From contig JAMCWF010000021.1 of assembly GCA_023481295.1 (NCBI GenBank), positions 1-49,511 on the forward strand: a DNA stretch of 49,511 nucleotides, read 5' to 3'. The position numbers and the translations under genes were made by a program. The DNA comes from Armatimonadota bacterium. Lineage in GTDB: Bacteria > Armatimonadota > Chthonomonadetes > Chthonomonadales > JAMCWF01. Below are positions 1 to 49,511 of this stretch, one piece after another. Below the pieces are notes generated by a model, which ran no database searches, was not told the DNA's origin, and worked only from the letters and a program-made list of their open reading frames with translations. How positions within the stretch are numbered: position 1 is the stretch's first letter; each line of letters starts with the position of its first letter.

Positions 1-59
1 CCGGTCATCGCGGCGGAAAAATCACAACTCAACAACATTGAAAGGAAACAGACAATCCG

Positions 60-722
60 GTGTTAAAATTTAACGTGCTGGTTCTCGCAGTGGCGATGAT
101 CATCGGCGTCGGCGCCTATTTCAGCCACGCATCGGAGCGAACCAATGGGCCGGTGGTCGCGGTGGTGGATATGCAAAAAGTTTACGATGAAAGCGGCCTC
201 CGCCAAATGAACGAACAGCAACTGATGACCTATGGCCAGGAGCTGGCGAAGCAGTTCAACGACATCAGCAATCTACCCTACCTGTCACCCACCGAGGTGA
301 AGGAGCTGAGCGACTTGATGATAAAGCCAAACCCAACCCCGGCCGATACGTCTCAGATGCAAGCTTTGGAGCAAAAATCGAGGCAGCTTTCACAGGAGAT
401 GAACAAGCTGCAGACGACCAGCGATAGCTCGCTCACCCCAGCCGATCGGGCCCGCATTCAGCAATTGGCGGGTATGATGAGTACCTGGCGCGGGTCGGTC
501 GAGGCGTTGACCCCGATCTACCAGAAGATGGCGAACGATCAAGACACCAAAACGCAGCGGGAGGCGATGGACACAATTCGTAAAGAGGTCGCAAAGATTG
601 CCAAATCTCAGCACCTAACGGAAGTCTTCAGCGTATCTTCGCTGGTCTACTGTGACCACGACATCACCAATGATGTGGTGAAGCAAATTAAAAAAGCCAA
701 GTTGGTCACTTTAAATCAATAG
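60..722 (+). CDS. OmpH/Skp-family periplasmic chaperone
   Basis: 220-aa ORF with GTG start and AAGGAAA upstream. Hydrophobic signal-like N-terminus, then a VAVVDMQKVYDES motif and a long Q/E/K-rich helical region typical of Skp/OmpH. Confidence 0.6.
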   Translation: MLKFNVLVLAVAMIIGVGAYFSHASERTNGPVVAVVDMQKVYDESGLRQMNEQQLMTYGQELAKQFNDISNLPYLSPTEVKELSDLMIKPNPTPADTSQMQALEQKSRQLSQEMNKLQTTSDSSLTPADRARIQQLAGMMSTWRGSVEALTPIYQKMANDQDTKTQREAMDTIRKEVAKIAKSQHLTEVFSVSSLVYCDHDITNDVVKQIKKAKLVTLNQ

Positions 723-736
723 CCGGAACCACGTCT

Positions 737-1462
737 GTGTCCAATCGGCAAGCTAAATTGATCCCGCTCGCTCCATCTTCGGCAAACTCGTCGTGTAATC
801 AGGTGCCGCTATCGGCCAAAGATTGGGATACCATCCAGCATGACCTGGCGCAGCCGCTGAATAATCTGCTGGAATGGGTCTGGCTGGTCGAGAAAAGCGA
901 TCCGGATGGCACGGGTTTGCTCTCCGAAAGCATGCGCCGGTCAGCCGGCCAGGCTTCGCGACAGGTGCTATGGGCATGGCGGCTGGTTGGTGCGCTGGTT
1001 CGCTTGGAGGCGGCGGCGGATGGCCAACGCTGGGATAGGGTTGCCATCCGCCATGAACTGCGACGACTGCTGCAGCCATACCTCTCTCCCGAGGTGGGTT
1101 GCGATCTCGATACACCATCCCGCCTGCCTCCTCTCTGGACCGATCGAATGCTGCTGCTGACCATTTTGGATTATGGGCTTCATCAGGCGGCGTCCCATTC
1201 CTACCCGTTGAGCCGTATCGCCGTTGAAATCAGCACCGATCTCCAAAACTTCCAGATCAATATCACGGCGTTCTATCGCTTGCCAATGGAATCGAACGCA
1301 CCGCCGAAGCCCACCCCGGCGCCCGTTCAGAGCTGGTTTGCGCTGGCCAACCGCTGCCTTTCCCACTATTCCAGTTGCGTGTATTGGGAGTCGGCTAATA
1401 GTCACATCCGATTACGCCTATACCTGGCCAGAAAGCGGTTGTTTATCCGTCATCCTAAATGA
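737..1462 (+). CDS. hypothetical protein with HisKA-like H-box, no recognisable kinase ATP-binding boxes
   Basis: 241-aa ORF with GTG start and no clear SD. Only motif-level resemblance (IQHDLAQPLNNL) to histidine-kinase dimerisation domains. Confidence 0.4.
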   Translation: MSNRQAKLIPLAPSSANSSCNQVPLSAKDWDTIQHDLAQPLNNLLEWVWLVEKSDPDGTGLLSESMRRSAGQASRQVLWAWRLVGALVRLEAAADGQRWDRVAIRHELRRLLQPYLSPEVGCDLDTPSRLPPLWTDRMLLLTILDYGLHQAASHSYPLSRIAVEISTDLQNFQINITAFYRLPMESNAPPKPTPAPVQSWFALANRCLSHYSSCVYWESANSHIRLRLYLARKRLFIRHPK

Positions 1463-1676
1463 GTTTGTTGACAGCAAACGCTGCGGTAATTACTCGGCTT
1501 TTTCGGCGCGTTCTCAGAGGCGGTTGGCGATGATTGCGGAACCCTATGTCCCCGGTCTATACAAAGGGAGGAGGGGGAATAGATTATCCGCGCGCGGGTT
1601 CCTTCCCCCTGATTGCCGGCAGTGGGGAACTGGATTCCCGCTTTCGCGGGAATGACGCATAATAAGCTCTTCGCAA
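1463..1676 (+). repeat. MITE-like modular palindromic repeat, copy A (degenerate termini)
   Basis: Contains GAGGGGGAATAGATTATCCGCGCGCGGGTTCCTTCCCCCT (1571-1610, shared with 32117-32156). Also contains the hairpin module CTGGATTCCCGCTTTCGCGGGAATGACG (1630-1657), which recurs at 12042, 28221 and inverted at 17119. Confidence 0.6.
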
Positions 1677-1789
1677 TGTAAAGTATATAATGTCGTGATT
1701 AATAAGAATATCCGAAAATTGGTACAGAAACCGCGACAAGTGGAGGATATCCGCAGTCGTCTACGCCTCGATGGATTTGTAATATGCTA

Positions 1790-4081
1790 TCATTTGGATG
1801 CGATCGGTGCAACCGCCTTTCTCTTTTTCGTTGGGGCCGGCGCCACCCCACTGCCGTTGCGGCTGCCTTCAGGTGAGGCAATGGGAGTTGGTTGCCGTCT
1901 CAGGTCAGACGAGCGTCGAATCGCGGCCAGCAACCCCCCAAGCACGATCAAGACGGCGCCCAGCCATACCACACCGATGCCGGGCTTGTAGATCGCCTGC
2001 ATCCAAATCCTCACCGCGGCCGAGGGGGCCGGCATTCCAACCAATAAGAGCGCCACCTGCTGTGAATCGGCCATTAAGTCGGCCAGCTCAACCTTAATAC
2101 GGGGCTGGTCGGGAAGTGATGGCTCGTCAATCGGTTGCTTTTGGCCGTTCACTGACGGAATCAGAGTGTGAACTCCCTGCGGATCGGTGACCGTGATGAC
2201 TGCCCCGACCCGAAATTGGTTGGCGGTTTGGCCATGCTCGAACATTTTAAAGCCCTTAAACAGCCAAGTTGTACGGCCGATCTGAACCGGAACGCCGAGC
2301 TTCAAGAGGATGGTCGGTACGGAAGGATGGCTCTCTAATTGTGTGGGAGCCAGATAAAGATCGTAGAGTGCCGTTCGGTGAATGGCCGGTGAATTGACCC
2401 AGCCGTTCGCGGTGGAAGTGAGCGTCATCCGAGCGTTGTACGACTGCCGGTCACTGCGCAGCATCAGGTTGAGCTGCCGCTTAATTTGATGCAGTGTGGT
2501 CGGCTGATTGTGCAGACTTTGCAAGTTGAGCTGATAACCGAACGCGGTGGCTGGGTGCTCTGTCGCGACCGAGATGATCTGCTCGCGCTGATAGACGGTG
2601 GAGACAAACGCGCCGACTACCAGTAAGGCGGCACCGATGTGGGCGAGCTGAGCTCCGGTGCGGAGCGGCTGCCTATCCCGGTATCCGTGGTAAAGCCGGA
2701 TTGAGTTCCCGCTGATTGCAAATGCGGCCGCGCCGGTGCAGATCAGCCATACCCAAGAGTGTACGCCACAACCCCAGGCAATGGCGCAAACCAGCAGCGA
2801 GAAGTAGAGCGGCGGGATCAGTGTGGGCTTTATTTCAGAAGGGGGTACCGGTTTCCAGCCGATCAGCGGAGCGAGCGCCATTAAAACGCAGATGATGACG
2901 GCGGCGGGCGTGCTTACCCGATTATAGTAGCTCTGCGCCACCGCAAATGAATGGCCGAACTGCGCCATCATAATGGGGGCGACCGTTCCGCAAAGGATCG
3001 CAACCGCAAGCGCCAACAATACCACGACGGAGGCAACCATCAGAAAGCCCTTCGACAGCAGGGAGGTGTACGCCGGCTGAGTACGGATGCTTCGCGCGAC
3101 CCGCCGGTAGAGGAACAGCGCAATTACGGCAAACGCGCACGGGAATCCAATCATCAACTGATTAAATTGGGAGCCAGCTTGGCTGAACGAGTGCACCGAG
3201 GTATCGCCTAGTATTCCGCTGCGGGTCAAGTAGGTGGCCAGCAGGACCAGCAGGTAGGAGAGCACCGCCAGCGCATAGTTGGTCTTGTGGAAGGAGGAGG
3301 TCACCCGCTGGATGATCAGGCCATGCAGCAAAGCGGTCAGCACCAGCCAGGGGACCAGCGAGGAGTTTTCAACTGGATCCCATCCCCAGAAGCCGCCCCA
3401 GCCGAGCGTTTCGTAAGCCCAGTATCCGCCCAGAGCGATGCCGGCAAAGAGCGCCACCCAGCCGATAATGGCCCACGGCATCAACTTGGTAATCCAATCA
3501 TTGAAATCACGCTTTAGCAGTGAGCCGAGCGCCATCGCGAACGGCGCCGCCAGCAGTGCGTAACCCAGAAACAAAAACGGTGGATGAATGATCATCCAGA
3601 TATTTTGCAGCAACGGATTCAGGCCGCTTCCTTCGGTGGGAATCGGGCCGTGAAGGACGGCGAATGGGCTTTTGGAAATCAGCAGTACGATCAGGTAGAG
3701 CTGGGCGAGGAGAAAGAAGGGCATGCGATAAGGCTCGTCTTTGCCGGAGCTGAAGGCCAGCACAATGCCGACGACGGCGGTTAAAAGCGTCCATAAGAGC
3801 AGACTGCCCGATTGGCCGGCCCAGAGAGCGGAGATCAGCAGGGGGGTCGAGAGGTCGGAGGAGCTGTATTCGTAGACGTAGCTCACCTCGAAATGGTGAC
3901 CCAGAAACAGCATCAGCAGGCTGCCCATCGCAATGACGATGCCGGTTGCGGCCAACCCCAGGCTGAACCGGGCCAGCTTCAGGCTCTCTGCCTGCCCCCG
4001 CAAGACGGCGATGTAGGCGTAGCCGGCGACCAGTGTGGCGATCAGCGCGATATAGATTGCCGAATGGCCCATTGATATCAT
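1790..4081 (-). CDS. ccmF: cytochrome c-type biogenesis heme lyase CcmF/NrfE family
   Basis: 763-aa polytopic ORF with Trp-rich WWD motif WGGFWGWDPVENSSLVPW and a CcmF-like N-terminus and C-terminal region. SD GAGGT lies 8 nt upstream of the ATG. Confidence 0.85.
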   Translation of the reverse strand: MISMGHSAIYIALIATLVAGYAYIAVLRGQAESLKLARFSLGLAATGIVIAMGSLLMLFLGHHFEVSYVYEYSSSDLSTPLLISALWAGQSGSLLLWTLLTAVVGIVLAFSSGKDEPYRMPFFLLAQLYLIVLLISKSPFAVLHGPIPTEGSGLNPLLQNIWMIIHPPFLFLGYALLAAPFAMALGSLLKRDFNDWITKLMPWAIIGWVALFAGIALGGYWAYETLGWGGFWGWDPVENSSLVPWLVLTALLHGLIIQRVTSSFHKTNYALAVLSYLLVLLATYLTRSGILGDTSVHSFSQAGSQFNQLMIGFPCAFAVIALFLYRRVARSIRTQPAYTSLLSKGFLMVASVVVLLALAVAILCGTVAPIMMAQFGHSFAVAQSYYNRVSTPAAVIICVLMALAPLIGWKPVPPSEIKPTLIPPLYFSLLVCAIAWGCGVHSWVWLICTGAAAFAISGNSIRLYHGYRDRQPLRTGAQLAHIGAALLVVGAFVSTVYQREQIISVATEHPATAFGYQLNLQSLHNQPTTLHQIKRQLNLMLRSDRQSYNARMTLTSTANGWVNSPAIHRTALYDLYLAPTQLESHPSVPTILLKLGVPVQIGRTTWLFKGFKMFEHGQTANQFRVGAVITVTDPQGVHTLIPSVNGQKQPIDEPSLPDQPRIKVELADLMADSQQVALLLVGMPAPSAAVRIWMQAIYKPGIGVVWLGAVLIVLGGLLAAIRRSSDLRRQPTPIASPEGSRNGSGVAPAPTKKRKAVAPIASK

Positions 4082-4159
4082 CTTAACTTACCTCGCTTTC
4101 GCACTCCGCTCCGCAGAGCGATGCTTCGTATCACAGTGAATTTCAATCATATCAACCCA

Positions 4160-4202
4160 ATCATACGTTCCAATTGCAATCCAATGTATGACACGGGTCA
4201 TA
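4160..4202 (-). promoter_or_regulatory. candidate class-II Crp/Fnr-type promoter for ccmF: box TATGAC-N4-GTCATA plus -10 TATGAT
   Basis: The palindrome spans 4187-4202 (center 4194.5). The minus-strand hexamer TATGAT at 4165-4160 starts 29.5 nt from the center, which places the box at -41.5. The half-sites are identical to the box at 10792-10807. Confidence 0.5.
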
Positions 4203-4230
4203 TCTTTCATATCGCCTCATCTGTAAACCA

Positions 4231-6696
4231 TCAAGGCGAGGTTTTGCTGTGGCACATCGAGCAGAATTTCTGCCGATCATGGCACTTAAAACAAAAGCTG
4301 TTAGCCTTAAAGGAGGCCACCTTGGCGTGTGTCATCGACCAGTCGGCCGGGTGCGGCATCGGCGTCTGGTGGCACCGATCGCAACTGTTTTGGCCATGAC
4401 AGATGGCGCATACCTTTTCCTGTCCTTTCGCTGCGGTTGGATGGGTTTTCGGCCAATTCGCATCGTGCGATGCGGGCTTATGAGTTTGGTGGCAGGCCAT
4501 GCACTCGGAAGGTCGGTGGCAGCGCTTACAGAGTGACGGGCTTTGCAGCGCAATCGGCTCATGCCCCGACTGCATCCAACCGGCCGGATGCGGCATGGCG
4601 ATCCCATGGCAATTCACGCAAAAGTTCTGGACATGGCAGTTGGCGCAGACCGGCGATTGCATTGCAGCGGCCGAATGGGGACTTTGGGCCGTTTTCACCG
4701 GGCCGATCGGCGGCAACACCTTTCGGTTTAGCCAATCCGCCGGGTGCGGCATGTTGGTTCGATGGCAAGTCTGGCAAAAGGATGGTTTATGACAGGTGCT
4801 GCACCGTAAAGTTCCGCTCAATGCGAGCTTTCCGTGCCGCTTCATAAAATCGGGCGCCCGATGTGAGACAGGCCGCGCACCCTGATGACATTCGACACAA
4901 AAATCGGGGGTATGACACACGGTACACTTGTGAGTCGCCGTCAGTTTGCCGTGTATTTGCAAAAAATTCGCTTGCTGATGCGACGGCGGCCGTGCCCCAT
5001 GGTGACAGGTTCGGCAGAAGGTAGGTGTGTGGCAACGATAACATGTGGCCTTGTTTTTGATGGCGGCATTTCGATGCATCCTCAACCAATAGGGGCCATG
5101 CAGAAGCTTGCGATGGCACTGATCGCACTGTTGCCGAGAGTGGCAGACCAGGCAAAACTTGGGGTTGACGGCGGAAGCCCCGGCATGGAATCGCAACCAG
5201 TGATGGAGATGGGAATTGGGTTTGCGGTTGCGGTGACAGGCTTGGCAGAACCGGGGCTGATGGCATTCGGCGCAGGATTGGGGGTCTTTCATCACCTCAA
5301 ACCGATGATTGAGCATAAACCCTTCCTCCAGGTGTGATTGCGGCTCCGGCGGCCCGATCTGCGGCGTGGATGGCATGGTAGAGGTTGGGCGGATGCTTTG
5401 AATGAATGACACCATCGCCACGATCTCATGCTGATTCAACTGAGAGGGCGGCATGATCGAACGCGGGTTGAATCGGGTTGGGTTGAGCAGAACCTCCTCG
5501 ATCGTTTTTTTTGTGAGCTTGCCGCCGGTCGCCAAATCCGGCCCGGCGGTACCGCCACCGCCGTTTATCCCATGGCAGGCCTGGCAGTGCAAATCGAGAA
5601 AGAGCTTTTGACCTTCCTGCTGCAGTGGGGTTAACTTGGGTGCGCTTTCAATCGTTGGAAGCGATCTCAGCGAAAGTGCCGTCACCGCCACGAAGACGCT
5701 ACCGGCGAGGAAGATGGAAATGGGGCGTCGAGCCAGCTTTCGTTCCGGGTTGTGATCTAAATAGGGCACCAGGATGAAAGCCAGCAGGGTGATACCCGGA
5801 ATAACCATGCCACCGATGAACTCCCACTTGCCGGTGAAAAGGTGGGCCAGCTCAAAGAGGTAGAGGAAATACCAGTCGGTGTGAGCCGGATATGTGAGGT
5901 TGGGATTCGCGGGAGGCGTGAGGTGAAATCCCAAAATCAGCGTCGCCAGCATCAGTATCACAAAGAGCACCGCGCAGCAGATCATGATCTTCACCGTATG
6001 ATCCGGGTGAAACAGGAGCGGCTTTTCGACGTTCTGCTCATCATCCACCTGGCGCCACGGCGGCGTGATACCCTTCACCCTCACCTGAAAAACATGAAAG
6101 ACAAGCAAGATCACAAGTATGGTCGGCAAGAAAAAGACGTGAATCGCGTAAAACCGGGTCAAGGTCAGCGTGCCCACCGTAGGCTCGCCCAGGATGGCCG
6201 CCTTCAGCCAGTGACCCACAATCGGAAGCGAGCCGGCCAGGCTCATGCGGATGGTGGTGGCCCAATAGCCGTTTTGGTCCCAGGGCAGCAGCGAGCCGGT
6301 TATGGTGAAGGCCATCGTGATGGTTAGCAGCAGGATTCCAATCACCCAAACGATCTGGCGCGGCTTTTTGTAGGCTCCCCAGAGGAAAACCCGTAAAATG
6401 TGAACCCCGACCAAGAAGGCGATGGCATCGGTGGTGTAGTGATGAAGACTCAAGGCCACCCTTCCCCAATAGACGCTGCGGATAAATTGGATGCTGTCGT
6501 AGGCATGGTCAGGAGTCGGGGCATAGTAGAGTGCGAGAAAGATGCCGGTGACGAACTGGATCACGAGCAAAAATAGGATCACCGCCCCGATCGTCTGCGG
6601 CCAGCTTATACCGGACGGCAGCGGATACACCAGAAATCGTTCGATATCAGAGACCAGTCCGGTCTGATCATCAATCCAGCGAAGGATCTTCTTCAC
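4231..6696 (-). CDS. fusion protein: cytochrome b6-like + subunit IV-like + monoheme cytochrome c + 18-heme tandem-repeat cytochrome c
   Basis: 821 aa. The N-terminus has four conserved b-heme His in helices (SLHHY, GVHILR, YAIHVF, LVFHVF), LPWDQNGYW and a Qo-like TDWYF. CQACH with a downstream IMPP Met follows at residues 371-375, then 18 further CXXCH at residues 475-816. The GTG start lies 4 nt after the Rieske stop. Confidence 0.9.
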   Translation of the reverse strand: MKKILRWIDDQTGLVSDIERFLVYPLPSGISWPQTIGAVILFLLVIQFVTGIFLALYYAPTPDHAYDSIQFIRSVYWGRVALSLHHYTTDAIAFLVGVHILRVFLWGAYKKPRQIVWVIGILLLTITMAFTITGSLLPWDQNGYWATTIRMSLAGSLPIVGHWLKAAILGEPTVGTLTLTRFYAIHVFFLPTILVILLVFHVFQVRVKGITPPWRQVDDEQNVEKPLLFHPDHTVKIMICCAVLFVILMLATLILGFHLTPPANPNLTYPAHTDWYFLYLFELAHLFTGKWEFIGGMVIPGITLLAFILVPYLDHNPERKLARRPISIFLAGSVFVAVTALSLRSLPTIESAPKLTPLQQEGQKLFLDLHCQACHGINGGGGTAGPDLATGGKLTKKTIEEVLLNPTRFNPRSIMPPSQLNQHEIVAMVSFIQSIRPTSTMPSTPQIGPPEPQSHLEEGFMLNHRFEVMKDPQSCAECHQPRFCQACHRNRKPNSHLHHWLRFHAGASAVNPKFCLVCHSRQQCDQCHRKLLHGPYWLRMHRNAAIKNKATCYRCHTPTFCRTCHHGARPPSHQQANFLQIHGKLTATHKCTVCHTPDFCVECHQGARPVSHRAPDFMKRHGKLALSGTLRCSTCHKPSFCQTCHRTNMPHPADWLNRKVLPPIGPVKTAQSPHSAAAMQSPVCANCHVQNFCVNCHGIAMPHPAGWMQSGHEPIALQSPSLCKRCHRPSECMACHQTHKPASHDANWPKTHPTAAKGQEKVCAICHGQNSCDRCHQTPMPHPADWSMTHAKVASFKANSFCFKCHDRQKFCSMCHSKTSP
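4249..5274 (-). repeat. in-frame tandem array of nine diheme modules (about 37-52 aa each) inside the cytochrome b fusion gene
   Basis: The pattern CxxCH-x3/4-CxxCH-x3/5-(P)H-x3/5-(W/F)-x3-H recurs nine times, starting at residues 475, 515, 552, 591, 632, 684, 723, 763 and 802. Confidence 0.85.
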
Positions 6697-6700
6697 CCCT

Positions 6701-7195
6701 CTAGGCTCCTTTTATCTTGATCAGAATTCGGCCGCCGACTACCTTATAAGGAAATCGGTCCAATGGGCGCGGCGGCGGTCCCGCTACCACCTGACCCTTG
6801 ATGTTGTACATCCCGTTGTGGCAGGGACAGTAAAACACCTTTTTGTCGGGCTCCCAACGCACCGCACAACCGGCGTGAGTACAGACATTGGAAAACACGG
6901 TGAACGATTGAAGATTTTCGGCCACCACATAGACGGTTCCGCGAACGAGTTGATCCAGGTAGCCGTCCTGATGGTTGTAACGGTAGGTAAACGCGGTGGG
7001 AACGCCGAGCACCACATCGGTCAGCAGGCCGATATCCAGCCAGGTCTCCTTACGCCGTTTGAACGCGGGGAATAGGCTGAGCGCGACCATTGGGGCCGAA
7101 AGCAGGCCGACCAGTAAAAAACCAAATAGACCCACCAAATAGGAGAGGAATCGCCGCCTATTCGTTTTCCGATGGTTTGAATTCGGGTGTTTCAT
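6701..7195 (-). CDS. Rieske [2Fe-2S] protein with twin-arginine signal
   Basis: CTHAGCAV and CPCHNGMY cluster-binding boxes, and an NRRRFLSYL TAT motif. I place the start at the ATG at 7195 (GGAGG 7 nt upstream) rather than the ORF-track start at 7276, which lies inside a repeat element. Confidence 0.85.
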   Translation of the reverse strand: MKHPNSNHRKTNRRRFLSYLVGLFGFLLVGLLSAPMVALSLFPAFKRRKETWLDIGLLTDVVLGVPTAFTYRYNHQDGYLDQLVRGTVYVVAENLQSFTVFSNVCTHAGCAVRWEPDKKVFYCPCHNGMYNIKGQVVAGPPPRPLDRFPYKVVGGRILIKIKGA

Positions 7196-7237
7196 CCTAC
7201 ACCTCCTTAAACTCGAACCCACGCCGCTCGTATAGGT

Positions 7238-7384
7238 GGTTGCTGAAAAATACTGCAACACCCACCGGGTCGTCATTCCGTGGCCGCAAAGCGGAACCCG
7301 GAATCCAAGACATTGACATCGGACTGGATTCTCGCTTTCGCGTGAAAATCGTAGCGGCGGACTCCCGCCGGTTTTTCAATAACC
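7238..7384 (+). repeat. MITE-like modular palindromic repeat, copy B
   Basis: Termini are GGTTGCTGAAAAATAC (7238-7253) and the inverted GTTTTTCAATAACC (7371-7384). Internal hairpin modules are GTCGTCATTCCGTGGCCGCAAAGCGGAACCCGGAATCCAAG and a degenerate CTGGATTCTCGCTTTCGCGTGAAAATCG. Confidence 0.7.
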
Positions 7385-7404
7385 TCACAAGCATGATCGT
7401 GTTC

Positions 7405-9495
7405 CTAGTCCCTCATTGGCTCGGCTTCATGAATATCCGTTCGCGTTAGCGGTGGCCGCTGCTTCATATGCTCCGCATACTCCAGTGGATGTTCTTCCTG
7501 CATCTGATGGAGTGATATTTTTCCGGTAATCCAGACTTGGCTCATCGGGAAGACGGAAGGATTGAAATGCACCCAATAGAGATGCCACGTAATGATCGCG
7601 ATAAAGGCTAGTAGCGCTTCAAAGCCGTGCATGACCAGCGCCATTTGCCATGCCCATAACGGGAGCCAGTGCAGGGCGGTGCTCATGAACCAGAGAATGG
7701 CGCCGGTCATCACCATCACGATCGTCCCCCAAGTTAGGGAGAGATACTCGAATTTCTCCGCGTAGCCGAACCGGCCGAATCGAGGGCGATCGGGGACCAA
7801 GCCAAAGTAGTATCGAAACTGATGGATGAAATCGTAAAGATCCTTACGATTTGGCATCAACATCATAACATCTCTCCGGGCTGACTTTGAAACGGCAAGG
7901 TAGATGAGATGGTAGATCGCGGCCGTAACCAGTAAGACCGCTCCGGCCCGGTGAAGCCATGCACGAAGCTCGAAACCGCCCGGAAATGAGAGCAGAAAGC
8001 GTGCCCAGTCCGTTTGTGAGTACTGCAGCAAGAATCCGCTCGCCATCAGGGTGCCCACGCTGATCAACAGGATGACGTGCTGAATTCTAACCTGCAATGG
8101 CATTCGCTCAACGTAAGTATTGGCCGGTGAGCTTTCATCGTCGTCCGCTCCCGATCGTGCCGCAGCGTGGTCCGTATCGATGGAATGTCCCGCCGGCGCG
8201 GAGGCGCCCATCCTTTTGCGCTTGGATTCGCGACGACGAGCCCAGAGATCCAGCCCAATCAACCCGAAGAAAAGGAGCGTCATAGACCAGATCACGACTC
8301 GGTAAAAGAGGGTCATCAGGTAAACGCCCAGGTTGCTCGCCGGAGTAACCTCCATATGTACCTCGCCCCGGGCGAAGTTAGCGCCGGCGTGTTTATGACA
8401 GCGGCCGCAGGTAGTCGGTATGTTCTTCGGATTGATGGATGAGCGGGGATCCGAGGCGGGCAGAATTTCGTGAGCGCGGTGACAGGTTGCGCAATTGGCA
8501 ACCGTCACGATCCCGTAGGTCAAAGCCGTCCCATGGTAGGAGCTTCGGAAGGTCGAAAGCCGATCGGTCGGCAGCCCGAAGCGCAGGTCAATCGCTTTGT
8601 TGGCGTGGCAGCGACCGCAGGTGTTGGGGATATTGGTCGGATATACGGAGGAAGTGCGGTCGGTGGGCGCCCGGATGGTATGCTCCCCATGACAGTCGGT
8701 GCACACCGGAGCGGCCTTCACTCCCTTTAAGAACGCCTGACCATGCACCCCGGCCAAGTAGTGCGTGAGCTTATCCGGGTGGCAGCGGCCGCAGGTTCGC
8801 GGTATATTATTTCGGGCAACCGATGAGCTGGACACGCCGGCCGGTTGAATATCGTGGGCACGGTGACAATCGGTGCATACGGCGGCGCGGTTCATTCCCT
8901 GTCCCAACAGCAACTGGCCATGCACGCTTTTTTCATACTCTAGTAAAACATGTCCCTTCGGAATGCGAAATCGGTCAACCAGTCGCGGGTTGTTGTGGCA
9001 GTGAGCGCAGGTAAAGGGAATGTTTTGCCGGTTAACCTTCGAACGTGGGTCCGAAGCCGGCAAAATTTCATGCCGGCCATGGCAGGTAGCGCAGGTAGGA
9101 GCCAAGGTGGTGTGCTCCGCAACCGCAATCTGATGGTGGATGCTCAATTTAAAGCGATGAGCGATGTCGGCAAACCGAGCGGCGAGTCCGCTGTTTTTAA
9201 GGTGACAATTAACACAATTCACCGGTTGGGCGGTGGCAGGGTGAGGCAGGCGATTGGCGCTGAAATCACGGTGGCAATCGGTGCACTTTAAATTGCGATG
9301 AACCGATTGGCGGTAGCGTGCCGGATCTATGTAACCGCTTACGATCGTTCGCGAATGACAGCTCAAGCAGACGCGGTTGGTAGAGGGGCTGGTTTCACCT
9401 CTTGCCGGCAATTCCGACAGCATCACCATTAAAAGAATTGGTGCATGCACCCACCACGCTAACCGCGTACGGTGCGTGGTTATCATCGTTTTCAC
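7405..9495 (-). CDS. CbcL-like membrane cytochrome: periplasmic 11-CXXCH multiheme domain fused to a FdnI/HydC-type b cytochrome
   Basis: 696 aa with a signal peptide and 11 CXXCH, including four repeats of CxxCHxxHxI...NIPxTCxxCH. A TM helix and a charged linker follow, then a 4-helix domain with conserved His (RIQHVI, WLHRAG, IYHLIY, VMHGFE, TWHLYWVH). Confidence 0.8.
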   Translation of the reverse strand: MKTMITTHRTRLAWWVHAPILLMVMLSELPARGETSPSTNRVCLSCHSRTIVSGYIDPARYRQSVHRNLKCTDCHRDFSANRLPHPATAQPVNCVNCHLKNSGLAARFADIAHRFKLSIHHQIAVAEHTTLAPTCATCHGRHEILPASDPRSKVNRQNIPFTCAHCHNNPRLVDRFRIPKGHVLLEYEKSVHGQLLLGQGMNRAAVCTDCHRAHDIQPAGVSSSSVARNNIPRTCGRCHPDKLTHYLAGVHGQAFLKGVKAAPVCTDCHGEHTIRAPTDRTSSVYPTNIPNTCGRCHANKAIDLRFGLPTDRLSTFRSSYHGTALTYGIVTVANCATCHRAHEILPASDPRSSINPKNIPTTCGRCHKHAGANFARGEVHMEVTPASNLGVYLMTLFYRVVIWSMTLLFFGLIGLDLWARRRESKRKRMGASAPAGHSIDTDHAAARSGADDDESSPANTYVERMPLQVRIQHVILLISVGTLMASGFLLQYSQTDWARFLLSFPGGFELRAWLHRAGAVLLVTAAIYHLIYLAVSKSARRDVMMLMPNRKDLYDFIHQFRYYFGLVPDRPRFGRFGYAEKFEYLSLTWGTIVMVMTGAILWFMSTALHWLPLWAWQMALVMHGFEALLAFIAIITWHLYWVHFNPSVFPMSQVWITGKISLHQMQEEHPLEYAEHMKQRPPLTRTDIHEAEPMRD

Positions 9496-9677
9496 TCACT
9501 CAATCTCTTCAATAACCGGCTTGCAAATCCGATGGGGCGGCTGGTAAACGATCATCCCACCTGGGTTCGGCCTTCAACCGCCCCACCATCCACCGGCTCT
9601 CGGTATTTATTTAGGTCAGCACCCATCGTTTTGGCTGCCGACTGATTTCAAGCCGCTGTCATCTCACGGTCGATCAG

Positions 9678-10673
9678 TTAAGTTGTCGGCTTAGTAAACA
9701 GATGGCGGCCTTGCGGCATATGGCAATCGGAGCACTTTGCATCGGCGGCGCCCTTGTGTTGTTGAATATGGGCGGCCGGGTCGGTAATTTGCGCTTTGTG
9801 GCAGGTCAAGCACAACTGGTTGGTCGGCTGCCGGAGCTGATCGGGTTGATTGGTATTTCCGTGCGGATCGTGGCAGGTAATACAGGTAATGCCCGCCGCG
9901 TAGTGCTTACTCTGGATGTAATCGTTGTACTGCTGGTTGCGCCCGGGGCCGGTTACCTGAGCCAGGGTGAAGGCGGCGGTCAAATCATCTCCCGGCCGGA
10001 ATGAGGCTGGAAACGGATGACCGTCTTTGTCCTTCCCCACCGAATGGCACTGGCCGCAGATCATATCCTGCCGCTGCGGAGGCAGATCCTTCGGCATCAG
10101 GATGGTTTGCTTAGCGATGTCCAGCTTTTGCGCGTCGGGGGCGGAAACCATCTTAGCCAGGTGATTGCTGCCGGGACCGTGACACATCTCGCAGCCGACC
10201 CCCATGTCCACCCAAGTGTCGTTTGACACATCAAATCCGGTCGTATGGCAACGCACGCACTGAGTCTTTGCATCCACTGGCTCCACCTTTATCCAAGACT
10301 TCGTTGCCACGTCCCACTCGGCCGGCAAAAGCTGGAAATTTGAATCCAGATAGGCTTGCTGCCGATGTCCCACGCCGAGAACGTAAGCCACTTTGTCTTT
10401 GGTAAATGGGGCGGAGCTGAAATCGGCCACGATTGCGCTGGCATTGGATGCCGTCTGCATGGCGGAGTAGTGAGCGGTTTGAACGTAGGAGGCGACGATG
10501 GTTTTTGAAATATCCATGGTGCGGTGGCACATCATACAAATCTTAGTGCCCTTGTAGGTGGCGGCCGTTTGCGTGCTGGAGGCGGCGATGCTAGCGCCCA
10601 GGGCAATCAGCGCCCCCATAATGATGGGGTACTTCACCCCGTTACCGAACTGTTTGATTGTGTTCAATTTCAC
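9678..10673 (-). CDS. secreted heptaheme c-type cytochrome (c554-like CxxCHGPGSxH motif)
   Basis: Seven CXXCH (CMMCH, CVRCH, CEMCH, CGQCH, CITCH, CLTCH, CSDCH). I prefer the GTG at 10673, which follows GGAGGA and yields a signal peptide (VKLNTIKQFGNGVKYPIIMGALIALGASIAA). The ORF-track start at 10745 is the alternative. Confidence 0.75.
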   Translation of the reverse strand: MKLNTIKQFGNGVKYPIIMGALIALGASIAASSTQTAATYKGTKICMMCHRTMDISKTIVASYVQTAHYSAMQTASNASAIVADFSSAPFTKDKVAYVLGVGHRQQAYLDSNFQLLPAEWDVATKSWIKVEPVDAKTQCVRCHTTGFDVSNDTWVDMGVGCEMCHGPGSNHLAKMVSAPDAQKLDIAKQTILMPKDLPPQRQDMICGQCHSVGKDKDGHPFPASFRPGDDLTAAFTLAQVTGPGRNQQYNDYIQSKHYAAGITCITCHDPHGNTNQPDQLRQPTNQLCLTCHKAQITDPAAHIQQHKGAADAKCSDCHMPQGRHLFTKPTT

Positions 10674-10781
10674 AATTCCTCCACTAAATTGGATTGCATC
10701 AGTCGGTGGTGGTCTTAAAACACGGTAACGATCGGTTTGATGCACTTCAATCTTCGTTGATCTAGCATATCGCAGGAGCGC

Positions 10782-10817
10782 CCTTCGATTGTATGACGGT
10801 TGTCATACAATCGAAGG
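10782..10817. promoter_or_regulatory. perfect 16+16 bp palindrome with core TATGAC-N4-GTCATA; candidate Crp/Fnr-type operator
   Basis: The sequence is CCTTCGATTGTATGAC-GGTT-GTCATACAATCGAAGG. It overlaps the regulator stop codon (10803-10805). The minus-strand hexamer TATGCT at 10769-10764 starts 30.5 nt from the center. No U-tract follows on either strand. Confidence 0.5.
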
Positions 10818-11597
10818 AAGCGGGCAAAGCGGCTGATCTGAATCACAGCTTTCGTCAACGAATGATTTCAGCGCGTTAAGATGCATGATGACGATCTTAT
10901 TGCACCGGTGGCAGTATGAGTCAATGCCGCAAAGGCGGCAGCCTTTTGGGACCAGTTTCCCGTGGATGGTGCAGATGTACCCTGCCTTCGTCAGGCGGCT
11001 CAACACCCGAATGGTCGTTTCCACCGTGGTGCCGGCCATGTCGGCGATCTCGTGGCGGGTGAGTGGAGTGGTAATCAAGGCGCGGTCGTTGCTTTGAACG
11101 CCGGTTATTTTCGCCAAGTAGATCAACAGGTGTGCGATGCGCTTGTCCACCGCTTCGGTGACTAAAAATCGGAGCATTTCCTGGGTATAGCAGAGACGGC
11201 GTGACACCGCTGCAATGAGACGCTTGGCAAAGAGAGGAGATTGATCGATGGTCTTAACCACCTGGCTATGAGGAATGAAAAGTGCGGTCATCGGCGTGAT
11301 TGCGACCACCGAGGAGGTGTAAATCCGGTCCACCAAAAAGAGGCAAACTTCGCCGAAAATATCGCCTGGTTTCAGGATCGCGACCGTTATATCGCGTCCG
11401 AGCGCTGAGTGCTTGACCACCTTGGCGCGACCCCGAAGGATAACGCCGATTGCGAAGGCTTCGCTCCCTTCGCTGAAAACCTCTACACCCGGCTTGTATT
11501 TGCGCTCGGTAACTTGTGATTCAAGCTGCGCTATCTCCTCAATCGGCATATCGGCCAGGATCGGAACGCTCTGCAAAAAAGCCAACCGGTCCGACAT
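10803..11597 (-). CDS. Crp/Fnr-family transcriptional regulator with C-terminal CxxC-x5-CxxC insertion
   Basis: 264 aa with a cNMP-binding-like beta-roll and an HTH (TRHEIADMAGTTVETTIRVLSRL). The extra motif C220-RL-C223-GIDSY-C229-HR-C232 is encoded at 10902-10940. Confidence 0.85.
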   Translation of the reverse strand: MSDRLAFLQSVPILADMPIEEIAQLESQVTERKYKPGVEVFSEGSEAFAIGVILRGRAKVVKHSALGRDITVAILKPGDIFGEVCLFLVDRIYTSSVVAITPMTALFIPHSQVVKTIDQSPLFAKRLIAAVSRRLCYTQEMLRFLVTEAVDKRIAHLLIYLAKITGVQSNDRALITTPLTRHEIADMAGTTVETTIRVLSRLTKAGYICTIHGKLVPKGCRLCGIDSYCHRCNKIVIMHLNALKSFVDESCDSDQPLCPLPSIV

Positions 11598-11738
11598 ACT
11601 ATCACCTTCTTCACACTATTCATCAGTTGATTCATTGCGAGAATGCCGGTTTTCACATTAATCCACGTTGTCCGTTAGCCGTTATGGTCAGAAATCCAGC
11701 CGCTGCGCTTATTGCGGGAGGGATTTCATTTTTTCAAT

Positions 11739-11754
11739 TGTGAATTATAACACA
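11739..11754. promoter_or_regulatory. CRP-like near-palindrome TGTGA-N6-ACACA; its spacer carries a minus-strand TATAAT
   Basis: TGTGAATTATAACACA matches TGTGA-N6-TCACA at 9 of 10 positions. The reverse complement of 11744-11749 is TATAAT, a possible -10 for the regulator gene. Confidence 0.35.
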
Positions 11755-11759
11755 GATCG

Positions 11760-11771
11760 TGATTTAAATCA
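11760..11771. promoter_or_regulatory. FNR-like box TGAT-N4-ATCA (perfect 12-bp palindrome TGATTTAAATCA)
   Basis: Read directly from the sequence. It lies in the AT-rich spacer upstream of the Crp/Fnr gene. Confidence 0.35.
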
Positions 11772-11801
11772 TATCATTTGCCATCTTCAACTTAAACTAT
11801 A

Positions 11802-11813
11802 TGATTTATATCA
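11802..11813. promoter_or_regulatory. FNR-like box TGAT-N4-ATCA (TGATTTATATCA)
   Basis: Second copy, centered 42 bp from the first (four helical turns). Confidence 0.35.
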
Positions 11814-11913
11814 TACTTTACCGACCAATGCAAGTGGATGACCTCTTTCAAATCACCGAAAAGGCGAAAAACGCTCAATTCATTGGATTTGCGATACTGG
11901 CACTCCATGAGGT

Positions 11914-12110
11914 GGTTGTTGAAAAATACGGTAACCACCTTCGGGCCGTCATTGCGGGGCCGCAAACATGTCCCCGCGTAGGCGGGGAGCGGCACCCGGA
12001 AGTCGGCGCATCAGCATCCCGGCCTGCCGGTAGGGAGGGGACTGGATTCCCGCTTTAGCGGGAATGACGAGGGGGGACGGGAATGACGAAGTGGCATGCT
12101 CCAGCAACTT
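11914..12110 (+). repeat. MITE-like modular palindromic repeat, copy C
   Basis: Starts with GGTTGTTGAAAAATACGGTAAC. The left hairpin module carries a nested extra hairpin (GTCCCCGC-GTAG-GCGGGGA). The right module is CTGGATTCCCGCTTTAGCGGGAATGACG (12042-12069), followed by a partial duplicate CGGGAATGACG. Confidence 0.7.
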
Positions 12111-12220
12111 TCGCTATTTCCATTCCATAGAGGAAAACCCGGCCTTCATCGCTGAATATCACAGCAAAAGTTTGAGGTATCAGCCTCTGCAATACGATCT
12201 CGAATTGGAGGTGCGGTAAG

Positions 12221-12808
12221 ATGGCAGCCATCATTTTAGCAGGAGGAGTGAGCAGCCGGATGGGGCAGGACAAGGCGATGCTGATGTTTGATGGCCAGAC
12301 CCTGCTGGAGCGAGCGGTGAGAATTGCGGCCGATGTCAGCCGGCCGGTATGGATAGTGGCCAATCGAGCCGGTCATTACCATGTGCATGGAGCGACCGTC
12401 ATCGGCGATGGGTACCCTGGCGAAGGGCCGTTGGGCGGGCTGATCACCGGCTTGAAGGCGGCCGGCCCTGGAGTTCACATCGCAATGGCCTGCGACACGC
12501 CGCTGATGGAGCCGAAGGTATTTTCGCTGCTCTTGTCGAAAATAGGTGAGCACGATGCCGCCCTCTTTAAGCTGGGGGATGGATTGCAGCCGCTTGGAGC
12601 GGCGTATCGCGACAAAGCCCTGCCGTCACTGATCGCCTCCTTCGAGGCTGGAAATAGGGCGCTCCATATCGCCGTCAAATCACTGGATGCGGTGATTTTA
12701 GGCGACGATGAGCTGCTTCTGGTGGATCCGGCCGTGCTGAACTTCACCAATATCAACGATCTCGATGATTACGCCGATCTTTTAGGCGAGCCGAATGAAG
12801 AGCTGTAG
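12221..12808 (+). CDS. mobA: molybdenum cofactor guanylyltransferase
   Basis: N-terminal ILAGGVSSRMGQDKAML signature, 195 aa, GGAGG SD upstream. Confidence 0.8.
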   Translation: MAAIILAGGVSSRMGQDKAMLMFDGQTLLERAVRIAADVSRPVWIVANRAGHYHVHGATVIGDGYPGEGPLGGLITGLKAAGPGVHIAMACDTPLMEPKVFSLLLSKIGEHDAALFKLGDGLQPLGAAYRDKALPSLIASFEAGNRALHIAVKSLDAVILGDDELLLVDPAVLNFTNINDLDDYADLLGEPNEEL

Positions 12809-12841
12809 GTCTAATAATTTCCGTATGGGGGTTGCCGGACG

Positions 12842-15445
12842 ATGGGTAGAAAGGACATTATGATGGGAATCGTGTCAATCGCGATGATGGTTGCACTGCT
12901 GGCTTTGGCGGCGGCTGCGGAAGCGGATACCGATTCGATGTTTCCCTTCGTCATTCCTTGGAGCGATGCCAGCAAAACGGTTACCAACGTTTCGTTCCTA
13001 AATGACGGGCCGGCCGGCTCGCACGGCTATATCGTGGTGAAGAACGGCCACTTCGTTGAAAGCGATACCGGCAAGCGGATTCGGTTTTTGGGTGTAAACC
13101 TGGTTGCCGGCAGTGCATTTCCCAATCACGCCGATGCCCGAATCGTGGCGAGAAGGCTGGCAAAGTACGGTGTGAACCTGGTTCGGCTGCACCATATGGA
13201 TAACTGCTGGAACAACCCAAAGGGCACCATTTGGAATCTCAACTACTCGGATCATCGCCATATCAATCCCCAGCAGCTCGATCGCCTCGACTACCTGATC
13301 TATCAACTGAAGCGCCACGGCATCTATGTGAATATCAACCTGCACGTTTCGCGGCAATTCTCACCGGCAGACGGATTTCCGGCCAGCGTCAACGACATCC
13401 CCTTTTCATTCGATAAGCGGGTGGATTACTTTGATCCCAGAATGATCGAGTTGCAAAAGGAGTACGCCCACCAGCTTTTGACTCATGTCAATCCCTACAC
13501 CCATACCGCCTATACCGATGAGCCGGCGGTGCTCAACGTGGAGCTGACCAACGAGGATTCGCTGGTCGGCGATCCATGGTCCTCGTTGGGGCATGGACTG
13601 AAGGAACTCCCGCAGCCGTTTTTGGGCGAGTTGCAGCAGCTCTGGAATCGGTGGTTGGCACATCGATATGGCACCACCGCTAAATTACAAACAGCCTGGT
13701 TGAAAAATGTCGCCCCGCCCGGTCCTGATCTATTGAAAAGCGTCACCGATCTACCAAGCTGGGCGCTCGAACAGCACCGCAACACTAAAGCTAACCTCAG
13801 CAATGAGGGCGATGCGCTCAGGGTCGATGTCGTTCAAACGGACAGCACCGACTGGCACCTTCAGCTTCACCAAGCCGAGTTGAACATACAAGACGGCTAC
13901 ACCTACACGGTTCGCTTCCGGGCGCGCGCAAACCCCGCCCGCGAGATGCCGGTCTATACTTCACTCGATGAACCGGACTGGCATCACATCGGGCTGGAGG
14001 TAACCGCCCACCTGACGCCTGAATGGAAGCAGTACACCTATTTCTTTACCGCCCGCCATACCGTGCCCGATCATTCGCGACTCGTCTTCGTGCTGGGCAA
14101 TCAGACCGGTGAGGTGGAATTGGCTCAAGTCAGGCTGAGCGCCGGCGTGGAGGGCGGTGATCTGCAGCCCGGCCAGTCCTGGACGAATGGTACCATCCCG
14201 ATCCCGGACGGCGGGTTGCCGAAGCAGTGGGCCGATTGGATCGCTTTCCTTACTCATATCGAGCGGGCATATAACCATCAGATGCGCGATTACTTGAAAA
14301 ACGATCTCCACCTGCATGCCAGCATCATCTGCAGCCAAATTTCCTATGGTGGGCTGTCCGGGCCTTATCGCGAAGATGCAAGTGAGTTCGCCGACGACCA
14401 TGCCTATTGGGAGCATCCCAGCTTTCCGCACCGACCATGGGATCCGGTGGACTGGTTCATCGGTAATACCTCCATGGTTCCAGCCATTGGCCATAGCGAT
14501 ACCCTCACCGCAATGGCGGAGTATCGGATCGCCGGCAAGCCCTTTACCGTAAGCGAGTACAACCATCCTGCCCCCAACGACTATCAGTCGGAGTGCGTCC
14601 CGCTCTATGCCTCCTTTGCCGCCTTTCAAGATTGGGATGCCATCTATCTGTTTGACTACGGGAGCTATGGCGCCAATGCCGCCAACGACCAGATACAGAG
14701 CTATTTTGGAGTGGGATCCAATCCGGCAAAATGGGCCTTTATGCCGGCCGCCGCCATGATTTTTCGTGATGACGAGATCACACCGGCGGGCGAGTCGGTT
14801 ACGGTCTCCATTCCAGCCGAGAGCTATGAAGCGGAGCTGGCACAGTTTCCGACCGCCTACGATCTCTGGGACCACTATGGGATAAGCCGTAAAACGACCC
14901 TGTCGCGAAGAATGGGCATCCAGATGGCCAGCGACACCGGGATTCGAAAATCCGGCAAGTCTGGAAATTCGATGCTTGAATGCGTGAACAGCGACCCGGC
15001 CACCGCATTCTACACGGCCGACGCACCGGCGGCGAAGGTGGTGGTGGGCTTTATCGGCGGTCGAACGGTAACGGTGGGGAGGGTGCGATTTGAATTCGGC
15101 GACACTCCGCACCACTTTGCCGCCCTGATCTTGAACTCAATGGACCGAAAACCGCTATCCGAAAGCAGCCGAATTTTACTGACGGCGGCCGATCGGGTGG
15201 AAAACACCGGTATGGTCTGGAACGCAGCTCATAATAGCGTCAATAACAACTGGGGAACCGCGCCCTCCCTCGCCGATGGCGTGCCGGTGGCGATCACCAT
15301 GCCGGTGAGCGGTCTACGAAAGGTCTACGCATTGACGGATACCGGGGCGTTAGGCCAGGAAGTTCCAAGCACCTATCAGAACGGCGACATCACGTTTACG
15401 GCCGGCCAGAGCTACCGGACGCTGTGGTATGCGATCGTGAAGTAG
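12842..15445 (+). CDS. secreted GH5-like (TIM-barrel) glycoside hydrolase with an inserted CBM-like beta-sandwich
   Basis: 867 aa with a signal peptide. Putative acid/base in VELTNEDS and nucleophile in FTVSEYNHP. The central segment (ALRVDVVQTDSTDWHLQL...VELAQVRLS) resembles CBM4/9-type modules. Substrate is unknown. Confidence 0.6.
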   Translation: MGRKDIMMGIVSIAMMVALLALAAAAEADTDSMFPFVIPWSDASKTVTNVSFLNDGPAGSHGYIVVKNGHFVESDTGKRIRFLGVNLVAGSAFPNHADARIVARRLAKYGVNLVRLHHMDNCWNNPKGTIWNLNYSDHRHINPQQLDRLDYLIYQLKRHGIYVNINLHVSRQFSPADGFPASVNDIPFSFDKRVDYFDPRMIELQKEYAHQLLTHVNPYTHTAYTDEPAVLNVELTNEDSLVGDPWSSLGHGLKELPQPFLGELQQLWNRWLAHRYGTTAKLQTAWLKNVAPPGPDLLKSVTDLPSWALEQHRNTKANLSNEGDALRVDVVQTDSTDWHLQLHQAELNIQDGYTYTVRFRARANPAREMPVYTSLDEPDWHHIGLEVTAHLTPEWKQYTYFFTARHTVPDHSRLVFVLGNQTGEVELAQVRLSAGVEGGDLQPGQSWTNGTIPIPDGGLPKQWADWIAFLTHIERAYNHQMRDYLKNDLHLHASIICSQISYGGLSGPYREDASEFADDHAYWEHPSFPHRPWDPVDWFIGNTSMVPAIGHSDTLTAMAEYRIAGKPFTVSEYNHPAPNDYQSECVPLYASFAAFQDWDAIYLFDYGSYGANAANDQIQSYFGVGSNPAKWAFMPAAAMIFRDDEITPAGESVTVSIPAESYEAELAQFPTAYDLWDHYGISRKTTLSRRMGIQMASDTGIRKSGKSGNSMLECVNSDPATAFYTADAPAAKVVVGFIGGRTVTVGRVRFEFGDTPHHFAALILNSMDRKPLSESSRILLTAADRVENTGMVWNAAHNSVNNNWGTAPSLADGVPVAITMPVSGLRKVYALTDTGALGQEVPSTYQNGDITFTAGQSYRTLWYAIVK

Positions 15446-15498
15446 GCTCGACCCTCGAGAGAACCATCACCGATTAAGAATAGTCTGAGTTATCGGCA

Positions 15499-15605
15499 GA
15501 GTATTTGAAAAATCCTCCCCGATGTAGGGGCACGTTGCAACGTCCCCCGAATCTGGATTTCCACTTCGCTGGGAATGACGATTAGCATCCTTCGCTGATA
15601 CTATT
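15499..15605 (+). repeat. MITE-like modular repeat, copy G (short, degenerate)
   Basis: GTATTTGAAAAATC terminus, hairpin GGGGCACGTTGCAACGTCCCC, and a degenerate right module CTGGATTTCCACTTCGCTGGGAATGACG (15553-15580). Confidence 0.55.
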
Positions 15606-15733
15606 AACCCGACAATAGCATGGCGTATCGGCGTGGCTTGCCGGCGGAGTAACCGGGCGGTTAATATTTAATGCAGCCTGAGCAAACTGCGACATCGTTT
15701 GGATTATCCGTTGTGACCCAAAACGTTCTTTAC

Positions 15734-15839
15734 CGCTCGCTGACGCTCACGGCTCGGATGGGCGTTTCGAGACCGGCGGAGTAAAACGCTTCCGAAACGA
15801 TAAAGACGCAACCGTCGGAGCTACGAGCGTCAGCGAGCG
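15734..15839. repeat. long inverted repeat: perfect 15-bp arms separated by 76 nt
   Basis: CGCTCGCTGACGCTC (15734-15748) pairs with GAGCGTCAGCGAGCG (15825-15839). Imperfect pairing continues inward. Confidence 0.6.
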
Positions 15840-15953
15840 ATTATTGATCTGACGCGCGATCATTGTTTAAAGATTACGGTACAACATTGCCGGAGTACTA
15901 GCATACCCACATAATACAGCGAAAAGCGGGAAATAATAGGCTCTTGATCGGTC

Positions 15954-16847
15954 TTATCTCAATTCCGAGATCGAATTCGATGCCGAGCCCGATCCCAATC
16001 GAACCCGCCGGCTGCATCGCCAGCGCCGCTGATAGTACTCCTCCGATAAGGAGCTTATGTGGACCCCCCAATTCCCGGAGGAGTGGATGAAGTGGCCGCT
16101 GCCGATTGCCATTCCGACGTGGGTGATGGTGCGCCTGCGGTAATCAGGCTGGTCCGGCCCGAAAAAGACGAGGTCACCCGCCTGCAGATCGGCCGATGGA
16201 ACGCTGGCCGCTTCCACCCATTCGGATTGCAGATAGGCGTCCCGCGGCAGGAGAATACCATGCTGGCGGTAGATGCGCTGGGTAAATCCGGAACAATCAA
16301 TCCCGAAGGTAGAGACCCCACCCCATAGATAGGGGACTCCCAGCAGCCGCATTCCCGTCTCAATCACGCGCCGGACATTGGGGCGGCGGGTTTCGGGTAT
16401 CGGTGCGAGATCCTTTCGCTTTACTCGCCCGGTCCGGCCGTCAGGCAGCGTCACCATGGCTATTCGATCCATTTCAAACTCCACCATCACCCTCGAGCCC
16501 ATTGCCAGGATCGTTATAGGCTGATCGTGATGTTCGATCTCCCACAGCGTGGCATAGGCGTTCCGGATTTGGGCAATAGTAGGATAACCGATATAGTGAT
16601 TTGGAAGGCGGGGCGGCGCCTCTTCCTCCGCCAGGCTGCTTGCCCAAATCCAGCCGGTGTAACCGTCTTCGGTGTGAGACTCCAAAAATCCGCTCCGTTC
16701 GGATTGCGCCTCAACCCACTCACCCATTAGCGCTTGGCTGATCCTTTCCGAGCGAATATCGGGTTCCACCCGCATATCGGTGACCGCGCGGATGACGATT
16801 CTTCGAGATGGCATAACGTCCCTCTTTACAATTCGGACCTGGCACAT
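15954..16847 (-). CDS. NlpC/P60 (C40) cell-wall peptidase with N-terminal SH3b-like region
   Basis: Catalytic Cys context DCSGFTQRIYRQHGILLPRDAYLQ and the downstream His segment ITHVGMAIG. Confidence 0.75.
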   Translation of the reverse strand: MCQVRIVKRDVMPSRRIVIRAVTDMRVEPDIRSERISQALMGEWVEAQSERSGFLESHTEDGYTGWIWASSLAEEEAPPRLPNHYIGYPTIAQIRNAYATLWEIEHHDQPITILAMGSRVMVEFEMDRIAMVTLPDGRTGRVKRKDLAPIPETRRPNVRRVIETGMRLLGVPYLWGGVSTFGIDCSGFTQRIYRQHGILLPRDAYLQSEWVEAASVPSADLQAGDLVFFGPDQPDYRRRTITHVGMAIGSGHFIHSSGNWGVHISSLSEEYYQRRWRCSRRVRLGSGSASNSISELR

Positions 16848-17066
16848 TCAACTCAGCCAGGTTATCGGATATGGACTATATTTTATCGCAAGTACCAGCC
16901 ATGCCGGAGGGCAATCAGCCAAAATACAGGCCGTACCGATGAATTTCGTTTAATTGGTTGATGGAGCGCCAGCCGGGTTGTTACTTAAAATTGCTAGTGG
17001 GCGAGCAGCGGAGCTTGAAATTCTTGATCCGGCGCATCCGAATTATGCTATGGGATGGCTATGAGA

Positions 17067-17247
17067 GGTTGTTGAAAAAGTCACTGGAGTACGCCGCTTC
17101 GTCATTTTCGCCCCACCTCGTCATTCTCGCGAAAGCGGGAATCCAGTTCATTGCCCATCGGCAGCCAAATGTGCTGATTTTCTGGATTCCAGGTTTCGCT
17201 TTGCGACCCCGGAATGACGACCCAGTGATGTTACCGTATTTTTGAAC
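17067..17247 (-). repeat. MITE-like modular palindromic repeat, copy D (inverted relative to B, C and E)
   Basis: Terminus GGTTGTTGAAAAAG (17067-17080). CGTCATTCTCGCGAAAGCGGGAATCCAG (17119-17146) is the reverse complement of the right module, and CTGGATTCCAGGTTTCGCTTTGCGACCCCGGAATGACGACCC (17182-17223) is the reverse complement of the left module. The other terminus is GTTACCGTATTTTTGAAC (17230-17247). Confidence 0.7.
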
Positions 17248-17311
17248 ATGCTCTTAACGTGGATTCATTTCGATTGACGATGGCATCAAAAATCGGTTAT
17301 GCTCTTAGGTC

Positions 17312-17444
17312 GTTGTTGAAAAACTCTTTTTAGCGTCATCGCGAGGAGCGCAGCGACGTGGCGATCTCACTTTTCACACCGAAAACGAGTTTGCTTCGCG
17401 ATAAAACCGCTCGCAGTGACAAAGAGACACCTTTTTCAACAACC
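17312..17444. repeat. second MITE-like element sharing the same 12-bp terminal inverted repeats but with different internal hairpins (copy F)
   Basis: GTTGTTGAAAAA (17312-17323) and TTTTTCAACAAC (17432-17443) are perfect inverted repeats. The interior differs, with GCGAGGAGCGCAGCGACGTGGCGATCTC and GCTTCGCGATAAAACCGCTCGCAGTGAC. Confidence 0.65.
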
Positions 17445-17490
17445 TCTTAGAGCAATCAGAACCGATTCGCCCTGGTTTTAAGGTATCGCG

Positions 17491-18669
17491 TTGTCGAAAA
17501 ACTATTATGAAGTGCTTGGGCTGGCCTCCACCGCCTTGCCGGAAGAGATCAAACGGCGTTATCGCGAGTTGGCTCGCCGCTACCATCCCGATATCAACCG
17601 GGATGCGGATGCCTCCGATCGCTTTAAGGAGATCAACGAGGCTTATTGCACCCTCTCTCATGCGGGAAGGCGAGCTTCCTACGATCTGGAGCTTCGTTAC
17701 GCCGCCCGCAAGACCGCCGAGCAGACTCGGCCGCAAAAGGCCTCCTCGCCCGCTCCCACACCGGCGTCCCAACCGCCGCATTCAAGCCGCCCTCACTCAC
17801 AACCGGTTGGGGAAGAGACGGTTAAACAGATCGTGCTGCAGGCGCAAATCGCCTACTCGAGGGGACGACTGTTGCAGGCGGCCGGCCTCTGCCGCCAGGC
17901 GCTTCGACTGAATCGTCGCAACGCCGCCGTCTACGAGCTGCTGGCCGATATCTACCGCGCGCAAGGTAAAACCGACGAAGCGATCGCCATGCTGAGTTAC
18001 GCTTTGCAGCTTAATCCATCCAGCCCCTCCATTTCGGCCAAATTCAACCGTATGACCGGCCACCGAAGCCCAACCCGCTCAATGCCCGATTCAGGCGGGC
18101 CATCCCATTCATCACCGCTCTCCGTGTTCGATCACCGCTCGGTTCAATTGGCAGGCCGTGCTTTTGCCCTCGTGATCTGCCTGTTTGTCATAATAATCTC
18201 CTTGGTGGGAGCGCATCAGGCGCCGGGCAATCCTTCACGATGGATCGCCGAGTATCTGCCGTGGCTGGTCGGATGGGACGAAAGGTTGCTGTTATGCTTG
18301 GCCGGCTCTGGGCTGGCAACCGGCGCGTCACTCTCCTTCGTCGGGCGGTTGGCGCCGATCAAGGAGACCTTTTGGTTCACCGCAGGCGGCCCCAGAAAGG
18401 CGGTAGTATCCTTTGCGGCGATAATATTGGCGGCTTCCCTCATATTTTTTTATGGGGCGGCACTGGTCTATTTTATCGCCAGTGTGATGCAGGAGTCGTA
18501 CTCACGCAGCGTTGCCCTGACCATCGCAGCCGCTATGATACTTATCGTATTGTTCGCCTTGGTCTATTCGCCGGGCAGCCAGGTTTCGCTGATATTGTTT
18601 GGAGGAAACATCATTTTCCCCAGCCTCATTGTGGGCTGGGTGTCGGCGGACGGGGTAAGGGGAGCATAA
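17491..18669 (+). CDS. DnaJ (J-domain) protein with Pro-rich linker, TPR segment and C-terminal transmembrane region
   Basis: TTG start. SKNYYEVLGL...YRELARRYHPDIN carries the HPD motif. TPR-like AVYELLADIYRAQGKTDEAIAMLSYALQLNP is followed by 4-5 predicted TM helices. Confidence 0.75.
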   Translation: MSKNYYEVLGLASTALPEEIKRRYRELARRYHPDINRDADASDRFKEINEAYCTLSHAGRRASYDLELRYAARKTAEQTRPQKASSPAPTPASQPPHSSRPHSQPVGEETVKQIVLQAQIAYSRGRLLQAAGLCRQALRLNRRNAAVYELLADIYRAQGKTDEAIAMLSYALQLNPSSPSISAKFNRMTGHRSPTRSMPDSGGPSHSSPLSVFDHRSVQLAGRAFALVICLFVIIISLVGAHQAPGNPSRWIAEYLPWLVGWDERLLLCLAGSGLATGASLSFVGRLAPIKETFWFTAGGPRKAVVSFAAIILAASLIFFYGAALVYFIASVMQESYSRSVALTIAAAMILIVLFALVYSPGSQVSLILFGGNIIFPSLIVGWVSADGVRGA

Positions 18670-18681
18670 TGACGGGCCGCA

Positions 18682-21114
18682 TTATGCGGGCGAAGGCATT
18701 TTGCGAATGAGTCGGAGCGCGTTGGTGGTTACCAGCAGTGAGACACCGGTATCGCTCATTACGGCGATCCAGAGCGGAATGGGAATGATCACCGCTACCG
18801 CAAGCACCACCCCTTTGGTCACCAGGCTGAACGCCACGTTTTGCCGGATGATGTTTAAAGTGCGTCGACTCAACCGGATGAGGTCGCCGAGCTGTGAGAG
18901 GTTATCGCCCATCAACACCACGTCGGCCGCTTCAATCGCGATATCGCTGCCGATGCCGCCCATCACGACGCCCACGTTGGCAGCGGAAAGCGCAGGCGCG
19001 TCATTGATGCCGTCTCCCACCATTGCGACCGTCGAATACGTTCTCTGAAGCTCTCGTATAATTCCCAGCTTATCCTCCGGCAGTAAATTTGCCTTCATTT
19101 CCTTTAGGCCGACCATGTCCGCAACCGCTTGCGCGGAGTGTACGTTGTCACCGGTCAGAAGTGTCTGGTACCTCACTCCCAGCGATCGGAATCGAGAGAT
19201 GGCACTCGAAGCGTTTTGCCTGGGGCGATCGCTGATCACGATAACACCGACTGCTTTCTTTCCCGCTCCCAGTATAAGGGCGGTCTTACCCTTTGCTTCG
19301 ATGACGGCCACCACCTCGCCGGCTCCGTTTAAATCGGCTTTGAGTGTGTGGGCTAAACGGATGCTGCCCAGCCAGTAAGGATCTCCGTCCAATTCGGCAC
19401 GGATCCCTTGGCCGGGAAGCTCCGTGAAATGGACGATCTTCAAGGGAGACCGGTGATCGGTTGCTCGTTGATAGTTGGCAAATGCGGCGGCTAAAGGGTG
19501 TTCAGAGCGGGATTCGATCGCGCCCGCGATATTTAAGATTTCGTTACAGGGTAGCGTATCCAGTGGAACGACGTTCTCCACAACCGGCCTGCCTTCGGTG
19601 AGAGTGCCGGTTTTATCATAGACGATCGCGTCAATCCGACCGAGCTGCTCCAGATAGGCGCCGCCTTTAATTAGTGCTCCCATTCTGGAGGCTTGCCCAA
19701 TCGCCGCAACGACCGCCACCGGGGTGGAGATAACCAGCGCGCACGGGCAAGCGATTAACAACAAGCTTAAGCCCCGGTGCAACCAGGCAATCCAGAGGGA
19801 GCTGGTGGCCAGTTGGCCGGCCCATTGTATCCGCAGCGAGATGCACAGCGGCACCAGAAATGCAATGATGATCGCCAAGATCACCACGAGAGGCGTATAG
19901 CGCCGCGCAAATCGGTCCACCAGCTCCTCATACGGCGCCTTTTGAGCTTGCGCCTGATCCACCAGCTTTACTATATTGGCCAGTGATGTCTGGCTGAAAA
20001 TTTTCCGAACCCTGACCTCAATCGCACCGGAGCCGTTTATGCTGCCCGCATAAACCCGATCTCCGCTCGATTTGTGCACCGGCAAACTCTCTCCGGTGAT
20101 CGGCGCCTGATTGACCTCCGTTTCGCCAGCAATCACATCGCCGTCCAGCGCGATTCGCTCACCAGGTCGAACGATAACCACTTCATCCAGCCGTACATTT
20201 TCCGGCGCGATCTCAAAATCACCGCGTCCCCTCCTCACCAGCACCTTGCTGGGTGTGGTTTCCAGTAGTTGTCGGATCGAGCGCCGCGTTCGTTCCATCG
20301 CCGCGGATTGCAGCAGGGTTCCGATATCGTAAAGTATAACGACGCCTACCGCATCTTCCCACTGTCCGATAACTCCGGCCCCGATAACGGCGAAGGTCAT
20401 CAGCACGTTCATATCAATCGAACCGTCACGGAGCGCAAAAACGGCGCTACGCTGGATCTGCCAGCCGCCGAACACGATCGCTAGCAGGAATAGCCAGTCC
20501 GATATCGCACCATACCCTCGATGCGCACTTAAAGCACCTAAGAGAGCGATCCCAGCGGCCAGCACGGTGCTGATCAACCGGCGGTTGTGAAGCCAGGGCG
20601 GCGTGACAGTACGGGATGGTCTGGTTGAAGTCGCTATATCTCGATTTTCTTGGGGCTTGAGTGTACAGGCGCGAATACCGTGCCTCTCGATCTCCTCCTC
20701 GATTTTAGAGGGGCGAGTAACATCCCGCTCATATTCCACGTGGATTTTGGCCGCAGCAAAGTTAGCCCCCACCCATAGGACTCCCGGCATGCTGGCAACC
20801 GCCTTTTCCACCGTGTGGAGGCAATCGGGGCAATCCATCTCACTTAGACCGAAGGTCCGATGGGCGATTCGGCTATCCAACGACGCGCCGATCTTGCGGA
20901 TCTCACTCTCGATACGAGACACTGAAATTAAATTGGGGTCAAAGGTAACTGAAATCTCGGTGCGAGTATTGCTGACGGAGACATCGTCCACGCCCTTGAT
21001 GCGTCGAATGCCATTCTGGAGATCCGCCACGCACTTTTGACAGTTCTCACCGCTGGGTAAGGATATCGGTAATTTTAATCGCCGCTGGTGTCCATTCAAT
21101 TGGGTATCGCTCAA
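18682..21114 (-). CDS. heavy-metal (Zn/Cd/Pb-type) P1B-ATPase
   Basis: Motifs CPC ([11 protein letters not shown]), DKTGTLT, SEHPLA and GDGINDAP. Two N-terminal HMA-like domains carry CQKC and CPDC. The TTG start overlaps the arsR stop (TTGA). Confidence 0.85.
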
Positions 21115-21488
21115 CGGCGCCCTCCCTCAAGCAGGTGCTCCAGCCCCTGTTCCAACAAGTCCTTGATATGTTGATCATCCAATGAGTAGTAGACCAGACG
21201 ACCGCTGCGGCGATGTTTGACCAGCCTCAAGTTGCGAAGCATGCGTAGGTGATGTGAAACGGTGGATTGAGAGATTCCGGCCGCCGCCGAGAGATCACAG
21301 ACGCATAGCTCGGCGATGGAGAGGCAGTGGAGCAGGCGCAGACGGGTGCTATCGGCCAAAGCGGCGTAAAATTCAGCCATATCCTGCGCAACCGTCTCGC
21401 TGATGATTGCAGCCTTCGTCCGGACAACTTGCTCTTCGTCCACGATGCCTATCTCATTGGCATCGATGTTGGATGATGTAATTGCCAT
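21111..21488 (-). CDS. ArsR/SmtB-family metal-sensing repressor
   Basis: [31 protein letters not shown] wHTH with an alpha3 CVC site. The gene is translationally coupled to the ATPase. Confidence 0.85.
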
Positions 21489-21573
21489 TTTGTTATTAAC
21501 CTATGAACATATCTACAATTATGATACCATAAAAGCAATAGCAAGATCGATGCAAGAGACTGTGAAATAAATT

Positions 21574-21591
21574 CCAGGCGGTTATGCCTGG
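21574..21591 (-). terminator. weak candidate intrinsic terminator after the 21660-22478 gene
   Basis: The minus strand reads CCAGGC-ATAACC-GCCTGG followed by AATTTATTT. The stem is only 6 bp. Confidence 0.3.
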
Positions 21592-21659
21592 TACCAGCCG
21601 GAGATATTTAAAAAAATTGGTAGTTCGGGCTGCCCGTTAATGGCATACCGGTCTAATCG

Positions 21660-22478
21660 CTAGTCGCCCTTTTGAATCGGGTATCCGCGCTTCGCCCAGT
21701 CTTTATCGAAGCTGTCCGGGAGATAGAGCGCCTTGAGGCGGGTAAACCCCATCTTCTTCAGCAAAGCGAATGCGGGTCGAATGTTGGGGCAGTGCAGCCA
21801 GGGGCAGCACCCGCAGTAGATCACGATGTTGCGATCTCGAGGCAGTTTTGCCAATGCTCTGCCGATTGAGGCGATACCATCCGGGGTAGCTGCATGGCCG
21901 ACGTGAATGGAGTCCGGAATGTGCTCCATTTTGTACAGAAATGGCACTCCCACGTGATAAATGATCGGGCGGTCCGACGAAGAGAGCCAGTAGTACAACA
22001 CCGGTACCGTGATGAGCTGGTTCGGTTTCCATGGATCGGCGATGCCGATCGGAATGGGCGGCTCCATGCTCCATACCTTGCCGGTCTGCACCCAGACATA
22101 GAGGGGGTGCCGATTTAACTTGTGTAATTTCGTGCCCAGCAGCTTGTAACCGCCGCGCTGGTGCTGGAAGAAAAAATCTAGTACCGCCGTCTCGCCACCT
22201 TTCGCATTCAATTGGGCGCCCAACGCATAATTGCCTTTTGGCAGATTGCGTTTGGAGGGGGATATTTTCAGCGTGTTGGGGATGAGCTTAAGCACCCCAC
22301 CGTTTACGGCGTCCTTTACCACGAGATAGCCGTCATGAGATTTCGCCTGAAGCGCAACATATCGGCTGATGACCGCAGCGGAATTAGAAACAGGGCCGAG
22401 GGCGAACGACACTGCTGGAATAAAGGTCAATGCCCCTACGCAAAGCAAGATACTTATTGATGATTTTCGAATTTCCAT
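21660..22478 (-). CDS. secreted hypothetical protein, C-terminal rhodanese-like Cys-rich segment (tentative)
   Basis: 272 aa with a signal peptide. IVIYCGCCPWLHCPN ... LKKMGFTRLKALYLP resembles a rhodanese fold end. No firm family call. Confidence 0.45.
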   Translation of the reverse strand: MEIRKSSISILLCVGALTFIPAVSFALGPVSNSAAVISRYVALQAKSHDGYLVVKDAVNGGVLKLIPNTLKISPSKRNLPKGNYALGAQLNAKGGETAVLDFFFQHQRGGYKLLGTKLHKLNRHPLYVWVQTGKVWSMEPPIPIGIADPWKPNQLITVPVLYYWLSSSDRPIIYHVGVPFLYKMEHIPDSIHVGHAATPDGIASIGRALAKLPRDRNIVIYCGCCPWLHCPNIRPAFALLKKMGFTRLKALYLPDSFDKDWAKRGYPIQKGD

Positions 22479-22585
22479 TTAAAAGCGCCTCGATTCCGTA
22501 TTAAAGAGAAAGTAGTATGGCGCTCGCTGGTTAAGGATGCGCCATACTGCTTTCCGTGTACTCACCTGTCTGCAACGCAGGTTCG

Positions 22586-23008
22586 CTAAAGGGCGTTTTT
22601 CTTTGGAACCGGTGACGCACCCGGCAGCACCGTCCTGAAATGGCGCAGCCAGATCAAGCCGACCGTTTGCCTCGTGCCGGAGTTGGCTCGTGCATCCAGC
22701 TTACTCACCGTGACGAGCAGGTGACCCCGCACGGTGATGAGGACCTGGTTATTAAGCCGGACTAGGCGGATGTCGTGTGCCCGAAGCGGTGGATGTTCGG
22801 TCTCTGAAAGGATGTTGGTAATCCGTTCTTCGATTATACCTTCACGTTGCTTTGGGGAAAATCCAGCCACCGTCGCCCGAAAGGTCAGTATCTCTCTCCC
22901 ATCAAACGCCAATCGCCCAGCTGTGTTCGATTGACTTGCTGACGCGACTGCAGCCAGTGCCAGCATTGAGCCGAGAGCCATCAACCAAGCAACCAATCTC
23001 AATTTCAT
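22586..23008 (-). CDS. small secreted hypothetical protein
   Basis: 140 aa with a clear signal peptide (MKLRLVAWLMALGSMLALAAVASA). No recognisable motifs. Confidence 0.45.
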   Translation of the reverse strand: MKLRLVAWLMALGSMLALAAVASASQSNTAGRLAFDGREILTFRATVAGFSPKQREGIIEERITNILSETEHPPLRAHDIRLVRLNNQVLITVRGHLLVTVSKLDARANSGTRQTVGLIWLRHFRTVLPGASPVPKKNAL

Positions 23009-23353
23009 TTGTCGTGTGCTACCTCCACTGTGTACCTTTCAAATTGTTAGTGATCCTGCTCTGCTATTCCTGCCCCAAATCCAGGTGATCTAGTGTACCA
23101 TAATCCGTTCAGTTATATTACGGATATTTTTGCCACTCAGTGACCCGTACCGCCATCGCTTTACTGCTATTATAGAACGGTAGGCTAAATACGAATTCAC
23201 GCAGTCATATCGGCGTAGGTTGAATTTTGGTAGGGGCGACACAAGAATCGCCCCGGTTGCACGATCGGTTTTAGGCTTGGTAGTGAGGTTTAATGTAGGT
23301 ACCGGGAATTCGTCGCGGACGACATAGGTCGAGATTGAGGAGGTTAAAATTCA

Positions 23354-24070
23354 ATGTCCAACTTGGATTGCAAATATTTGGATATCCCTTCAGCGGATGG
23401 CTCGGCAGTGAGAGCTTATATGGCCAGGCCGGTCGGGAGAGGGGTGCTTCCGGTGCTGCTTGTGCTTCAGGAGGCGTTTGGGGTGAACGCTCACATCCGC
23501 CAGGTCGCGGAACGTTTCGCGGCCGGACTGGGCTACCTGGCGATCGCGCCGGAGCTGTTTCATCGAACCGCGCCCGGTATTGAAGGGGATTACAACGATT
23601 TCACCGGCGTTATGGAACACGTGCGAGCACTCACCGAGGAGGGAATGTCGGCTGATTTTACTGGGGTTTACAACTGGATTCGGGGACAGGAAGCGGTGGA
23701 TTGTGAGATGGTAGGCGCGGTGGGGTTCTGCATGGGAGGGCGTGCGGCTTTCCTCTGCAATTCGGTATTGCCATTAAAGGCGGCAGTATCATATTACGGA
23801 GGCGGCATCGCGCCAGGCCTGCTGGGTCGCGCCCCGGCCATGCAAGGGCCGATTCTGCTGTTTTGGGGCGGCATGGATCAACACATCGGGCCGGAGCAGA
23901 GACGCGCGGTAAGCGATGCGCTTTGTGATGCGGGAAAAAAGTACGTGGCGGTGGAGTTCTCCGATGCACAGCACGGCTTTTTTTGCGATGTCCGCCCCTC
24001 TTATAATCCGGACGCCGCGATTCAATCCTGGGCGCTCACGGTGGAGTTTTTTAAGGCTTACTTGAAATAA
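23354..24070 (+). CDS. dienelactone hydrolase family protein
   Basis: 238 aa. Nucleophile context GFCMGGRAA and C-terminal HGF. GAGGAGG SD upstream. Confidence 0.75.
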   Translation: MSNLDCKYLDIPSADGSAVRAYMARPVGRGVLPVLLVLQEAFGVNAHIRQVAERFAAGLGYLAIAPELFHRTAPGIEGDYNDFTGVMEHVRALTEEGMSADFTGVYNWIRGQEAVDCEMVGAVGFCMGGRAAFLCNSVLPLKAAVSYYGGGIAPGLLGRAPAMQGPILLFWGGMDQHIGPEQRRAVSDALCDAGKKYVAVEFSDAQHGFFCDVRPSYNPDAAIQSWALTVEFFKAYLK

Positions 24071-24432
24071 CGGTGACCGCCAAGGCGTGCAATATCGGCA
24101 CGAGCAACAGTTCAGTCTTCCGGGAACAATAATTGTGTGTGCGGGAGGTGATGGTCGGCAATGATGGGTTTACTCACTTAATCAGTGACTAAACGGGTAA
24201 GCCGAAAGACACTCCAATAAATCGTCGTACATAAAATATTAACCTTTCCCTACCAACAGGCCGAGATGAATCACTCCCGCAGAATTGAAATCTTTTTGGC
24301 AGGGTCACGGCGTGGCATGTCCCCCAAAAAGGGGTAGTATGCCGGTTGTGCGCTGAAAGGTGACATCTTAGCTGTAATATAGCAGGCAAAGAAATGTTAA
24401 CCGGCTTCCTCGTGAATTGGTAGGCTGGGCGG

Positions 24433-24461
24433 TTGAATGACGTCGTCAGCCATGTTATAAT
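24433..24461 (+). promoter_or_regulatory. sigma70-type promoter for dnaA: TTGAAT-17 nt-TATAAT
   Basis: -35 TTGAAT at 24433-24438, a 17-nt spacer, and -10 TATAAT at 24456-24461, about 30 nt upstream of the dnaA ATG. Confidence 0.55.
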
Positions 24462-24491
24462 GGGCGATCGGTTGGGTTGTTGGAGGGCTGT

Positions 24492-25874
24492 ATGAGCGAA
24501 CAGCTTCGCATTGATGATGATGATTTTTCGATTGCTCTGCGTCGTACATGGGAGCGTGCGCTACAGCTTTTATCGGCCAAGGTCAGCATAGTTACCTACG
24601 AAAGTTATCTGCGTCCCATCCACCCAATCTCTTGGAACGGCACCGAAGTGGTTTTGGGTGCTCCCAGTCCATTTGCGCGTGAATGGATCGAAAAGCGGTA
24701 TAGCAACGGCATCCGTGCCGTTTTGGAATCGCTATTTGAGCAGACGATCAAGTTGCGTTTTGTGATCACCGAGGACCCCGACCCAGCGCCAAGCGTTGAG
24801 CGGCGGGTCCCTCGGCGGGCGGCGCGTGCTACCCCGGATGCTCCCTCGCTGCCGCTGAACGAGAAATTTACATTCGACCATTTCGTGGTGGGGGATTCCA
24901 ATCGTCTGGCTCAAGCCGGATCCATCGCCGTTTCAGTGGAACCAGGTAAAGCCTACAACCCGCTCTTTCTTTATGGGCCGCCTGGTGTCGGTAAGACACA
25001 CCTGCTCCACGCAATCGCCCACTCCTGTTTCGAGCACAAGCCCGACATCCGGGTTGCCTACGTATCGGGGGAGCATTTCACCCAACATTATCTGCTAGCC
25101 CTTCGTGAAAACCGGACGAATGAGCTTCGCCGGCGAATGCGCGGGGTTGATGTTTGGCTGGTAGACGATGTGCAGTTCATCGCTGGAAAAACATCCACCA
25201 AGGAGGAGTTTTTTCACACTTTTAATACGCTGCACCAGTCCGGTAAGCAGATCGTGATCTGCAGCGATCGCAGTCCCCGTGAATTGCGGGAGATGGACGA
25301 AAGGCTCCGCTCACGCTTTGAATGCGGGTTGATTGCCGACATCCAGATGCCGGAATTCGACACCCGACTTCGCATTTTAAAGCATCATTGCAAGGAAAAT
25401 CGTTACGACATCCCCAATGAGGTGCTCAATGAGCTGGCTTCTGCCATTCAATCAAATGTCCGTGCTCTCGAGGGCGCGCTCGTTAAACTGGTGACCTACG
25501 CCTCGGTGATGTCGAAACCGATCGATATCGAGCTGACGCAGCGAATCCTCTCCGAGTACCTAATCACTCGTCCGGCCAGCTCCGTCACCATCACTTGCGA
25601 TTTGGTAATCCAAAAGGTTTCCGAAAGCTTCGGCGTACCGCCCGATCATTTGCGGAGCGCCCGCCGAGACACCGATATCCTATTGGCCCGACAGGTCGCG
25701 ATCTATCTGTGCCGTGAATTCACCTCGTGCTCATTGAAAAGCATCGGGGTGGCGTTCGGTGGCCGTGACCACACCACGATCCTTCATTCCATCGAGCGAA
25801 TTGAGCAAAAGAGTACGTTGGATACTCAGCTCAGGCACCGAATCGATACATTACGCGACAAAATCAGGTGCTGA
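24492..25874 (+). CDS. dnaA: chromosomal replication initiator protein DnaA
   Basis: AAA+ Walker A GPPGVGKTHLL, box VII and a C-terminal DNA-binding domain (HTTILHSIERI). I chose the ATG at 24492, which follows GGAGGG, over the TTG at 24477. Confidence 0.9.
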   Translation: MSEQLRIDDDDFSIALRRTWERALQLLSAKVSIVTYESYLRPIHPISWNGTEVVLGAPSPFAREWIEKRYSNGIRAVLESLFEQTIKLRFVITEDPDPAPSVERRVPRRAARATPDAPSLPLNEKFTFDHFVVGDSNRLAQAGSIAVSVEPGKAYNPLFLYGPPGVGKTHLLHAIAHSCFEHKPDIRVAYVSGEHFTQHYLLALRENRTNELRRRMRGVDVWLVDDVQFIAGKTSTKEEFFHTFNTLHQSGKQIVICSDRSPRELREMDERLRSRFECGLIADIQMPEFDTRLRILKHHCKENRYDIPNEVLNELASAIQSNVRALEGALVKLVTYASVMSKPIDIELTQRILSEYLITRPASSVTITCDLVIQKVSESFGVPPDHLRSARRDTDILLARQVAIYLCREFTSCSLKSIGVAFGGRDHTTILHSIERIEQKSTLDTQLRHRIDTLRDKIRC

Positions 25875-25950
25875 TCTTACCTCACCAGTTACGTCTCCCC
25901 GAATTTCATCTCAATGGAGGGGGGGTATTCCACCGGATTCAATTGGCCCA

Positions 25951-27960
25951 TCACTGGTTCCAGCCGAGCCGGCCGTTAATTGAGATCGAATAGGTGGCAT
26001 GGCGAGTGTACATCGCTATGACCGCCCACAGGGTCTCCACCACGAATTCACCCAAGATTACGCCCAGCGCCGCATTCCGCAATCGCTCATAGCCGGGCAA
26101 TCCGTAATAGCGCGTTACAAAAACCTTGATAAGAAGTACCACTACCAGTCCGAACCAGTAGTAATCGAGTCCGAAGTTCATCGCCAGCGCATATCCGGCC
26201 GGGTGGAACGGAAATCCAGGATAACGGAAGCGGATCATATCCAATACCATCACAACCAATAAGCCGGACAGTACCGCCGAGATCGCAACCGGATTGGGAG
26301 GTCGGCGGTTGTCAACCAAATCTGAGATGGTGCCGACCGTGCCGGTTCCAAATCCAGCCCCATATCCCCAGCTTCCGTAGCCGAAATGGTAGTTCAAATA
26401 AATACGGGTAAGATGGCCGACCACCACGCCCACCACCGTGGCCAGCAAGACGGCGGCGAAGATCAGCCACTGGCTGACGCCGCTGGATTCGCCCATCTTC
26501 ATCGACTCGAGTTGAGAGGGCATCGGATCGTCGCGGTGAATCCGGTTCATGAAGTAAAAGGTCGTCACCACCCGTGTGATGGTCGCTTCCGGCACCGTCT
26601 GAGTTCCGGCGAAATCCACGAACATCTGATTGGGACCCATGAAGGCCATTTCGTGGGATGGGGCTCCAAGCTGTGCGCGCAGCCTCGTCACCGCAATGGC
26701 GAACACCAGGTACAGAGCGATATAGACAACCACCAGCCAGAAAGCGAGGCCGATCGAGACGCCGATCCAACCCAACAGGGCGACGCTGGTGATTAAGCCG
26801 GAAAAGGCGGCGCGGTGTGAGATCTCCCCCTTACGGTGGACACCTCGTTTTATCTCATCCCAAACCTCGCGCAGATAGCTCCGTGCCACCCAGATCGCGC
26901 TGATAAACAGCCCGATGAACGCCCCCCAGGACTGCTCGCTAAGGTAGGGCGGTCCCGGAACCAGACCACCACCTCCGAAAACCCCCTGGTTGATGCCGAA
27001 TGCGGCCACCACCACCTGCTCCCCTTTTCTCACGAAGAAGAAAAAGATGCAGGAGAAGAGCAGGTCAGTCGGCATAAAGACGCCGATCGCTGCAATATAG
27101 GGGAAGATACCGATCGGCGTCCATCCCATTGAGTTCCAGGGCGGTGAGGGGAACCAGAGCGAAAGATCGCCCATAAAACGAACGTTGACCCATGGCACCG
27201 AAGGATAGAGAAAGTGGAAGCCGTTCAGCAGATCAATGGCCGCCATAATGATGAAGCCGCCCCAAACGTACCGGTTCTTCCAGAACGGAGATCGGCCGCC
27301 ACCGGCCATAAACGCCATCGGTAACTGGATGATTGGAAATGCCAGCTTTTCGCGCCGAGTCCATTGGTCTCTCATTAAGCTGTTGATGCAGAGCATCGAG
27401 TAGCAGACCAGCGAGACGATCGCGCTCCAGCCCAGCACCGGACGCCACCACATCCCCAAATGATGCAGGGTATAGGGAAGCGAGTACCCGCCCATCTCGA
27501 TCGCCCGCAGGTGCTTATCACTCTTGATATAGAGAAAGCTGGAGATGTAGGGCAAAACGTGGTTTTGAATAGTGGCGTCATTGCTGGCATTGATGGCGTA
27601 GGTCACGATATAGTTATTGATCATATCCATCCATTCCGATGACATCACGCAAACGACGGTTTGCATCACATAGAACACCACCAGCTCGCCTTCCGTAAAG
27701 GCCAGGCGGGGCGCAAATCGCTGCAGCAGTTTATTGATGAGGACGATCGCGAAGGTGATCATTACCGGTGGAACCATCAGCGAGAAGATTCGGTCCACCA
27801 CCTGTGCGGAAGCCCAATAAGTGCAGACCGGTGTGAGGATCAGAGCAAGCAGGATAACTCGAACATAGCGGAGTGGAGATGTGCGCCTGGCAATGACTTT
27901 TGCGGTCGGTTTCTCGGGTGCCTCAAGTACCGGCTTACCGGCCGGCTGGGGTGAAATCAC
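25951..27960 (-). CDS. large polytopic membrane protein of unknown function (about 14 predicted TM helices)
   Basis: 669 aa with GTG start and AAAGGAG 9 nt upstream. I recognise no catalytic or transporter signature motif. Confidence 0.6.
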   Translation of the reverse strand: MISPQPAGKPVLEAPEKPTAKVIARRTSPLRYVRVILLALILTPVCTYWASAQVVDRIFSLMVPPVMITFAIVLINKLLQRFAPRLAFTEGELVVFYVMQTVVCVMSSEWMDMINNYIVTYAINASNDATIQNHVLPYISSFLYIKSDKHLRAIEMGGYSLPYTLHHLGMWWRPVLGWSAIVSLVCYSMLCINSLMRDQWTRREKLAFPIIQLPMAFMAGGGRSPFWKNRYVWGGFIIMAAIDLLNGFHFLYPSVPWVNVRFMGDLSLWFPSPPWNSMGWTPIGIFPYIAAIGVFMPTDLLFSCIFFFFVRKGEQVVVAAFGINQGVFGGGGLVPGPPYLSEQSWGAFIGLFISAIWVARSYLREVWDEIKRGVHRKGEISHRAAFSGLITSVALLGWIGVSIGLAFWLVVVYIALYLVFAIAVTRLRAQLGAPSHEMAFMGPNQMFVDFAGTQTVPEATITRVVTTFYFMNRIHRDDPMPSQLESMKMGESSGVSQWLIFAAVLLATVVGVVVGHLTRIYLNYHFGYGSWGYGAGFGTGTVGTISDLVDNRRPPNPVAISAVLSGLLVVMVLDMIRFRYPGFPFHPAGYALAMNFGLDYYWFGLVVVLLIKVFVTRYYGLPGYERLRNAALGVILGEFVVETLWAVIAMYTRHATYSISINGRLGWNQ

Positions 27961-28117
27961 GCAGAGTGACTCCTTTCAATCCGTAGACTGAGATGGCTGG
28001 AATATTCGAGAATAAAGCCAAAAACTCCTATCTGATATTCATAATTGCCTTCGGATTTGTCACCCGGCGATGGTGGCGGCATCGATCAGAGGATAGTTCA
28101 TTCCACCGCTTAGGCTG

Positions 28118-28300
28118 GGATTGACAAATACGGTAATAGCCGCGGGTCGTCATTTCGGGGCCGCGAAGCGGAACCCGGAATCCAGAACCTCAGCACCCAT
28201 ACCGGTCGGTCGGCAGGGGACTGGATTCCCGCTTTCGCGGGAATGACGAAGTGTGGCGGGAATGGCGTAGCGGCGGCTTCCGGCGAGCTTTGCAACAACC
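28118..28300 (+). repeat. MITE-like modular palindromic repeat, copy E (best-preserved)
   Basis: Left terminus GATTGACAAATACGGTAATA. Left hairpin GGGTCGTCATTTCGGGGCCGCGAAGCGGAACCCGGAATCCAG (28144-28185). Right hairpin CTGGATTCCCGCTTTCGCGGGAATGACG (28221-28248) plus a partial duplicate. Right terminus TTTGCAACAACC (28289-28300). Confidence 0.7.
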
Positions 28301-28481
28301 GCTTAGGGATGATCTCCTGCAAAGAAAAAAAGCGTTCTAAAGAGATGAACTCTCAACAGAACACTTGCAATTCAGGTCACTCTCACCATCGCATTGGGGT
28401 ATACTCGTGGTAGTAAAATACAGCAGTTCCTTATGTTCGCTTCGAAAAAGATAAAAGGAAAGTAGTGCCGATGGCCTTACG

Positions 28482-29897
28482 ATGAACTCGATCATCGATA
28501 GTTGGACGAATGCAAAGGAAAACAGCAAGCGGCTCATCAAACAACTTGAGGATTGGTTTCATTTAGCTCATAAGCGGGGTGAAGAGGCTTATCTATTTGC
28601 TCTGACGTTGAAGTGGACAGCGCTCAGCATATTTGCCGGTTTGATGGCCGGCATCGGTTCCCGAATTTTTCTGTTCTTACTTTACTCCTTTTCCGATTAC
28701 TCGTCACAACACCGCTACTACTTTCTCTGTCTCCCCATCGTGCTGCCGTTCTGCATATTACTGGTAGATCGTTTTGCGCCCAAGATGCGCGGTCGGCTGG
28801 AAGGCACCGAGGTGGTGTTCTATGTGATGCAAAAGGTGTACGGCGAAATGGATACCTCAGCCGTCCCCATTAATTTGACCAACTCAATCCTTACCGTCGC
28901 AGCCGGCGGTTCGGTCGGCAAAGAGGGACCTTGTGCGTTGATCGGTGCTGCCTTGGCAAGCCTGGCCGCCCGCTTTCTAAAATTTTCGAAGGATGATGCC
29001 CGAACCTTTGCCATCTGCGGCATCAGCGGAGGCTTTGCGGCCGTATTCGGCCTGCCCATTGCGGGTGCCATGTTTGGGATCGAAGCGCTCTACGTCGGTG
29101 CCATCGAGTACAGCGTCCTTTTCCCCTGTGTAGTCTCCGGCATTATCGCCCATCTAGTCTGCTTTCAGAATCCGCTCGGAATGCCGACAAGGCTACCCAT
29201 TTTACATGAAGGCGCCCTGAAATTTTTGGGCATTTCGCTGGTTATGGGAGTCATTTTCGGGCTGGTCGCGATTTTACTGGTTGAGATGATGAACCTAATA
29301 AAGCAGCTTGTTAAGCCATTGACCAATCACCCCTACCTCCTCGCGTTCACCGGCGGTTGTGTGCTGGCCGCGATTTATATGATTGCCGACCCTGAATACG
29401 CCGGTCTTGGGATACCGACGATCACGCTGGCGCTGACCGGAGGCAAAATATTTATACTCGCTTTTCTTATCAAAATGGCGGTAACCTCCGTGACACTCGG
29501 TACCGGTGGCAGCGGGGGGATTGTAACCCCCCTTTTTTTCATCGGGGCAACCTGCGGATCGGTGGTGGCGAGATGGTTTCACATCCCGGTGGAGTACGGC
29601 GCTCTGTTTGGGCTGGTCGGCGTACTATCGGGCGCAACCAACACGCCGATCGCCTCAATGGTTATGGCGGTATCGATGGTGCCGGGCTTAAGGGTGGAAT
29701 CGGCGCTGGTCGTATGCACTGCGTTCTTGATCAGCGGGAATCGCAGTGTGATTGGGGCGCAGCGGATCGTTCGCTCGAAATTGAAGCCCGCTTCGCTCCA
29801 TCCCGAAGCGACAGTCGGCTCGATATTTGCTCAACGGAAAAGCGGTTGGAAGGCCGCGGGGCGATGGTCACGCGGTCCGGGACGGCCGAAGCATTAA
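28482..29897 (+). CDS. ClC-family voltage-gated chloride channel/antiporter
   Basis: GSVGKEGP selectivity-filter motif, GLPIAGAMFGIEAL and GGIVTPLFFIGA, with 10 or more TM helices. Confidence 0.75.
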   Translation: MNSIIDSWTNAKENSKRLIKQLEDWFHLAHKRGEEAYLFALTLKWTALSIFAGLMAGIGSRIFLFLLYSFSDYSSQHRYYFLCLPIVLPFCILLVDRFAPKMRGRLEGTEVVFYVMQKVYGEMDTSAVPINLTNSILTVAAGGSVGKEGPCALIGAALASLAARFLKFSKDDARTFAICGISGGFAAVFGLPIAGAMFGIEALYVGAIEYSVLFPCVVSGIIAHLVCFQNPLGMPTRLPILHEGALKFLGISLVMGVIFGLVAILLVEMMNLIKQLVKPLTNHPYLLAFTGGCVLAAIYMIADPEYAGLGIPTITLALTGGKIFILAFLIKMAVTSVTLGTGGSGGIVTPLFFIGATCGSVVARWFHIPVEYGALFGLVGVLSGATNTPIASMVMAVSMVPGLRVESALVVCTAFLISGNRSVIGAQRIVRSKLKPASLHPEATVGSIFAQRKSGWKAAGRWSRGPGRPKH

Positions 29898-29985
29898 AGA
29901 AGATTGGGCGCGATGGTGCTTGCGCCCGCAAAAATACCGCCAGACGACTTGGTGCGCCGGCGGAAATGACCGGAGAGGAAATTTA

Positions 29986-30058
<73 letters not shown>

Positions 30059-30146
30059 CCGACTTCCGATCGTTCGTGCAATTCTCAGCACCGATGATAC
30101 CCCGATGGAGCAGAAAAATCAATCGGCTGTTAACGAGAAAGCGGGC

Positions 30147-31172
30147 TTAACGGGCTATGCGGCGCGTGTGCTGTTCGGTGAAAGCGGTTACTACCGCATG
30201 ATCAAACTGGTTCCCTACGTTGTTTTGCAGCTCTTTCAGAGCCTCAGCCGGTGATCGCCGCGGGCGGTAGATGCGGTCGGTGGTCATCGTATCATAGGCA
30301 TCGGCCACTGCAATGATGCGGGATAGGAGTGGGATGGATTCTCCGCGCAGCCCATCCGGATAACCGCTTCCATCCATCCATTCGTGGTGGTGACGCACGA
30401 CATCCGCTACGTAAGCGAGCTCTCGAACCTGGCCCACAATTTCAGCGCCTTGTATCGCGTGTTGCCGCATCATCTCCCACTCCTCCTCATTTAATTTACC
30501 GGCCTTATTGAGCACCGAATCGGGGGTGCCGATTTTTCCAACGTCGTGGACATAGGCGGCCAGGTCCAGAATGTTGCGCTCAGAAGCCGGCAGGTGGAGC
30601 CCCTCCGAAATGATGCGGGACAGGTTCGCCACCCGTCGCGAATGCTCGGCCGTATTGCTCTCTTTGGCGTCAATGGCGGCCGCCAATGCCTGTACCGCTC
30701 GGTACATCACCCGGCTGTTTTGCTCCACCACCCGCAATCTTTCCAGGCGGTGCCGCTCCAGATTTCGCTCCACCACGATTGGAATGGTCTCCACCTGAAA
30801 CGGTTTGGTGATGTAGTCGGAGGCGCCTTCCCGAATCGCGTTTCGCGCCATCGATGCCTGCCCATAACCGGTGATGAGCACGACCGGTGTGTCCATGTGG
30901 ATTTTCGACAAGTAGCTTGAGAGGGATATGCCGTCCATGCCGGGCATACGAATGTCGGATAAAACGAGGTCGAAAAATGAGACGCGCAGCTTTGCGATGG
31001 CATCTTGAGCATTGGAGGCCGATTCCACTTCATAACCGGCCTCCGAAAGGACGGTAACCAGCAGTTCCCGTACCCAATTATCATCGTCGACGACCAGTAC
31101 CCGGGTTTTGTATGAGCTGGCCGGCGATTGATGGATAATCGCCTCAGTGTGCACCGAATCGGACTCGGACAT
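30147..31172 (-). CDS. response-regulator receiver + HD-GYP domain protein (putative c-di-GMP phosphodiesterase)
   Basis: Receiver motifs VLVVDDD and SDIRMPGMDG. HD-GYP motifs HDVGKIG and HHEWMDGSGYPDG. Confidence 0.8.
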   Translation of the reverse strand: MSESDSVHTEAIIHQSPASSYKTRVLVVDDDNWVRELLVTVLSEAGYEVESASNAQDAIAKLRVSFFDLVLSDIRMPGMDGISLSSYLSKIHMDTPVVLITGYGQASMARNAIREGASDYITKPFQVETIPIVVERNLERHRLERLRVVEQNSRVMYRAVQALAAAIDAKESNTAEHSRRVANLSRIISEGLHLPASERNILDLAAYVHDVGKIGTPDSVLNKAGKLNEEEWEMMRQHAIQGAEIVGQVRELAYVADVVRHHHEWMDGSGYPDGLRGESIPLLSRIIAVADAYDTMTTDRIYRPRRSPAEALKELQNNVGNQFDHAVVTAFTEQHTRRIAR

Positions 31173-31408
31173 CCTCTGCCTCCCGCCGTATGATACGACC
31201 CATCACGGGATTGTAAAGCACTATCGGCTACCTTCTGCTTGTCGCAGTTTTGATATCATCGAATAGATTTTCCACCTGTAATGTTCGATAGGTTTACCTA
31301 ATTTCCTGCAAAATGCACTGGGAATTGAACGAGTTCCAGGGGAGCAGGAATTCTGGGGGCATATCACGAAGTTAAAACCGACTACAAGTGTCGGCAGGAG
31401 GTTTAACC

Positions 31409-32038
31409 ATGGATTTCGACCGTGTCCAGGAGTACGTGATCTCGCTGGTTCCGCCCCGAGCGCCGGTTCTCCAGGAGATGGAGAGGGTGGGTGACGAAAC
31501 CAACTTTCCCATTGTGGGGCCGCCCTCTGGCCAACTCTGTTATCTGCTGGCTCGTGCTAACGGAGCGCGGCGCGTGTTTGAGTTGGGTTCCGGTTACGGC
31601 TACTCCACCGCCTGGTTCTGCCGCGCGGTGAAAGAGAACGGCGGCGGAGAGGTCTATCACGTGGTCTGGAGCGATGAGCTTTCGTCCAAGGCGAGAAAGT
31701 ATCTCGGTGATATGGGCTATTCGGATTTGGTTCATTTCCGCGTCAGTGAGGCAATTGCCGCTCTGAAAGAGGCTACCGGGCTATTCGATCTGATTTTCAA
31801 TGATATCAATAAAGACGGTTACCCCGAAAGTTTGCCGGTGATCAAACAGAAGTTGCGCTCGGGTGGGCTGCTCATCGTTGATAACATGTTGATGAGCGGC
31901 GCCATTTTCAATCCGGAGGATCGCTCGGCTGCCAATGAAGGGGTCCGTAAGTTCACCGCCGATATTACTCAAGACCCTGATTTTATTGTCTCATTGGTGC
32001 CGATACGTGACGGATTGATCGTCGCCTATCGCCGGTAG
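31409..32038 (+). CDS. class I SAM-dependent O-methyltransferase (caffeoyl-CoA OMT-like family 3)
   Basis: VFELGSGYGYST SAM motif and DLIFNDINKDGYP. The ATG at 31409 lies 7 nt after AGGAGG. Confidence 0.7.
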   Translation: MDFDRVQEYVISLVPPRAPVLQEMERVGDETNFPIVGPPSGQLCYLLARANGARRVFELGSGYGYSTAWFCRAVKENGGGEVYHVVWSDELSSKARKYLGDMGYSDLVHFRVSEAIAALKEATGLFDLIFNDINKDGYPESLPVIKQKLRSGGLLIVDNMLMSGAIFNPEDRSAANEGVRKFTADITQDPDFIVSLVPIRDGLIVAYRR

Positions 32039-32098
32039 GAAGTAACAGTTCAGTTTTACGGGATTCATACTCGATTACACAACCCACTCCCACCCCAA

Positions 32099-32169
32099 CC
32101 CTCCCCCTCATATGGGGAGGGGGAATAGATTGTCCGCGCGCGAGATCCTTCCCCCTTCCAGGGGGAAGG
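32099..32169 (+). repeat. G/C-run hairpin repeat cluster sharing a 40-nt module with copy A
   Basis: Two hairpins are present: CCCCCTC/GAGGGGG (32103-32123) and a perfect 10-bp CCTTCCCCCT-tcc-AGGGGGAAGG (32147-32169). Segment 32117-32156 is near-identical to 1571-1610. Confidence 0.6.
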
Positions 32170-32311
32170 ATAGGATGGGGGTGATGCTCCCGTCACCAAA
32201 CAAGATTCCCGTTAAACTGAACTCATACGGTAGGAAACAGAGCGTTGGAATGGGGCGGAAATGAGGTAAACTACTATTCAATCGCATAAGAGATTCGCCT
32301 GACCATCTCGT

Positions 32312-32495
32312 CAGCGAAGGGCCCGCCGAAGACAGTTGGTGTTTCGGGAAGGAAACTTAATTCCGGCAAAGCCGGAACCAGCCGAGGATGGATGCTTCGC
32401 CAGCGTGAAAAGTGCCCCGATTATACGGTGTCGCACTTCGATTCGTTGGCTTGAGAGGAATCCCGTCTTTTGGCGGCGATTCCTCTTTTGCATTT
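32312..32495 (+). promoter_or_regulatory. ribosomal protein L10 (rplJ) leader-like structured 5' UTR with attenuator
   Basis: Closing stem GCGAAG (32314)/CTTCGC (32395). The GACAGTTGGTG...CCGAGGA elements resemble the L10(L12)4 binding-site mimic. A terminator hairpin follows, directly upstream of rplJ. Confidence 0.5.
32454..32495 (+). terminator. intrinsic terminator/attenuator within the rplJ leader
   Basis: AGAGGAATC (32454-32462) pairs with GATTCCTCT (32478-32486), followed by TTTGCATTT. Confidence 0.5.
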
Positions 32496-32523
32496 CAGTA
32501 TCCCGATGGAAAGGAGGTGAAAT

Positions 32524-33060
32524 ATGAGGCATACACCCAACCCCCAAAAAGTCAGCGATGTCGCCGAATTAAGCGATCTATATCAAAATTCGATCGGCGG
32601 TATTTTAACCAACTATCGCGGCCTGACGGTAGCCGAGATGACTCAATTGCGGGCGAAGCTCCGTGAACAAAACAGCGAGCTTCACGTGGTTAAAAACACG
32701 CTGTTTCGGCTCGCAATGGGCGATGAAATGGGAGCGGAGCTGGACCGGCAGTTAAACGGTCCCACAGCAATCGCCTTCATTCACGATGACGTGGTCGGTG
32801 TTGCGAAGGCGCTGTTGGAGTATCTGCGAAACGTACGTAAGCCGGATGTGATCGTAAAGGGTGCCTATCTCGGCGATCGTTTCTTTAGCCCGGATGAGGT
32901 GACGACCATTTCCAAAATCCCGCCCAAACCGGTCGTATTGGGAGAACTGGTGGGGCTGCTGCAGGCGCCGATCGGGAATTTGGTCTCGCTGCTTGGGGCT
33001 GCGCCGAGTGAGCTCACCCGCATCCTGCAGGCTCAGATTGACAAACAGCAGGCCGCATGA
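32524..33060 (+). CDS. rplJ: 50S ribosomal protein L10
   Basis: 178 aa with the LHVVKNTLFRLA motif and AAGGAGG SD. Confidence 0.9.
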   Translation: MRHTPNPQKVSDVAELSDLYQNSIGGILTNYRGLTVAEMTQLRAKLREQNSELHVVKNTLFRLAMGDEMGAELDRQLNGPTAIAFIHDDVVGVAKALLEYLRNVRKPDVIVKGAYLGDRFFSPDEVTTISKIPPKPVVLGELVGLLQAPIGNLVSLLGAAPSELTRILQAQIDKQQAA

Positions 33061-33124
33061 GCATGCCCAATGTACCGTTTATGAACGGGAAAATCATTTA
33101 TTTTAAGAGGAGATACGATATCCA

Positions 33125-33511
33125 ATGGCTTCAGCAATTGAAGAGATCATTGACAAGCTCGAAAAGTTAAACATCCTCGAGCTGGTTGAGTTAAACAAGG
33201 CGCTCCAGGAGAAGTGGGGGGTTTCCGCCGCACCGGTGGCGGTGGCTGCCTCAGCGGCCGCGCCCGTTGCCGCAGCGGAGGCGCCGCAAGAAGAGGAAAA
33301 GACCTCTTTCGATGTTATTTTGACGGCAGCCGGTGCCAAGAAGATCCAGGTCATCAAGGTGGTTCGTGAGGTAACGAGCCTCGGGTTGAAAGAGGCCAAA
33401 GACCTGGTGGAGGGCGCTCCACAGCCGGTGAAGCAGGGCATTCCGAAGGAGGAGGCAGAGCAGCTTAAGAAGAAGTTGGAGGATGAAGGCGCCACCGCCG
33501 AGATCAAGTAG
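33125..33511 (+). CDS. rplL: 50S ribosomal protein L7/L12
   Basis: 128 aa with an N-terminal dimerisation helix, an Ala/Pro hinge and a C-terminal [19 protein letters not shown] domain. Confidence 0.95.
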
Positions 33512-33541
33512 TGATTCGCTCAATACGACTTTGAACCGAAC

Positions 33542-33578
33542 AATCCCCCCTAACTGACTCTGGTTGAGGGGGGATTTT
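33542..33578. terminator. intrinsic terminator after rplL, possibly bidirectional (convergent gene follows)
   Basis: AATCCCCCC (33542-33550) pairs with GGGGGGATT (33568-33576), then TT. Confidence 0.6.
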
Positions 33579-33594
33579 GGTCGATGAGGCCGTT

Positions 33595-34323
33595 TTAGAC
33601 CTTAAAGAGCGAATCCGGCATGGGAATGTTGACCTTGATGTTCTTGTACTCAGTGATGGCGGCCACAGCGTCCTCCGCATTTCGCACCTCAATGCGGGTC
33701 GGGAACCAGATGCCTGAAGCCACCTCCTTGATATCCTTGAAGTAGTAGATTGCTTGCAGCTTTCCCTCCTGACTGTACGCCTCGTGCTTTAATATGACCT
33801 TCGTTTTTGGATCAACATAAAGTATGTGATGGGCAGTATCGGAGCGATCCCGATAAGTCACATCGAAGATATCGACCGGCCTGCCGTTCAGCATGCCCTG
33901 GCGGATGAATCGAGCGTTCGTATAAGTTAAATAGAAGTTGGAGATTAAACCAACGTCGAGCAGTGATTTTTGTTTGCCCGGTTCATCACCAAAATTGCGC
34001 ATCGTATGAATGAAGCCGATGGCAACCCGCTGGGTCGTTCCGTTCATAATGTACACTCCGGAAGCGCCGCCGACCTGACCTTCGATACGAATTCGATTCG
34101 GCTCTTTGTAATGAACGGTAAGGTTGTGAAAGCGGTAGAGCATCCCGAAATCTTTTCCGATTTTAGCAAGTTGGCTTTGGTCAGATCGGATTACCTTAAT
34201 ATGGGCGCTGAAATCGGTCAACGGAGTCACAAATTCATGGAGGTTCGGCTCCGCATTGGCGTTTACCCACTGCAAGCTTCCCGCCAGGGCAACCATTACG
34301 GCAGCCACTTTCGCAATTCGCAT
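33595..34323 (-). CDS. LolA-fold / outer-membrane lipoprotein-sorting-like secreted protein
   Basis: I chose the ATG at 34323 (AAGGAG upstream), which gives the signal peptide MRIAKVAAVMVALAGSLQWVNANA. The mature part is beta-rich. The family call is tentative. Confidence 0.5.
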   Translation of the reverse strand: MRIAKVAAVMVALAGSLQWVNANAEPNLHEFVTPLTDFSAHIKVIRSDQSQLAKIGKDFGMLYRFHNLTVHYKEPNRIRIEGQVGGASGVYIMNGTTQRVAIGFIHTMRNFGDEPGKQKSLLDVGLISNFYLTYTNARFIRQGMLNGRPVDIFDVTYRDRSDTAHHILYVDPKTKVILKHEAYSQEGKLQAIYYFKDIKEVASGIWFPTRIEVRNAEDAVAAITEYKNIKVNIPMPDSLFKV

Positions 34324-34746
34324 TCGATGCTTCTCCTTTATCGTCCGGGTCATTCCTGAACAATGATGACACCGGCGTATCGTTATTAAGATTGGACGTT
34401 GAAATGAGTGCTCTGTTGCAAGCAAAGATCTCATTGGATGCGGGAGCGTGCGCTATGCCGGTGTCATCACCGACGCTTTCACCGAACAAGCTTTTCGCCG
34501 GCCGGAGTAACTCCCTTCTTCCACTATTTGGAATACCCGGATCGCCGGTCAATCGGTTCCCAGCGGTGACTCGGGCAGGATGAAATGGTACCCGAAACGA
34601 TCGGACGTGGCAAGCAGAGCGAACCTGCGGAGTATGCCGCTGGCTTCCCATCATCTCGGCACTGACGAACCGACCACCCGCTCGGATCGAATGGCCTAAT
34701 TTAACTCCGGGACCGACGGTGTCAATTTAATCAATCGCAATATCTA

Positions 34747-34775
34747 TTGCGCAAAGTTGAATTATCCATTATAAT
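34747..34775 (+). promoter_or_regulatory. candidate sigma70 promoter TTGCGC-17 nt-TATAAT upstream of the ECF sigma operon
   Basis: Hexamers at 34747-34752 and 34770-34775 in an AT-rich spacer. Confidence 0.35.
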
Positions 34776-34902
34776 ATTATTGTATCAATACAGATCATCG
34801 ATGAACTAAACCAGCAGGCATTGCGTCTAAAAAAATATGGAATGACCGATTAGGAGCCGTTATCCGCCGAAAAATCGGTTCATCGAAACGGAGGCACCAA
34901 AG

Positions 34903-35499
34903 GTGATCGGTGTGGCCAGTGCCGAAGCATCTCTTATCCTTCGCTGCAAGGAAAATGATGAGGCGGCATTCAATGAGATCGTGGAGCGGCATAAAGTCAA
35001 ACTCTATACCTACATCCTGCGAATGGTCGGTAACTCGCAGGATGCGGAGGATCTCGCACAGGAGGCTTTCGTTCGCGCCTATCTTTCGATTAAGTCGTTT
35101 GAGGGGCGTGCGAGCCTTACAACCTGGCTGTTTCGAATTGCGACCAACCTGTGCATTGACCGAGCCAGGCGCTCCAGTACGCGCCAGGTGATCCAAACCA
35201 CCTCATTGGATGATGTGGATGAAAACGGCACTCCGTATACCGGCGATTTGCCGGATGGGCGATATGAACCCCAAGATCGTGTGTTGCAGGATGAGTTGAA
35301 AACTGAGTTGGAGGCTGCCATCAGCCGGCTTCCGGAGAAATTACGGATGGTAATCCTGCTTCACGATCTGGAGGGCCTGCAGTACGACGAGATTGCCGAA
35401 GTGCTGCATTGTCCGTTGGGAACGGTCAAATCTCGAATTTTTAGTGCGCGGCAAGCGCTGCGCGAACAGCTTTCAAATTATCTATATGGCTCGGTTTAG
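34903..35499 (+). CDS. ECF-type RNA polymerase sigma factor (sigma-70 family group 4)
   Basis: Region 2 (DAEDLAQEAFVRAY) and region 4 (LQYDEIAEVLHCPLGTVKSRIFSAR). The GTG start lies 8 nt after GGAGG. Confidence 0.85.
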   Translation: MIGVASAEASLILRCKENDEAAFNEIVERHKVKLYTYILRMVGNSQDAEDLAQEAFVRAYLSIKSFEGRASLTTWLFRIATNLCIDRARRSSTRQVIQTTSLDDVDENGTPYTGDLPDGRYEPQDRVLQDELKTELEAAISRLPEKLRMVILLHDLEGLQYDEIAEVLHCPLGTVKSRIFSARQALREQLSNYLYGSV

Positions 35500-35523
35500 G
35501 CCGAGCGGGATGGTGATGAGAAA

Positions 35524-36054
35524 ATGCGGTGCAAAGAGTACGAGCCGCTGCTCTCCGAATTAATTGATGAGGCATTGCCGCCACGGCAAGTATGGGAAGT
35601 GGAGCGCCATCTTGCAGTGTGCAATCGCTGCGCGCTGGTCTATAACGACCTGAAGCGCACGGTCGCGACGCTCCACTCGTTGGGGTCGAGCACCCCTTCC
35701 CCCGAATTCACTGAGGAACTCGCACACCAATTGCAGGCGCTGGGAAATCGTAAAGCGCCGCTGCGGGAGCTTGTCGGGTCCTATGTCCGTCGTGTGGTCT
35801 TGACCCGCACGGTAGCGGCCGCGGTGTTTGTTAGCTTGTTGGGCATGGCGGTTTTTTCAACGCCGCGATGGCTGAATCAAGCGGCGCCGCTCGCCCCCCA
35901 ACGGCCACCGGTTCCCAAATATGCCGCAATGGACCGGAGCGAATTTATGGCACTGGCGGTCAATGATCCGTTACAGGACGTTTCAGCGATCAGTCTGGAA
36001 TCACATACTTCCACCACAAACCATAGTAACCGCGTACCCGGCGTGCAGCATTAG
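35524..36054 (+). CDS. anti-sigma factor (zf-HC2 type), single-pass membrane
   Basis: N-terminal C-x26-H-x3-C-x2-C (CKEY...HLAVCNRC) and a central TM helix. The gene immediately follows the ECF sigma gene. Confidence 0.75.
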   Translation: MRCKEYEPLLSELIDEALPPRQVWEVERHLAVCNRCALVYNDLKRTVATLHSLGSSTPSPEFTEELAHQLQALGNRKAPLRELVGSYVRRVVLTRTVAAAVFVSLLGMAVFSTPRWLNQAAPLAPQRPPVPKYAAMDRSEFMALAVNDPLQDVSAISLESHTSTTNHSNRVPGVQH

Positions 36055-36063
36055 GAGCGGTTG

Positions 36064-37161
36064 ATGCGCAACCGCCGATTCGGGCAAGGCAGCCATCGCC
36101 TGGGAATTGTAACGATTGCACTTATTCTTCTGGCGCTTGCCTGCGCGTTGGCCTATTCCAATGATAGGGGACCTCACTCTTGGCGCCGCCATAATGTCTG
36201 GTATGAAAATCGGGGCGTTCACCTAGACCCAGCCGAGCAAAAAGTCCGCAACATAATGATTAAATGGCTCAAGGATGGTCACCGCACCCCCTATTCCGGC
36301 GTTCAAATCACCCAGATTATGCATCACGGTTTTTTGGAATCGAAGCAAATCGCCATGCATGGCGGCCCGGGCCAGATGCGGATACAATTTATCTCACCGC
36401 CGAAGCTGGCCGGTGAGTTGTTCCTGATAACCGATGGGCGCTTTTTTCACTACATCCCATCGCAAAACGTGATCCATCAGGGAGAGATTCCCCACGATGA
36501 GTTTGAACACCGAATGAGGGAGATCATGGAATCGTTTCTCGACGGACGCATTTCAATACAATTGGTGGGGAAAGATCGAATCGCAGAACGAAATTGTTCA
36601 ATACTGGAGATTAAGCCGAAGGGGAAAGGTTATTACAAGAGGGTGTGGATTGATAGCTCGACCGGTATCCGTTTAAAGATTGAAAAATTCAGCTCATCGA
36701 GCCGACCAATTTTCAACACTTTCTTCACCAAGATTCAGTTATGGCCGCATTTCCCACCGAACACTTTCAATCCCTACGCGCTTCCGAAGGTTCGCCACAT
36801 CGCAATCTTACCCCATGCCTTGCCGTACACAACCATAGGGGCGGCACAAGACGTGGTGCGCTACCCAATTCGAGAGCCTCATCTACCGTCTGGCTATCGC
36901 AATGTCGGCATCTGGATACTGGCGCGAAACGATCCGTTCTCCACCACCGCCCTCCGATATTCGAACGGTGTCAGCTCATTCGTGCTGTTTGAGCGGCCGC
37001 TGCCGCCCCCTCAATGGGATGACTACCAGGGACCGGAGCCGGCATCAAAAATCCGTTTACGAAACAACGTCGCCTACTGGCGCAGCCAACGCTATCAATT
37101 TACGCTCATCGGTGACTTGTCGGAAAGCGATCTTCTTGTGGTCGTCCGATCGTTGTTATAG
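36064..37161 (+). CDS. RseB/MucB-like (LolA-fold) periplasmic protein with DUF4367-like C-terminus
   Basis: Third gene of the sigma module. ATG at 36064 lies 6 nt after AGGAG. The C-terminal VAYWRSQRYQFTLIGDLSESDLLVVVRSL pattern supports the call, which remains tentative. Confidence 0.5.
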   Translation: MRNRRFGQGSHRLGIVTIALILLALACALAYSNDRGPHSWRRHNVWYENRGVHLDPAEQKVRNIMIKWLKDGHRTPYSGVQITQIMHHGFLESKQIAMHGGPGQMRIQFISPPKLAGELFLITDGRFFHYIPSQNVIHQGEIPHDEFEHRMREIMESFLDGRISIQLVGKDRIAERNCSILEIKPKGKGYYKRVWIDSSTGIRLKIEKFSSSSRPIFNTFFTKIQLWPHFPPNTFNPYALPKVRHIAILPHALPYTTIGAAQDVVRYPIREPHLPSGYRNVGIWILARNDPFSTTALRYSNGVSSFVLFERPLPPPQWDDYQGPEPASKIRLRNNVAYWRSQRYQFTLIGDLSESDLLVVVRSLL

Positions 37162-40100
37162 TGCGGTATCGGTCCGGCCGCCCCACAATTTTCTCCGCAC
37201 CCACGCCGCTGCATCATCGGCCACGCTGTACACCACCGGTATCATAATTAAAGTTAAGATGGTGGATACCAGCAGTCCGCCGATAACCACGATGGCCATC
37301 GGCGCCCTCAACTCAGAAGCGCGCCCGATCCGAAGTGCAACCGGCAGCATGCCCAATATGGTGGCAATGGTAGTCATTAAGATCGGTCGAAGGCGGGTTG
37401 CTCCCGCTACAGCAAGGGCATTGGTCCGATTCATACCTCGTTGTCTTAGGGTGGCGGTGTAGTCCACCAACAAAATAGCATTGCGACCCATCAAACCTAC
37501 GAGCATAATCACCCCGATCATCGCAACCAGACTAAAGGATTCTCCGGATATGACCAGCGCAACCAGCGCCCCGCCCATGGCCATCGGCAGGGTAAACATA
37601 ATGACGAACGGATTTAACAGCGAGTTGAAGAGTGAGGCCATTGCCATATAGACCAGCAAAACCGCCAATATCAGCGCATTGATAAAATAGGACGCGTTTT
37701 CGGAGAGCACTTCCGCTTCACCGCCCCAGTGCATCGTGATCCCCTGCATCGGGATATCGGCCATCCGCTCACTGATTGCTTGCTCGGCATCGCTCAATGT
37801 ATACCCGGGCGCCAGATTAGCGGTTACCGTAACCTCCCGCTGACCGTTCACATGATCAATAGCCGGCGGAGTGGAGCTGTAGCGGATGTTTGCCACATCG
37901 GCGATGGTCACCGGTCCGCCGTTCGACGCGCCCACCGGGATGGACCCGATCTGGTTTGGATCGTTGCGGTCTACACCCGCAAGCTGAATATGAACTGGAA
38001 TGTCGGTGCCCATCTCCCGATATAGGACATCGGTGTTGCCCTCGATGGCGTCTCGTAGCGTGGCACCGACTAAATCGGGAGGGATATTCAGAGCGGCTGC
38101 GCGCTCGCGATTTACTTGAACCTCGACTTCCGGGGCACCGCTGCGGAGTAAAATGGAGGGATCGAGGATGCCGGGCAAGTGCAGCATTCTTTCCCGAAGC
38201 TGGGTCGCTGCGCTGGTCAGATCGGTTAAGCTCTGCCCTCGCAGCTCAATTTGGACGGGTGGGCCGGCCGCCGCCACGTTTCGCACCGCCGCCACCTGTA
38301 TCGTCGCCCAGGGAATGAAGCGCAATTTTTTTCGAAGGATGGTCGCGATCTGTTCATCGCTTTGGGTGCGCAAATTCGCTTTGGGGAAGATCGGTGATAA
38401 TAACTCATCCAGTACCCCCTTTCGGGGTAATAATCGCACATTCACCTGCGCATATTGCTGCCCTTCTTGGGGAGTAGCGCCGAAACCGCCCATTATCTCG
38501 CCGACCGTAGTCACATAATAACGAACGCCGGCTGTATTCCGTACAACCTGCTCGACCTCGCGAGCCACGTTGTCGGTGGCTGCAATGGAAGAATCGGAGG
38601 GCATCTCGATGGTGATTGCGATCTGCCCCTGGTCAATTCCCGGCAAAAACTCCACCCCCAGCGACGGGAGCGAAAAGAGAGCCGCCGCCACTAGCAGCGC
38701 GATCCCGCCGGCAAGAACCAGACTTCGATTATGGAGCGCCCATACAATCACACCGTGATAGAATGAATCCAGTTTGCTGTAAAGCAGATCAAACCGGTGA
38801 AATAGGCCTCCGCTCGAGACAAAGGTTTCTCCGCCTCGATACCATCGTGAGGCCAGCATCGGCGTGATGGTAAACGAGACCAGCAGTGAGAAAAGGGTCG
38901 CACTGACGACGGTAAGCCCGAACTGACGGAAAAACCCGCCCACGATCCCTCCCATAAACGCGATCGGCACGAATACGACGACGTCAACCAGCGTCAGAGC
39001 GATGCTGGCCAACCCAATTTCAGTTCGGCCATTGAAAGCGGCCTCAACCGGTGTCTCACCGTTTCGCAGGTGCCGGATGATGTTTTCCAATACCACGATG
39101 CTGTCATCAATCAAGATACCGACCGAGAGCGAGAGGGCGAGCAATGTCATCTGGTTGAGGGTGAATCCAGCAAAGTACATCACCAGGAAAGTGGCCACAA
39201 TGCTGGTTGGAAGCGCGATGGATACGATAACGGTCGCCCGCACGCTATGAAGAAACAAGAAAACCACCGCAGTGGCGAGAATCGCGCCTAAAATGAGGGT
39301 GGCGTCCACATCCTCCAGCGCGTTTCGTATGGTGATGCTGTCGTCCTTGGAAATGACGATCTGAGTGTCGGCCGGCAGCCGTGATCTCAAAGATTGCAGC
39401 TTTCGCTTCACCCCGTCGGCCACCGATACCGTATTGGCATCAGAGTGCTTGCTGATGACCAGCGAGACGCTCTCACGCCCCTGGACACGATTAATTAAAG
39501 TGGACTTGGCGGGACCTTCCCAGACGTTTGCCACATCTCCAACCGTCAAGGGAGCGACCGGATTGGCGCCAGATGACATATTTCCGGCCGCAGCCATTGA
39601 TGCCATCGAGATAATCTGAGTTCGACGGATATCTTGCAGCCGTGTAAATGCGCCGGCCGTTTGCACCGTAAAGTTCCTCAGTCCCTGAGTAATGGTGCCG
39701 GCCGGAACGTTATGGCTGGCCGCTTTGAGAGAGTTCACCACATCCTCGATCGTAACCCCGTATTGCTGGAGCCGCTGCGGATTCACTTCCACGTGTACCT
39801 CGTTGGCCTCACCGCCGATCACATCAACCGTCGCTACACCCGGCACTCGTGCGATTTGTGGCTTTAAGACGGTGTCGACCAGATGCCTCAACTCGCTGAT
39901 CGGCTCATTGCTGGACAACCCGATGTAAAGAATCGGCAGCGCATTGATGTCCAGCTTGGCGACGACCGGCGGCAGCACCTCCGGCGGTAGCGTCATTTTC
40001 ACGGCATCTACCTTTTGCCGTACTTCGGCCGCCGCCGCATCCAGATTGGTGCCCAGGCTGAAGTCGAGACTGATTATCGAGACCGAAGTTTGGGAGCGGG

Positions 40101-40344
40101 AATAGACGCCCTTAACCCGGTTTACTGAACCGACCGCATCTTCAAGCGGCTTGGTGACCAGCGCTTCGACCTCCAGTGGCCCGGCGCCGGGAAACACGGT
40201 GGTGACGGTTAAGGTGGGAATGCTGACCCTGGGGTTTAACTCGGCCGGAAGTCGGCGGGCGGCCTCAATCCCGAGCAACATGATCGCGGCCAAAACCATC
40301 CAGATAAAGATGGGGCGCGTGATTGCAGTGCGGGTCAGCCACAT
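37156..40344 (-). CDS. RND efflux transporter permease, AcrB/HAE1-like
   Basis: 1062 aa with 12 TM helices and two large periplasmic loops. The N-terminus TRTAITRPIFIWMVLAAIMLLG...LPAELNP is typical of the family. Confidence 0.85.
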   Translation of the reverse strand: MWLTRTAITRPIFIWMVLAAIMLLGIEAARRLPAELNPRVSIPTLTVTTVFPGAGPLEVEALVTKPLEDAVGSVNRVKGVYSRSQTSVSIISLDFSLGTNLDAAAAEVRQKVDAVKMTLPPEVLPPVVAKLDINALPILYIGLSSNEPISELRHLVDTVLKPQIARVPGVATVDVIGGEANEVHVEVNPQRLQQYGVTIEDVVNSLKAASHNVPAGTITQGLRNFTVQTAGAFTRLQDIRRTQIISMASMAAAGNMSSGANPVAPLTVGDVANVWEGPAKSTLINRVQGRESVSLVISKHSDANTVSVADGVKRKLQSLRSRLPADTQIVISKDDSITIRNALEDVDATLILGAILATAVVFLFLHSVRATVIVSIALPTSIVATFLVMYFAGFTLNQMTLLALSLSVGILIDDSIVVLENIIRHLRNGETPVEAAFNGRTEIGLASIALTLVDVVVFVPIAFMGGIVGGFFRQFGLTVVSATLFSLLVSFTITPMLASRWYRGGETFVSSGGLFHRFDLLYSKLDSFYHGVIVWALHNRSLVLAGGIALLVAAALFSLPSLGVEFLPGIDQGQIAITIEMPSDSSIAATDNVAREVEQVVRNTAGVRYYVTTVGEIMGGFGATPQEGQQYAQVNVRLLPRKGVLDELLSPIFPKANLRTQSDEQIATILRKKLRFIPWATIQVAAVRNVAAAGPPVQIELRGQSLTDLTSAATQLRERMLHLPGILDPSILLRSGAPEVEVQVNRERAAALNIPPDLVGATLRDAIEGNTDVLYREMGTDIPVHIQLAGVDRNDPNQIGSIPVGASNGGPVTIADVANIRYSSTPPAIDHVNGQREVTVTANLAPGYTLSDAEQAISERMADIPMQGITMHWGGEAEVLSENASYFINALILAVLLVYMAMASLFNSLLNPFVIMFTLPMAMGGALVALVISGESFSLVAMIGVIMLVGLMGRNAILLVDYTATLRQRGMNRTNALAVAGATRLRPILMTTIATILGMLPVALRIGRASELRAPMAIVVIGGLLVSTILTLIMIPVVYSVADDAAAWVRRKLWGGRTDTAL

Positions 40345-40469
40345 TGCGGATATGGGATTCCAGACAGCGAAGCGGGCTTAGCGCAAATTGATTGATGTTG
40401 GTTGAATGCTATGGTCATTAGTGAAAAATCAAACCAATTAATGAGTAGTAAATAGGTCTATCAAATCCA

Positions 40470-41996
40470 TTATTGAGAGCTGAAGTGCACCCGGCTACCG
40501 GGTGTGAGCAGCGAGGGAGCGCTGACAATCACCTTTTCACCCTCCTGTAGGCCGGAAGAGATCAGCATATACTCGCCCGATCGGCCGGCGACCGTTACTG
40601 ACCGGCGGAGCGCGATGTCGTTTTTCACCACGTAAACATAGGTGAAGGCGCCTTCAGTATGTATCGCCTCTATTGGGATTGATACATACTGCTCATTTCC
40701 AGCGATGTTAATCACCGCTTTGGCGGTTAAATCGGGATTCCATTGACCCGGTGGAAGCGAGATTCGGATTGGAAAGCTCCGATTGTCCGGTCCAGCCGCC
40801 GGAGAAACATAGCTGACACGCCCGTACTCGACCTGTCCGGGATGAATGTCGCTGATCACGGCTGCTGGTTGGCCGACCTTGACGAGGCTGGCTTGATCGG
40901 CGGTGATCGCCGCTGTAAATCCGGCTCGTCGGGTGGAGACCACTACACAGATCGGCTGGCCTGGTTGGGCGATATCACCCACGTGCGCACTCAGGTTTAC
41001 CACCACACCGGTCACCGGGCTCACTATCTTTTCGCGGAGAAGCTGGAGATCGGCGGCGTTCAGTGCCGCCTTCGCCTGGCTCACCCCGGCGGCCGCTGCC
41101 GCGATTTCTGCAGTCGCTATCTGCAAAGCCGCCTTTTTGCCGCCTTTGCATTGATAAAGGGCCGATCGAGCCTCGGCTACTCCCTTGCGGGCTACCTCGA
41201 TATCCTGCTCGCTGACGTTCACCCTAAGCGGTCCGGATTGGCGAACCGGCTTTATTGCCGATTGTGCAGCGGCTTCTCCAGCTTTAGCGGCCTGATATTG
41301 TGCTTGCGCGACCTGGTATTGGGTTTTGGCTCCATCGAGATCCACCTTAGCCACGCCACCGTGCTGGTAAAGGAAGGTCAGGCGTTTTAACGTGGCGGCC
41401 GCCGAATCGAGGCCGGCTTTAGCCTGTTGCACGACTGCCTTTGCTTGCTGTAAGCCAGCCAGTGCCTTTTGCTCATCGCTTTTCGCCTCGATACCAGTGA
41501 GCTTTTCGGCGCTTTCGGCTTGATTTAGTCGTAACTGAGCGGTGCTCAATGCCGTTTGGGCTTGAGAAATCTGTGCACTGAGTTCAATACTTTTAGCTTG
41601 ATAACCCCGATCTGCGCGCCGATACTGAGCTTCGGCTGATTGCAGCCCGGCGGCGGCCCGGCTTACTTGAGCATCCAGGTCCGGTGAATAGAGCTCGCAA
41701 ATCAGTTGGCCACTGGAGACCTTCTGCCCGTCCACCACCGCAATATGGGTGATCGGCGCTGGAAGCTGGCTGGTGATCGTAACATTGCTAGTGCTTCGAA
41801 TGATGCCAAGTACCGATAAAGTTCGGCGTGAGGGGCGCACGCTGGCCGTTGCGACGGTTACCGGGATTCCCTCCGAGACGTACGACGGTGTGGTTGAAGT
41901 GACGCTGATATGGGGTGCATTTGAGATGGCACGGTTATAGGCGATTGCAATAACCAGTATCGCTGCAATGATGAACCAGGGCAAAATCCGTCTCAT
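40470..41996 (-). CDS. RND/HlyD-family periplasmic adaptor (membrane fusion protein) with extended coiled-coil hairpin
   Basis: 508 aa with an N-terminal anchor, a long A/Q-rich coiled coil and a beta-barrel C-terminus. The start overlaps the tolC-like stop by 4 nt. Confidence 0.75.
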   Translation of the reverse strand: MRRILPWFIIAAILVIAIAYNRAISNAPHISVTSTTPSYVSEGIPVTVATASVRPSRRTLSVLGIIRSTSNVTITSQLPAPITHIAVVDGQKVSSGQLICELYSPDLDAQVSRAAAGLQSAEAQYRRADRGYQAKSIELSAQISQAQTALSTAQLRLNQAESAEKLTGIEAKSDEQKALAGLQQAKAVVQQAKAGLDSAAATLKRLTFLYQHGGVAKVDLDGAKTQYQVAQAQYQAAKAGEAAAQSAIKPVRQSGPLRVNVSEQDIEVARKGVAEARSALYQCKGGKKAALQIATAEIAAAAAGVSQAKAALNAADLQLLREKIVSPVTGVVVNLSAHVGDIAQPGQPICVVVSTRRAGFTAAITADQASLVKVGQPAAVISDIHPGQVEYGRVSYVSPAAGPDNRSFPIRISLPPGQWNPDLTAKAVINIAGNEQYVSIPIEAIHTEGAFTYVYVVKNDIALRRSVTVAGRSGEYMLISSGLQEGEKVIVSAPSLLTPGSRVHFSSQ

Positions 41997-43327
41997 TGAG
42001 CGGCAGCACCATCTCCAATTGCATGATCAAGCTCGACATCGGCCAACGCGAGATCTCCTTGGGTCTGCACCATCTCCGTTTGCACTTTGGTGAGCTGCAA
42101 CCGGGCGTTTGCCACCTCCATCTCGGTGGCAGAGTGTGCTTCCAACCTCAGCAGCGCTACCTTATATACCTGTTCTCCCAATTTCTCCTCTTTGTCCAAC
42201 CATTTAAATCGTTCGGCCGCCTCTTGCTGATCGGCCACCGCCTTCCGAACCTGCAAAGTTATACCTAACTCGGCATCCTTAAGCAGTTCATTCAACTGAT
42301 CGCGTCGAGCGATTGCTTGCAGCCGGTCCCGGTGCGATTTACCTCCGTCCAGCAACGGCCAGGTTACTTTGAGCCCAAGGGATCCGTAGTCGTAATGCTC
42401 AAAGGCGGAGGGCGTCTGAGTGAGTAGCCGCCCCTCTAGGCTAAGGGTAGGGGAAGATTCAGTGGAAGCCAGTTGAATCCCTGCCGATGCGGCGGACAAA
42501 TGATCGCGAAGCCCCTTGATCTCCGGGCGATTTTGCAGAGCCCGCTGAACCAGCTTTTCCACCGTGTCCGGCGGCTGACCGGAAAGCGATGGGGTGGATG
42601 GCGGCAGGGTAGGGGAGGCGATGGGCCCGATCGGTGTCGAGATCGGCCGCCCTAGACTCCGATTCAACTCTCCTTCAGCCAGCATAACCCCGTTTTGTGC
42701 CTTAATCATAGATTGGTTGGCGTCGGCCACCTCCGCCTCGGCTTGAAGCTCATCCTGTTGGGAGACGGTGCCGGCTGGCAGCAGCACCTTTTGGACCAGA
42801 TGGAAATGCTCCTTCGCCAGCTTGAGCGCGTCTTGTGTAACCCCCAACATAGAGCGGGCTACCCAAAGTTGGATGAAATCCTGGCGCACCTGCCAAACCG
42901 TATCCTGAACCGCTTGCTCGTAGTCGAGCCGACTGGCCTCCTTCTCATTGCGAAACCGGCGATTGGCGGCCCAAACGCTTGGTTGAAAAATCGGCTGCTC
43001 CAGACGTGCTTCCACTTTTCCATAGCGGCGTGGTAAGACCGTCGCGCTGCCGGTTGCCCCGCGTGGAAATGTGACCCGTGGTCCCTGTTCCATTCCTTTT
43101 GCTTCAATGGTCAGGTCAGGAATGAAAGCCGGCTCTTCGGAGGTCAGTTGAGCGATGTTGGCCTTCATCTGATCCCGGCTTGCCTTCAATTTGGGATTGT
43201 TTTTTATGGCGAGCGCCACCGCCGCCTGCATCGTGAGCAACGGCTGGTCAGCCGGAGCCATTGCAGGAAACATGATGCCAAAAGCAAGCAGGGCGGCACA
43301 AATCGGAATATGCGGCCGGCGGTTCAT
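41993..43327 (-). CDS. TolC-family outer-membrane efflux protein
   Basis: Two OEP repeats. I chose the ATG at 43327, which gives the signal peptide MNRRPHIPICAALLAFGIMFPAMAPA. The ORF-track TTG at 43426 is the alternative. Confidence 0.75.
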   Translation of the reverse strand: MNRRPHIPICAALLAFGIMFPAMAPADQPLLTMQAAVALAIKNNPKLKASRDQMKANIAQLTSEEPAFIPDLTIEAKGMEQGPRVTFPRGATGSATVLPRRYGKVEARLEQPIFQPSVWAANRRFRNEKEASRLDYEQAVQDTVWQVRQDFIQLWVARSMLGVTQDALKLAKEHFHLVQKVLLPAGTVSQQDELQAEAEVADANQSMIKAQNGVMLAEGELNRSLGRPISTPIGPIASPTLPPSTPSLSGQPPDTVEKLVQRALQNRPEIKGLRDHLSAASAGIQLASTESSPTLSLEGRLLTQTPSAFEHYDYGSLGLKVTWPLLDGGKSHRDRLQAIARRDQLNELLKDAELGITLQVRKAVADQQEAAERFKWLDKEEKLGEQVYKVALLRLEAHSATEMEVANARLQLTKVQTEMVQTQGDLALADVELDHAIGDGAAAQ

Positions 43328-43500
43328 TGCTTTGTAATGGCCGGTAGGCTTCAACCTTCTCTTCCGTATCCTGGATGTCGGATGAGTGGCCATCATTTCA
43401 ATGAGTAATGCGGTTGGGGTTTGCAAAATTGATATTCGCGCCTGTCAGATTGGAATTCAATACCGTATTTATTTACTGAACTGCGGTGTTTTTTTTCGAG

Positions 43501-44313
43501 TTAATTTTCACGTTTCGACTGGCATGCGATAAGATTCGTCAGGTAATTTTCGATGCTGGCGGCTAAAATCCCTGCTGCAAGGCGGCTGTTGCGATTCAAG
43601 CGGAGCAACTCAGGCATGCCTGCTGGGTGAGTTAGAATCCATCGGGCAAGCAGCCAACCTTTTGGGCGGCCGAATTCATCGGTGCAGCTCAACAGGTCGC
43701 TCGGCAGGGTCTCGGCGGACCCATCAGAGATGGCCCGTATGATAGCGCAAGGGATTCCCGCTGAATGTGCGCGGTTTGCCAGCGATGCCGATTCCATATC
43801 TATCGCCACTGCGCCGGTCCGCCGAAATAGATCGGCCTTTTCAGTGGGGGAGGTCACGATTTGGTTGACGGTTAGAAGATGACCCCTCACCAAGCGGACA
43901 CCATACAGGCAAGGTATCATCTCGCTATCAAGGAATGAATTTAATGGAATGGGCGCAGACTGTTGTTCAGCGTCCATAACGGCATTCGGTAGGACTACCG
44001 TTCCAATCTTCACCGCCGGGTCCAAAGCGCCGGCCAATCCAGCGATCAGTAAAAGATCAGGCTTGAATCCGGCTACGATCGTATCAAACACCTCTGCGGC
44101 TCGAAGCGAACCGACACCCGTCACCCCCAGAATGAAAAGGATGTTTTTCCGTCGTGATTGCAACAGCTTAAGATTGCCAGCCGGTATGGACGTATTTATC
44201 TTTAAACGGCGCCTGATCGCTTCCTGTTCCATCCAGAGGGCGGTAAGAATCAAAACCGTCTTACTTGGCGGCGGCTCCGGCGTAGCTGTTTGCTTCTTCA
44301 GTTGTATCCTCAT
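43501..44313 (-). CDS. hpnG: hopanoid-associated phosphorylase (PNP/MTAN family)
   Basis: VLILTALWMEQEAI, GLAGALDP and AIDMESASL motifs in a hopanoid gene context. The ORF-track start overlaps ispH by 53 nt. A TTG at 44253 is a possible shorter start. Confidence 0.7.
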   Translation of the reverse strand: MRIQLKKQTATPEPPPSKTVLILTALWMEQEAIRRRLKINTSIPAGNLKLLQSRRKNILFILGVTGVGSLRAAEVFDTIVAGFKPDLLLIAGLAGALDPAVKIGTVVLPNAVMDAEQQSAPIPLNSFLDSEMIPCLYGVRLVRGHLLTVNQIVTSPTEKADLFRRTGAVAIDMESASLANRAHSAGIPCAIIRAISDGSAETLPSDLLSCTDEFGRPKGWLLARWILTHPAGMPELLRLNRNSRLAAGILAASIENYLTNLIACQSKREN

Positions 44314-45250
44314 AGCTAATCAGGTAATTGCGCACCTCTTCCACCAGAGCCACCGGTGTAGAGAGACCGGAGGCCACCCCGATCGTGTTTGCCCAGGTAA
44401 AATCCTCCGGCCGGAGCTGAGATGCGCATTCGATGTGCATCGTTTTTGGATTGTGATATCGGCACAATAAGTAAAGCTCAACGGTATTGGCGCTTGTGCT
44501 GCTGCCGACCACAATCATCAAATCAACATGTGAGGCGAGGTCAAGTGCGTCGTCCTGCCGATTTTGCACCGGGCGGCAAATCGTATTGATGATCTGCACC
44601 TCTTTGCACAGGTAAATCAGCTCGTTTACGATGGGGTAGCACATCTCAAGCGCATGGGTCGTCTGAAAAATGACGCCCACCTTGCGCAACAGGCGGTGCT
44701 CCTCCTTTGCCTTGTGCAGCTCTTCGACCGTATTTATTACAAGAGCCGGCTTTTCCAACACGCCCATGATGCCTTTTATTTCCGCATGACTGGCGTCCCC
44801 GATGATAATCACCTGGCATCCTCGGTCTTGAAGCGATTGCGCCGCCTCCTGTGCCCTCAAAACGATGGGGCAGGTCGCATTGACCACATCCAGCCCAAGG
44901 TTTCTCGCCTCTTGGATGCTCTCCTTCGGCAAACCATGAGCCCGGATCACCATCGTGCCGCTGGTCCGGTTTTCAAAATCGTCGGTCTTCTTTAATCCCT
45001 TCGCCTCCAACTCGGCGGTCACTGATTTATTGTGAACCAGGTCGCCCAGAATAAACACATCCTCTCGTTCGGCCAGTGCTTGTCGGGTCAAATTAATGGC
45101 CCGCTTCACCCCGAAGCAGAAGCCCACCTCGCCGGCTAAGATCACCGTTCGCTGGTTAGTGCGGGTAATTTTACGCTCCTCACGAACCTTTCTGGCCTTT
45201 GGGTTCAGCGCCTTCTTCGCTTTTTTTACAACGGAAGAGGACTCTTCCAT
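44261..45250 (-). CDS. ispH: 4-hydroxy-3-methylbut-2-enyl diphosphate reductase
   Basis: GFCFGVKRAI, LVHN and ATCP motifs. It carries an unusual Lys/Arg-rich N-terminal extension of about 35 aa. Confidence 0.85.
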   Translation of the reverse strand: MEESSSVVKKAKKALNPKARKVREERKITRTNQRTVILAGEVGFCFGVKRAINLTRQALAEREDVFILGDLVHNKSVTAELEAKGLKKTDDFENRTSGTMVIRAHGLPKESIQEARNLGLDVVNATCPIVLRAQEAAQSLQDRGCQVIIIGDASHAEIKGIMGVLEKPALVINTVEELHKAKEEHRLLRKVGVIFQTTHALEMCYPIVNELIYLCKEVQIINTICRPVQNRQDDALDLASHVDLMIVVGSSTSANTVELYLLCRYHNPKTMHIECASQLRPEDFTWANTIGVASGLSTPVALVEEVRNYLISYEDTTEEANSYAGAAAK

Positions 45251-45289
45251 ATTGGTAAAACTCCTCTCGATTGGAGCTATTGTTGCAAT

Positions 45290-46294
45290 TCAACCGTTTG
45301 ATCTTATTTTTTCGTAACCGTTCTGCCGATACCATTCCACCGCCCGTTGCAAGGCCGGCTTGATGGGGGAAATGGTGTATCCAAGCTCCGTCATTGCCCG
45401 TTCCGAATCAAAATACATCTTTTTGGCCGCCATTCGCACGCTCTCTAGCGAAATATGCGGCTCCCTTTTCAATAATACGCTCCAGAGTAGGTGATCAACA
45501 GCAGCCGCCCCAAGCGCCATACCATAAGGGATCCGGAGGTGGGGAGGTTTTCGTCCGCTGACTTCGGCCAGTGCAGTCAAGATATCCTGCAGGGTCATGT
45601 TGCGGCCCCCCAGGATGTACCGCTCCCCGACGGCTCCCTTTTTGGCTGCCAGGAGGTGGCCATTTGCCGCGTCATGCACATCAACCAGGTTTAAACCGGT
45701 GTCCAGGAAGGCCGGTATGCGTCCGTTCAAAAAGTCAACGATGACTTTGCCGGTCGGAGTGGGCTTTACATCCTCCTCGCCTACCGGTGTGCTCGGATTG
45801 ACGATCACTACCGGCAATCCCTGTGCGGCAAAATCGCGAACCGCCTCTTCCGCCATAAATTTGGAACGTTTATAGTGTCCCACCATATCGTCCAGTGTAA
45901 CCGGAGTGCGCTCATTCCCGGGTGCCCCGCCCTTTGGGATGCCCAGCGTTCCAACCGTACTGGTGTAGACAACCCGCTCCGCGCCGACTTTTTGGGCGGC
46001 CGCCATCACGTTTCTGGTACCGTCGACATTATTGCGATAAAGCTCGGAAGTGTCGCGTGACCATAACCGGTAATCGGCCGCGATATGATAAATTTGATCA
46101 CATCCATCCATTGCCCGGTTGAGACTTTCTATGTCGAGCAGGTTGCCTTTTGTAATCGAGCAGCCCATCGAAACCAAATGAGCGACCGGACTGGATGAAC
46201 GCACCAGCGCAACCACCTGATCTCCCCGGTCAACCAATAATCGAGCCACATGGCGTCCTACGAAACCGGATGCGCCGGTAATCATCACCTTCAT
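45290..46294 (-). CDS. hpnA: hopanoid-associated NAD-dependent sugar epimerase/dehydratase
   Basis: Rossmann motif MKVMITGASGFVGRHV and the YxxxK motif (YKRSK), located between hpnH and ispH. Confidence 0.75.
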   Translation of the reverse strand: MKVMITGASGFVGRHVARLLVDRGDQVVALVRSSSPVAHLVSMGCSITKGNLLDIESLNRAMDGCDQIYHIAADYRLWSRDTSELYRNNVDGTRNVMAAAQKVGAERVVYTSTVGTLGIPKGGAPGNERTPVTLDDMVGHYKRSKFMAEEAVRDFAAQGLPVVIVNPSTPVGEEDVKPTPTGKVIVDFLNGRIPAFLDTGLNLVDVHDAANGHLLAAKKGAVGERYILGGRNMTLQDILTALAEVSGRKPPHLRIPYGMALGAAAVDHLLWSVLLKREPHISLESVRMAAKKMYFDSERAMTELGYTISPIKPALQRAVEWYRQNGYEKIRSNG

Positions 46295-46358
46295 ATCAGT
46301 CGCCGAAGAACAATCGTAAGCTTTTTGCCGCAGTATCTCTACTCGATAGGTTCAGTCA

Positions 46359-47360
46359 CTATTTGGAGAGCGCCCATGCGGTGAGCTGCAGCCGTCCTTT
46401 CCAGGTTTTCATCGCCTCAACCACTGCGCTGTGCTCAAAGCCGCTGTGCATCTTACAGTTTTGGCAGCGATGATCCTGTCGGCTTTCCCAGTATTTCCAG
46501 TCCACCTCGTTCCAAAACTCGGCCCAATCTTGGTAATACTTTTCGCCAATCAGGTAACAGGGTGCCTTCCAGCCTATAGGAGTGTAATTTACGGTAGACC
46601 ATGGTGCGCATGGAAGCTCTCTCAAGCCAGCCGCAAACTCTAAAAATAGGGGCGAAGCGCTGATCCGGTAGCGGTTTGCGAATGTGCGAATCTGCCGGAA
46701 CTTCTCATGAATTTGTTCTTTGGATAGAAATACATCTTCCTTGACGCTCTCATACTCATAGCCCGGTGAGATCAAGATGCTGTCCGATTTCAAGTCGGCG
46801 GCCAGCTTACACAACTCCTCGACTTCATCCACGTCGGTCTGCTTAAAGACGGTGGTGTTGACCATCGTGATGTAGCCCCGTTGCTTGGCCTCCCGCAACA
46901 TTTCAACTGCTTTATCGAAGACACCCGGCCGGTTGCAAACCATATCGTGAGTATGGCGCATGCCATCCAGATGAATCATGATGAAGAGCTGTGGATGAGG
47001 TGGGATAACGCCGAAAATTTTGGTATCCATTTTTAACGCGTTGGTGCAGCAGATCACGTATTTTCCGCGTTCGATCAACCCCTGTATCAGTTCCGGCAGC
47101 TCCGGGTAGAGGGTCGGTTCACCGCCGCAGAGGTTGATGATCGGTGCACCGCAATCGTCAACCGCTTTGAAACAGGCTTCCAATGAAAGGCGGTCGGAAA
47201 GTTTGCCGGTATGACGCTCCACCGCACAGCCGCAACAAGCCAGATTGCAGGTATAAAGCGGCTCCAGCATCAACACCGATGGGTACCTCTTTCGCCCCTC
47301 TTTCTCCATCTGGACCCGATACCGGGTTTGTGCCATTATGAATCCAATGGGATATCGCAT
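46359..47360 (-). CDS. hpnH: adenosylhopane synthase, radical SAM
   Basis: KRYPSVLMLEPLYTCNLACCGC (CxxxCxxC). The ATG at 47360 (AAGGA 8 nt upstream) leaves 23 aa before KRYP, as I recall for HpnH. The ORF-track start at 47381 is the alternative. Confidence 0.8.
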   Translation of the reverse strand: MRYPIGFIMAQTRYRVQMEKEGRKRYPSVLMLEPLYTCNLACCGCAVERHTGKLSDRLSLEACFKAVDDCGAPIINLCGGEPTLYPELPELIQGLIERGKYVICCTNALKMDTKIFGVIPPHPQLFIMIHLDGMRHTHDMVCNRPGVFDKAVEMLREAKQRGYITMVNTTVFKQTDVDEVEELCKLAADLKSDSILISPGYEYESVKEDVFLSKEQIHEKFRQIRTFANRYRISASPLFLEFAAGLRELPCAPWSTVNYTPIGWKAPCYLIGEKYYQDWAEFWNEVDWKYWESRQDHRCQNCKMHSGFEHSAVVEAMKTWKGRLQLTAWALSK

Positions 47361-47472
47361 CAAATTGTTCCTTTTCCTCATCCAGCTATTTCGTTGCTGC
47401 CGGCTCTTCTAACAGAGCGGTAAAGCCGGGTCTATTCTGGATGCGGTTCACCTTCCAAAATAAAAAAAAGCT

Positions 47473-49479
47473 CTAGCTTACTCGATCGCGCTGGTTCTTC
47501 CGATATTCGGCGTACTGCCCCAGCGCCCACAGCGGAAAGGTATGCCGGTAAAGATGGTATCGAAGGTAAAAAACCTTTGGAAAACCAGCGCCGGTAAACC
47601 AGGGTTCATCCCAGGTGCCATCGCTGTTTTGGTGGCGCACCAGGTAGTTTATGCCCAGTTCCACCTCCGGACAGTCTCGTACCGGTGAGTTTAAGAGTCC
47701 CATCACCGCCCAAGCCGTTTGGGAGGCGGTGCTTGGGCCGACCGCCTTGTGCCTTTCGTCCTCATAGGAGCGGCAGTACTCGCCCCAACCGCCGTCAGGA
47801 TTCTGCACCGATCGCAGCCAATCAGTGGCGCGTTGAACCATCGGGTGATCCATATCAAAACCGACTCGGTTTAAGCCGCGGAGCGCCTGCCAAGTTCCGT
47901 AAATATAGTTTACCCCCCATCGGCCAAACCATGAACCGTCCGCACATTGCTCTCGCTGAAGATAGCGGATCGCTCGTTGAACCGGCCGGTTATCGAGACG
48001 GCCTCCATAATAGCTCAGCATTTCCAAGCCGCGAGCGCTGATGTCGGCCGAACTGGGGTCCAGCATAGCGTTGTGATCGGCGAATGGAATCTCCTGCAGG
48101 ATCATCCGATCATTGTTGCGGTCAAACGATGCCCAGCCGCCATCACGGTTCTGCATAGCCATGGTCCAGTTCAGCGCGCGTTGCAATACCGGCCTAATCG
48201 ATTCCGGTGCTTCACGCCAATCTCCGTCCCCGGCGCAATGCAGTTTGTAAAGGGCCATCATCACCATAAAGGTATCATCCACATCGGGGTACAGCTCGTT
48301 TTCAAATTCGAAGTACCATCCGCCCGGCTCTACACCGGTGACCGTTTGCGCCCAATCCCCTCTAGTCCGCACCTCTTTGCTGATCAGCCACTTACCAGCT
48401 CGTTGAACGGCAGGGTGGTCGGGCGGTAACCCGCTGTCGATCAGCGCGTTGACGGCAATGGCCGTGTCCCAGACCGGGGAGATGCAGGGTACCAGGCGAA
48501 TCGTATCCCCCTCCTCTATCTCAAATTTCGCCAGTTCATTCAGCTCATGTTGAACGGCAGGGTGATCATCCGGAAGTCCTAGACATTTATAGGCCATAAC
48601 GGCGTGGGTCATAGCCGGAAAGATCGCGCCCAGCCCACCGCTCTTATACTGGTGGTCCAACAACCACTTGCGGCAGCGCTCCAGCGCGATCCGGCGTATC
48701 GGGTTACGCCGGAAGCGATGGTATATCTTCAGCAGTCCATCGAGCCACAAGAAAAAGTTACGCCAGGAAAAGAGGTTAGGGCTTGGCTGTAATTTGAGCA
48801 ACGCATGCTCGCGCCCTCCCACAAACAGCTCATCAATGCCGGCTTCCGATGGGACGGGGCGGTAAGGTCGTGCTGAGTTTATTACCGCCAGCGGTATCAA
48901 GATTGCCCTCGACCACGAGGACATCGCATAGATATTGATATAAAACCAGCGAGGTAAGAGGATCAGCTCGGTGGGAATGGCTGGCACGCCCGCCCAGTCG
49001 TACTGCCCGAATATGGACAGATATAGCTTGGTAAACGTGTTACAACTGGTGACGCCGCCCATTTTCAGGATCGCTTCGCGCAGCTTCACCATAAAGGGCT
49101 CGTCGGGCCGGTGGCCGGCCAACTTGAAGGCAAAATAGGCTTTTACCGAGGCGCTGACCTCACCCGGCCCGCCCGGGTAGATCGGTATCGAGCCATCCTC
49201 CTGCTGCCATCGCCGAATGTAATTCGTTAACCGTCGAAGCCGTTCGTGATCCGCTCTGCCCAAAAATTGCAACAGCAGGACGTATTCGGACTCCAGAATC
49301 GTGTCGCCCTCCAACTCACCGTTCCAGTATCCGTCCTCGTGTTGCCAGCTGAGAAGGGTGCGTTGAGCGCGCTCGATGGACTGCAGAATCGTTGCGGCGG
49401 TGATTCGTTCGTAAACCGTTTGCTTGGCCGTAACCGCATGGTCCATATCAACGTAAGTCGTCGGATTAACCGCATCCAT
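47473..49479 (-). CDS. shc: squalene-hopene cyclase
   Basis: 668 aa with the catalytic DVDDT motif (YPDVDDTFMV) and multiple QW repeats (e.g. QNRDGGW, QCADGSW, QNPDGGW, QNSDGTW). Confidence 0.9.
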   Translation of the reverse strand: MDAVNPTTYVDMDHAVTAKQTVYERITAATILQSIERAQRTLLSWQHEDGYWNGELEGDTILESEYVLLLQFLGRADHERLRRLTNYIRRWQQEDGSIPIYPGGPGEVSASVKAYFAFKLAGHRPDEPFMVKLREAILKMGGVTSCNTFTKLYLSIFGQYDWAGVPAIPTELILLPRWFYINIYAMSSWSRAILIPLAVINSARPYRPVPSEAGIDELFVGGREHALLKLQPSPNLFSWRNFFLWLDGLLKIYHRFRRNPIRRIALERCRKWLLDHQYKSGGLGAIFPAMTHAVMAYKCLGLPDDHPAVQHELNELAKFEIEEGDTIRLVPCISPVWDTAIAVNALIDSGLPPDHPAVQRAGKWLISKEVRTRGDWAQTVTGVEPGGWYFEFENELYPDVDDTFMVMMALYKLHCAGDGDWREAPESIRPVLQRALNWTMAMQNRDGGWASFDRNNDRMILQEIPFADHNAMLDPSSADISARGLEMLSYYGGRLDNRPVQRAIRYLQREQCADGSWFGRWGVNYIYGTWQALRGLNRVGFDMDHPMVQRATDWLRSVQNPDGGWGEYCRSYEDERHKAVGPSTASQTAWAVMGLLNSPVRDCPEVELGINYLVRHQNSDGTWDEPWFTGAGFPKVFYLRYHLYRHTFPLWALGQYAEYRKNQRDRVS

Positions 49480-49511
49480 CCTGGCTGTCTCTCCATGCCT
49501 ACTTCTTAGGC

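Follow-up and report, generated by a model that had tools for sequence, protein, structure and literature searches.

A cytochrome b-multihaem cytochrome c fusion and its Rieske partner recur across Armatimonadota as a putative menaquinol-to-periplasm hub

Results

Gene block and its features

The analysed window is the complete contig of an Armatimonadota MAG (49,511 nt) and harbours six co-oriented, contiguous minus-strand genes at 1790-11597. The cluster varies a known theme, i.e., the Rieske/cytochrome b complex with multihaem subunits, and the literature searched contains no characterisation of it. With moderate confidence, we read it as a general menaquinol-to-periplasm hub, i.e., a hard-wired complex III, and not as a dedicated extracellular exporter. 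The genes and their domains are as follows.

1790-4081, minus: CcmF-family haem lyase ORF (CcmF/NrfE family, 763 aa; PF01578, PF16327)
4231-6696, minus: cytochrome b fusion ORF
5662-6696, minus: cytochrome b part of the fusion, aa 1-345 (PF00033, PF13631, PF00032)
5377-5634, minus: class-I monohaem cytochrome c domain of the fusion, aa ~355-440 (PF00034)
4231-5274, minus: haem-wire tail of the fusion, aa 475-821 (stop codon 4231-4233)
6701-7276, minus: Rieske ORF (TAT-exported Rieske [2Fe-2S] protein; PF00355)
7405-9495, minus: 11-haem plus dihaem-b membrane cytochrome ORF (696 aa)
8395-9369, minus: periplasmic 11-haem c domain, aa 43-367
7561-8106, minus: C-terminal FdnI/HydC-type dihaem-b domain, aa 464-645
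9678-10745, minus: 7-haem cytochrome ORF at its maximum
9678-10673, minus: secreted 7-haem c-type cytochrome, 331 aa (matches to PF09699 and PF13435)
10803-11597, minus: Crp/Fnr-family regulator ORF (264 aa; PF00027 and PF13545 above cut-offs)

Coordinates match and Pfam and NCBIfam domain matches back all six gene identities, such that the identities and orientation given in a preliminary description of this DNA stand. The same holds for its count of CXXCH motifs, i.e., our recount also gives 37 over three proteins (7 + 11 + 19). Composition-preserving shuffles yield 0.03-0.13 CXXCH per protein with a maximum of 2, and the rest of the window shows single CXXCH motifs in two small spurious ORFs only. 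Both edges of the block are flanked by opposite-strand genes. A Pfam scan of all other ORFs of at least 150 aa found, in agreement with the preliminary description, neither a terminal oxidase or reductase nor a porin-cytochrome or outer-membrane beta-barrel conduit of the Mtr/Pcc type, and also no separate cytochrome c1/f. Outer-membrane functions are limited, among these ORFs, to one chaperone (OmpH-like) and one efflux protein (TolC-type).

Rieske protein and cytochrome b fusion

The cofactor-binding residues and the membrane topology of the core are established at the sequence level. The Rieske protein carries the TAT motif RRRF (residue 40), the cluster motifs CTHAGC (residue 132) and CPCH (residue 150), and a single predicted TM anchor. 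Its start is probably Met28 (nt 7195), since distant homologues align only from residue 19-40 on (mostly 30-40). The fusion starts, as previously noted, with a GTG at 6696, which is 4 nt past the Rieske stop codon (6701-6703), and homologues share this start residue.

The cytochrome b part consists of a b6-like N domain and a subunit-IV-like C domain with 7 TM helices altogether (PF00033 and PF13631 above cut-off), and its closest solved relative is cytochrome b6 (7r0w, E = 5e-43). The haem-b histidines H85, H99, H186 and H201 are invariant across 32 homologues. The Qo motif is an unusual TDWY, which retains W and Y, has Asp in the acidic position and lacks the conserved proline. Relatives show THWY, PEWY/PEWF or PDFY. 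Against NF040969 (Geobacter ExtP, the cytochrome b of a selenite/tellurite operon), the fusion scores 184.4 bits, below the equivalog cut-off of 290.

Given the seven TM helices, the c-type part of the fusion is placed outside the membrane. It opens with the class-I domain (PF00034 37.1 bits vs. a cut-off of 21.3), in which C371, C374, H375, M415 and P416 are invariant. This His/Met haem domain (residues ~355-440) is the predicted equivalent of c1/QcrC. That is, the earlier statement that the window lacks cytochrome c1/f holds with respect to a separate gene, but the c1 equivalent resides within the fusion.

The tail is composed of nine tandem dihaem units of ~40 aa each, the last one truncated, following the pattern CxxCH-x4-CxxCH-x3-4-PxxH-x3-(W/F)-x3-H. 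It thus holds 18 CXXCH motifs, or one haem per ~19 residues. Every unit has two further invariant His, which implies bis-His ligation of the tail haems. No Pfam or NCBIfam family scores above its cut-off for the tail, and a PDB search gave neither a sequence nor a fold match. Anchors of the NapC/NirT type and a multihaem-plus-b561 protein carry the same type of tail, in keeping with a portable, generic wire that is attached to anchors interacting with quinol.

Bis-His haems usually have a potential below that of a Rieske centre or a His/Met haem. Since all 18 tail haems are apparently bis-His, electrons moving forward through the tail might have to go uphill. The 'low-potential' character proposed for the cluster beforehand is consistent with the all-bis-His tail together with the Asp-type Qo motif TDWY; Asp-type motifs correlate with menaquinol and low-potential Rieske proteins (PMC4122944).

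The 11-haem membrane cytochrome

The adjacent membrane cytochrome has 11 CXXCH motifs, no stray Cys and 5 TM helices. Its dihaem-b domain reaches 28.3 bits for PF01292 (cut-off 30.1) and 40.7 bits for TIGR01583 (cut-off 115.85). Invariant are the 11 distal His as well as H473, H515, H529, H623, H638 and H643, and the eleven haem sites are present in all 21 aligned relatives. The nearest relatives are Armatimonadota proteins, and a distant homologue (36%) in Terriglobales stands alone.

The architecture, i.e., a periplasmic multihaem c domain plus a membrane dihaem-b domain, is that of CbcL-type cytochromes. As in Geobacter sulfurreducens CbcL (GSU0274; PMC9129911), an all-bis-His c domain is joined to the membrane part, and both proteins would link the quinone pool with the periplasm. 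The comparison is one of architecture and haem count: CbcL has nine c haems (PMC9129911) and the window protein 11. Unlike CbcL, the latter shares an operon with a Rieske/cytochrome b pair. The reported juxtaposition of a CbcL-like with a Rieske/cytochrome b module is real.

Recurrence across Armatimonadota

The fusion family comprises ~70 protein clusters of 650-906 aa with an odd number of CXXCH motifs (11 to 21), the layout being 7 TM helices followed by a single class-I haem c domain and n dihaem repeats. Named members stem nearly exclusively from Armatimonadota MAGs. Shorter relatives (450-660 aa, mostly 1-2 CXXCH, class-I haems) occur in Armatimonadota and other phyla.

In 20/20 loci, the Rieske gene is located directly upstream of the fusion. 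The 11-haem/b protein (40-46% identical) is encoded on the same strand less than 5 kb from this pair in 10/16 lineages, and the adjacent partner is missing in 6/16. Trios with gaps of 20-50 nt, amid housekeeping genes, are found in L139, L135 and L137/L138, the last being assigned to a Candidatus Fervidibacter MAG via one source name of one protein cluster. In L133 and L134, the pair is on its own amid housekeeping genes; in L051 it adjoins a nosZ-nosDFYL cluster, and in L049 a molybdopterin/4Fe-4S/NrfD oxidoreductase and a multihaem cytochrome. The genus Fervidibacter contains an aerobe with terminal cytochrome oxidases (PMC11535203). The recurrence throughout Armatimonadota indicates that the side-by-side placement is conserved and, rather than having arisen by chance, most likely reflects a functional link. 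The combination and fusion first described as an island is thus real, but it is a recurrent Armatimonadota design and not peculiar to the window.

We also considered that the six genes are independent transcription units, i.e., mere neighbours without joint function, which we judge highly improbable. The gaps of 128-209, 149 and 182 nt at three junctions would agree with this, as would a promoter and terminator scan that gave no operon-wide signal exceeding chance and the fact that accessory genes differ among lineages. Against it stand the 4-nt spacing and invariable pairing of the Rieske and fusion genes and the linkage of the 11-haem/b gene despite only ~40% identity. Furthermore, genes for the lyase and the 7-haem protein are again found close to multihaem or Rieske loci in independent lineages, and in L001 the six-gene block is intact (~90% amino-acid identity) though the flank past CcmF differs.

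The linkage of two membrane modules also allows for a redox loop or uptake in series, which we consider decidedly unlikely. Here, the 11-haem/FdnI-type protein would use electrons from a periplasmic donor to reduce menaquinone at the cytoplasmic face, while the fusion re-oxidises menaquinol outside and its tail delivers to a higher-potential acceptor, such that a proton-motive force is generated between two periplasmic haem pools. Quinone reduction within an electrogenic loop is the canonical role of the FdnI-type cytochrome b of formate dehydrogenase-N. The tight and deeply conserved operon linkage would suit such a coupling, and the haem-c domains of both membrane proteins face the periplasm. 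On the other hand, the studied analogue CbcL is thought to oxidise quinol (PMC9129911), more than a third of the lineages (the 6/16 above) do without an adjacent partner, and no donor enzyme is encoded nearby within the window.

Accessory genes

Judged from the loci compared, the 7-haem cytochrome, the lyase and the regulator appear as recurrent but lineage-specific additions to the core.

The 7-haem protein has 7 CXXCH motifs and an N-terminal hydrophobic signal. Its predicted true start is the GTG at 10673, giving a product of 331 and not 355 aa, because GGAGG precedes this codon and a 1-nt indel relative to the 90%-identical L001 relative breaks the frame upstream. Homologues are encoded in L140 (56%), L054 (45%) and L050 (41%), in the latter two near a Rieske/fusion pair (in L050 between ResB and CcsA). 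In L140, the homologue adjoins the closest CcmF-like gene, and both adjoin a 2175-aa multihaem protein with Big_1 domains that is probably a surface protein. The 7-haem protein is weakly similar to the structures 6qvm and 6i5b, which we take to be surface cytochromes of Gram-positive metal reducers.

The lyase exceeds the cut-offs of PF01578 (111.8 bits) and PF16327 (95.1 bits) and matches the solved Thermus CcmF structure 6zmq (E = 1.8e-58). The WWD motif (WGGFWGWDPVEN, up to residue 239) is present, as are His166, His253, His297 and His481. It scores below the NCBIfam cut-offs for NrfE (286 vs. 927) and CcmF/NrfE (280 vs. 569) and belongs to a divergent branch of 720-850 aa that also occurs in Calditrichota, Zixibacteria, Chloroflexota and other phyla. 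Neither the 49.5-kb contig nor the L001 flank contains other ccm genes. A CcmF-like gene is also located near the Rieske/fusion pair of L136.

The regulator combines a cNMP-like sensor domain with a Crp-type HTH. It has no N-terminal cysteines and hence no FNR-type N-terminal [4Fe-4S] Cys cluster. Matches to solved Crp/Fnr structures stop at about residue 215, followed by a Cys-rich C-terminal extension of ~48 aa (C220, C223, C229, C232, C251, C258), in which all cysteines are conserved in L001. This extension presumably resembles that of Bacillus-type Fnr. Candidate regulatory sites are listed below.

10737-10750, no strand: FNR-like box TTGAAGTGCATCAA, one mismatch to TTGAT-N4-ATCAA
10834-10845: exact TGAT-N4-ATCA palindrome (the third) inside the 3' end of the regulator gene
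11760-11771 and 11802-11813: two exact TGAT-N4-ATCA palindromes upstream of the regulator gene, within the divergent region

The FNR-like box has its centre ~70 nt before the corrected start of the 7-haem gene and is kept in L001 bar one base. An inverted repeat was found in the region 11760-11813. Exact TGAT-N4-ATCA occurs four times in the window compared to 0.92 expected by chance, and 3/4 occurrences are in or beside the regulator gene. The proposal of a dedicated regulator is thus backed by the palindromes at its own gene and by the box before the 7-haem gene, with both lines of support being at the level of DNA motifs.

Discussion

Relation to known systems

Neither the fusion nor the gene combination is described in the literature we searched, in line with the preliminary description, which did not recognise it as a described system. 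A close design is the fusion of cytochrome b with a class-I cytochrome c, where likewise a Rieske gene is followed by one polypeptide whose C-terminal c-type cytochrome replaces c1. The shorter relatives of 450-660 aa are of this type, and a Kuenenia locus (L015) encodes a homologue. Unlike these plain fusions, the window protein has nine dihaem repeats after the class-I domain, i.e., 18 additional haems, and the Qo motif TDWY instead of PEWY/PDWY, and in many members of its family the operon also encodes an 11-haem protein with a b-type domain.

Kuenenia (Kustd1480-1485, Kuste4569-4574; PMC12954380) and Geobacter (ExtO/ExtP with ExtM/ExtN; PMC5877670) also combine a b6-type cytochrome b and a Rieske protein with hexa- to dodecahaem cytochromes that replace cytochrome f/c1. 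The function of these complexes is uncharacterised or merely proposed (PMC12954380, PMC5877670). In both, the multihaem proteins are separate subunits, whereas the haem chain of the window is fused. Furthermore, the anammox complexes add an NAD(P) oxidoreductase (PMC12954380) and the Geobacter cluster a porin-like protein (PMC5877670). Firmicute QcrABC shares the b6-like cytochrome b, the c-type cytochrome borne by the subunit-IV-like part and menaquinol-type chemistry (PMC4122944). However, QcrB and QcrC are separate proteins with one c haem, compared to a single chain with 19 c haems here.

Proposed function

The preliminary description suggested a quinol-to-periplasm and possibly extracellular electron export. 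The first part agrees with the TM topology, the invariant haem-b His and the TAT signal and cluster motifs of the Rieske protein. The second part is not borne out: the window encodes no outer-membrane component, and elsewhere the pair or trio lies amid housekeeping genes or beside nosZ or molybdopterin oxidoreductase genes, i.e., periplasmic acceptors.

A dedicated low-potential export, in which quinol electrons pass via both modules and their haem chains to extracellular minerals or humics, therefore appears unlikely to us. It would account for the very high haem density and for the tail and 11-haem domain being all bis-His, and known haem spacings would in principle allow a chain of 18 haems to bridge much of the periplasm. 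The 11-haem/b protein has its closest studied analogue in CbcL, which serves acceptors of low potential outside the cell (PMC9129911), and the Asp-type Qo motif points in the same direction, as do the weak structural similarities of the 7-haem protein and the giant Big_1 neighbour in L140. These points are opposed by the window's lack of an outer-membrane barrel or surface cytochrome, by the neighbourhoods named above and by the occurrence in a genus with an aerobic member that has cytochrome oxidases (PMC11535203).

We thus favour a general complex III, given the nosZ and molybdopterin oxidoreductase neighbours of the relatives and the cytochrome oxidases in Fervidibacter. Points against this reading are the possibly uphill path through the tail, the unusual Qo motif, the 6/16 lineages and the solitary Terriglobales homologue as regards the 11-haem/b protein, and the Big_1 neighbour in L140. 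By homology to bc1/b6f, the Rieske protein and the 7-helix cytochrome b would form the Qo site at which menaquinol is oxidised. One electron would return via haems bL and bH in a Q cycle, while the other would pass from the Rieske cluster to the fused His/Met class-I haem c domain that stands in for c1. From there, it may run through the 18 bis-His haems of the nine dihaem repeats, such that the haem wire would supply partners in the periplasm with no separate c1, and possibly no soluble carrier, being needed.

The first acceptor in the periplasm is probably the secreted 7-haem cytochrome. The 11-haem/dihaem-b protein, as the conserved partner, would provide a second link of CbcL/FdnI type between the quinone pool and the periplasm, most likely as an alternative, less energy-conserving exit or entry route. 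The CcmF-family lyase would aid the maturation of the 37 haem sites, and the Crp/Fnr regulator with its C-terminal Cys cluster probably activates these genes upon a redox or oxygen cue. With terminal acceptors presumably encoded elsewhere in the genome, the cluster would serve these Armatimonadota as a general hub that hard-wires menaquinol oxidation to the periplasm.

Gene content and gene starts

The six respiratory genes are bounded by plus-strand genes on both sides, i.e., a MobA-like and a GH5-like gene upstream as well as orf241 and an OmpH-like gene downstream. Each identity assigned in the preliminary description, namely Crp/Fnr regulator, 7-haem cytochrome, 11-haem membrane protein with b-type domain (11-haem/b), Rieske protein, cytochrome b fusion, and CcmF-family lyase, is supported by Pfam and NCBIfam.

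Regions of the window
1790-11597 (-): six ORFs of the respiratory cluster, head-to-tail
24477-25874 (+): dnaA, ~13 kb from the respiratory cluster
25951-27960 (-): large DUF6785/DUF6784 protein
37156-43426: RND efflux operon
43501-49479 (-): hopanoid-synthesis set, i.e., squalene-hopene cyclase, radical-SAM DUF3463, NAD-dependent epimerase, and PNP_UDP_1 phosphorylase

Translation yields 7, 11, and 19 CXXCH motifs for the three cytochromes, which reproduces the previously counted total of 37; residue shuffles of the same proteins contain fewer than 0.15 each. All cysteines of the three proteins are part of CXXCH motifs, save two in a transmembrane (TM) helix of the fusion, and none of the variants CXXCK, CX3CH, and CX4CH was found in them. 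The fusion starts, as described before, with a GTG 4 nt past the Rieske stop codon. Two other starts were corrected. That of the 7-haem gene is the GTG at 10673, based on a 1-nt indel relative to the 90%-identical locus L001 and a GGAGG box, which leaves 129 nt between it and the regulator gene. For the Rieske protein, Met28 is the probable start, as alignments to distant homologues begin only at residue 19-40, mostly 30-40.

A scan of the rest of the contig agrees with the earlier statement that the window encodes no oxidase, reductase, or porin-cytochrome; any other ccm gene is likewise absent. The remaining genes are housekeeping ones (dnaA, a copper ATPase, the RND efflux set, hopanoid synthesis, an ECF sigma factor with anti-sigma factor). 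The GC-skew profile shows no clear switch, and LytB/IspH (isoprenoid precursor synthesis) is found among the hopanoid-synthesis genes. NCBIfam gave no match for the haem tail of the fusion, the DUF6785 protein, orf241, and the GH5-like protein. Proteins of the DUF6785/DUF6784 family are also encoded within 10 kb of the Rieske and fusion genes (in the following, the pair) in the homologous loci L051, L135, and L050, which may be chance or reflect a gene common in Armatimonadota.

Cytochrome b and class-I parts of the fusion

The fusion shows seven hydrophobic helices that correspond to b6 (A-D) and subunit IV (E-G), such that its C-terminal part is placed in the periplasm. This is the topology of Firmicute QcrB and QcrC joined in one chain. 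The haem-b histidines H85, H99, H186, and H201 are invariant in 32 homologues, and the best solved relatives of the b part are cytochromes b6 (E = 5e-43). A haem ci site of the Firmicute/b6f type is unlikely, because there are zero cysteines upstream of TM helix E and the only ones outside CXXCH are C240/C241.

The Qo motif (window 5854-5907, fusion residues 264-281) is clade-dependent within one family. That is, the window's clade carries TDWY (the window fusion itself) or THWY, most members PEWY/PEWF, and a Fervidibacter-like clade PDFY. It is unusual that the window's clade does without the otherwise conserved proline. A correlation of Asp at that Qo position with menaquinol and with Rieske proteins of low potential is reported (PMC4122944).

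Residues ~355-440 form a class-I cytochrome c domain with invariant CxxCH and Met415, which we interpret from its sequence as the c1 equivalent. The earlier observation that the window lacks cytochrome c1/f thus holds for a separate gene only, with the putative equivalent residing inside the fusion.

The haem tail

From residue 475 on, the fusion consists of nine units of ~40 aa, the last one truncated, each following the pattern CxxCH-x4-CxxCH-x3-4-PxxH-x3-(W/F)-x3-H with ~19 residues per haem. As each unit holds two extra invariant histidines, bis-His ligation is probable for all 18 tail haems. In Pfam and NCBIfam, the tail exceeded the cut-off of no family, and a sequence search of the PDB gave no match. 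AlphaFold2 models of the whole tail (382 aa, 13 sequences) were unusable (pLDDT 49), while the first three to four repeats (33 sequences, no haems modelled) reached medium confidence (pLDDT 70). For this haem-free repeat model, Foldseek found no PDB match at E <= 10, and we thus assign no fold.

Searching the whole protein library with the tail alone returned 1371 representatives at E <= 0.001, of which 63 reach E <= 1e-30. Among ten inspected matches, the tail is attached to NapC/NirT-type anchors in six and to a multihaem-plus-b561 protein in one (C-terminal in all seven protein clusters, i.e., P0362, P0369, P0371, P0372, P0375, P0382, and P0387). With the fusion counted, the tail is thus a portable module that occurs on no fewer than three types of membrane anchor interacting with quinol. 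Furthermore, in the metagenome loci L118 (9606-13048) and L126 (6457-11161), a tail-like 16-haem protein has its own gene next to those for a Rieske protein and a monohaem cytochrome b, which is an unfused version of the same partnership.

The 11-haem/b protein, the 7-haem protein, and the lyase

The 11-haem/b protein carries a signal sequence as well as 11 CXXCH and 11 distal histidines, all of which are invariant. After one TM helix and a charged cytoplasmic loop, it ends in a four-helix b domain of the FdnI/HydC-type cytochrome b with six invariant histidines. Almost nothing in the PDB matched it by sequence. Its architecture is that of CbcL, for which nine bis-His haems and a dihaem-b membrane domain are reported (PMC9129911).

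The 7-haem protein is secreted and shows c554-like and doubled-CXXCH regions; homologues are found in L140 (56% identity), L054 (45%), and L050 (41%). The lyase carries the CcmF-type WWD motif with the four expected histidines and matches the solved Thermus CcmF structure (E = 1.8e-58), with scores below the curated NCBIfam cut-offs (CcmF/NrfE). It belongs to a branch of 720-850 aa that spans several phyla, including Calditrichota, Zixibacteria, Chloroflexota, Thermoanaerobaculum, and Ignavibacteriales. We rejected a role as dedicated lyase for a non-standard haem motif, given that the respective variants are absent and that stray cysteines are confined to the TM-helix pair. More likely, it increases the capacity for maturation or confers specificity for substrates very dense in haems.

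CcmF-like homologues are present in L140 (48%) and L136 (38%). In L140 (8852-12441), the closest CcmF-like gene and the 56%-identical 7-haem homologue have as neighbours an Rrf2 regulator, three multihaem genes, a gene for a beta-propeller protein, and one for a 2175-aa multihaem protein with Big_1/invasin-type domains. The latter looks like a cell-surface cytochrome.

Regulator and putative sites

The candidate sites linked to the regulator are listed below.

Regulator features and candidate sites
10782-10817: perfect 16-bp inverted repeat with 4-nt loop (CCTTCGATTGTATGAC / GTCATACAATCGAAGG) across the regulator stop codon
10803-10946 (-): Cys-rich C-terminal extension of the regulator, CRLCGIDSYCHRCN...C...C, residues 217-264
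10834: TGAT-N4-ATCA, exact match, inside the 3' end of the regulator gene
11760 and 11802: TGAT-N4-ATCA, exact matches, upstream of the regulator gene

The extension lies beyond the part matched by solved Crp/Fnr structures, and all six of its cysteines are identical in L001, which suggests a C-terminal metal or Fe-S site replacing the N-terminal FNR cluster. Exact TGAT-N4-ATCA palindromes occur four times in the window compared to 0.92 expected by chance. Beside these, an FNR-type box (TTGAAGTGCATCAA, one mismatch) precedes the corrected 7-haem start by ~70 nt, and L001 has it in nearly conserved form. Palindromes and box lend modest, purely sequence-based support to local control by the Crp/Fnr protein, i.e., to the dedicated regulator proposed before. 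The inverted repeat, partially conserved in L001 and not followed by a T-run, might form a hairpin in RNA or serve as a palindrome for protein binding. In a general promoter/terminator scan, sites were no commoner than in shuffled sequences, so operon structure cannot be inferred from it.

Family and gene neighbourhoods

A protein search with the fusion returned one 91%-identical protein and ~70 further full-length clusters at 37-56% identity; those with a named source are all from Armatimonadota MAGs. Members carry 1 + 2n CXXCH, ranging from 11 to 21, such that the window fusion is a long member of a phylum-wide family. More distant relatives end after one or two, rarely three, class-I haems. 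The clusters P0072 (L050, 10001-11965) and P0073 have only 5 and 3 CXXCH with low-complexity Arg/Pro/Ala-rich ends, and look like frameshifted tails, caused by either pseudogenisation or assembly errors. A peptide-word scan of genome contigs gave only two fused relatives beside many non-fused Gemmatimonadota cytochromes b; among metagenome contigs, about a dozen of 80 loci were fused.

We compared the neighbourhoods of 21 loci from ~16 lineages. The Rieske gene is directly upstream of the fusion in all 20 loci with enough flank, and an 11-haem/b homologue (40-46% identical) is encoded on the same strand within 5 kb of the pair in 10/16 lineages. In L137/L138 (whose protein is from Candidatus Fervidibacter sp. 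according to one source name), L139, and L135, the 11-haem/b gene follows 20-50 nt past the fusion, and the three genes lie among housekeeping genes; L133 and L134 have the pair alone in such surroundings. A nosZ-nosD/F-nosY-nosL cluster is divergently adjacent to the pair in L051, where two 11-haem/b genes follow the pair. Ahead of the pair, L049 has a 4Fe-4S/NrfD/molybdopterin oxidoreductase and a multihaem gene, and L050 has ResB, the 7-haem homologue, CcsA, an 11-haem/b-type gene, and a NapC/NirT-type multihaem gene. A Terriglobales 11-haem/b homologue has no Rieske gene adjacent. The whole set of six genes, in the same order, is found in L001, which shares the upstream flank and differs in the flank beyond the lyase.

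Proposed working

Cofactor-binding residues, topology, and the gene linkage with its conservation are direct observations. Building on them, we propose that menaquinol would be oxidised at Qo, with one electron cycling via bL and bH. The other would pass from the Rieske cluster via the His/Met haem into the 18-haem chain and on to periplasmic partners, with the 7-haem protein as local candidate; the terminal acceptors would be encoded outside the window. Forward flow along the tail comes with a caveat, in that bis-His ligation usually gives haems a lower potential than that of Rieske or His/Met centres.

The preliminary description interpreted the cluster as a quinol-to-periplasm, possibly extracellular, electron-export unit. 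While the six-gene observation itself is confirmed, this interpretation is only partly supported. Relatives have the genes next to nosZ, a molybdopterin oxidoreductase, or housekeeping genes, and include a genus with an aerobe; these contexts favour a general role as complex III over a dedicated route for extracellular export. The aerobe is a member of Fervidibacter and has cytochrome oxidases (PMC11535203).

The 11-haem/b protein most likely is a conserved second link between quinone pool and periplasm. By analogy, it may offer electrons either a parallel way out that conserves less energy, as proposed for CbcL, or, like FdnI, a way in by quinone reduction. A more far-reaching reading, which we regard as improbable, is that Rieske protein, 19-haem fusion, and 11-haem/dihaem-b protein form one 34-haem machine whose own haem chains cross the periplasm and replace soluble carriers. 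Combined with an FdnI-type quinone reductase, this would be a self-contained proton-motive loop between low- and high-potential periplasmic or extracellular haem pools and, if true, a mode of energy conservation undescribed for any bc complex.

Comparison with known systems and significance

Our full-text literature search, with subscription journals largely outside its reach, found no description of this combination and fusion, in accordance with the earlier assessment. A cytochrome b fused to a class-I cytochrome c is already described for the PEWY/PDWY-cyt c clades (PMC4122944) and Kuenenia Kuste3096-97 (PMC12954380). Complexes in which Rieske protein and cytochrome b are combined with hexa- to dodecahaem cytochromes as separate subunits are known from Kuenenia (Kustd1480-85, Kuste4569-74) and Geobacter (ExtO/ExtP with ExtM/ExtN; PMC5877670). 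CbcL and Firmicute QcrABC are also among the closest described systems. In contrast to these, the multihaem chain of the window follows a class-I domain on the same polypeptide as cytochrome b, is built from a distinctive dihaem repeat without solved relative, and belongs to a complex whose genes are linked to a CbcL-like gene. At the core of the cluster is a conserved Rieske/cytochrome b complex of the Armatimonadota type with its built-in haem wire, around which recurrent modules are assembled in a lineage-specific manner.

Few respiratory machines are as conserved as complex III, which electrons normally leave via just one haem (c1, f, or a mono- or dihaem c). Throughout this phylum, an 11-21-haem chain on cytochrome b takes the place of that exit, often coupled to a second haem-rich quinone-linked protein. 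The occurrence of the tail on NapC/NirT-type and b561-type anchors suggests a general, unrecognised building block that extends quinol dehydrogenases. If functional, the chain would alter electron distribution in the periplasm of widespread soil, hot-spring, and sediment bacteria, and would make ordinary respiration less distinct from the 'wired' electron transfer of metal reducers. The cluster is of interest mainly since it is phylum-wide, uncharacterised, and testable in a cultured relative, i.e., one Fervidibacter member has been cultured, and the run of Rieske, fusion, and 11-haem/b genes is present in a MAG from this genus.

Follow-up and report, generated by a model that had tools for sequence, protein, structure and literature searches.

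A putative CRP/FNR-type operator in front of a CcmF-like haem lyase gene in a multihaem cytochrome cluster of an uncultured, probably armatimonadotal lineage

The locus described here raises the question of how a haem lyase gene that follows a multihaem cytochrome operon is controlled, and in particular whether it has a regulated promoter of its own and which protein would act there. The whole stretch of DNA that was analysed, 49,511 bases in length (the window), probably derives from an uncultured lineage of the Armatimonadota, and an identical contig is present in SRR10244963. An earlier note on this DNA had pointed to two identical palindromes, one of them in front of ccmF, and had proposed an internal promoter that co-regulates the haem lyase with the multihaem genes. 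We propose that the palindrome in front of the lyase gene, here termed box 2, is probably the operator of a CRP/FNR-family regulator encoded in the same cluster (10803-11597), which would bind as a dimer about 41.5 bp upstream of a start near 4153 and activate the CcmF-like gene in the class II manner. We hold this view with good, though not full, confidence.

The cluster, its boxes and its regulator

Between 11597 and 1790 every gene is encoded on the minus strand. The first gene of the cytochrome operon (9678-10673) encodes a multihaem cytochrome c of 331 aa with seven CxxCH sites, and its true start is the GTG at 10673, preceded by the Shine-Dalgarno sequence GGAGG. Next come a fusion of a multihaem cytochrome c to a cytochrome b561-type domain (7405-9495; 696 aa, 11 CxxCH), a Rieske iron-sulfur protein gene (6701-7276) and, as the last gene of the operon, a cytochrome b-c fusion whose C-terminus is multihaem (4231-6696; 821 aa, 19 CxxCH), for an operon total of 37 CxxCH sites. 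A gap of 149 nt separates the fusion gene from the proposed target of box 2, a CcmF/NrfE-family haem lyase gene of 763 aa (1790-4081). The lyase matches the Pfam families Cytochrom_C_asm (PF01578; 5e-32) and CcmF_C (PF16327; 6e-27) and contains the WWD motif WGGFWGWDPVEN. The NCBIfam nrfE/ccmF models match it below their trusted cut-offs, so it is taken to be a divergent CcmF/NrfE member. The regulator gene adjoins the operon on its upstream side, 6.6 kb upstream of box 2. The rest of the window consists of housekeeping genes (dnaA, an RND efflux system and an ECF sigma factor), and neither a further CRP/FNR gene nor a further ccm gene was found in the window. The closest relatives of the cytochrome b carry the labels Armatimonadota or Abditibacteriales.

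Exact matches to TATGACNNNNGTCATA occur twice in the window, at 4187-4202 (TATGACACGGGTCATA; box 2) and at 10792-10807 (TATGACGGTTGTCATA; box 1), against an expectation of 0 and not one match in 100 dinucleotide-preserving shuffles of the window; the identical pair reported in the earlier note is thus real and is confined to these two sites. Coordinates of the boxes are given without a strand. Box 2 (TATGAC-ACGG-GTCATA; centre 4194.5) is a perfect dyad in which the TGA and TCA cores stand 6 bp apart, as they do in CRP/FNR-family operators. Boxes 1 and 2 have in common the 12 half-site bases and a TG on one flank only, while their spacers and other flanks differ. Box 2 starts 29 nt past the open reading frame of the cytochrome b-c fusion, which ends, stop included, at 4231, and its centre lies 113.5 nt from the CcmF-like ATG at 4081. 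The candidate -10 hexamer TATGAT (4160-4165) is on the minus strand, as is the CcmF-like gene, and begins 29.5 nt from the box centre. The earlier note had given these distances (29 nt, 113 nt and 29.5 nt), and all of them were confirmed. The start predicted for this hexamer is near 4153 (G) or 4152 (A). At the -35 position, 17 nt upstream of TATGAT, stands TACATT, which matches TTGACA at two of six bases and adjoins the promoter-proximal half-site of box 2, in keeping with the weak or absent -35 element of a class II promoter.

The earlier note had placed the box at exactly -41.5. Its spacing of 29.5 nt agrees with the 28.5 to 30.5 nt seen throughout the regulator family (below), whereas the figure itself hangs on an assumption, as box 2 lies at -41.5 only if TATGAT occupies positions -12 to -7 and transcription starts at about 4153. 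Downstream of the hexamer, the Shine-Dalgarno sequence GAGG of the CcmF-like gene (4091-4094, minus strand) was read from the sequence, and the stretch GCGAGGTAAGTTAAGATG is identical in a sister species. No terminator-like site was found in 3900-4400, including the interval between the cytochrome b stop codon and box 2. The box 2 promoter is therefore probably supplementary rather than the sole source of ccmF transcript, and read-through from the upstream operon may supply some, perhaps much, of the ccmF mRNA.

Box 1 (TATGAC-GGTT-GTCATA) overlaps the stop codon of the regulator gene and sits at the middle of a longer perfect palindrome of 36 nt (10782-10817). The 36-nt palindrome was considered as the real unit at box 1 and rejected, since the sister species does not conserve its arms. 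A candidate -10 of the cytochrome operon, TATGCT (10764-10769, minus strand), is found 30.5 nt from the box 1 centre and is kept in the sister species. When the inner half-site base was relaxed to Y/R, a third exact box (box A, 11800-11815) and one box with a single mismatch (box B, 11758-11773) were recovered, both upstream of the regulator gene. Box A reads TATGAT-ATAA-ATCATA on the minus strand (TATGAT-TTAT-ATCATA on the plus strand) and box B reads TATGAT-TTAA-ATCACG on the minus strand. The window thus holds three exact ATGAY-N4-RTCAT boxes, every one of them inside the 8-kb cluster. The candidate -10 of the regulator gene is a perfect TATAAT with a TG extension (TGTTATAAT; 11744-11749, minus strand), also kept in the sister species. 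The centre of box B lies 16.5 nt upstream of this -10, at about -28.5, and box A lies 42 bp further upstream, at about -70.5 of the same promoter. The arrangement of boxes A and B looks like autoregulation of the regulator gene, with box B as a putative autorepression site.

The regulator gene (10803-11597, minus strand) encodes a protein of 264 aa with a cNMP-binding-like domain and an HTH_Crp domain, as judged by matches to PF00027 (3e-17), PF13545 (3e-13) and PF00325. Its best relatives in the PDB are CRP proteins, and its AF2 model shows the canonical CRP fold (pLDDT 78). The recognition helix is GTTVETTIRVLS, and a four-cysteine insertion, CRLCGIDSYCHRC (the Cys4 insertion), lies in the wing, where the AlphaFold pLDDT falls below 50. 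This protein falls far short of the cut-offs of every NCBIfam model, and its identity to any named member is low. The recognition helix is invariant in homologues that are otherwise just 27-38% identical. In FNR proper, Cys20, 23, 29 and 122 (E. coli) ligate a [4Fe-4S] cluster. The protein of the cluster has no cysteine in its first 84 residues, and its cysteines, among them C219, C222, C229 and C232, are gathered at 219-232, after the helix-turn-helix. Its helix carries V-E-T-T-I-R (E-x-x-I-R), which is FNR-like but differs from E-x-x-S-R, the FNR-type motif (Matsui 2013, PMC3590769). The boxes likewise depart from TTGAT-N4-ATCAA, for the outer T of the FNR box is replaced by A and the inner position is C/G or T/A. 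Since the protein fails to match FNR proper in both its cysteines and its helix and box, it would work like an FNR-type activator without being FNR. The class II FNR/CRP geometry proposed in the earlier note is supported by the family spacing, with the qualification that the regulator is of the CRP/FNR type and not FNR itself.

Conservation in sister species and across the regulator family

The cluster recurs, from regulator to ccmF, on sister-species contigs (GCA_021842405.1 and GCA_027392375.1) with 87-92% protein identity (91% for the cytochrome b), and all four boxes are retained there. Summed over the four boxes, 46 of 48 half-site positions are identical between the window and the sister species, compared with 9 of 16 spacer positions and 76-82% of the surrounding intergenic DNA; a binomial estimate puts the probability of 46 of 48 at about 0.002 for an 80% background. 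Box 2 reads TATGAC-CGGC-ATCATA in the sister species, with 11 of 12 half-site bases and two of four spacer bases conserved. The half-sites of box 1 are identical and its spacer is reverse-complemented, box A is identical at 16 of 16 positions while its flanks diverge, and box B (TATGAT-TTAG-ATCATG) has the better symmetry there. Constrained half-sites around a free spacer are the pattern predicted for a dimeric DNA-binding protein and not for an RNA stem. A 222-bp MITE-like element is inserted between the cytochrome b stop codon and box 2 in the sister species, leaving the box, the hexamer and the leader intact. In a composite scan of the window and the sister loci for a box with at most three mismatches followed by a hexamer, the two exact boxes and a few three-mismatch matches were returned, the latter being treated as chance.

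A synteny search of 185,579 species genomes was carried out with an alignment of the cytochrome b fusion as query, and the best 80 loci were inspected. The arrangement from regulator to ccmF was found in 0 of these best 80 loci, being seen only in the sister-species loci (L002-L007), and a locus whose cytochrome b is 56% identical (L010) has neither the regulator nor ccmF. Because full synteny is limited to two species, the footprint at box 2 rests on one comparison together with one distant relative, which is described below.

The motif was also followed across the family of regulators that share the recognition helix, using 80 metagenomic loci picked solely by the peptide GTTVETTIR. In an unbiased count of 5+N+5 palindromes, the top entries with a 4-nt spacer were ATGAT/ATCAT (32) and ATGAC/GTCAT (26), where we estimate the chance expectation for any given 5-mer palindrome at well under one. 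With a 6-nt spacer, TATGA-N6-TCATA came first (32). The remaining top entries of the whole count were GC-rich background words. Exact ATGAY-N4-RTCAT boxes were present in 56 of the 80 loci, almost always downstream of the regulator gene, although many of these loci are interrelated and the counts therefore overstate their independence. Per 100 kb, the family loci contained 17 boxes and unrelated control loci, 1.2 Mb in all, contained 1.3, a 13-fold difference. Position frequencies gave the family consensus yATGAY-N4-RTCATw, to which box 2 conforms. A full-text search of the literature for the motif in several spellings returned no paper describing it, which is weak evidence of novelty given that motifs are often shown as a logo only.

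The family boxes are also tied to a promoter element at a fixed distance. A TAnnnT hexamer begins 28.5 to 30.5 nt from the box centre in 43 of the 52 distinct contexts of the family (28.5 nt in 24 contexts, 29.5 nt in 15 and 30.5 nt in four). This peak is restricted to the strand of the downstream gene, and other offsets and the opposite orientation stay at background. Such hexamer spacing, combined with the poor -35 of the box 2 promoter, is the layout to be expected of a class II activator-dependent promoter. The genes behind the family boxes, as called from Shine-Dalgarno-supported open reading frames and Pfam, encode DUF1858, ScdA_N and DUF2249/TusA proteins, ferredoxins and a multicopper oxidase. 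The same types of box-associated gene appeared at loci retrieved by way of individual homologues, and one relative with the same helix had been named automatically by JGI as a 'nitrogen oxide reductase regulator'. Judged by these predicted genes, the family neighbourhood is of a nitrosative-stress or denitrification type. Most family members thus adjoin nitrosative-stress genes and not cytochromes, so that their signal is not simply transferable to the present cluster. Two loci (L108 and L157), in which the gene after a family regulator encodes a multihaem cytochrome with 29% identity to the product of the first operon gene, showed no recognisable box.

An exhaustive profile-free search yielded one relative that is 50% identical, and a follow-up search yielded its clade. 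The signature of the clade is a 20-residue insertion, P-[KR]-[GN]-C-x2-C-x6-C-x-R-C-x-K-I, placed between two wing strands after the helix-turn-helix; it is common to all clade members and absent from other members of the family. The four cysteines suggest a metal centre, a structural zinc site being equally possible. In two of the clade loci (L183 and L184), the regulator shows 44-45% identity and shares the Cys4 insertion, and the gene of a CcmF-like orthologue of 766 aa (48% identical over 720 aa) comes 185 nt after it. The spacer between regulator and ccmF in L183 contains TATGATGCCGGTCATA at 1271-1286. TAAGAT begins 29.5 nt from the centre of this box, and the distance to the ATG is 75.5 nt; the box and its hexamer are the sole visible ccmF promoter of that locus. 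The same box and hexamer are found in L179 and L180, 76 nt after the regulator stop codon and just ahead of the contig end, whereas no exact box was found beside the Cys4-clade regulators of L181 and L182, and L178 was set aside as too short a sequence. Given the linkage in L183 and L184, adjacency to the haem lyase gene is conserved in this regulator clade, and the lyase gene is presumably its target. The module of box and hexamer that precedes the lyase gene there is the one seen at 4160-4202. As far as can be judged from sequence, the link between regulator and ccmF is older than the cytochrome operon.

Proposed control of the haem lyase gene

We propose that, on some signal, a dimer of the regulator would bind boxes 1 and 2, each at about -42 and each overlapping a defective -35 element, and would there recruit RNA polymerase. 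Box 2 would stand in for the missing -35 and drive the CcmF-like haem lyase gene (1790-4081), and box 1 would be used likewise for the five-gene cytochrome/Rieske/cytochrome b operon, while boxes A and B would tune synthesis of the regulator itself. One signal would in this way raise 37 c-type haem attachment sites together with the lyase that serves them. That the regulator itself is the binding protein, and that it activates rather than represses, we infer from its place in the cluster, from the association of its helix with the motif and from the spacing of box and hexamer. Judged by the Cys4 insertion and by the targets of the family, whose neighbouring genes suggest NO or redox, the signal is probably redox, O2 or NO. 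The co-regulated ccmF promoter of the earlier note thus finds support in a regulator encoded by the cluster, in a palindrome that goes with its helix and in a linkage that recurs in L183, all of which are consistent with it.

It is also conceivable, although unlikely, that the regulator binds box 2 but not as a class II activator, either repressing or blocking read-through from the operon or modulating a second promoter. A second TATGAT (4146-4151, minus strand) offers an alternative -10, and a generic sigma-70 scan prefers it, pairing it with TTGGAA at 4173-4168 over a 16-nt spacer and with a TG extension for a 9/12 match; box 2 would then lie at -55.5. Without a terminator, a protein bound to box 2 would obstruct the elongating polymerase, and the seemingly repressing position of box B means that the protein may repress besides activating. 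CRP/FNR proteins usually activate from -41.5, -61.5, -71.5 and so on, however, and a centre at -55.5 would be unusual for them. The hexamer at 4165-4160 is retained in the sister species, whereas the one at 4151-4146 is lost there (AACGGT), and it is the former that fits the family spacing of 28.5-30.5 nt. In L183, furthermore, ccmF has only the box and its hexamer at 29.5 nt as a visible promoter. The 4151-4146 hexamer is for these reasons probably not the regulated promoter, and class II activation from the 4165-4160 hexamer is preferred.

The box could alternatively serve a different CRP/FNR protein encoded elsewhere in the genome, such as a global anaerobic regulator, with the neighbouring regulator not acting at ccmF. 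The visible portion of the genome is 49.5 kb, the TGA-N6-TCA core is common to the whole family (PMC1274295), and the ATCA half-site variants in boxes A and B and in the sister copy of box 2 come near the classic FNR box. We nevertheless consider this distinctly improbable, as the motif tracks regulators with exactly the same helix, in most cases directly downstream of the genes encoding them, the linkage of regulator, box and ccmF recurs in L183 and L184 (and, minus ccmF, in L179), and the cluster spans regulator to ccmF in both species. Control by the regulator of the cluster is accordingly retained as the preferred reading.

Readings that dispense with a DNA-binding protein fail. If the palindrome acted in RNA, forming a stem-loop 3' of the cytochrome b gene for termination, stabilisation or processing, its position 29 nt after a stop codon would be explained, and the box 1 hairpin of the window is indeed very stable (16-bp stem, -30.1 kcal/mol, z -8.9). 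The long arms of box 1 are not conserved, however, and its hairpin falls to -10.6 kcal/mol (z -1.3) in the sister species. The box 2 hairpin reaches just -4.5 kcal/mol (z -0.64; 50 of 200 shuffles as good) and has no U-run, and in the sister species an uncompensated G to A change at the closing position reduces it to -1.7 kcal/mol. There was no Rfam match, and an RNA element would not hold a fixed distance to a downstream TAnnnT, so that a role in RNA is very hard to credit. Least credible of all is a chance match or a functionless fragment of a dispersed repeat, for even though a MITE-like repeat is dispersed in the genome with copies near both promoter regions, the MITE sequence lacks the box, the flank shared by the two boxes is at most 2 nt, not even one match arose in the shuffles and conservation is specific to the half-sites.

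If class II control by the local regulator is true, it provides a regulatory map of a respiratory cytochrome cluster in an uncultured lineage, consisting of one local regulator, four operators, two activated transcription units and autoregulation, and it makes the haem lyase gene a direct and evolutionarily conserved target of a CRP/FNR-type regulator. The rule of yATGAY-N4-RTCATw with TAnnnT 28.5-30.5 nt downstream, which serves a widespread regulator subfamily sharing the helix GTTVETTIR, would also predict regulons in metagenome bins. A further and rather doubtful extension, offered here tentatively, is that the regulators with CxxC-x6-CxxC at the wing tip form an undescribed clade whose core target is a stand-alone CcmF-like lyase. 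The Cys4 insertion would then be a redox-, O2- or haem-status-sensitive metal centre on the DNA-binding domain, and a dedicated sensor, not a global anaerobic regulator, would set the capacity for cytochrome c maturation.

Comparison with known systems

The predicted promoter resembles the FNR class II promoters of E. coli (nrfABCDEFG, dmsA, narG) in its TGA-N6-TCA inverted repeat, in the position of that repeat at about -41.5 (here by an assumed start), in its poor -35 and in the use of a dimeric CRP/FNR-family activator on the operator, which is here predicted from sequence. The closest arrangement is the E. coli nrf operon, which strictly requires FNR and places the CcmF paralogue NrfE and a multihaem cytochrome under common control (PMC12285233). 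In contrast to nrf, the lyase gene described here has a box of its own and not merely a shared operon promoter. In contrast to E. coli FNR, the box is TATGAY-N4-RTCATA rather than TTGAT-N4-ATCAA, and the regulator has no N-terminal cysteine cluster and carries E-x-x-I-R instead of E-x-x-S-R (PMC3590769).

The HcpR (wyTTGACnnnnGTCAArw) and DNR (CTTGATnnnnATCAAG) boxes (Rodionov et al. 2005, PMC1274295) are likewise FNR-like palindromes with an N4 spacer, and their regulator genes adjoin their targets, as the present regulator gene adjoins its proposed targets. The relatives with the same helix lie beside DUF1858, ScdA_N, DUF2249, ferredoxin and copper-oxidase genes, a neighbourhood that resembles the HcpR and DNR regulons. 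The specificity position is A in the present boxes, whereas it is T in FNR and HcpR boxes and G in CRP boxes (PMC1274295), and the proposed targets in the window comprise a haem lyase and respiratory cytochromes instead of hcp, nor or nir.

As in Bacillus Fnr, the cysteine cluster of the regulator follows the DNA-binding helix and is not N-terminal. Bacillus Fnr recognises a CRP-like site. DNA binding by B. subtilis Fnr needs an O2-labile [4Fe-4S] cluster whose ligands are three C-terminal cysteines and an aspartate (PMC3520743), a precedent for the putative metal centre. The two cysteine arrangements differ in that CxxC-x6-CxxC stands between wing strands in the present regulator, whereas Bacillus has a terminal C-x4-C-x2-C-x3-C extension. 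Outside the Proteobacteria, T. thermophilus TTHB099 (TAP; PDB 5I2D) is a CRP-family class II activator and a sequence relative of the regulator (E 3.6e-08); it is only distantly related, has a different site sequence and serves as a mechanistic model only. Set beside these systems, the arrangement is one of standard class II promoter control and would not surprise a specialist, whereas the clade with cysteines in its wing and its link to a haem lyase are less ordinary.

A cysteine-rich insertion in the regulator

The CRP/FNR-family regulator (gene 10803-11597, minus strand) carries a Cys4 insertion at residues 213-233, which is also present in the homologues P0137 and P0287-P0290 and in the regulator of the sister-species locus L002 (4926-5720). 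Its 20 conserved residues, P-[KR]-[GN]-CxxC-x6-CxRC-x-KI, follow the helix-turn-helix and lie between both wing strands. The insertion-bearing regulators form a small clade of 7 sequences sharing 40-92% identity; the remaining regulators that share their recognition helix lack the 20-residue insertion. The four cysteines may give the DNA-binding domain a site for Zn or an Fe-S cluster. At L181 (10001-14590), a locus on a 415-kb metagenomic contig, genes for a 1088-aa cytochrome and a Rieske protein are convergent to a Cys4-clade regulator. An exact box was sought at this locus and none was found; the arrangement is a further link of the clade to Rieske/cytochrome complexes.

Palindromes at box 1 and upstream of the CcmF-like gene

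Box 1 (10792-10807) is the core of a perfect 36-nt palindrome (10782-10817) with 16-bp arms and a folding energy of -30 kcal/mol; of the window and L002 (5706-5741), the window alone has this perfect form. The half-sites are identical in the two species, and the 4-nt spacer is exactly reverse-complemented between them, reading AACC in the window and GGTT in L002 along the gene strand. A flipped spacer between unchanged half-sites is the mark left by flipping of a hairpin loop or by conversion of an arm.

Before the CcmF-like gene, the minus strand carries TATGAT as a direct repeat, at 4165-4160 and again 14 nt further on at 4151-4146. This hexamer has the same sequence as the half-site of boxes A (11800-11815) and B (11758-11773) upstream of the regulator gene, and the two copies jointly form a degenerate third palindrome, TATGAT-TGGG-TTGATA (4150-4165). 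The sister species does not conserve this arrangement. The CcmF-like protein itself (1790-4081) extends some 230 residues past its Pfam CcmF_C match (residues about 530-763). This C-terminal region, which finishes with another hydrophobic segment plus a basic tail, is conserved in the orthologue at L183, a locus with a Cys4-clade regulator.

A MITE-like repeat and local rearrangement

We identified a dispersed MITE-like repeat of ~220 bp with terminal inverted repeats TTGTTGAAAAAT ... TTTTTCAACAA and internal tandem GGGAATGACGAAG units. Copies occur at about 7240-7308, 11916-12111, 17065-17248 and 28121-28300 in the window and at 12495-12716, 9346-9458 and 600-653 in L002; one 13-nt unit is missing in strain L007. 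In the sister species, one copy is inserted between box 2 (4187-4202) and the cytochrome b stop. When window 11598-16847 is compared with L002 1-4925, a mobA-like gene together with an 867-aa glycoside-hydrolase-like gene (12221-15445) is inverted between the two species; in the sister species the direct neighbour of the regulator is an NlpC/P60 gene. The copy at 11916-12111 sits at the inversion junction. Because the window contains dnaA (24477-25874), the origin of chromosome replication may lie close by; cumulative GC skew of the window showed no clear turning point.

The GTTVETTIR subfamily

CRP/FNR regulators whose helix is invariably GTTVETTIR form a widespread subfamily (80 metagenomic loci, L098-L177). 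A box particular to this subfamily, yATGAY-N4-RTCATw, stands at a constant class II distance; eleven of these loci have two. No published description of its regulon was found in the literature. The boxes precede DUF1858, ScdA_N, DUF2249, ferredoxin and multicopper-oxidase genes, and this gene set resembles a regulon for NO stress or denitrification.

Follow-up and report, generated by a model that had tools for sequence, protein, structure and literature searches.

The window, by which we mean the whole stretch of 49,511 nucleotides analysed from an Armatimonadota bacterium, contains a six-gene block with a Crp/Fnr-family regulator at its head, and this block is kept in relatives (Table 1). 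The ORF at positions 4231-6696 of the minus strand translates into a protein of 821 amino acids (aa), in which a b6-type cytochrome b is followed by subunit IV, a monoheme cytochrome c, a Pro/Ser/Thr linker and a multiheme tail. Nineteen CXXCH motifs were counted in this protein, one at aa 371 in the monoheme domain and 18 at aa 475-816 in the tail. The CcmF-like gene next to it holds the same position in relatives. The 7-heme cytochrome of the cluster has its kin among the surface reductases OmhA (6qvm) and OcwA (6i5b) and cytochrome c554.

Table 1. Features of the cytochrome b/multiheme locus, by position in the window.
Feature	Positions	Strand	Evidence or remarks
CcmF/NrfE-family heme lyase paralogue	1790..4081	-	WWD motif, long C-terminal extension; directly downstream of the fusion gene
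C-terminal multiheme tail, aa 452-821, nine units	4234..5343	-	module HMM, family linkers, dN/dS, Pfam
Unit 9, aa 782-816	4249..4353	-	terminal cap '...ASF..S.CF.CH-x5-C..CH'
Unit 8, aa 744-776	4369..4467	-	
Unit 7, aa 703-736	4489..4590	-	
Unit 6, aa 651-697	4606..4746	-	14-15-residue insertion between its two His
Unit 5, aa 612-645	4762..4863	-	
Unit 4, aa 573-604	4885..4980	-	
Unit 3, aa 533-565	5002..5100	-	
Unit 2, aa 496-528	5113..5211	-	
Unit 1, aa 455-488	5233..5334	-	H455/H464 (nt 5305-5334), CAECH-x4-CQACH; sequence
Pro/Ser/Thr-rich linker, monoheme c to tail, aa 436-454	5335..5391	-	sequence reading
Monoheme class-I cytochrome c domain, c1/f position	5392..5619	-	CQACH at aa 371; PF00034, PF13442
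Cytochrome b6-type domain fused to subunit IV	5647..6696	-	7 predicted TM helices, heme-ligand His, TDWY
Rieske [2Fe-2S] protein	6701..7276	-	CTHAGC ... CPCHNG, twin-arginine NRRRFL; PF00355
CbcL-like protein, 11-heme cytochrome c domain fused to FdnI/HydC-type cytochrome b	7405..9495	-	
Membrane-anchored 7-heme cytochrome	9678..10745	-	related to OmhA, OcwA, cytochrome c554
Crp/Fnr-family regulator	10803..11597	-	head of conserved block

The cytochrome b part of the protein matched PF00033, PF13631 and PF00032 in Pfam. With four heme-ligand His in helices B and D (H85/86-H99 and H186-H201), a PEWY-like Qo motif at aa 273, an adjacent Rieske gene and a c-type acceptor domain, the protein is a predicted member of the Rieske/cytochrome b (bc1/b6f-type) complexes. 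Since the tail comes after the predicted transmembrane helices and the class-I cytochrome c domain (aa 360-435), which itself lies downstream of all seven helices, we infer that it is located on the periplasmic side.

A Kuenenia cytochrome b (L015, 33%) is among the nearer relatives of the cytochrome b part. In the anammox Rieske/cytochrome b complexes of Kuenenia (Kuste4569-4574, Kustd1480-1485) a multiheme c takes the place of cytochrome f/c1, and in Kuste3096-3097 cytochrome b is fused to a diheme c (PMC12954380). The likeness lies in a b6f-like Rieske/cytochrome b core with a multiheme c or a c-type fusion. However, the anammox complexes have 6-8 hemes in a subunit of its own, or 2 in the fused case, whereas here 1 + 18 heme sites are found on the cytochrome b polypeptide and the repeat is a different one. 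Also, the complex studied here has neither an NAD(P) oxidoreductase subunit nor the heme-ci cysteine (CxGG), the first 60 residues of its cytochrome b being free of any Cys. An anammox origin was rejected, as DnaA and the NCBI records assign the contig to Armatimonadota and the window is devoid of hydrazine-metabolism genes.

A sequence-only reading of this DNA had described nine diheme modules with 18 CXXCH motifs at nt 4249-5274, and translation confirmed the nine pairs and the exact span. Its register had to be corrected: the His pairs precede the CXXCH pairs instead of trailing them, and the first pair, H455/H464, lies upstream of the start that had been reported, because of which the array consists of nine complete units. 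The conserved register is H-x7/8-H-x10-CXXCH-x4-CXXCH, with each His pair going with the CXXCH pair after it in a unit of ~34-40 aa. Within the pairs, where 3-4 residues had been given, the spacing is 4 residues in eight cases and 5 in the ninth. Two extra His per module, counted in the former register, were found in five of the nine modules, while modules 1, 3 and 7 contain four, four and three and module 9 none. In the conserved register there are 18 conserved spare His to 18 CXXCH, at ~20 aa per heme site, and the proposed fit of two spare His per module to bis-His ligation was thus upheld. We regard it as almost certain that the tail is a c-type multiheme domain whose ligand count matches bis-His ligation.

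All 36 Cys and every motif His are invariant across homologues, likewise in the 91%-identical orthologue L001, and a dN/dS of 0.064 against this orthologue indicates strong purifying selection on the tail. The single non-motif His lost between the window and L001 is a surplus, non-conserved one (H566Q), and L001 gains Q759H. The insertion of unit 6 is also present in L001 and L002, and many family members end in the cap formed by unit 9. Given the conservation of the long frame, as seen in its dN/dS, overlapping ORFs in other frames of the tail region (e.g. 4329-4847 on the plus and 4787-5266 on the minus strand) were treated as spurious. A tandem-repeat search of the DNA at 4000-5600 gave a trivial 9-bp repeat only. 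The repeat is found at the level of the protein without a tandem repeat in the DNA; therefore the array did not arise by recent duplication, and the repeat is ancient.

CXXC pairs that are four residues apart look like metal-binding knuckles, and CXXCH-x4-CXXCH with two hemes was not found among the solved proteins of the PDB. It is nevertheless most improbable that the Cys/His repeats bind zinc or iron-sulfur instead of heme, or that the motifs are only partly matured. The His right after each CXXC is invariant, two distal His are conserved per CXXCH pair, and the location is periplasmic, downstream of a cytochrome c domain. Moreover, a CcmF-like lyase is encoded in the cluster and the tail passes the Pfam models of multiheme cytochromes.

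Taken alone, the tail scored 34.3 bits with PF22113 (cut-off 30) and 31.6 bits with PF14522 (cut-off 24.8), while both scores of the full-length protein were slightly under the cut-offs. These matches identify it only as a putative generic multiheme domain of the c3/c7/MtrC-like superfamily, and NCBIfam gave nothing on the tail. The ~41-aa domain Paired_CXXCH_1 (PF09699, 'doubled CXXCH motif') has two CXXCH and is repeated in Geobacter- and MtrA-type cytochromes. Both neighbouring cytochromes of the operon match it, unlike the tail, for which there was no match at E <= 10, or at E <= 0.01 with the whole protein. Searches of the PDB sequences with the tail and one module (phmmer) and with the module profile (hmmsearch) yielded non-significant alignments only. 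The best of these (E 0.0014-0.03) was with Shewanella flavocytochrome c3 around hemes 3 and 4, where the spacing is 9 residues, and an ungapped CXXCH-x4-CXXCH match was absent from the PDB sequences. The heme-less AF2 models reached moderate confidence, the whole tail having a pTM of 0.40 and a four-module model one of 0.61 (pLDDT 70 and 83). In Foldseek searches against the PDB, the whole-tail model found nothing at E < 7 and modules 6-9 found nothing at E <= 10, a result that may partly stem from the weakness of Foldseek on heme-less, loop-rich models. In the literature, searches for this cytochrome b/multiheme fusion or its motif returned only anammox complexes, general surveys and magnetochrome.

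Rieske/cytochrome b complexes of anammox bacteria associate with catalytic octaheme proteins (PMC12954380), and profile alignments of the tail to HAO were obtained that are weak and non-significant (E 2.8). Both would agree with a tail that is itself a multiheme enzyme, reducing for instance nitrite, hydroxylamine or a sulfur oxyanion. We consider this very unlikely, however, as each CXXCH has a conserved spare His, neither CXXCK nor another atypical heme motif occurs in the protein, and there is no larger catalytic fold and no PDB match by sequence or fold.

Using a module HMM built from homologues only, with the rows of the query removed, we found nine domains on the tail with 256.7 bits in total (25-48 bits each, 11 for the truncated ninth). 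By comparison, the operon's other two multiheme cytochromes reached 8 and -13 bits, and the scores from 20 shuffled tails were negative. The tail hence belongs to a specific family of predicted di-heme repeats with the register given above. Among 844 inter-pair linkers of this family, 89% contain exactly two His, and in 69% the last His is 10 residues ahead of the next Cys. The family matched at least 1338 protein clusters among 1.84 billion; the short spacing and the modularity are its defining traits, so that their earlier description as unusual was overstated. For the matching clusters (>1000) the annotation goes no further than 'hypothetical' or 'cytochrome c3 family', and cluster look-ups for ten members of the family gave no names that were informative.

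Among 258 proteins, the array is fused to NapC/NirT in 105 cases, to bc-type anchors in 10 and to FdnI-like anchors in 4. An MtrB_PioB porin and an MtrA-like cytochrome adjoin a 26-heme NapC fusion of another organism (P0007), MtrA-like proteins together with 544-551-aa proteins lacking Pfam matches adjoin two further members (P0003 and P0016), and CbcL-like genes neighbour some family members. Such fusions and neighbours are as expected of an electron conduit anchored in the inner membrane. The electron-conduit reading, which had been put forward as a candidate, is thereby well supported, still by inference, from the fusion at the c1/f position, the NapC/NirT and FdnI-like anchors and the MtrAB-like neighbours of some loci. 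Cytochrome-c maturation genes occur in several clusters, CcmF-like in the window and CcsA and ResB in L050 and L057. P0128, a bc-type fusion, is without a heme lyase gene next to it, and a dedicated lyase is therefore not a general feature.

We consider it probable that the tail, with 18 predicted bis-His hemes in the periplasm and joined by a linker to the Rieske/cytochrome b complex, serves as a tethered electron conduit. Menaquinol would be oxidised at the Qo site, and one electron would leave the Rieske cluster for the monoheme c, to continue through the chain of closely packed tail hemes. It would thus arrive at a partner beyond the reach of an ordinary c1 domain, most plausibly the 7-heme OcwA/OmhA-like or the 11-heme CbcL-like cytochrome of the operon, or an outer-membrane acceptor. 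The fused array would stand in for diffusible periplasmic cytochromes, and the adjacent CcmF-like lyase might serve specifically to fill these densely spaced sites with heme. Bis-His hemes usually have low potentials, which is awkward downstream of a Rieske centre unless the potentials are tuned.

Instead of extending, the units might fold back into a compact heme bundle that serves the bc complex as an electron reservoir, or capacitor, and holds as many as 18 electrons at times of acceptor shortage. Electron storage is among the roles discussed for heme-rich cytochromes (PMC11492766), and the low pTM of the full-tail model leaves the packing open. Moreover, a porin (MtrB/PioB), an MtrA-like protein or another outer-membrane partner is encoded neither in the window nor in the six-gene block of relatives. 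On the other hand, homologues contain 0 to 12 CXXCH pairs, a range that argues for an open-ended repeat architecture and not for a closed globule. Together with the conserved terminal cap it is typical of open, elongated repeat proteins. The ~20 aa available per heme provide little protein for a globular core, and MtrAB-like conduits adjoin some relatives. A reservoir is in our view unlikely.

The direction of the electrons is not given by the sequence. The same wire could also run in reverse, from an external or periplasmic donor to a Rieske/cytochrome b complex that works backwards and uphill to the quinone pool. Reverse-running bc1 complexes have been proposed for iron oxidisers, and the MtrAB/PioAB-type conduits that are found beside relatives operate both ways in nature. 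However, neither Cyc2 nor MtoAB nor any other iron-oxidation marker was found in the window, and the Crp/Fnr regulator and the OcwA/OmhA-like 7-heme protein suit anaerobic respiration better. Reverse flow therefore seems to us improbable, to about the same degree as storage.

The tethered conduit resembles several known systems. Geobacter CbcL and ImcH and the NapC/NirT/CymA proteins likewise join a quinol-oxidising membrane module to a periplasmic multiheme domain that passes electrons to periplasmic or outer-membrane cytochromes. In contrast to these, the anchor here is a predicted proton-motive Rieske/cytochrome b complex and not of the NapC or FdnI type, and the characterised proteins have 4-9 hemes without the H-x7-H-x10-CXXCH-x4-CXXCH repeat. 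Geobacter GSU1996 (dodecaheme, with c7-type domains) and Shewanella MtrA (decaheme) are also modular bis-His multiheme chains, thought to conduct over ~8-12 nm, and belong to the same Pfam superfamily as the tail (PF14522, PF22113). Their repeat differs, with 3 hemes per ~75 aa in c7 domains compared to 2 per ~39 aa in the tail, and the tail, at ~20 aa per heme, is denser in hemes than wires of this type with ~26-33. There was no significant sequence or Foldseek match to them, and the tail is tethered to an inner-membrane enzyme. In magnetochrome (MamP, MamE, MamT, MamX), a ~20-aa unit with [P/T/H]H-x5-9-CXXCH is usually found in tandem and the upstream His is the sixth ligand (PMC3971196). 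It has one heme per unit, whereas the tail has two His before two CXXCH, with x10 and x4 spacings. The tail gave no Pfam match and no PDB sequence or fold match to MamP, and the two are alike in design without being homologous.

Most likely, then, the tail is an integral electron wire of the complex, and its type, though uncharacterised, is a recurring one. A bolder reading would see in the repeat a new minimal di-heme fold forming, within a single chain, a rigid nanowire of more than 10 nm on three unrelated anchors (NapC/NirT, FdnI-type cytochrome b and Rieske/cytochrome b), and in the locus the first proton-pumping bc-type complex that is hard-wired across the periplasm, with its own CcmF-type lyase. 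We put this forward only tentatively and find it rather doubtful; if it were true, soluble periplasmic carriers would no longer be needed.

Research on extracellular electron transfer still asks how electrons cross the 20-30 nm of the periplasm. In model organisms diffusible cytochromes make the crossing, and a predicted 18-heme tail on a quinol-oxidising complex suggests a different, hard-wired solution. Here the tail would be attached to an energy-conserving Q-cycle complex in place of a simple quinol dehydrogenase. The repeat, for which there is no structural representative, ranks among the lowest known in its ratio of protein to heme. It hence lends itself to structural work, to the question of how heme lyases fill sites that are only four residues apart, and to the design of compact conductive protein modules. 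For Armatimonadota, earlier work mentions 'membrane-embedded multiheme cytochromes of unknown function' without explaining them (PMC11788075), and the tail described here flags a capacity for anaerobic respiration in this phylum.

The tail of the fusion protein (aa 452-821) contains 18 CXXCH motifs at aa 475-816 (nt 4249-5274), and translation of the ORF confirmed that they form nine pairs, as the sequence-only reading had proposed. The spacing within a pair, which had been given as three or four residues, is four, and five in the last pair. Exactly two extra His per module had also been claimed; this holds for five of the nine modules as they were then drawn and fails for the rest, the ninth having none. 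Among 258 family proteins, 89% of 844 linkers between pairs contain exactly two His. They lie 7 residues apart in 62% of these linkers, the second lies 10 residues ahead of the next Cys in 69%, and the stretch from a CXXCH pair to the first His accounts for most of the variation in length. These patterns define the conserved unit as H-x7/8-H-x10-CXXCH-x4-CXXCH. In our protein, H455 and H464 precede the first CXXCH pair, with 10 residues between H464 and C475. Since these His open the first unit, the array starts not at nt 5274 but further upstream, near nt 5334-5343, and the tail comprises nine complete units; these hold 18 CXXCH motifs and as many conserved spare His, which gives about 20 residues for each heme. 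Despite its insertion, unit 6 (Table) keeps the spacing between its second His and the next CXXCH. The 91%-identical orthologue L001 shares the insertion, and a longer version occurs in L002, a homologue from Abditibacteriales. Halfway along the array, the insertion may serve as a hinge or as a loop for docking.

Table. Coordinates of the fusion protein, its neighbours and other features of the contig.
Feature	Position	Strand	Remarks
Cyt b-c-18-heme fusion ORF	4231-6696	minus	821 aa
Cytochrome b domain	aa 25-255 of ORF 4231-6696	minus	PF00033, PF13631
Subunit-IV-like C-terminal part of cyt b	aa 263-342		PF00032
Class-I monoheme cytochrome c	aa 360-435		PF00034, PF13442; CQACH at aa 371
Pro/Ser/Thr-rich linker	aa 436-454		between monoheme c and tail
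Unit 6	4606-4746, aa 651-697	minus	14-15-residue Pro-rich insertion between its two His
CcmF/NrfE-family heme lyase paralogue	1790-4081	minus	763 aa; WWD motif; directly downstream of 18-heme gene
CbcL-like protein	7405-9495	minus	696 aa; 11-heme cytochrome c joined to FdnI/HydC-type cytochrome b
7-heme cytochrome	9678-10745	minus	N-terminal hydrophobic anchor; related to OmhA, OcwA, c554
dnaA	24477-25874	plus	product 100% identical to MCL5283392.1
DUF6785 + DUF6784 membrane protein	25951-27960	minus	669 aa
ECF sigma factor, zf-HC2 anti-sigma factor, RseB/LolA-like protein, adjoining RND efflux system (AcrB, HlyD-type adaptor, TolC-like OEP)	34903-37161; 37156-43426	plus; minus	efflux system consistent with diderm envelope
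Hopanoid biosynthesis cluster	43501-49479	minus	squalene-hopene cyclase, radical-SAM/DUF3463 protein (HpnH-like), NAD-dependent epimerase (HpnA-like), IspH/LytB, PNP_UDP_1 protein (HpnG-like)

A module HMM of 38 positions, made from homologues only and with the query left out, recognised nine domains in the tail with 256.7 bits in total, namely 25-48 bits for each of units 1-8 and 11 bits for the truncated ninth unit. The 7-heme and 11-heme cytochromes of the operon scored 8 and -13 bits, and 20 shuffled tails gave negative scores. No tandem repeat was detected at the DNA level in the tail region, indicating that the array is old. In comparison with L001, dN/dS was 0.064 for the tail and 0.12 for the cyt b part. 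None of the 36 tail substitutions affects a motif Cys or His, and the sole His that has changed is the surplus H566Q. Judged from its sequence, the tail is a modular and strongly constrained multiheme domain, predicted to be periplasmic, with putative bis-His ligands in stoichiometric number.

The fusion protein (MCL5283377.1, named 'cytochrome b N-terminal domain-containing protein') has the order cytochrome b, subunit IV-like part, monoheme c, linker and Cys/His-rich tail. A hydropathy scan predicts seven TM helices, the pattern of b6 plus subunit IV, which puts both the tail and the preceding monoheme c domain in the periplasm. The b-heme ligands are H85/86-H99 and H186-H201, the latter pair with b6-type spacing, and the Qo motif is TDWY; a heme-ci Cys was not found at the N-terminus. 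The tail is fused to the domain that takes the place of c1/f in a Rieske/cyt b complex. L002, from an Abditibacteriales MAG, is homologous to the fusion over its full length, shows 54% identity and has eight pairs; the closest tail-less cyt b relatives are from Gemmatimonadota, Kuenenia and a Dissulfurispiraceae cyt b-diheme-c fusion.

The fusion gene lies in a six-gene minus-strand block encoding 37 c-type heme sites, in the order Crp/Fnr regulator, 7-heme cytochrome, 11-heme/FdnI-type protein, Rieske protein, fusion and CcmF/NrfE-family lyase. This block is kept in relatives, and its downstream flank varies. Because of the CbcL-like fusion, the operon has two different, adjacent quinol-oxidising modules. 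In the PDB, the 7-heme cytochrome is most closely related to two surface reductases from Gram-positive bacteria, OmhA (6qvm, E 3e-16) and OcwA (6i5b); this cytochrome may be a terminal reductase or the partner of the tail. The CcmF-like lyase, named 'CcsA' by NCBI, continues at its C-terminus for about 230 aa past the CcmF_C domain, and neither CcmE nor CcmH is encoded beside it. The window contains no further multiheme ORF and no porin. It encodes a TolC-like OEP, AcrB, LolA-like proteins and Skp, which indicates that the host is diderm. Since dnaA is present, the contig, which belongs to an Armatimonadota MAG and fills the whole 49,511-bp window, probably carries the region of the chromosomal origin.

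When the tail served as query in a word-indexed search, 370 proteins matched, with a best identity of 39%, a value which omits the protein's own cluster P0402/P0403 (P0403 is present on 16 contigs) and thus understates close relatives. An exhaustive HMMER scan over 1.84 billion cluster representatives found 1338 matches at E <= 1e-3, of which 308 reach E <= 1e-10 and 65 reach E <= 1e-30. Among the 258 best family matches, a NapC/NirT-type N-terminus was found in 105, a bc-type cyt b and/or its monoheme c in 10 (e.g. P0128, 810 aa, and P0130, 755 aa) and an FdnI/HydC-type cytochrome b in four; the remainder are fragments or lack a recognised anchor. The family has been fused repeatedly to quinol-oxidising anchors. 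Its members have 0 to 12 pairs, so that the nine described here are at the high end without being the maximum, and many share the C-terminal cap '...ASF..S.CF.CH....C..CH'. They are annotated as 'hypothetical protein', 'cytochrome c3 family protein' or 'NapC/NirT family cytochrome c'. Scanned alone, the tail scores above the Pfam thresholds for PF22113 and PF14522, two generic multiheme models, and does not match Paired_CXXCH_1; a sequence search of PDB chains gave no significant match.

The AF2 model of the whole tail reached pLDDT 70 and pTM 0.40. For units 6-9, modelled from a clean alignment of 27 sequences, pLDDT was 83 and pTM 0.61. Foldseek found no neighbour of either model in the PDB. 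In the model of aa 676-821, a single unbroken helix (model residues 85-101) is predicted to span both CXXCH of the VCAICH..CDRCH pair, assigned to the second CXXCH of unit 8 in the corrected register; other pairs are predicted as helix-break-helix. In an ideal helix, the 9-residue offset would separate the two hemes by about 13 A along the axis and turn them to opposite faces. Since copy number varies and there are about 20 aa per heme, we infer that the repeat is open and elongated and does not form a globule. The solved wires MtrA, GSU1996 and OmcS cover about 0.8-1 nm per heme. By analogy, 18 hemes could reach about 14-18 nm, the order of magnitude suggested by the sequence-only reading. 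The tail probably acts as a tethered conduit that connects the Qo-site/Rieske/monoheme-c path with a distant partner for electron transfer. Rival explanations are a compact electron reservoir, operation of the tail in reverse, for electron uptake, a catalytic domain, and binding of a metal other than heme iron.

The genomic contexts of other family members bear on the conduit. Genes for an MtrB_PioB porin and for an MtrA-like cytochrome adjoin P0007, a 26-heme NapC/NirT fusion with ten repeat pairs from another organism (L050 8044-11217 / L051 2278-5451), and the cluster also contains a CcsA-type gene. The position of P0007 beside the porin and the MtrA-like cytochrome is the strongest contextual hint that repeat arrays join the inner membrane to outer-membrane conduits. 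P0003 is flanked on one side by an MtrA-like gene and a 544-aa protein without Pfam match, and on the other by c554-like cytochromes, a CbcL-like protein, ResB and CcsA. Two MtrA-like proteins and a 551-aa protein without Pfam match lie downstream of P0016, a CbcL-like gene precedes P0013, and P0027 adjoins futalosine-pathway menaquinone genes. Maturation genes for cytochrome c (CcsA, ResB) thus lie inside two repeat-family clusters besides the one described here, L050 and L057.

The closest functional analogues are the Rieske/cyt b complexes of anammox bacteria, which have hexa- and octaheme subunits (PMC12954380), the CbcL, ImcH and CymA-type quinol dehydrogenases and the single-chain wires GSU1996 and MtrA, while magnetochrome, a minimal heme unit, is a design analogue (PMC3971196). 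The tail repeat is absent from all of these. Long predicted 'nanowire' cytochromes are an already recognised class (PMC11492766), and 'membrane-embedded multiheme cytochromes of unknown function' are on record for hot-spring Armatimonadota (PMC11788075). The di-heme repeat family is previously undescribed, and its fusion to an energy-conserving bc-type complex, as seen in this protein, is unusual.

Follow-up and report, generated by a model that had tools for sequence, protein, structure and literature searches.

What does a perfect palindrome do at the end of a regulator gene, ahead of a cluster of cytochrome genes, and how much of its length matters? The question is raised by the gap of 129 nt between a Crp/Fnr-family regulator gene and a heptahaem cytochrome gene, both located on the minus strand of a 49,511-bp stretch of DNA (the whole of which is referred to here as the window). 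The genes of the cluster and the palindrome are as follows.

1790..4081, minus strand: gene for a CcmF/NrfE-family haem lyase; second predicted target
4231..6696, minus strand: cytochrome b fused to a c-type domain with 19 CxxCH motifs, 821 aa
6701..7276, minus strand: Rieske [2Fe-2S] protein
7405..9495, minus strand: 11-haem cytochrome c fused to a cytochrome b561-like membrane domain, 696 aa
9678..10673, minus strand: heptahaem c-type cytochrome, 331 aa, with a signal-peptide-like N-terminus, a GTG start and GGAGG at 10682-10678; first predicted target
10782..10817: palindrome of 36 bp, with 16-bp arms and a 4-nt loop
10803..11597, minus strand: Crp/Fnr-family regulator, 264 aa, with a cNMP-binding-like domain, a winged helix-turn-helix (HTH) with the helix GTTVETTIRVLS, and a CxxC-x5-CxxC insertion in a Cys-rich C-terminal region

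The palindrome and its possible role as RNA

On the plus strand, the inverted repeat at 10782-10817 reads CCTTCGATTGTATGAC-GGTT-GTCATACAATCGAAGG, with 100% complementarity between its arms. The original prediction, which described a perfect 36-nt palindrome with 16-bp arms overlapping the regulator stop, was exact in both sequence and coordinates. The coding sequence of the regulator ends within the arm at 10802-10817, which carries its final four codons and the TGA (...PSIV*), with the stop codon at 10805-10803. A sister lineage, represented by loci L001-L010, L014, and L021, has the same regulator-cytochrome junction; compared with the window, its proteins are 92% (regulator) and 91% (cytochrome) identical, and its DNA is approximately 87% identical.

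Long perfect palindromes are typical of REP elements, and a dispersed repeat family is present in the window, which would be in line with a REP- or MITE-like mobile or repetitive element. Yet the palindrome occurs as a single copy in the 49.5-kb window, even when 3 mismatches are allowed. One of its arms is conserved coding sequence and the site is orthologous to and collinear with that of the sister lineage, so the palindrome is not an insertion. An identical palindrome was found in an independent Logan assembly of the same lineage (L015, SRR10244963), and it is therefore not peculiar to one assembly. It is also the longest of the perfect inverted repeats in the window, with arms of 16 bp compared to a maximum of 12 bp (with loops of 3-8 nt) in 200 Markov-1 shuffles, a length that the shuffles never surpassed. 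The chance that the palindrome represents a mobile or repetitive element, an assembly artefact, or a coincidence is close to nil.

Folded as RNA, the palindrome reaches -31.3 kcal/mol (z = -7.9), and the hairpin coincides exactly with the regulator ORF end and precedes the next co-directional gene. Both observations would suit an element that acts mainly in RNA, as a terminator lacking a U-tract, a read-through insulator, or a block to 3' exonucleases that protects the regulator mRNA. Past the palindrome, however, the minus strand reads GCGCTCCTGCGATATGC and the plus strand AAGCGGGCAAAG, with no U-tract or T-run on either strand, and the site was not flagged in a terminator scan, in agreement with its original description as a poor intrinsic terminator. 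(Consensus terminator scans over 40 kb returned 23 hits vs. 20.0 and 32 vs. 20.1 in shuffles, and such near-shuffle counts are little informative on termination in this organism.) The sister ortholog, moreover, does not have the hairpin: RNA of its palindrome site adopts a different fold at -12.5 kcal/mol (z = -0.8), which is no better than shuffles, and a conserved role as terminator or stabiliser is thus unsupported. The part that is conserved consists of the inner 6+6 bp, which recur at promoters that are not gene ends. Because of the missing U-tract and the lack of hairpin conservation in the sister lineage, the terminator reading was set aside, and a principal role at the RNA level in general appears improbable. 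A secondary RNA-level effect of the hairpin may have been gained in the window lineage.

A recurrent box at the palindrome core

The middle of the palindrome, ATGAC-GGTT-GTCAT at 10793-10806, is a 5-N4-5 inverted repeat with a TGA-N6-TCA core. With one further base on each side, it belongs to a set of predicted boxes in the window.

4187..4202: second box, TATGAC-CCGT-GTCATA (minus-strand reading), centre 4194.5, ahead of the gene for the CcmF/NrfE-like haem lyase
10792..10807: core operator box (predicted), TATGAC-N4-GTCATA, centre 10799.5; half-sites identical in the sister lineage, and in agreement with the family consensus given below
11758..11773: box B, TATGAT-TTAA-ATCACG (minus-strand reading), overlapping the -35 region of the regulator promoter, at approximately -28.5
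11800..11815: box A, TATGAT-ATAA-ATCATA (minus-strand reading), upstream of the regulator gene

Three exact copies of TATGAY-N4-RTCATA are present in the window, where 0.006 would be expected and where none of 3000 shuffles gave two or more, although part of the box definition came from the very window in which the three copies were counted (the test in 79 species described below is independent of that definition). All three are located in non-coding DNA of the regulator-cytochrome cluster. The second exact TATGAC-N4-GTCATA, at 4187 (expectation 0.002), is flanked by the genes for the cytochrome b fusion and the haem lyase. Box B departs from TATGAY-N4-RTCATA at two positions, and from its 5-N4-5 form at one. 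Four sites of the canonical FNR-like form TGAT-N4-ATCA were also found and were considered as the true sites, with the palindrome unrelated to them; the single consensus TATGAY-N4-RTCATA, which includes the palindrome core, was preferred. A further candidate, TGATCTGAATCA at 10834-10845, was rejected, as it falls within the regulator ORF, departs from ATGAY, and is not retained in the sister lineage.

All three exact boxes are kept at orthologous positions in the sister lineage with altered N4 spacers, that of the core box being inverted. The second box reads TATGAC-CGGC-ATCATA there, and its half-site change from GTCATA to ATCATA affects the degenerate position only. Box A is 100% conserved, and box B ends in ATCATG. 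Upstream of the haem lyase gene, the sister lineage carries an inserted 220-nt repeat element, and homology resumes approximately 10 nt before the box.

To look beyond these two lineages, one genome per species was scanned for the helix motif GTTVETTIR, which resulted in 79 further loci (467 kb of sequence, no more than 3 kb from the gene) from Methylomirabilota/Rokubacteria, Nitrospirota, Aquificota, Anaerolineae, Thermodesulfobacteriota, Verrucomicrobiia, Actinomycetota, and others. For each of the 16 possible perfect palindromes of the form xTGAy-N4-y'TCAx', the count across the 467 kb was compared with shuffles. The counts below are for the 79 loci.

ATGAC-N4-GTCAT: observed 33, shuffle mean 0.22 (kinship among loci ignored)
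ATGAT-N4-ATCAT: observed 8, shuffle mean 0.40
TTGAT-N4-ATCAA (canonical FNR): observed 1, shuffle mean 0.57

This corresponds to a 150-fold enrichment of ATGAC-N4-GTCAT near ETTIR-helix regulators in 79 species, whose loci are not phylogenetically independent. The degenerate form ATGAY-N4-RTCAT accounts for 50 sites, with at least one site in 43 of the 79 loci. The outward flanking bases are T/A in 78% of the sites and positions farther out are unconserved, which gives the consensus T-ATGAC-N4-GTCAT-A. The view that the palindrome contains an FNR-type box with a shifted half-site was thereby borne out, as the box recurs in the window, in the sister lineage, and in species with the ETTIR helix. 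The accompanying assumption that the entire 36-nt palindrome is the functional unit was not: conservation is limited to the inner 16 bp, and the family consensus ends where these do. The perfection and length of the palindrome, although its most eye-catching properties, are its least functional part.

In 14 of the loci, the box is located no more than 150 nt after the regulator stop, and in Aquifex it overlaps the stop, as in the window. A homologue with 38% identity, from a genome of 68% GC, has an exact TATGAT-CAAG-GTCATA upstream of a DUF2249/COX1-like operon. DUF2249, DUF1858, and TusA-like proteins are encoded next to the box in 11 of 29 cases, and the other products encoded there include NirK-like multicopper oxidases, COX1/NOR-like proteins, molybdopterin oxidoreductases, and ScdA. 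Such targets in other phyla suggest nitrogen-oxide or redox sensing, and the regulators with a VETTIR helix apparently form a widespread, uncharacterised Crp/Fnr subfamily.

Several Crp/Fnr paralogues are often present in one bacterium. The window covers 49.5 kb of the genome, and another paralogue encoded elsewhere could share the helix and bind the box, in which case its position beside the regulator gene would be coincidental. This is very unlikely given that the box adjoins genes for ETTIR regulators in 43 of 79 unrelated species, that it so often closely follows the regulator stop, and that boxes are also located upstream of the regulator's own gene.

A search of the open-access literature with several spellings did not reveal any mention of ATGAC-N4-GTCAT as a box for a transcription factor; the closest match was the HcpR1 box TTGACnnnnGTCAA. 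The published form, wyTTGACnnnnGTCAArw (PMC1274295), has an identical inner TGAC-N4-GTCA. As for the box described here, the HcpR1 box was predicted by comparative genomics, its regulator adjoins a target and lacks an FNR-type Cys motif, and its regulons contain nitrogen-oxide-related and cytochrome genes (PMC1274295). The two differ in the outer base, which is A (T-ATGAC) instead of T (yTTGAC). They also differ in the helix, in that HcpR1 has Ser or Pro at the position of CRP R180, whereas the ETTIR subfamily has Val there and Ile at the position of FNR S212. The targets are likewise distinct, with hcp and frdX for HcpR1 compared to DUF2249, DUF1858, NirK-like and NOR-like proteins, and multihaem cytochromes for the ETTIR regulators.

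Recognition helix, promoter geometry, and predicted regulation

The regulator ORF matches PF00027, PF13545, and PF00325, and its closest relatives in the PDB are M. tuberculosis CRP, GlxR, and NtcA. It was categorized as a generic Crp/Fnr protein and scores under every NCBIfam equivalog cut-off (for the Fnr model, 39 bits vs. a cut-off of 228). Its N-terminus (MSDRLAFLQSVPIL...) contains no Cys, and an N-terminal Cys cluster of the FNR type is thus absent. The helix E-T-T-I-R deviates from the E--SR of canonical FNR. In alignments, V-E-T-T-I-R is matched with R-E-T-V-N-K of M. tuberculosis CRP, and V192-E193-T-T-I196-R197 occupy the DNA-contacting CRP positions R180-E181-...-G184-R185; these residues correspond to V208-E209-T-I-S212-R213 of E. 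coli FNR. The helix GTTVETTIRVLS is invariant in 16 retrieved homologues with 27-38% identity.

In FNR, Ser212 reads the T that separates FNR boxes from CRP boxes. Glu and Arg are the same in the regulator and in FNR and would recognise the TGA-N6-TCA core common to both boxes, and the Ile that takes the place of Ser212 would go together with the A that takes the place of the discriminating T (ATGAC vs. TTGAT). The subfamily thus offers a natural test of the Ser212 rule, with Ser changed to Ile and T to A. The main contacts of FNR with its box are made by Glu209, Ser212, and Arg213 (PMC4505428), and the corresponding helix positions co-vary with the half-site in HcpR, DNR, and NnrR (PMC1274295). 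The earlier proposal that ETTIR, compared to ETISR in FNR, could account for the shifted half-site is strengthened by the enrichment of ATGAC-N4-GTCAT at ETTIR regulators; the contact itself we infer.

The CxxC-x5-CxxC insertion after the HTH is common to the window lineage and a homologue from Planctomycetota (L022). No box with up to 2 mismatches was found within 3 kb of L022, which, among the more distant homologues that have the same Cys insertion, is the nearest. Extra cysteines located C-terminal to the HTH are also present in Fnr of Bacillus subtilis and B. cereus, where the C-terminal Cys cluster binds a [4Fe-4S] cluster (PMC3520743). The resemblance is loose, as the regulator has C-x2-C-x5-C-x2-C in an insertion of the wing region compared to C-x2-C-x4-C in Bacillus Fnr.

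Potential promoter elements were identified at defined distances from the boxes.

4160..4165, minus strand: TATGAT, a -10-like hexamer that starts 29.5 nt from the second-box centre; also conserved in the sister lineage
10764..10769, minus strand: -10-like hexamer TATGCT, starting 30.5 nt from the core box centre at 10799.5, which gives a predicted transcription start at about 10757; likewise conserved in the sister lineage
11744..11749, minus strand: -10 hexamer TATAAT of the regulator's own promoter, within the conserved TGTGTTATAATTCACA

For the cytochrome promoter, the arithmetic of the original prediction holds: TATGCT starts 30.5 nt from the palindrome centre, which would place the box at approximately -42.5 and leave an 84-nt leader with a Shine-Dalgarno sequence before the GTG at 10673. 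For the haem lyase gene, a second sigma-70-type promoter, TTGGAA-16-TATGAT (4173-4146), was considered, but its -10 is not kept in the sister lineage, and the conserved TATGAT at 4165-4160 was therefore preferred. Among 32 box-target pairs, including four contributed by the window and the sister lineage together, the start of a TAnnnT hexamer is offset from the box centre by 29.5 nt in 11 and by 30.5 nt in 5 (16/32 in total), and no other offset occurs in more than one case. If the hexamer is placed at -12 to -7, the box centre falls at -41.5 or -42.5 relative to the inferred starts. A centre at -41.5 is the class II position, as in the FNR model promoter FF-41.5 (PMC4505428).

Based on the recurrence of the box in the window, its conservation in the sister lineage, its 150-fold enrichment in the 79 species (related loci included), and the fixed spacing of 29.5/30.5 nt, we consider the inner 16 bp to be, very likely, an operator for a dimer of the adjacent Crp/Fnr regulator that serves class II activation of the cytochrome cluster. 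The outer arms, in contrast, look like the result of a recent template switch. In this mechanism, the regulator dimer would bind TATGAC-N4-GTCATA (10792-10807), the centre of which is located approximately 41.5-42.5 bp before the inferred start, and would recruit RNA polymerase in the class II manner, in place of a -35 element. The genes activated would be those for the heptahaem cytochrome, the 11-haem/b561 fusion, the Rieske protein, and the cytochrome b/19-haem fusion, and the second identical box would confer the same activation on the gene for the CcmF/NrfE-like haem lyase. The region that precedes the regulator gene contains the conserved TGTGTTATAAT, relative to which boxes B and A are located at about -28.5 and -70.5; box A is approximately 70.5 nt upstream of the regulator start as inferred from TATAAT (11749-11744). 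The presence of two boxes at this position suggests that the regulator may also control its own gene.

The predicted arrangement has much in common with class II activation by E. coli FNR (PMC4505428). Both involve a 5-N4-5 repeat with a TGA-N6-TCA core, and the predicted distance of approximately 41.5-42.5 bp from the box centre to the inferred start is close to the -41.5 of FNR. A dimeric winged HTH regulator of the Crp/Fnr family with Glu and Arg at FNR positions 209 and 213 is also shared, and the predicted targets in the window are respiratory genes of the anaerobic type and cytochrome-maturation genes. Unlike the TTGAT of FNR, the half-site is ATGAC or ATGAT in all copies, with A at the position that discriminates between FNR and CRP and a preference for C at position 5, and unlike FNR, the regulator has Ile for Ser212 and a C-terminal CxxC-x5-CxxC in place of an N-terminal Cys cluster. 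By these comparisons, the site is predicted to work like an FNR class II site, with a box and a regulator that are not canonical FNR. The regulatory logic is the ordinary textbook one, and the half-site variant is apparently new.

The box might also be a genuine operator of the subfamily at which the regulator represses, for example by occluding a promoter or by acting as a roadblock to transcription that continues from its own gene. The palindrome box overlaps the regulator stop and is co-directional with the target, and box B overlaps the -35 region of the regulator promoter. Because of the latter overlap, the regulator probably does repress at some sites. As an account of the palindrome box, however, repression has a slim chance, since the spacing of 29.5/30.5 nt, the absence of a recognisable -35, and the 16 of 32 family promoters with the same geometry correspond to a class II arrangement, and so fixed an upstream distance is unexpected for repressor sites.

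A more far-reaching proposal, which we regard as unlikely, is that the ETTIR regulators constitute an undescribed multi-phylum subfamily with its own box, in control of genes for nitrogen-oxide and redox respiration, in which a Cys sensing insertion and wiring to a large multihaem/Rieske-cytochrome b electron-transfer complex are combined with an adaptive template-switch extension of the operator to 36 bp, which would act on both DNA and RNA as operator and insulator. If so, the insulating hairpin would uncouple the regulator transcript from the cytochrome operon, and the CxxC-x5-CxxC would be a metal- or redox-sensing gain in the window lineage and its relative from Planctomycetota. The link between the VETTIR helix and the ATGAC half-site allows regulons to be predicted from sequence alone in mainly uncultured lineages, namely Methylomirabilota/Rokubacteria, Nitrospirota, Aquificota, Anaerolineae, Thermodesulfobacteriota, and probable Armatimonadota. 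This cross-phylum link between helix and box is, like the template-switch origin of the arms, useful and unsurprising.

Origin of the outer arms

Read on the coding strand, the palindrome site is CCTTCGATCGTATGAC GGTT GTCATATTATTTCAGG in the sister lineage and CCTTCGATTGTATGAC AACC GTCATACAATCGAAGG in the window. Within the palindrome region, the two share only the inner TATGAC-N4-GTCATA, while TATGCT and its spacing are kept, and the arms extend over 6 bp in the sister lineage vs. 16 bp in the window. The loop and 3' arm of the window are the exact reverse complement of the window 5' arm together with the sister loop GGTT, and all four loop bases are inverted between the lineages. Window and sister differ at 9 of the 17 nt that begin with the loop and end with position 13 of the 3' arm, compared to a background of 12.7% in the rest of the intergenic region (p = 8e-5). 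The outer 10 bp of each arm, which lie outside the predicted operator and are specific to the lineage, therefore look like the product of a single template-switch mutation. In such an event, the 6-bp half-sites of the box would have served for priming, and the old loop and 3' flank would have been overwritten by a reverse-complement copy of the coding 5' arm and loop.

Homogenisation of arms together with inversion of the loop or spacer is a documented footprint of template switching, which is reported to lengthen inverted repeats where transcription factors bind (PMC8794818, PMC8604942, PMC13100816). The changes observed here resemble these quasipalindrome-correcting mutations in that they are restricted to one arm and the loop, that the arms have become perfect, and that the 4-nt loop is inverted. 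As in the known cases, the event would have been seeded on a short pre-existing inverted repeat that is the site of a dimeric factor. Unlike the known cases, this one concerns a predicted bacterial operator that overlaps a stop codon, with a polarity that we infer from parsimony and the family consensus, both of which point to the perfect state as the derived one. The opposite course, in which a perfect ancestral palindrome decayed in the sister lineage, would require five substitutions in ten bases as well as inversion of the loop. It also conflicts with the arms at the 50 family sites, which are mostly 5-7 bp and at most 10 bp in length, a range that includes the 6 bp of the sister lineage but not the 16 bp of the window. 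On the template-switch reading, the 36-bp perfection is most likely a neutral by-product, and the locus would provide a clean bacterial example of a template switch that lengthens a transcription factor site into a long perfect palindrome.

The same regulator-cytochrome junction was found in these two lineages and in no third one. A third regulator variant, P0138, turned out to be a one-residue variant inside the sister lineage and not a new lineage. Three cytochrome homologues (L011-L013, 56-61% identity) were considered as outgroups and rejected because they are located in other contexts with no comparable junction, one with an Rrf2 regulator upstream and another with a molybdopterin operon. 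Homologues of the heptahaem cytochrome are annotated mostly as Armatimonadota.

C-terminal region of the regulator and its relatives

The 264-aa Crp/Fnr-family regulator carries a 20-aa insertion, GCRLCGIDSYCHRCNKIVIM, after its helix-turn-helix (HTH), with the pattern C-x2-C-x5-C-x2-C, followed by a Cys-containing tail (residues about 213-264; window 10803-10960). The Cys-rich insertion is a possible site for a metal or an Fe-S cluster. Both the insertion and the tail are missing in 13 of 14 homologues (27-38% identity), one of which has a different C-terminal tail. A similar insertion, GCRQCAVQLRCPRCRKIV, is found in a Planctomycetota homologue that is 41% identical to the regulator (locus L022, 3001-3714). 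Relative to the sister lineage, which has the same regulator-cytochrome junction, 25% of positions differ across 81 nt of coding sequence in the last part of the regulator ORF, directly upstream of the 36-bp palindrome (10821-10901), whereas the intergenic region downstream of the regulator diverges by 12.7%. The non-coding promoter region is thus more conserved than the C-terminal tail of the regulator.

In two Actinomycetota MAGs, a regulator with the same ETTIR-type recognition helix has genes encoding a pyridine-nucleotide-disulfide oxidoreductase and a ferredoxin on its upstream side. After the regulator comes a CTGAY-N4-GTCAT box (L016 6263-6280; L019 5711-5728), located in front of a glutaredoxin gene. 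This box has one mismatch to the family box, T-ATGAC-N4-GTCAT-A, and the arrangement points to a thiol/redox regulon in the Actinomycetota branch of these regulators.

Additional palindromes near the regulator gene

Two other palindromes were observed at the regulator gene.

Palindromes at the regulator gene
11736-11754: TGTGTTATAATTCACA, CRP-like TGTGn-N6-nCACA, around the -10 hexamer (TATAAT) of the regulator gene's promoter
10834-10845: TGATCTGAATCA, FNR-like TGAT-N4-ATCA, within the regulator ORF

The CRP-like palindrome, whose sister-lineage counterpart is 100% identical, could serve as the site of a second Crp-type factor. The FNR-like palindrome lies at about -82.5, on the upstream side of the main box (the core of the 36-bp palindrome) and 40 bp from it. 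It is not strongly conserved, its sister-lineage counterpart being CGATTCGAATCA.

Rearrangement and dispersed repeats

The window is distinguished from the sister lineage by an inversion (window 11815-12131 compared with L002 4692-4860). The block encoding the cytochromes and the regulator (4075-11815) is flipped between the lineages relative to the block encoding an NTP-transferase, a CBM protein, and an NlpC/P60 protein (12131-16900), and position 11815, the outer boundary of box A (one of two boxes upstream of the regulator gene), is exactly where homology ends. A dispersed intergenic repeat family of ~115-240 nt, containing tandem GGGAATGACGA(A/G)GGG units, looks MITE-like.

Dispersed repeat copies
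7232-7305: window
11906-11966: window
17065-17248: window
28121-28232: window
12631-12870: sister lineage (L001)

The tandem units were also found at window 12059-12094, and in the sister lineage one copy of the repeat is inserted immediately upstream of the ccmF box, which precedes the CcmF/NrfE-like haem lyase gene.

Cytochrome fusions and other features of the window

Two unusual fusion proteins are encoded at 4231-6696 and 7405-9495. One is a cytochrome b (b6/ExtP-like) with a fused c-type domain that contains 19 CxxCH motifs; in the other, an 11-haem cytochrome is linked to a membrane domain resembling b561/formate dehydrogenase gamma. With the Rieske protein, the two fusions suggest a large dedicated quinol-to-multihaem electron-transfer complex.

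A dnaA gene is located at 24477-25874, and TTGAAT-17-TATAAT at 24433-24461 strongly matches a promoter. The chromosomal replication origin may be close by. The position of the origin is relevant to which strand was leading during the template switch to which the perfect palindrome arms are ascribed. The second-longest perfect inverted repeat of the window, ATCCTTCCCCCT-TCC-AGGGGGAAGGAT (32145-32171, 12-bp arms), lies ~107 nt 3' of an O-methyltransferase gene (31388-32038).
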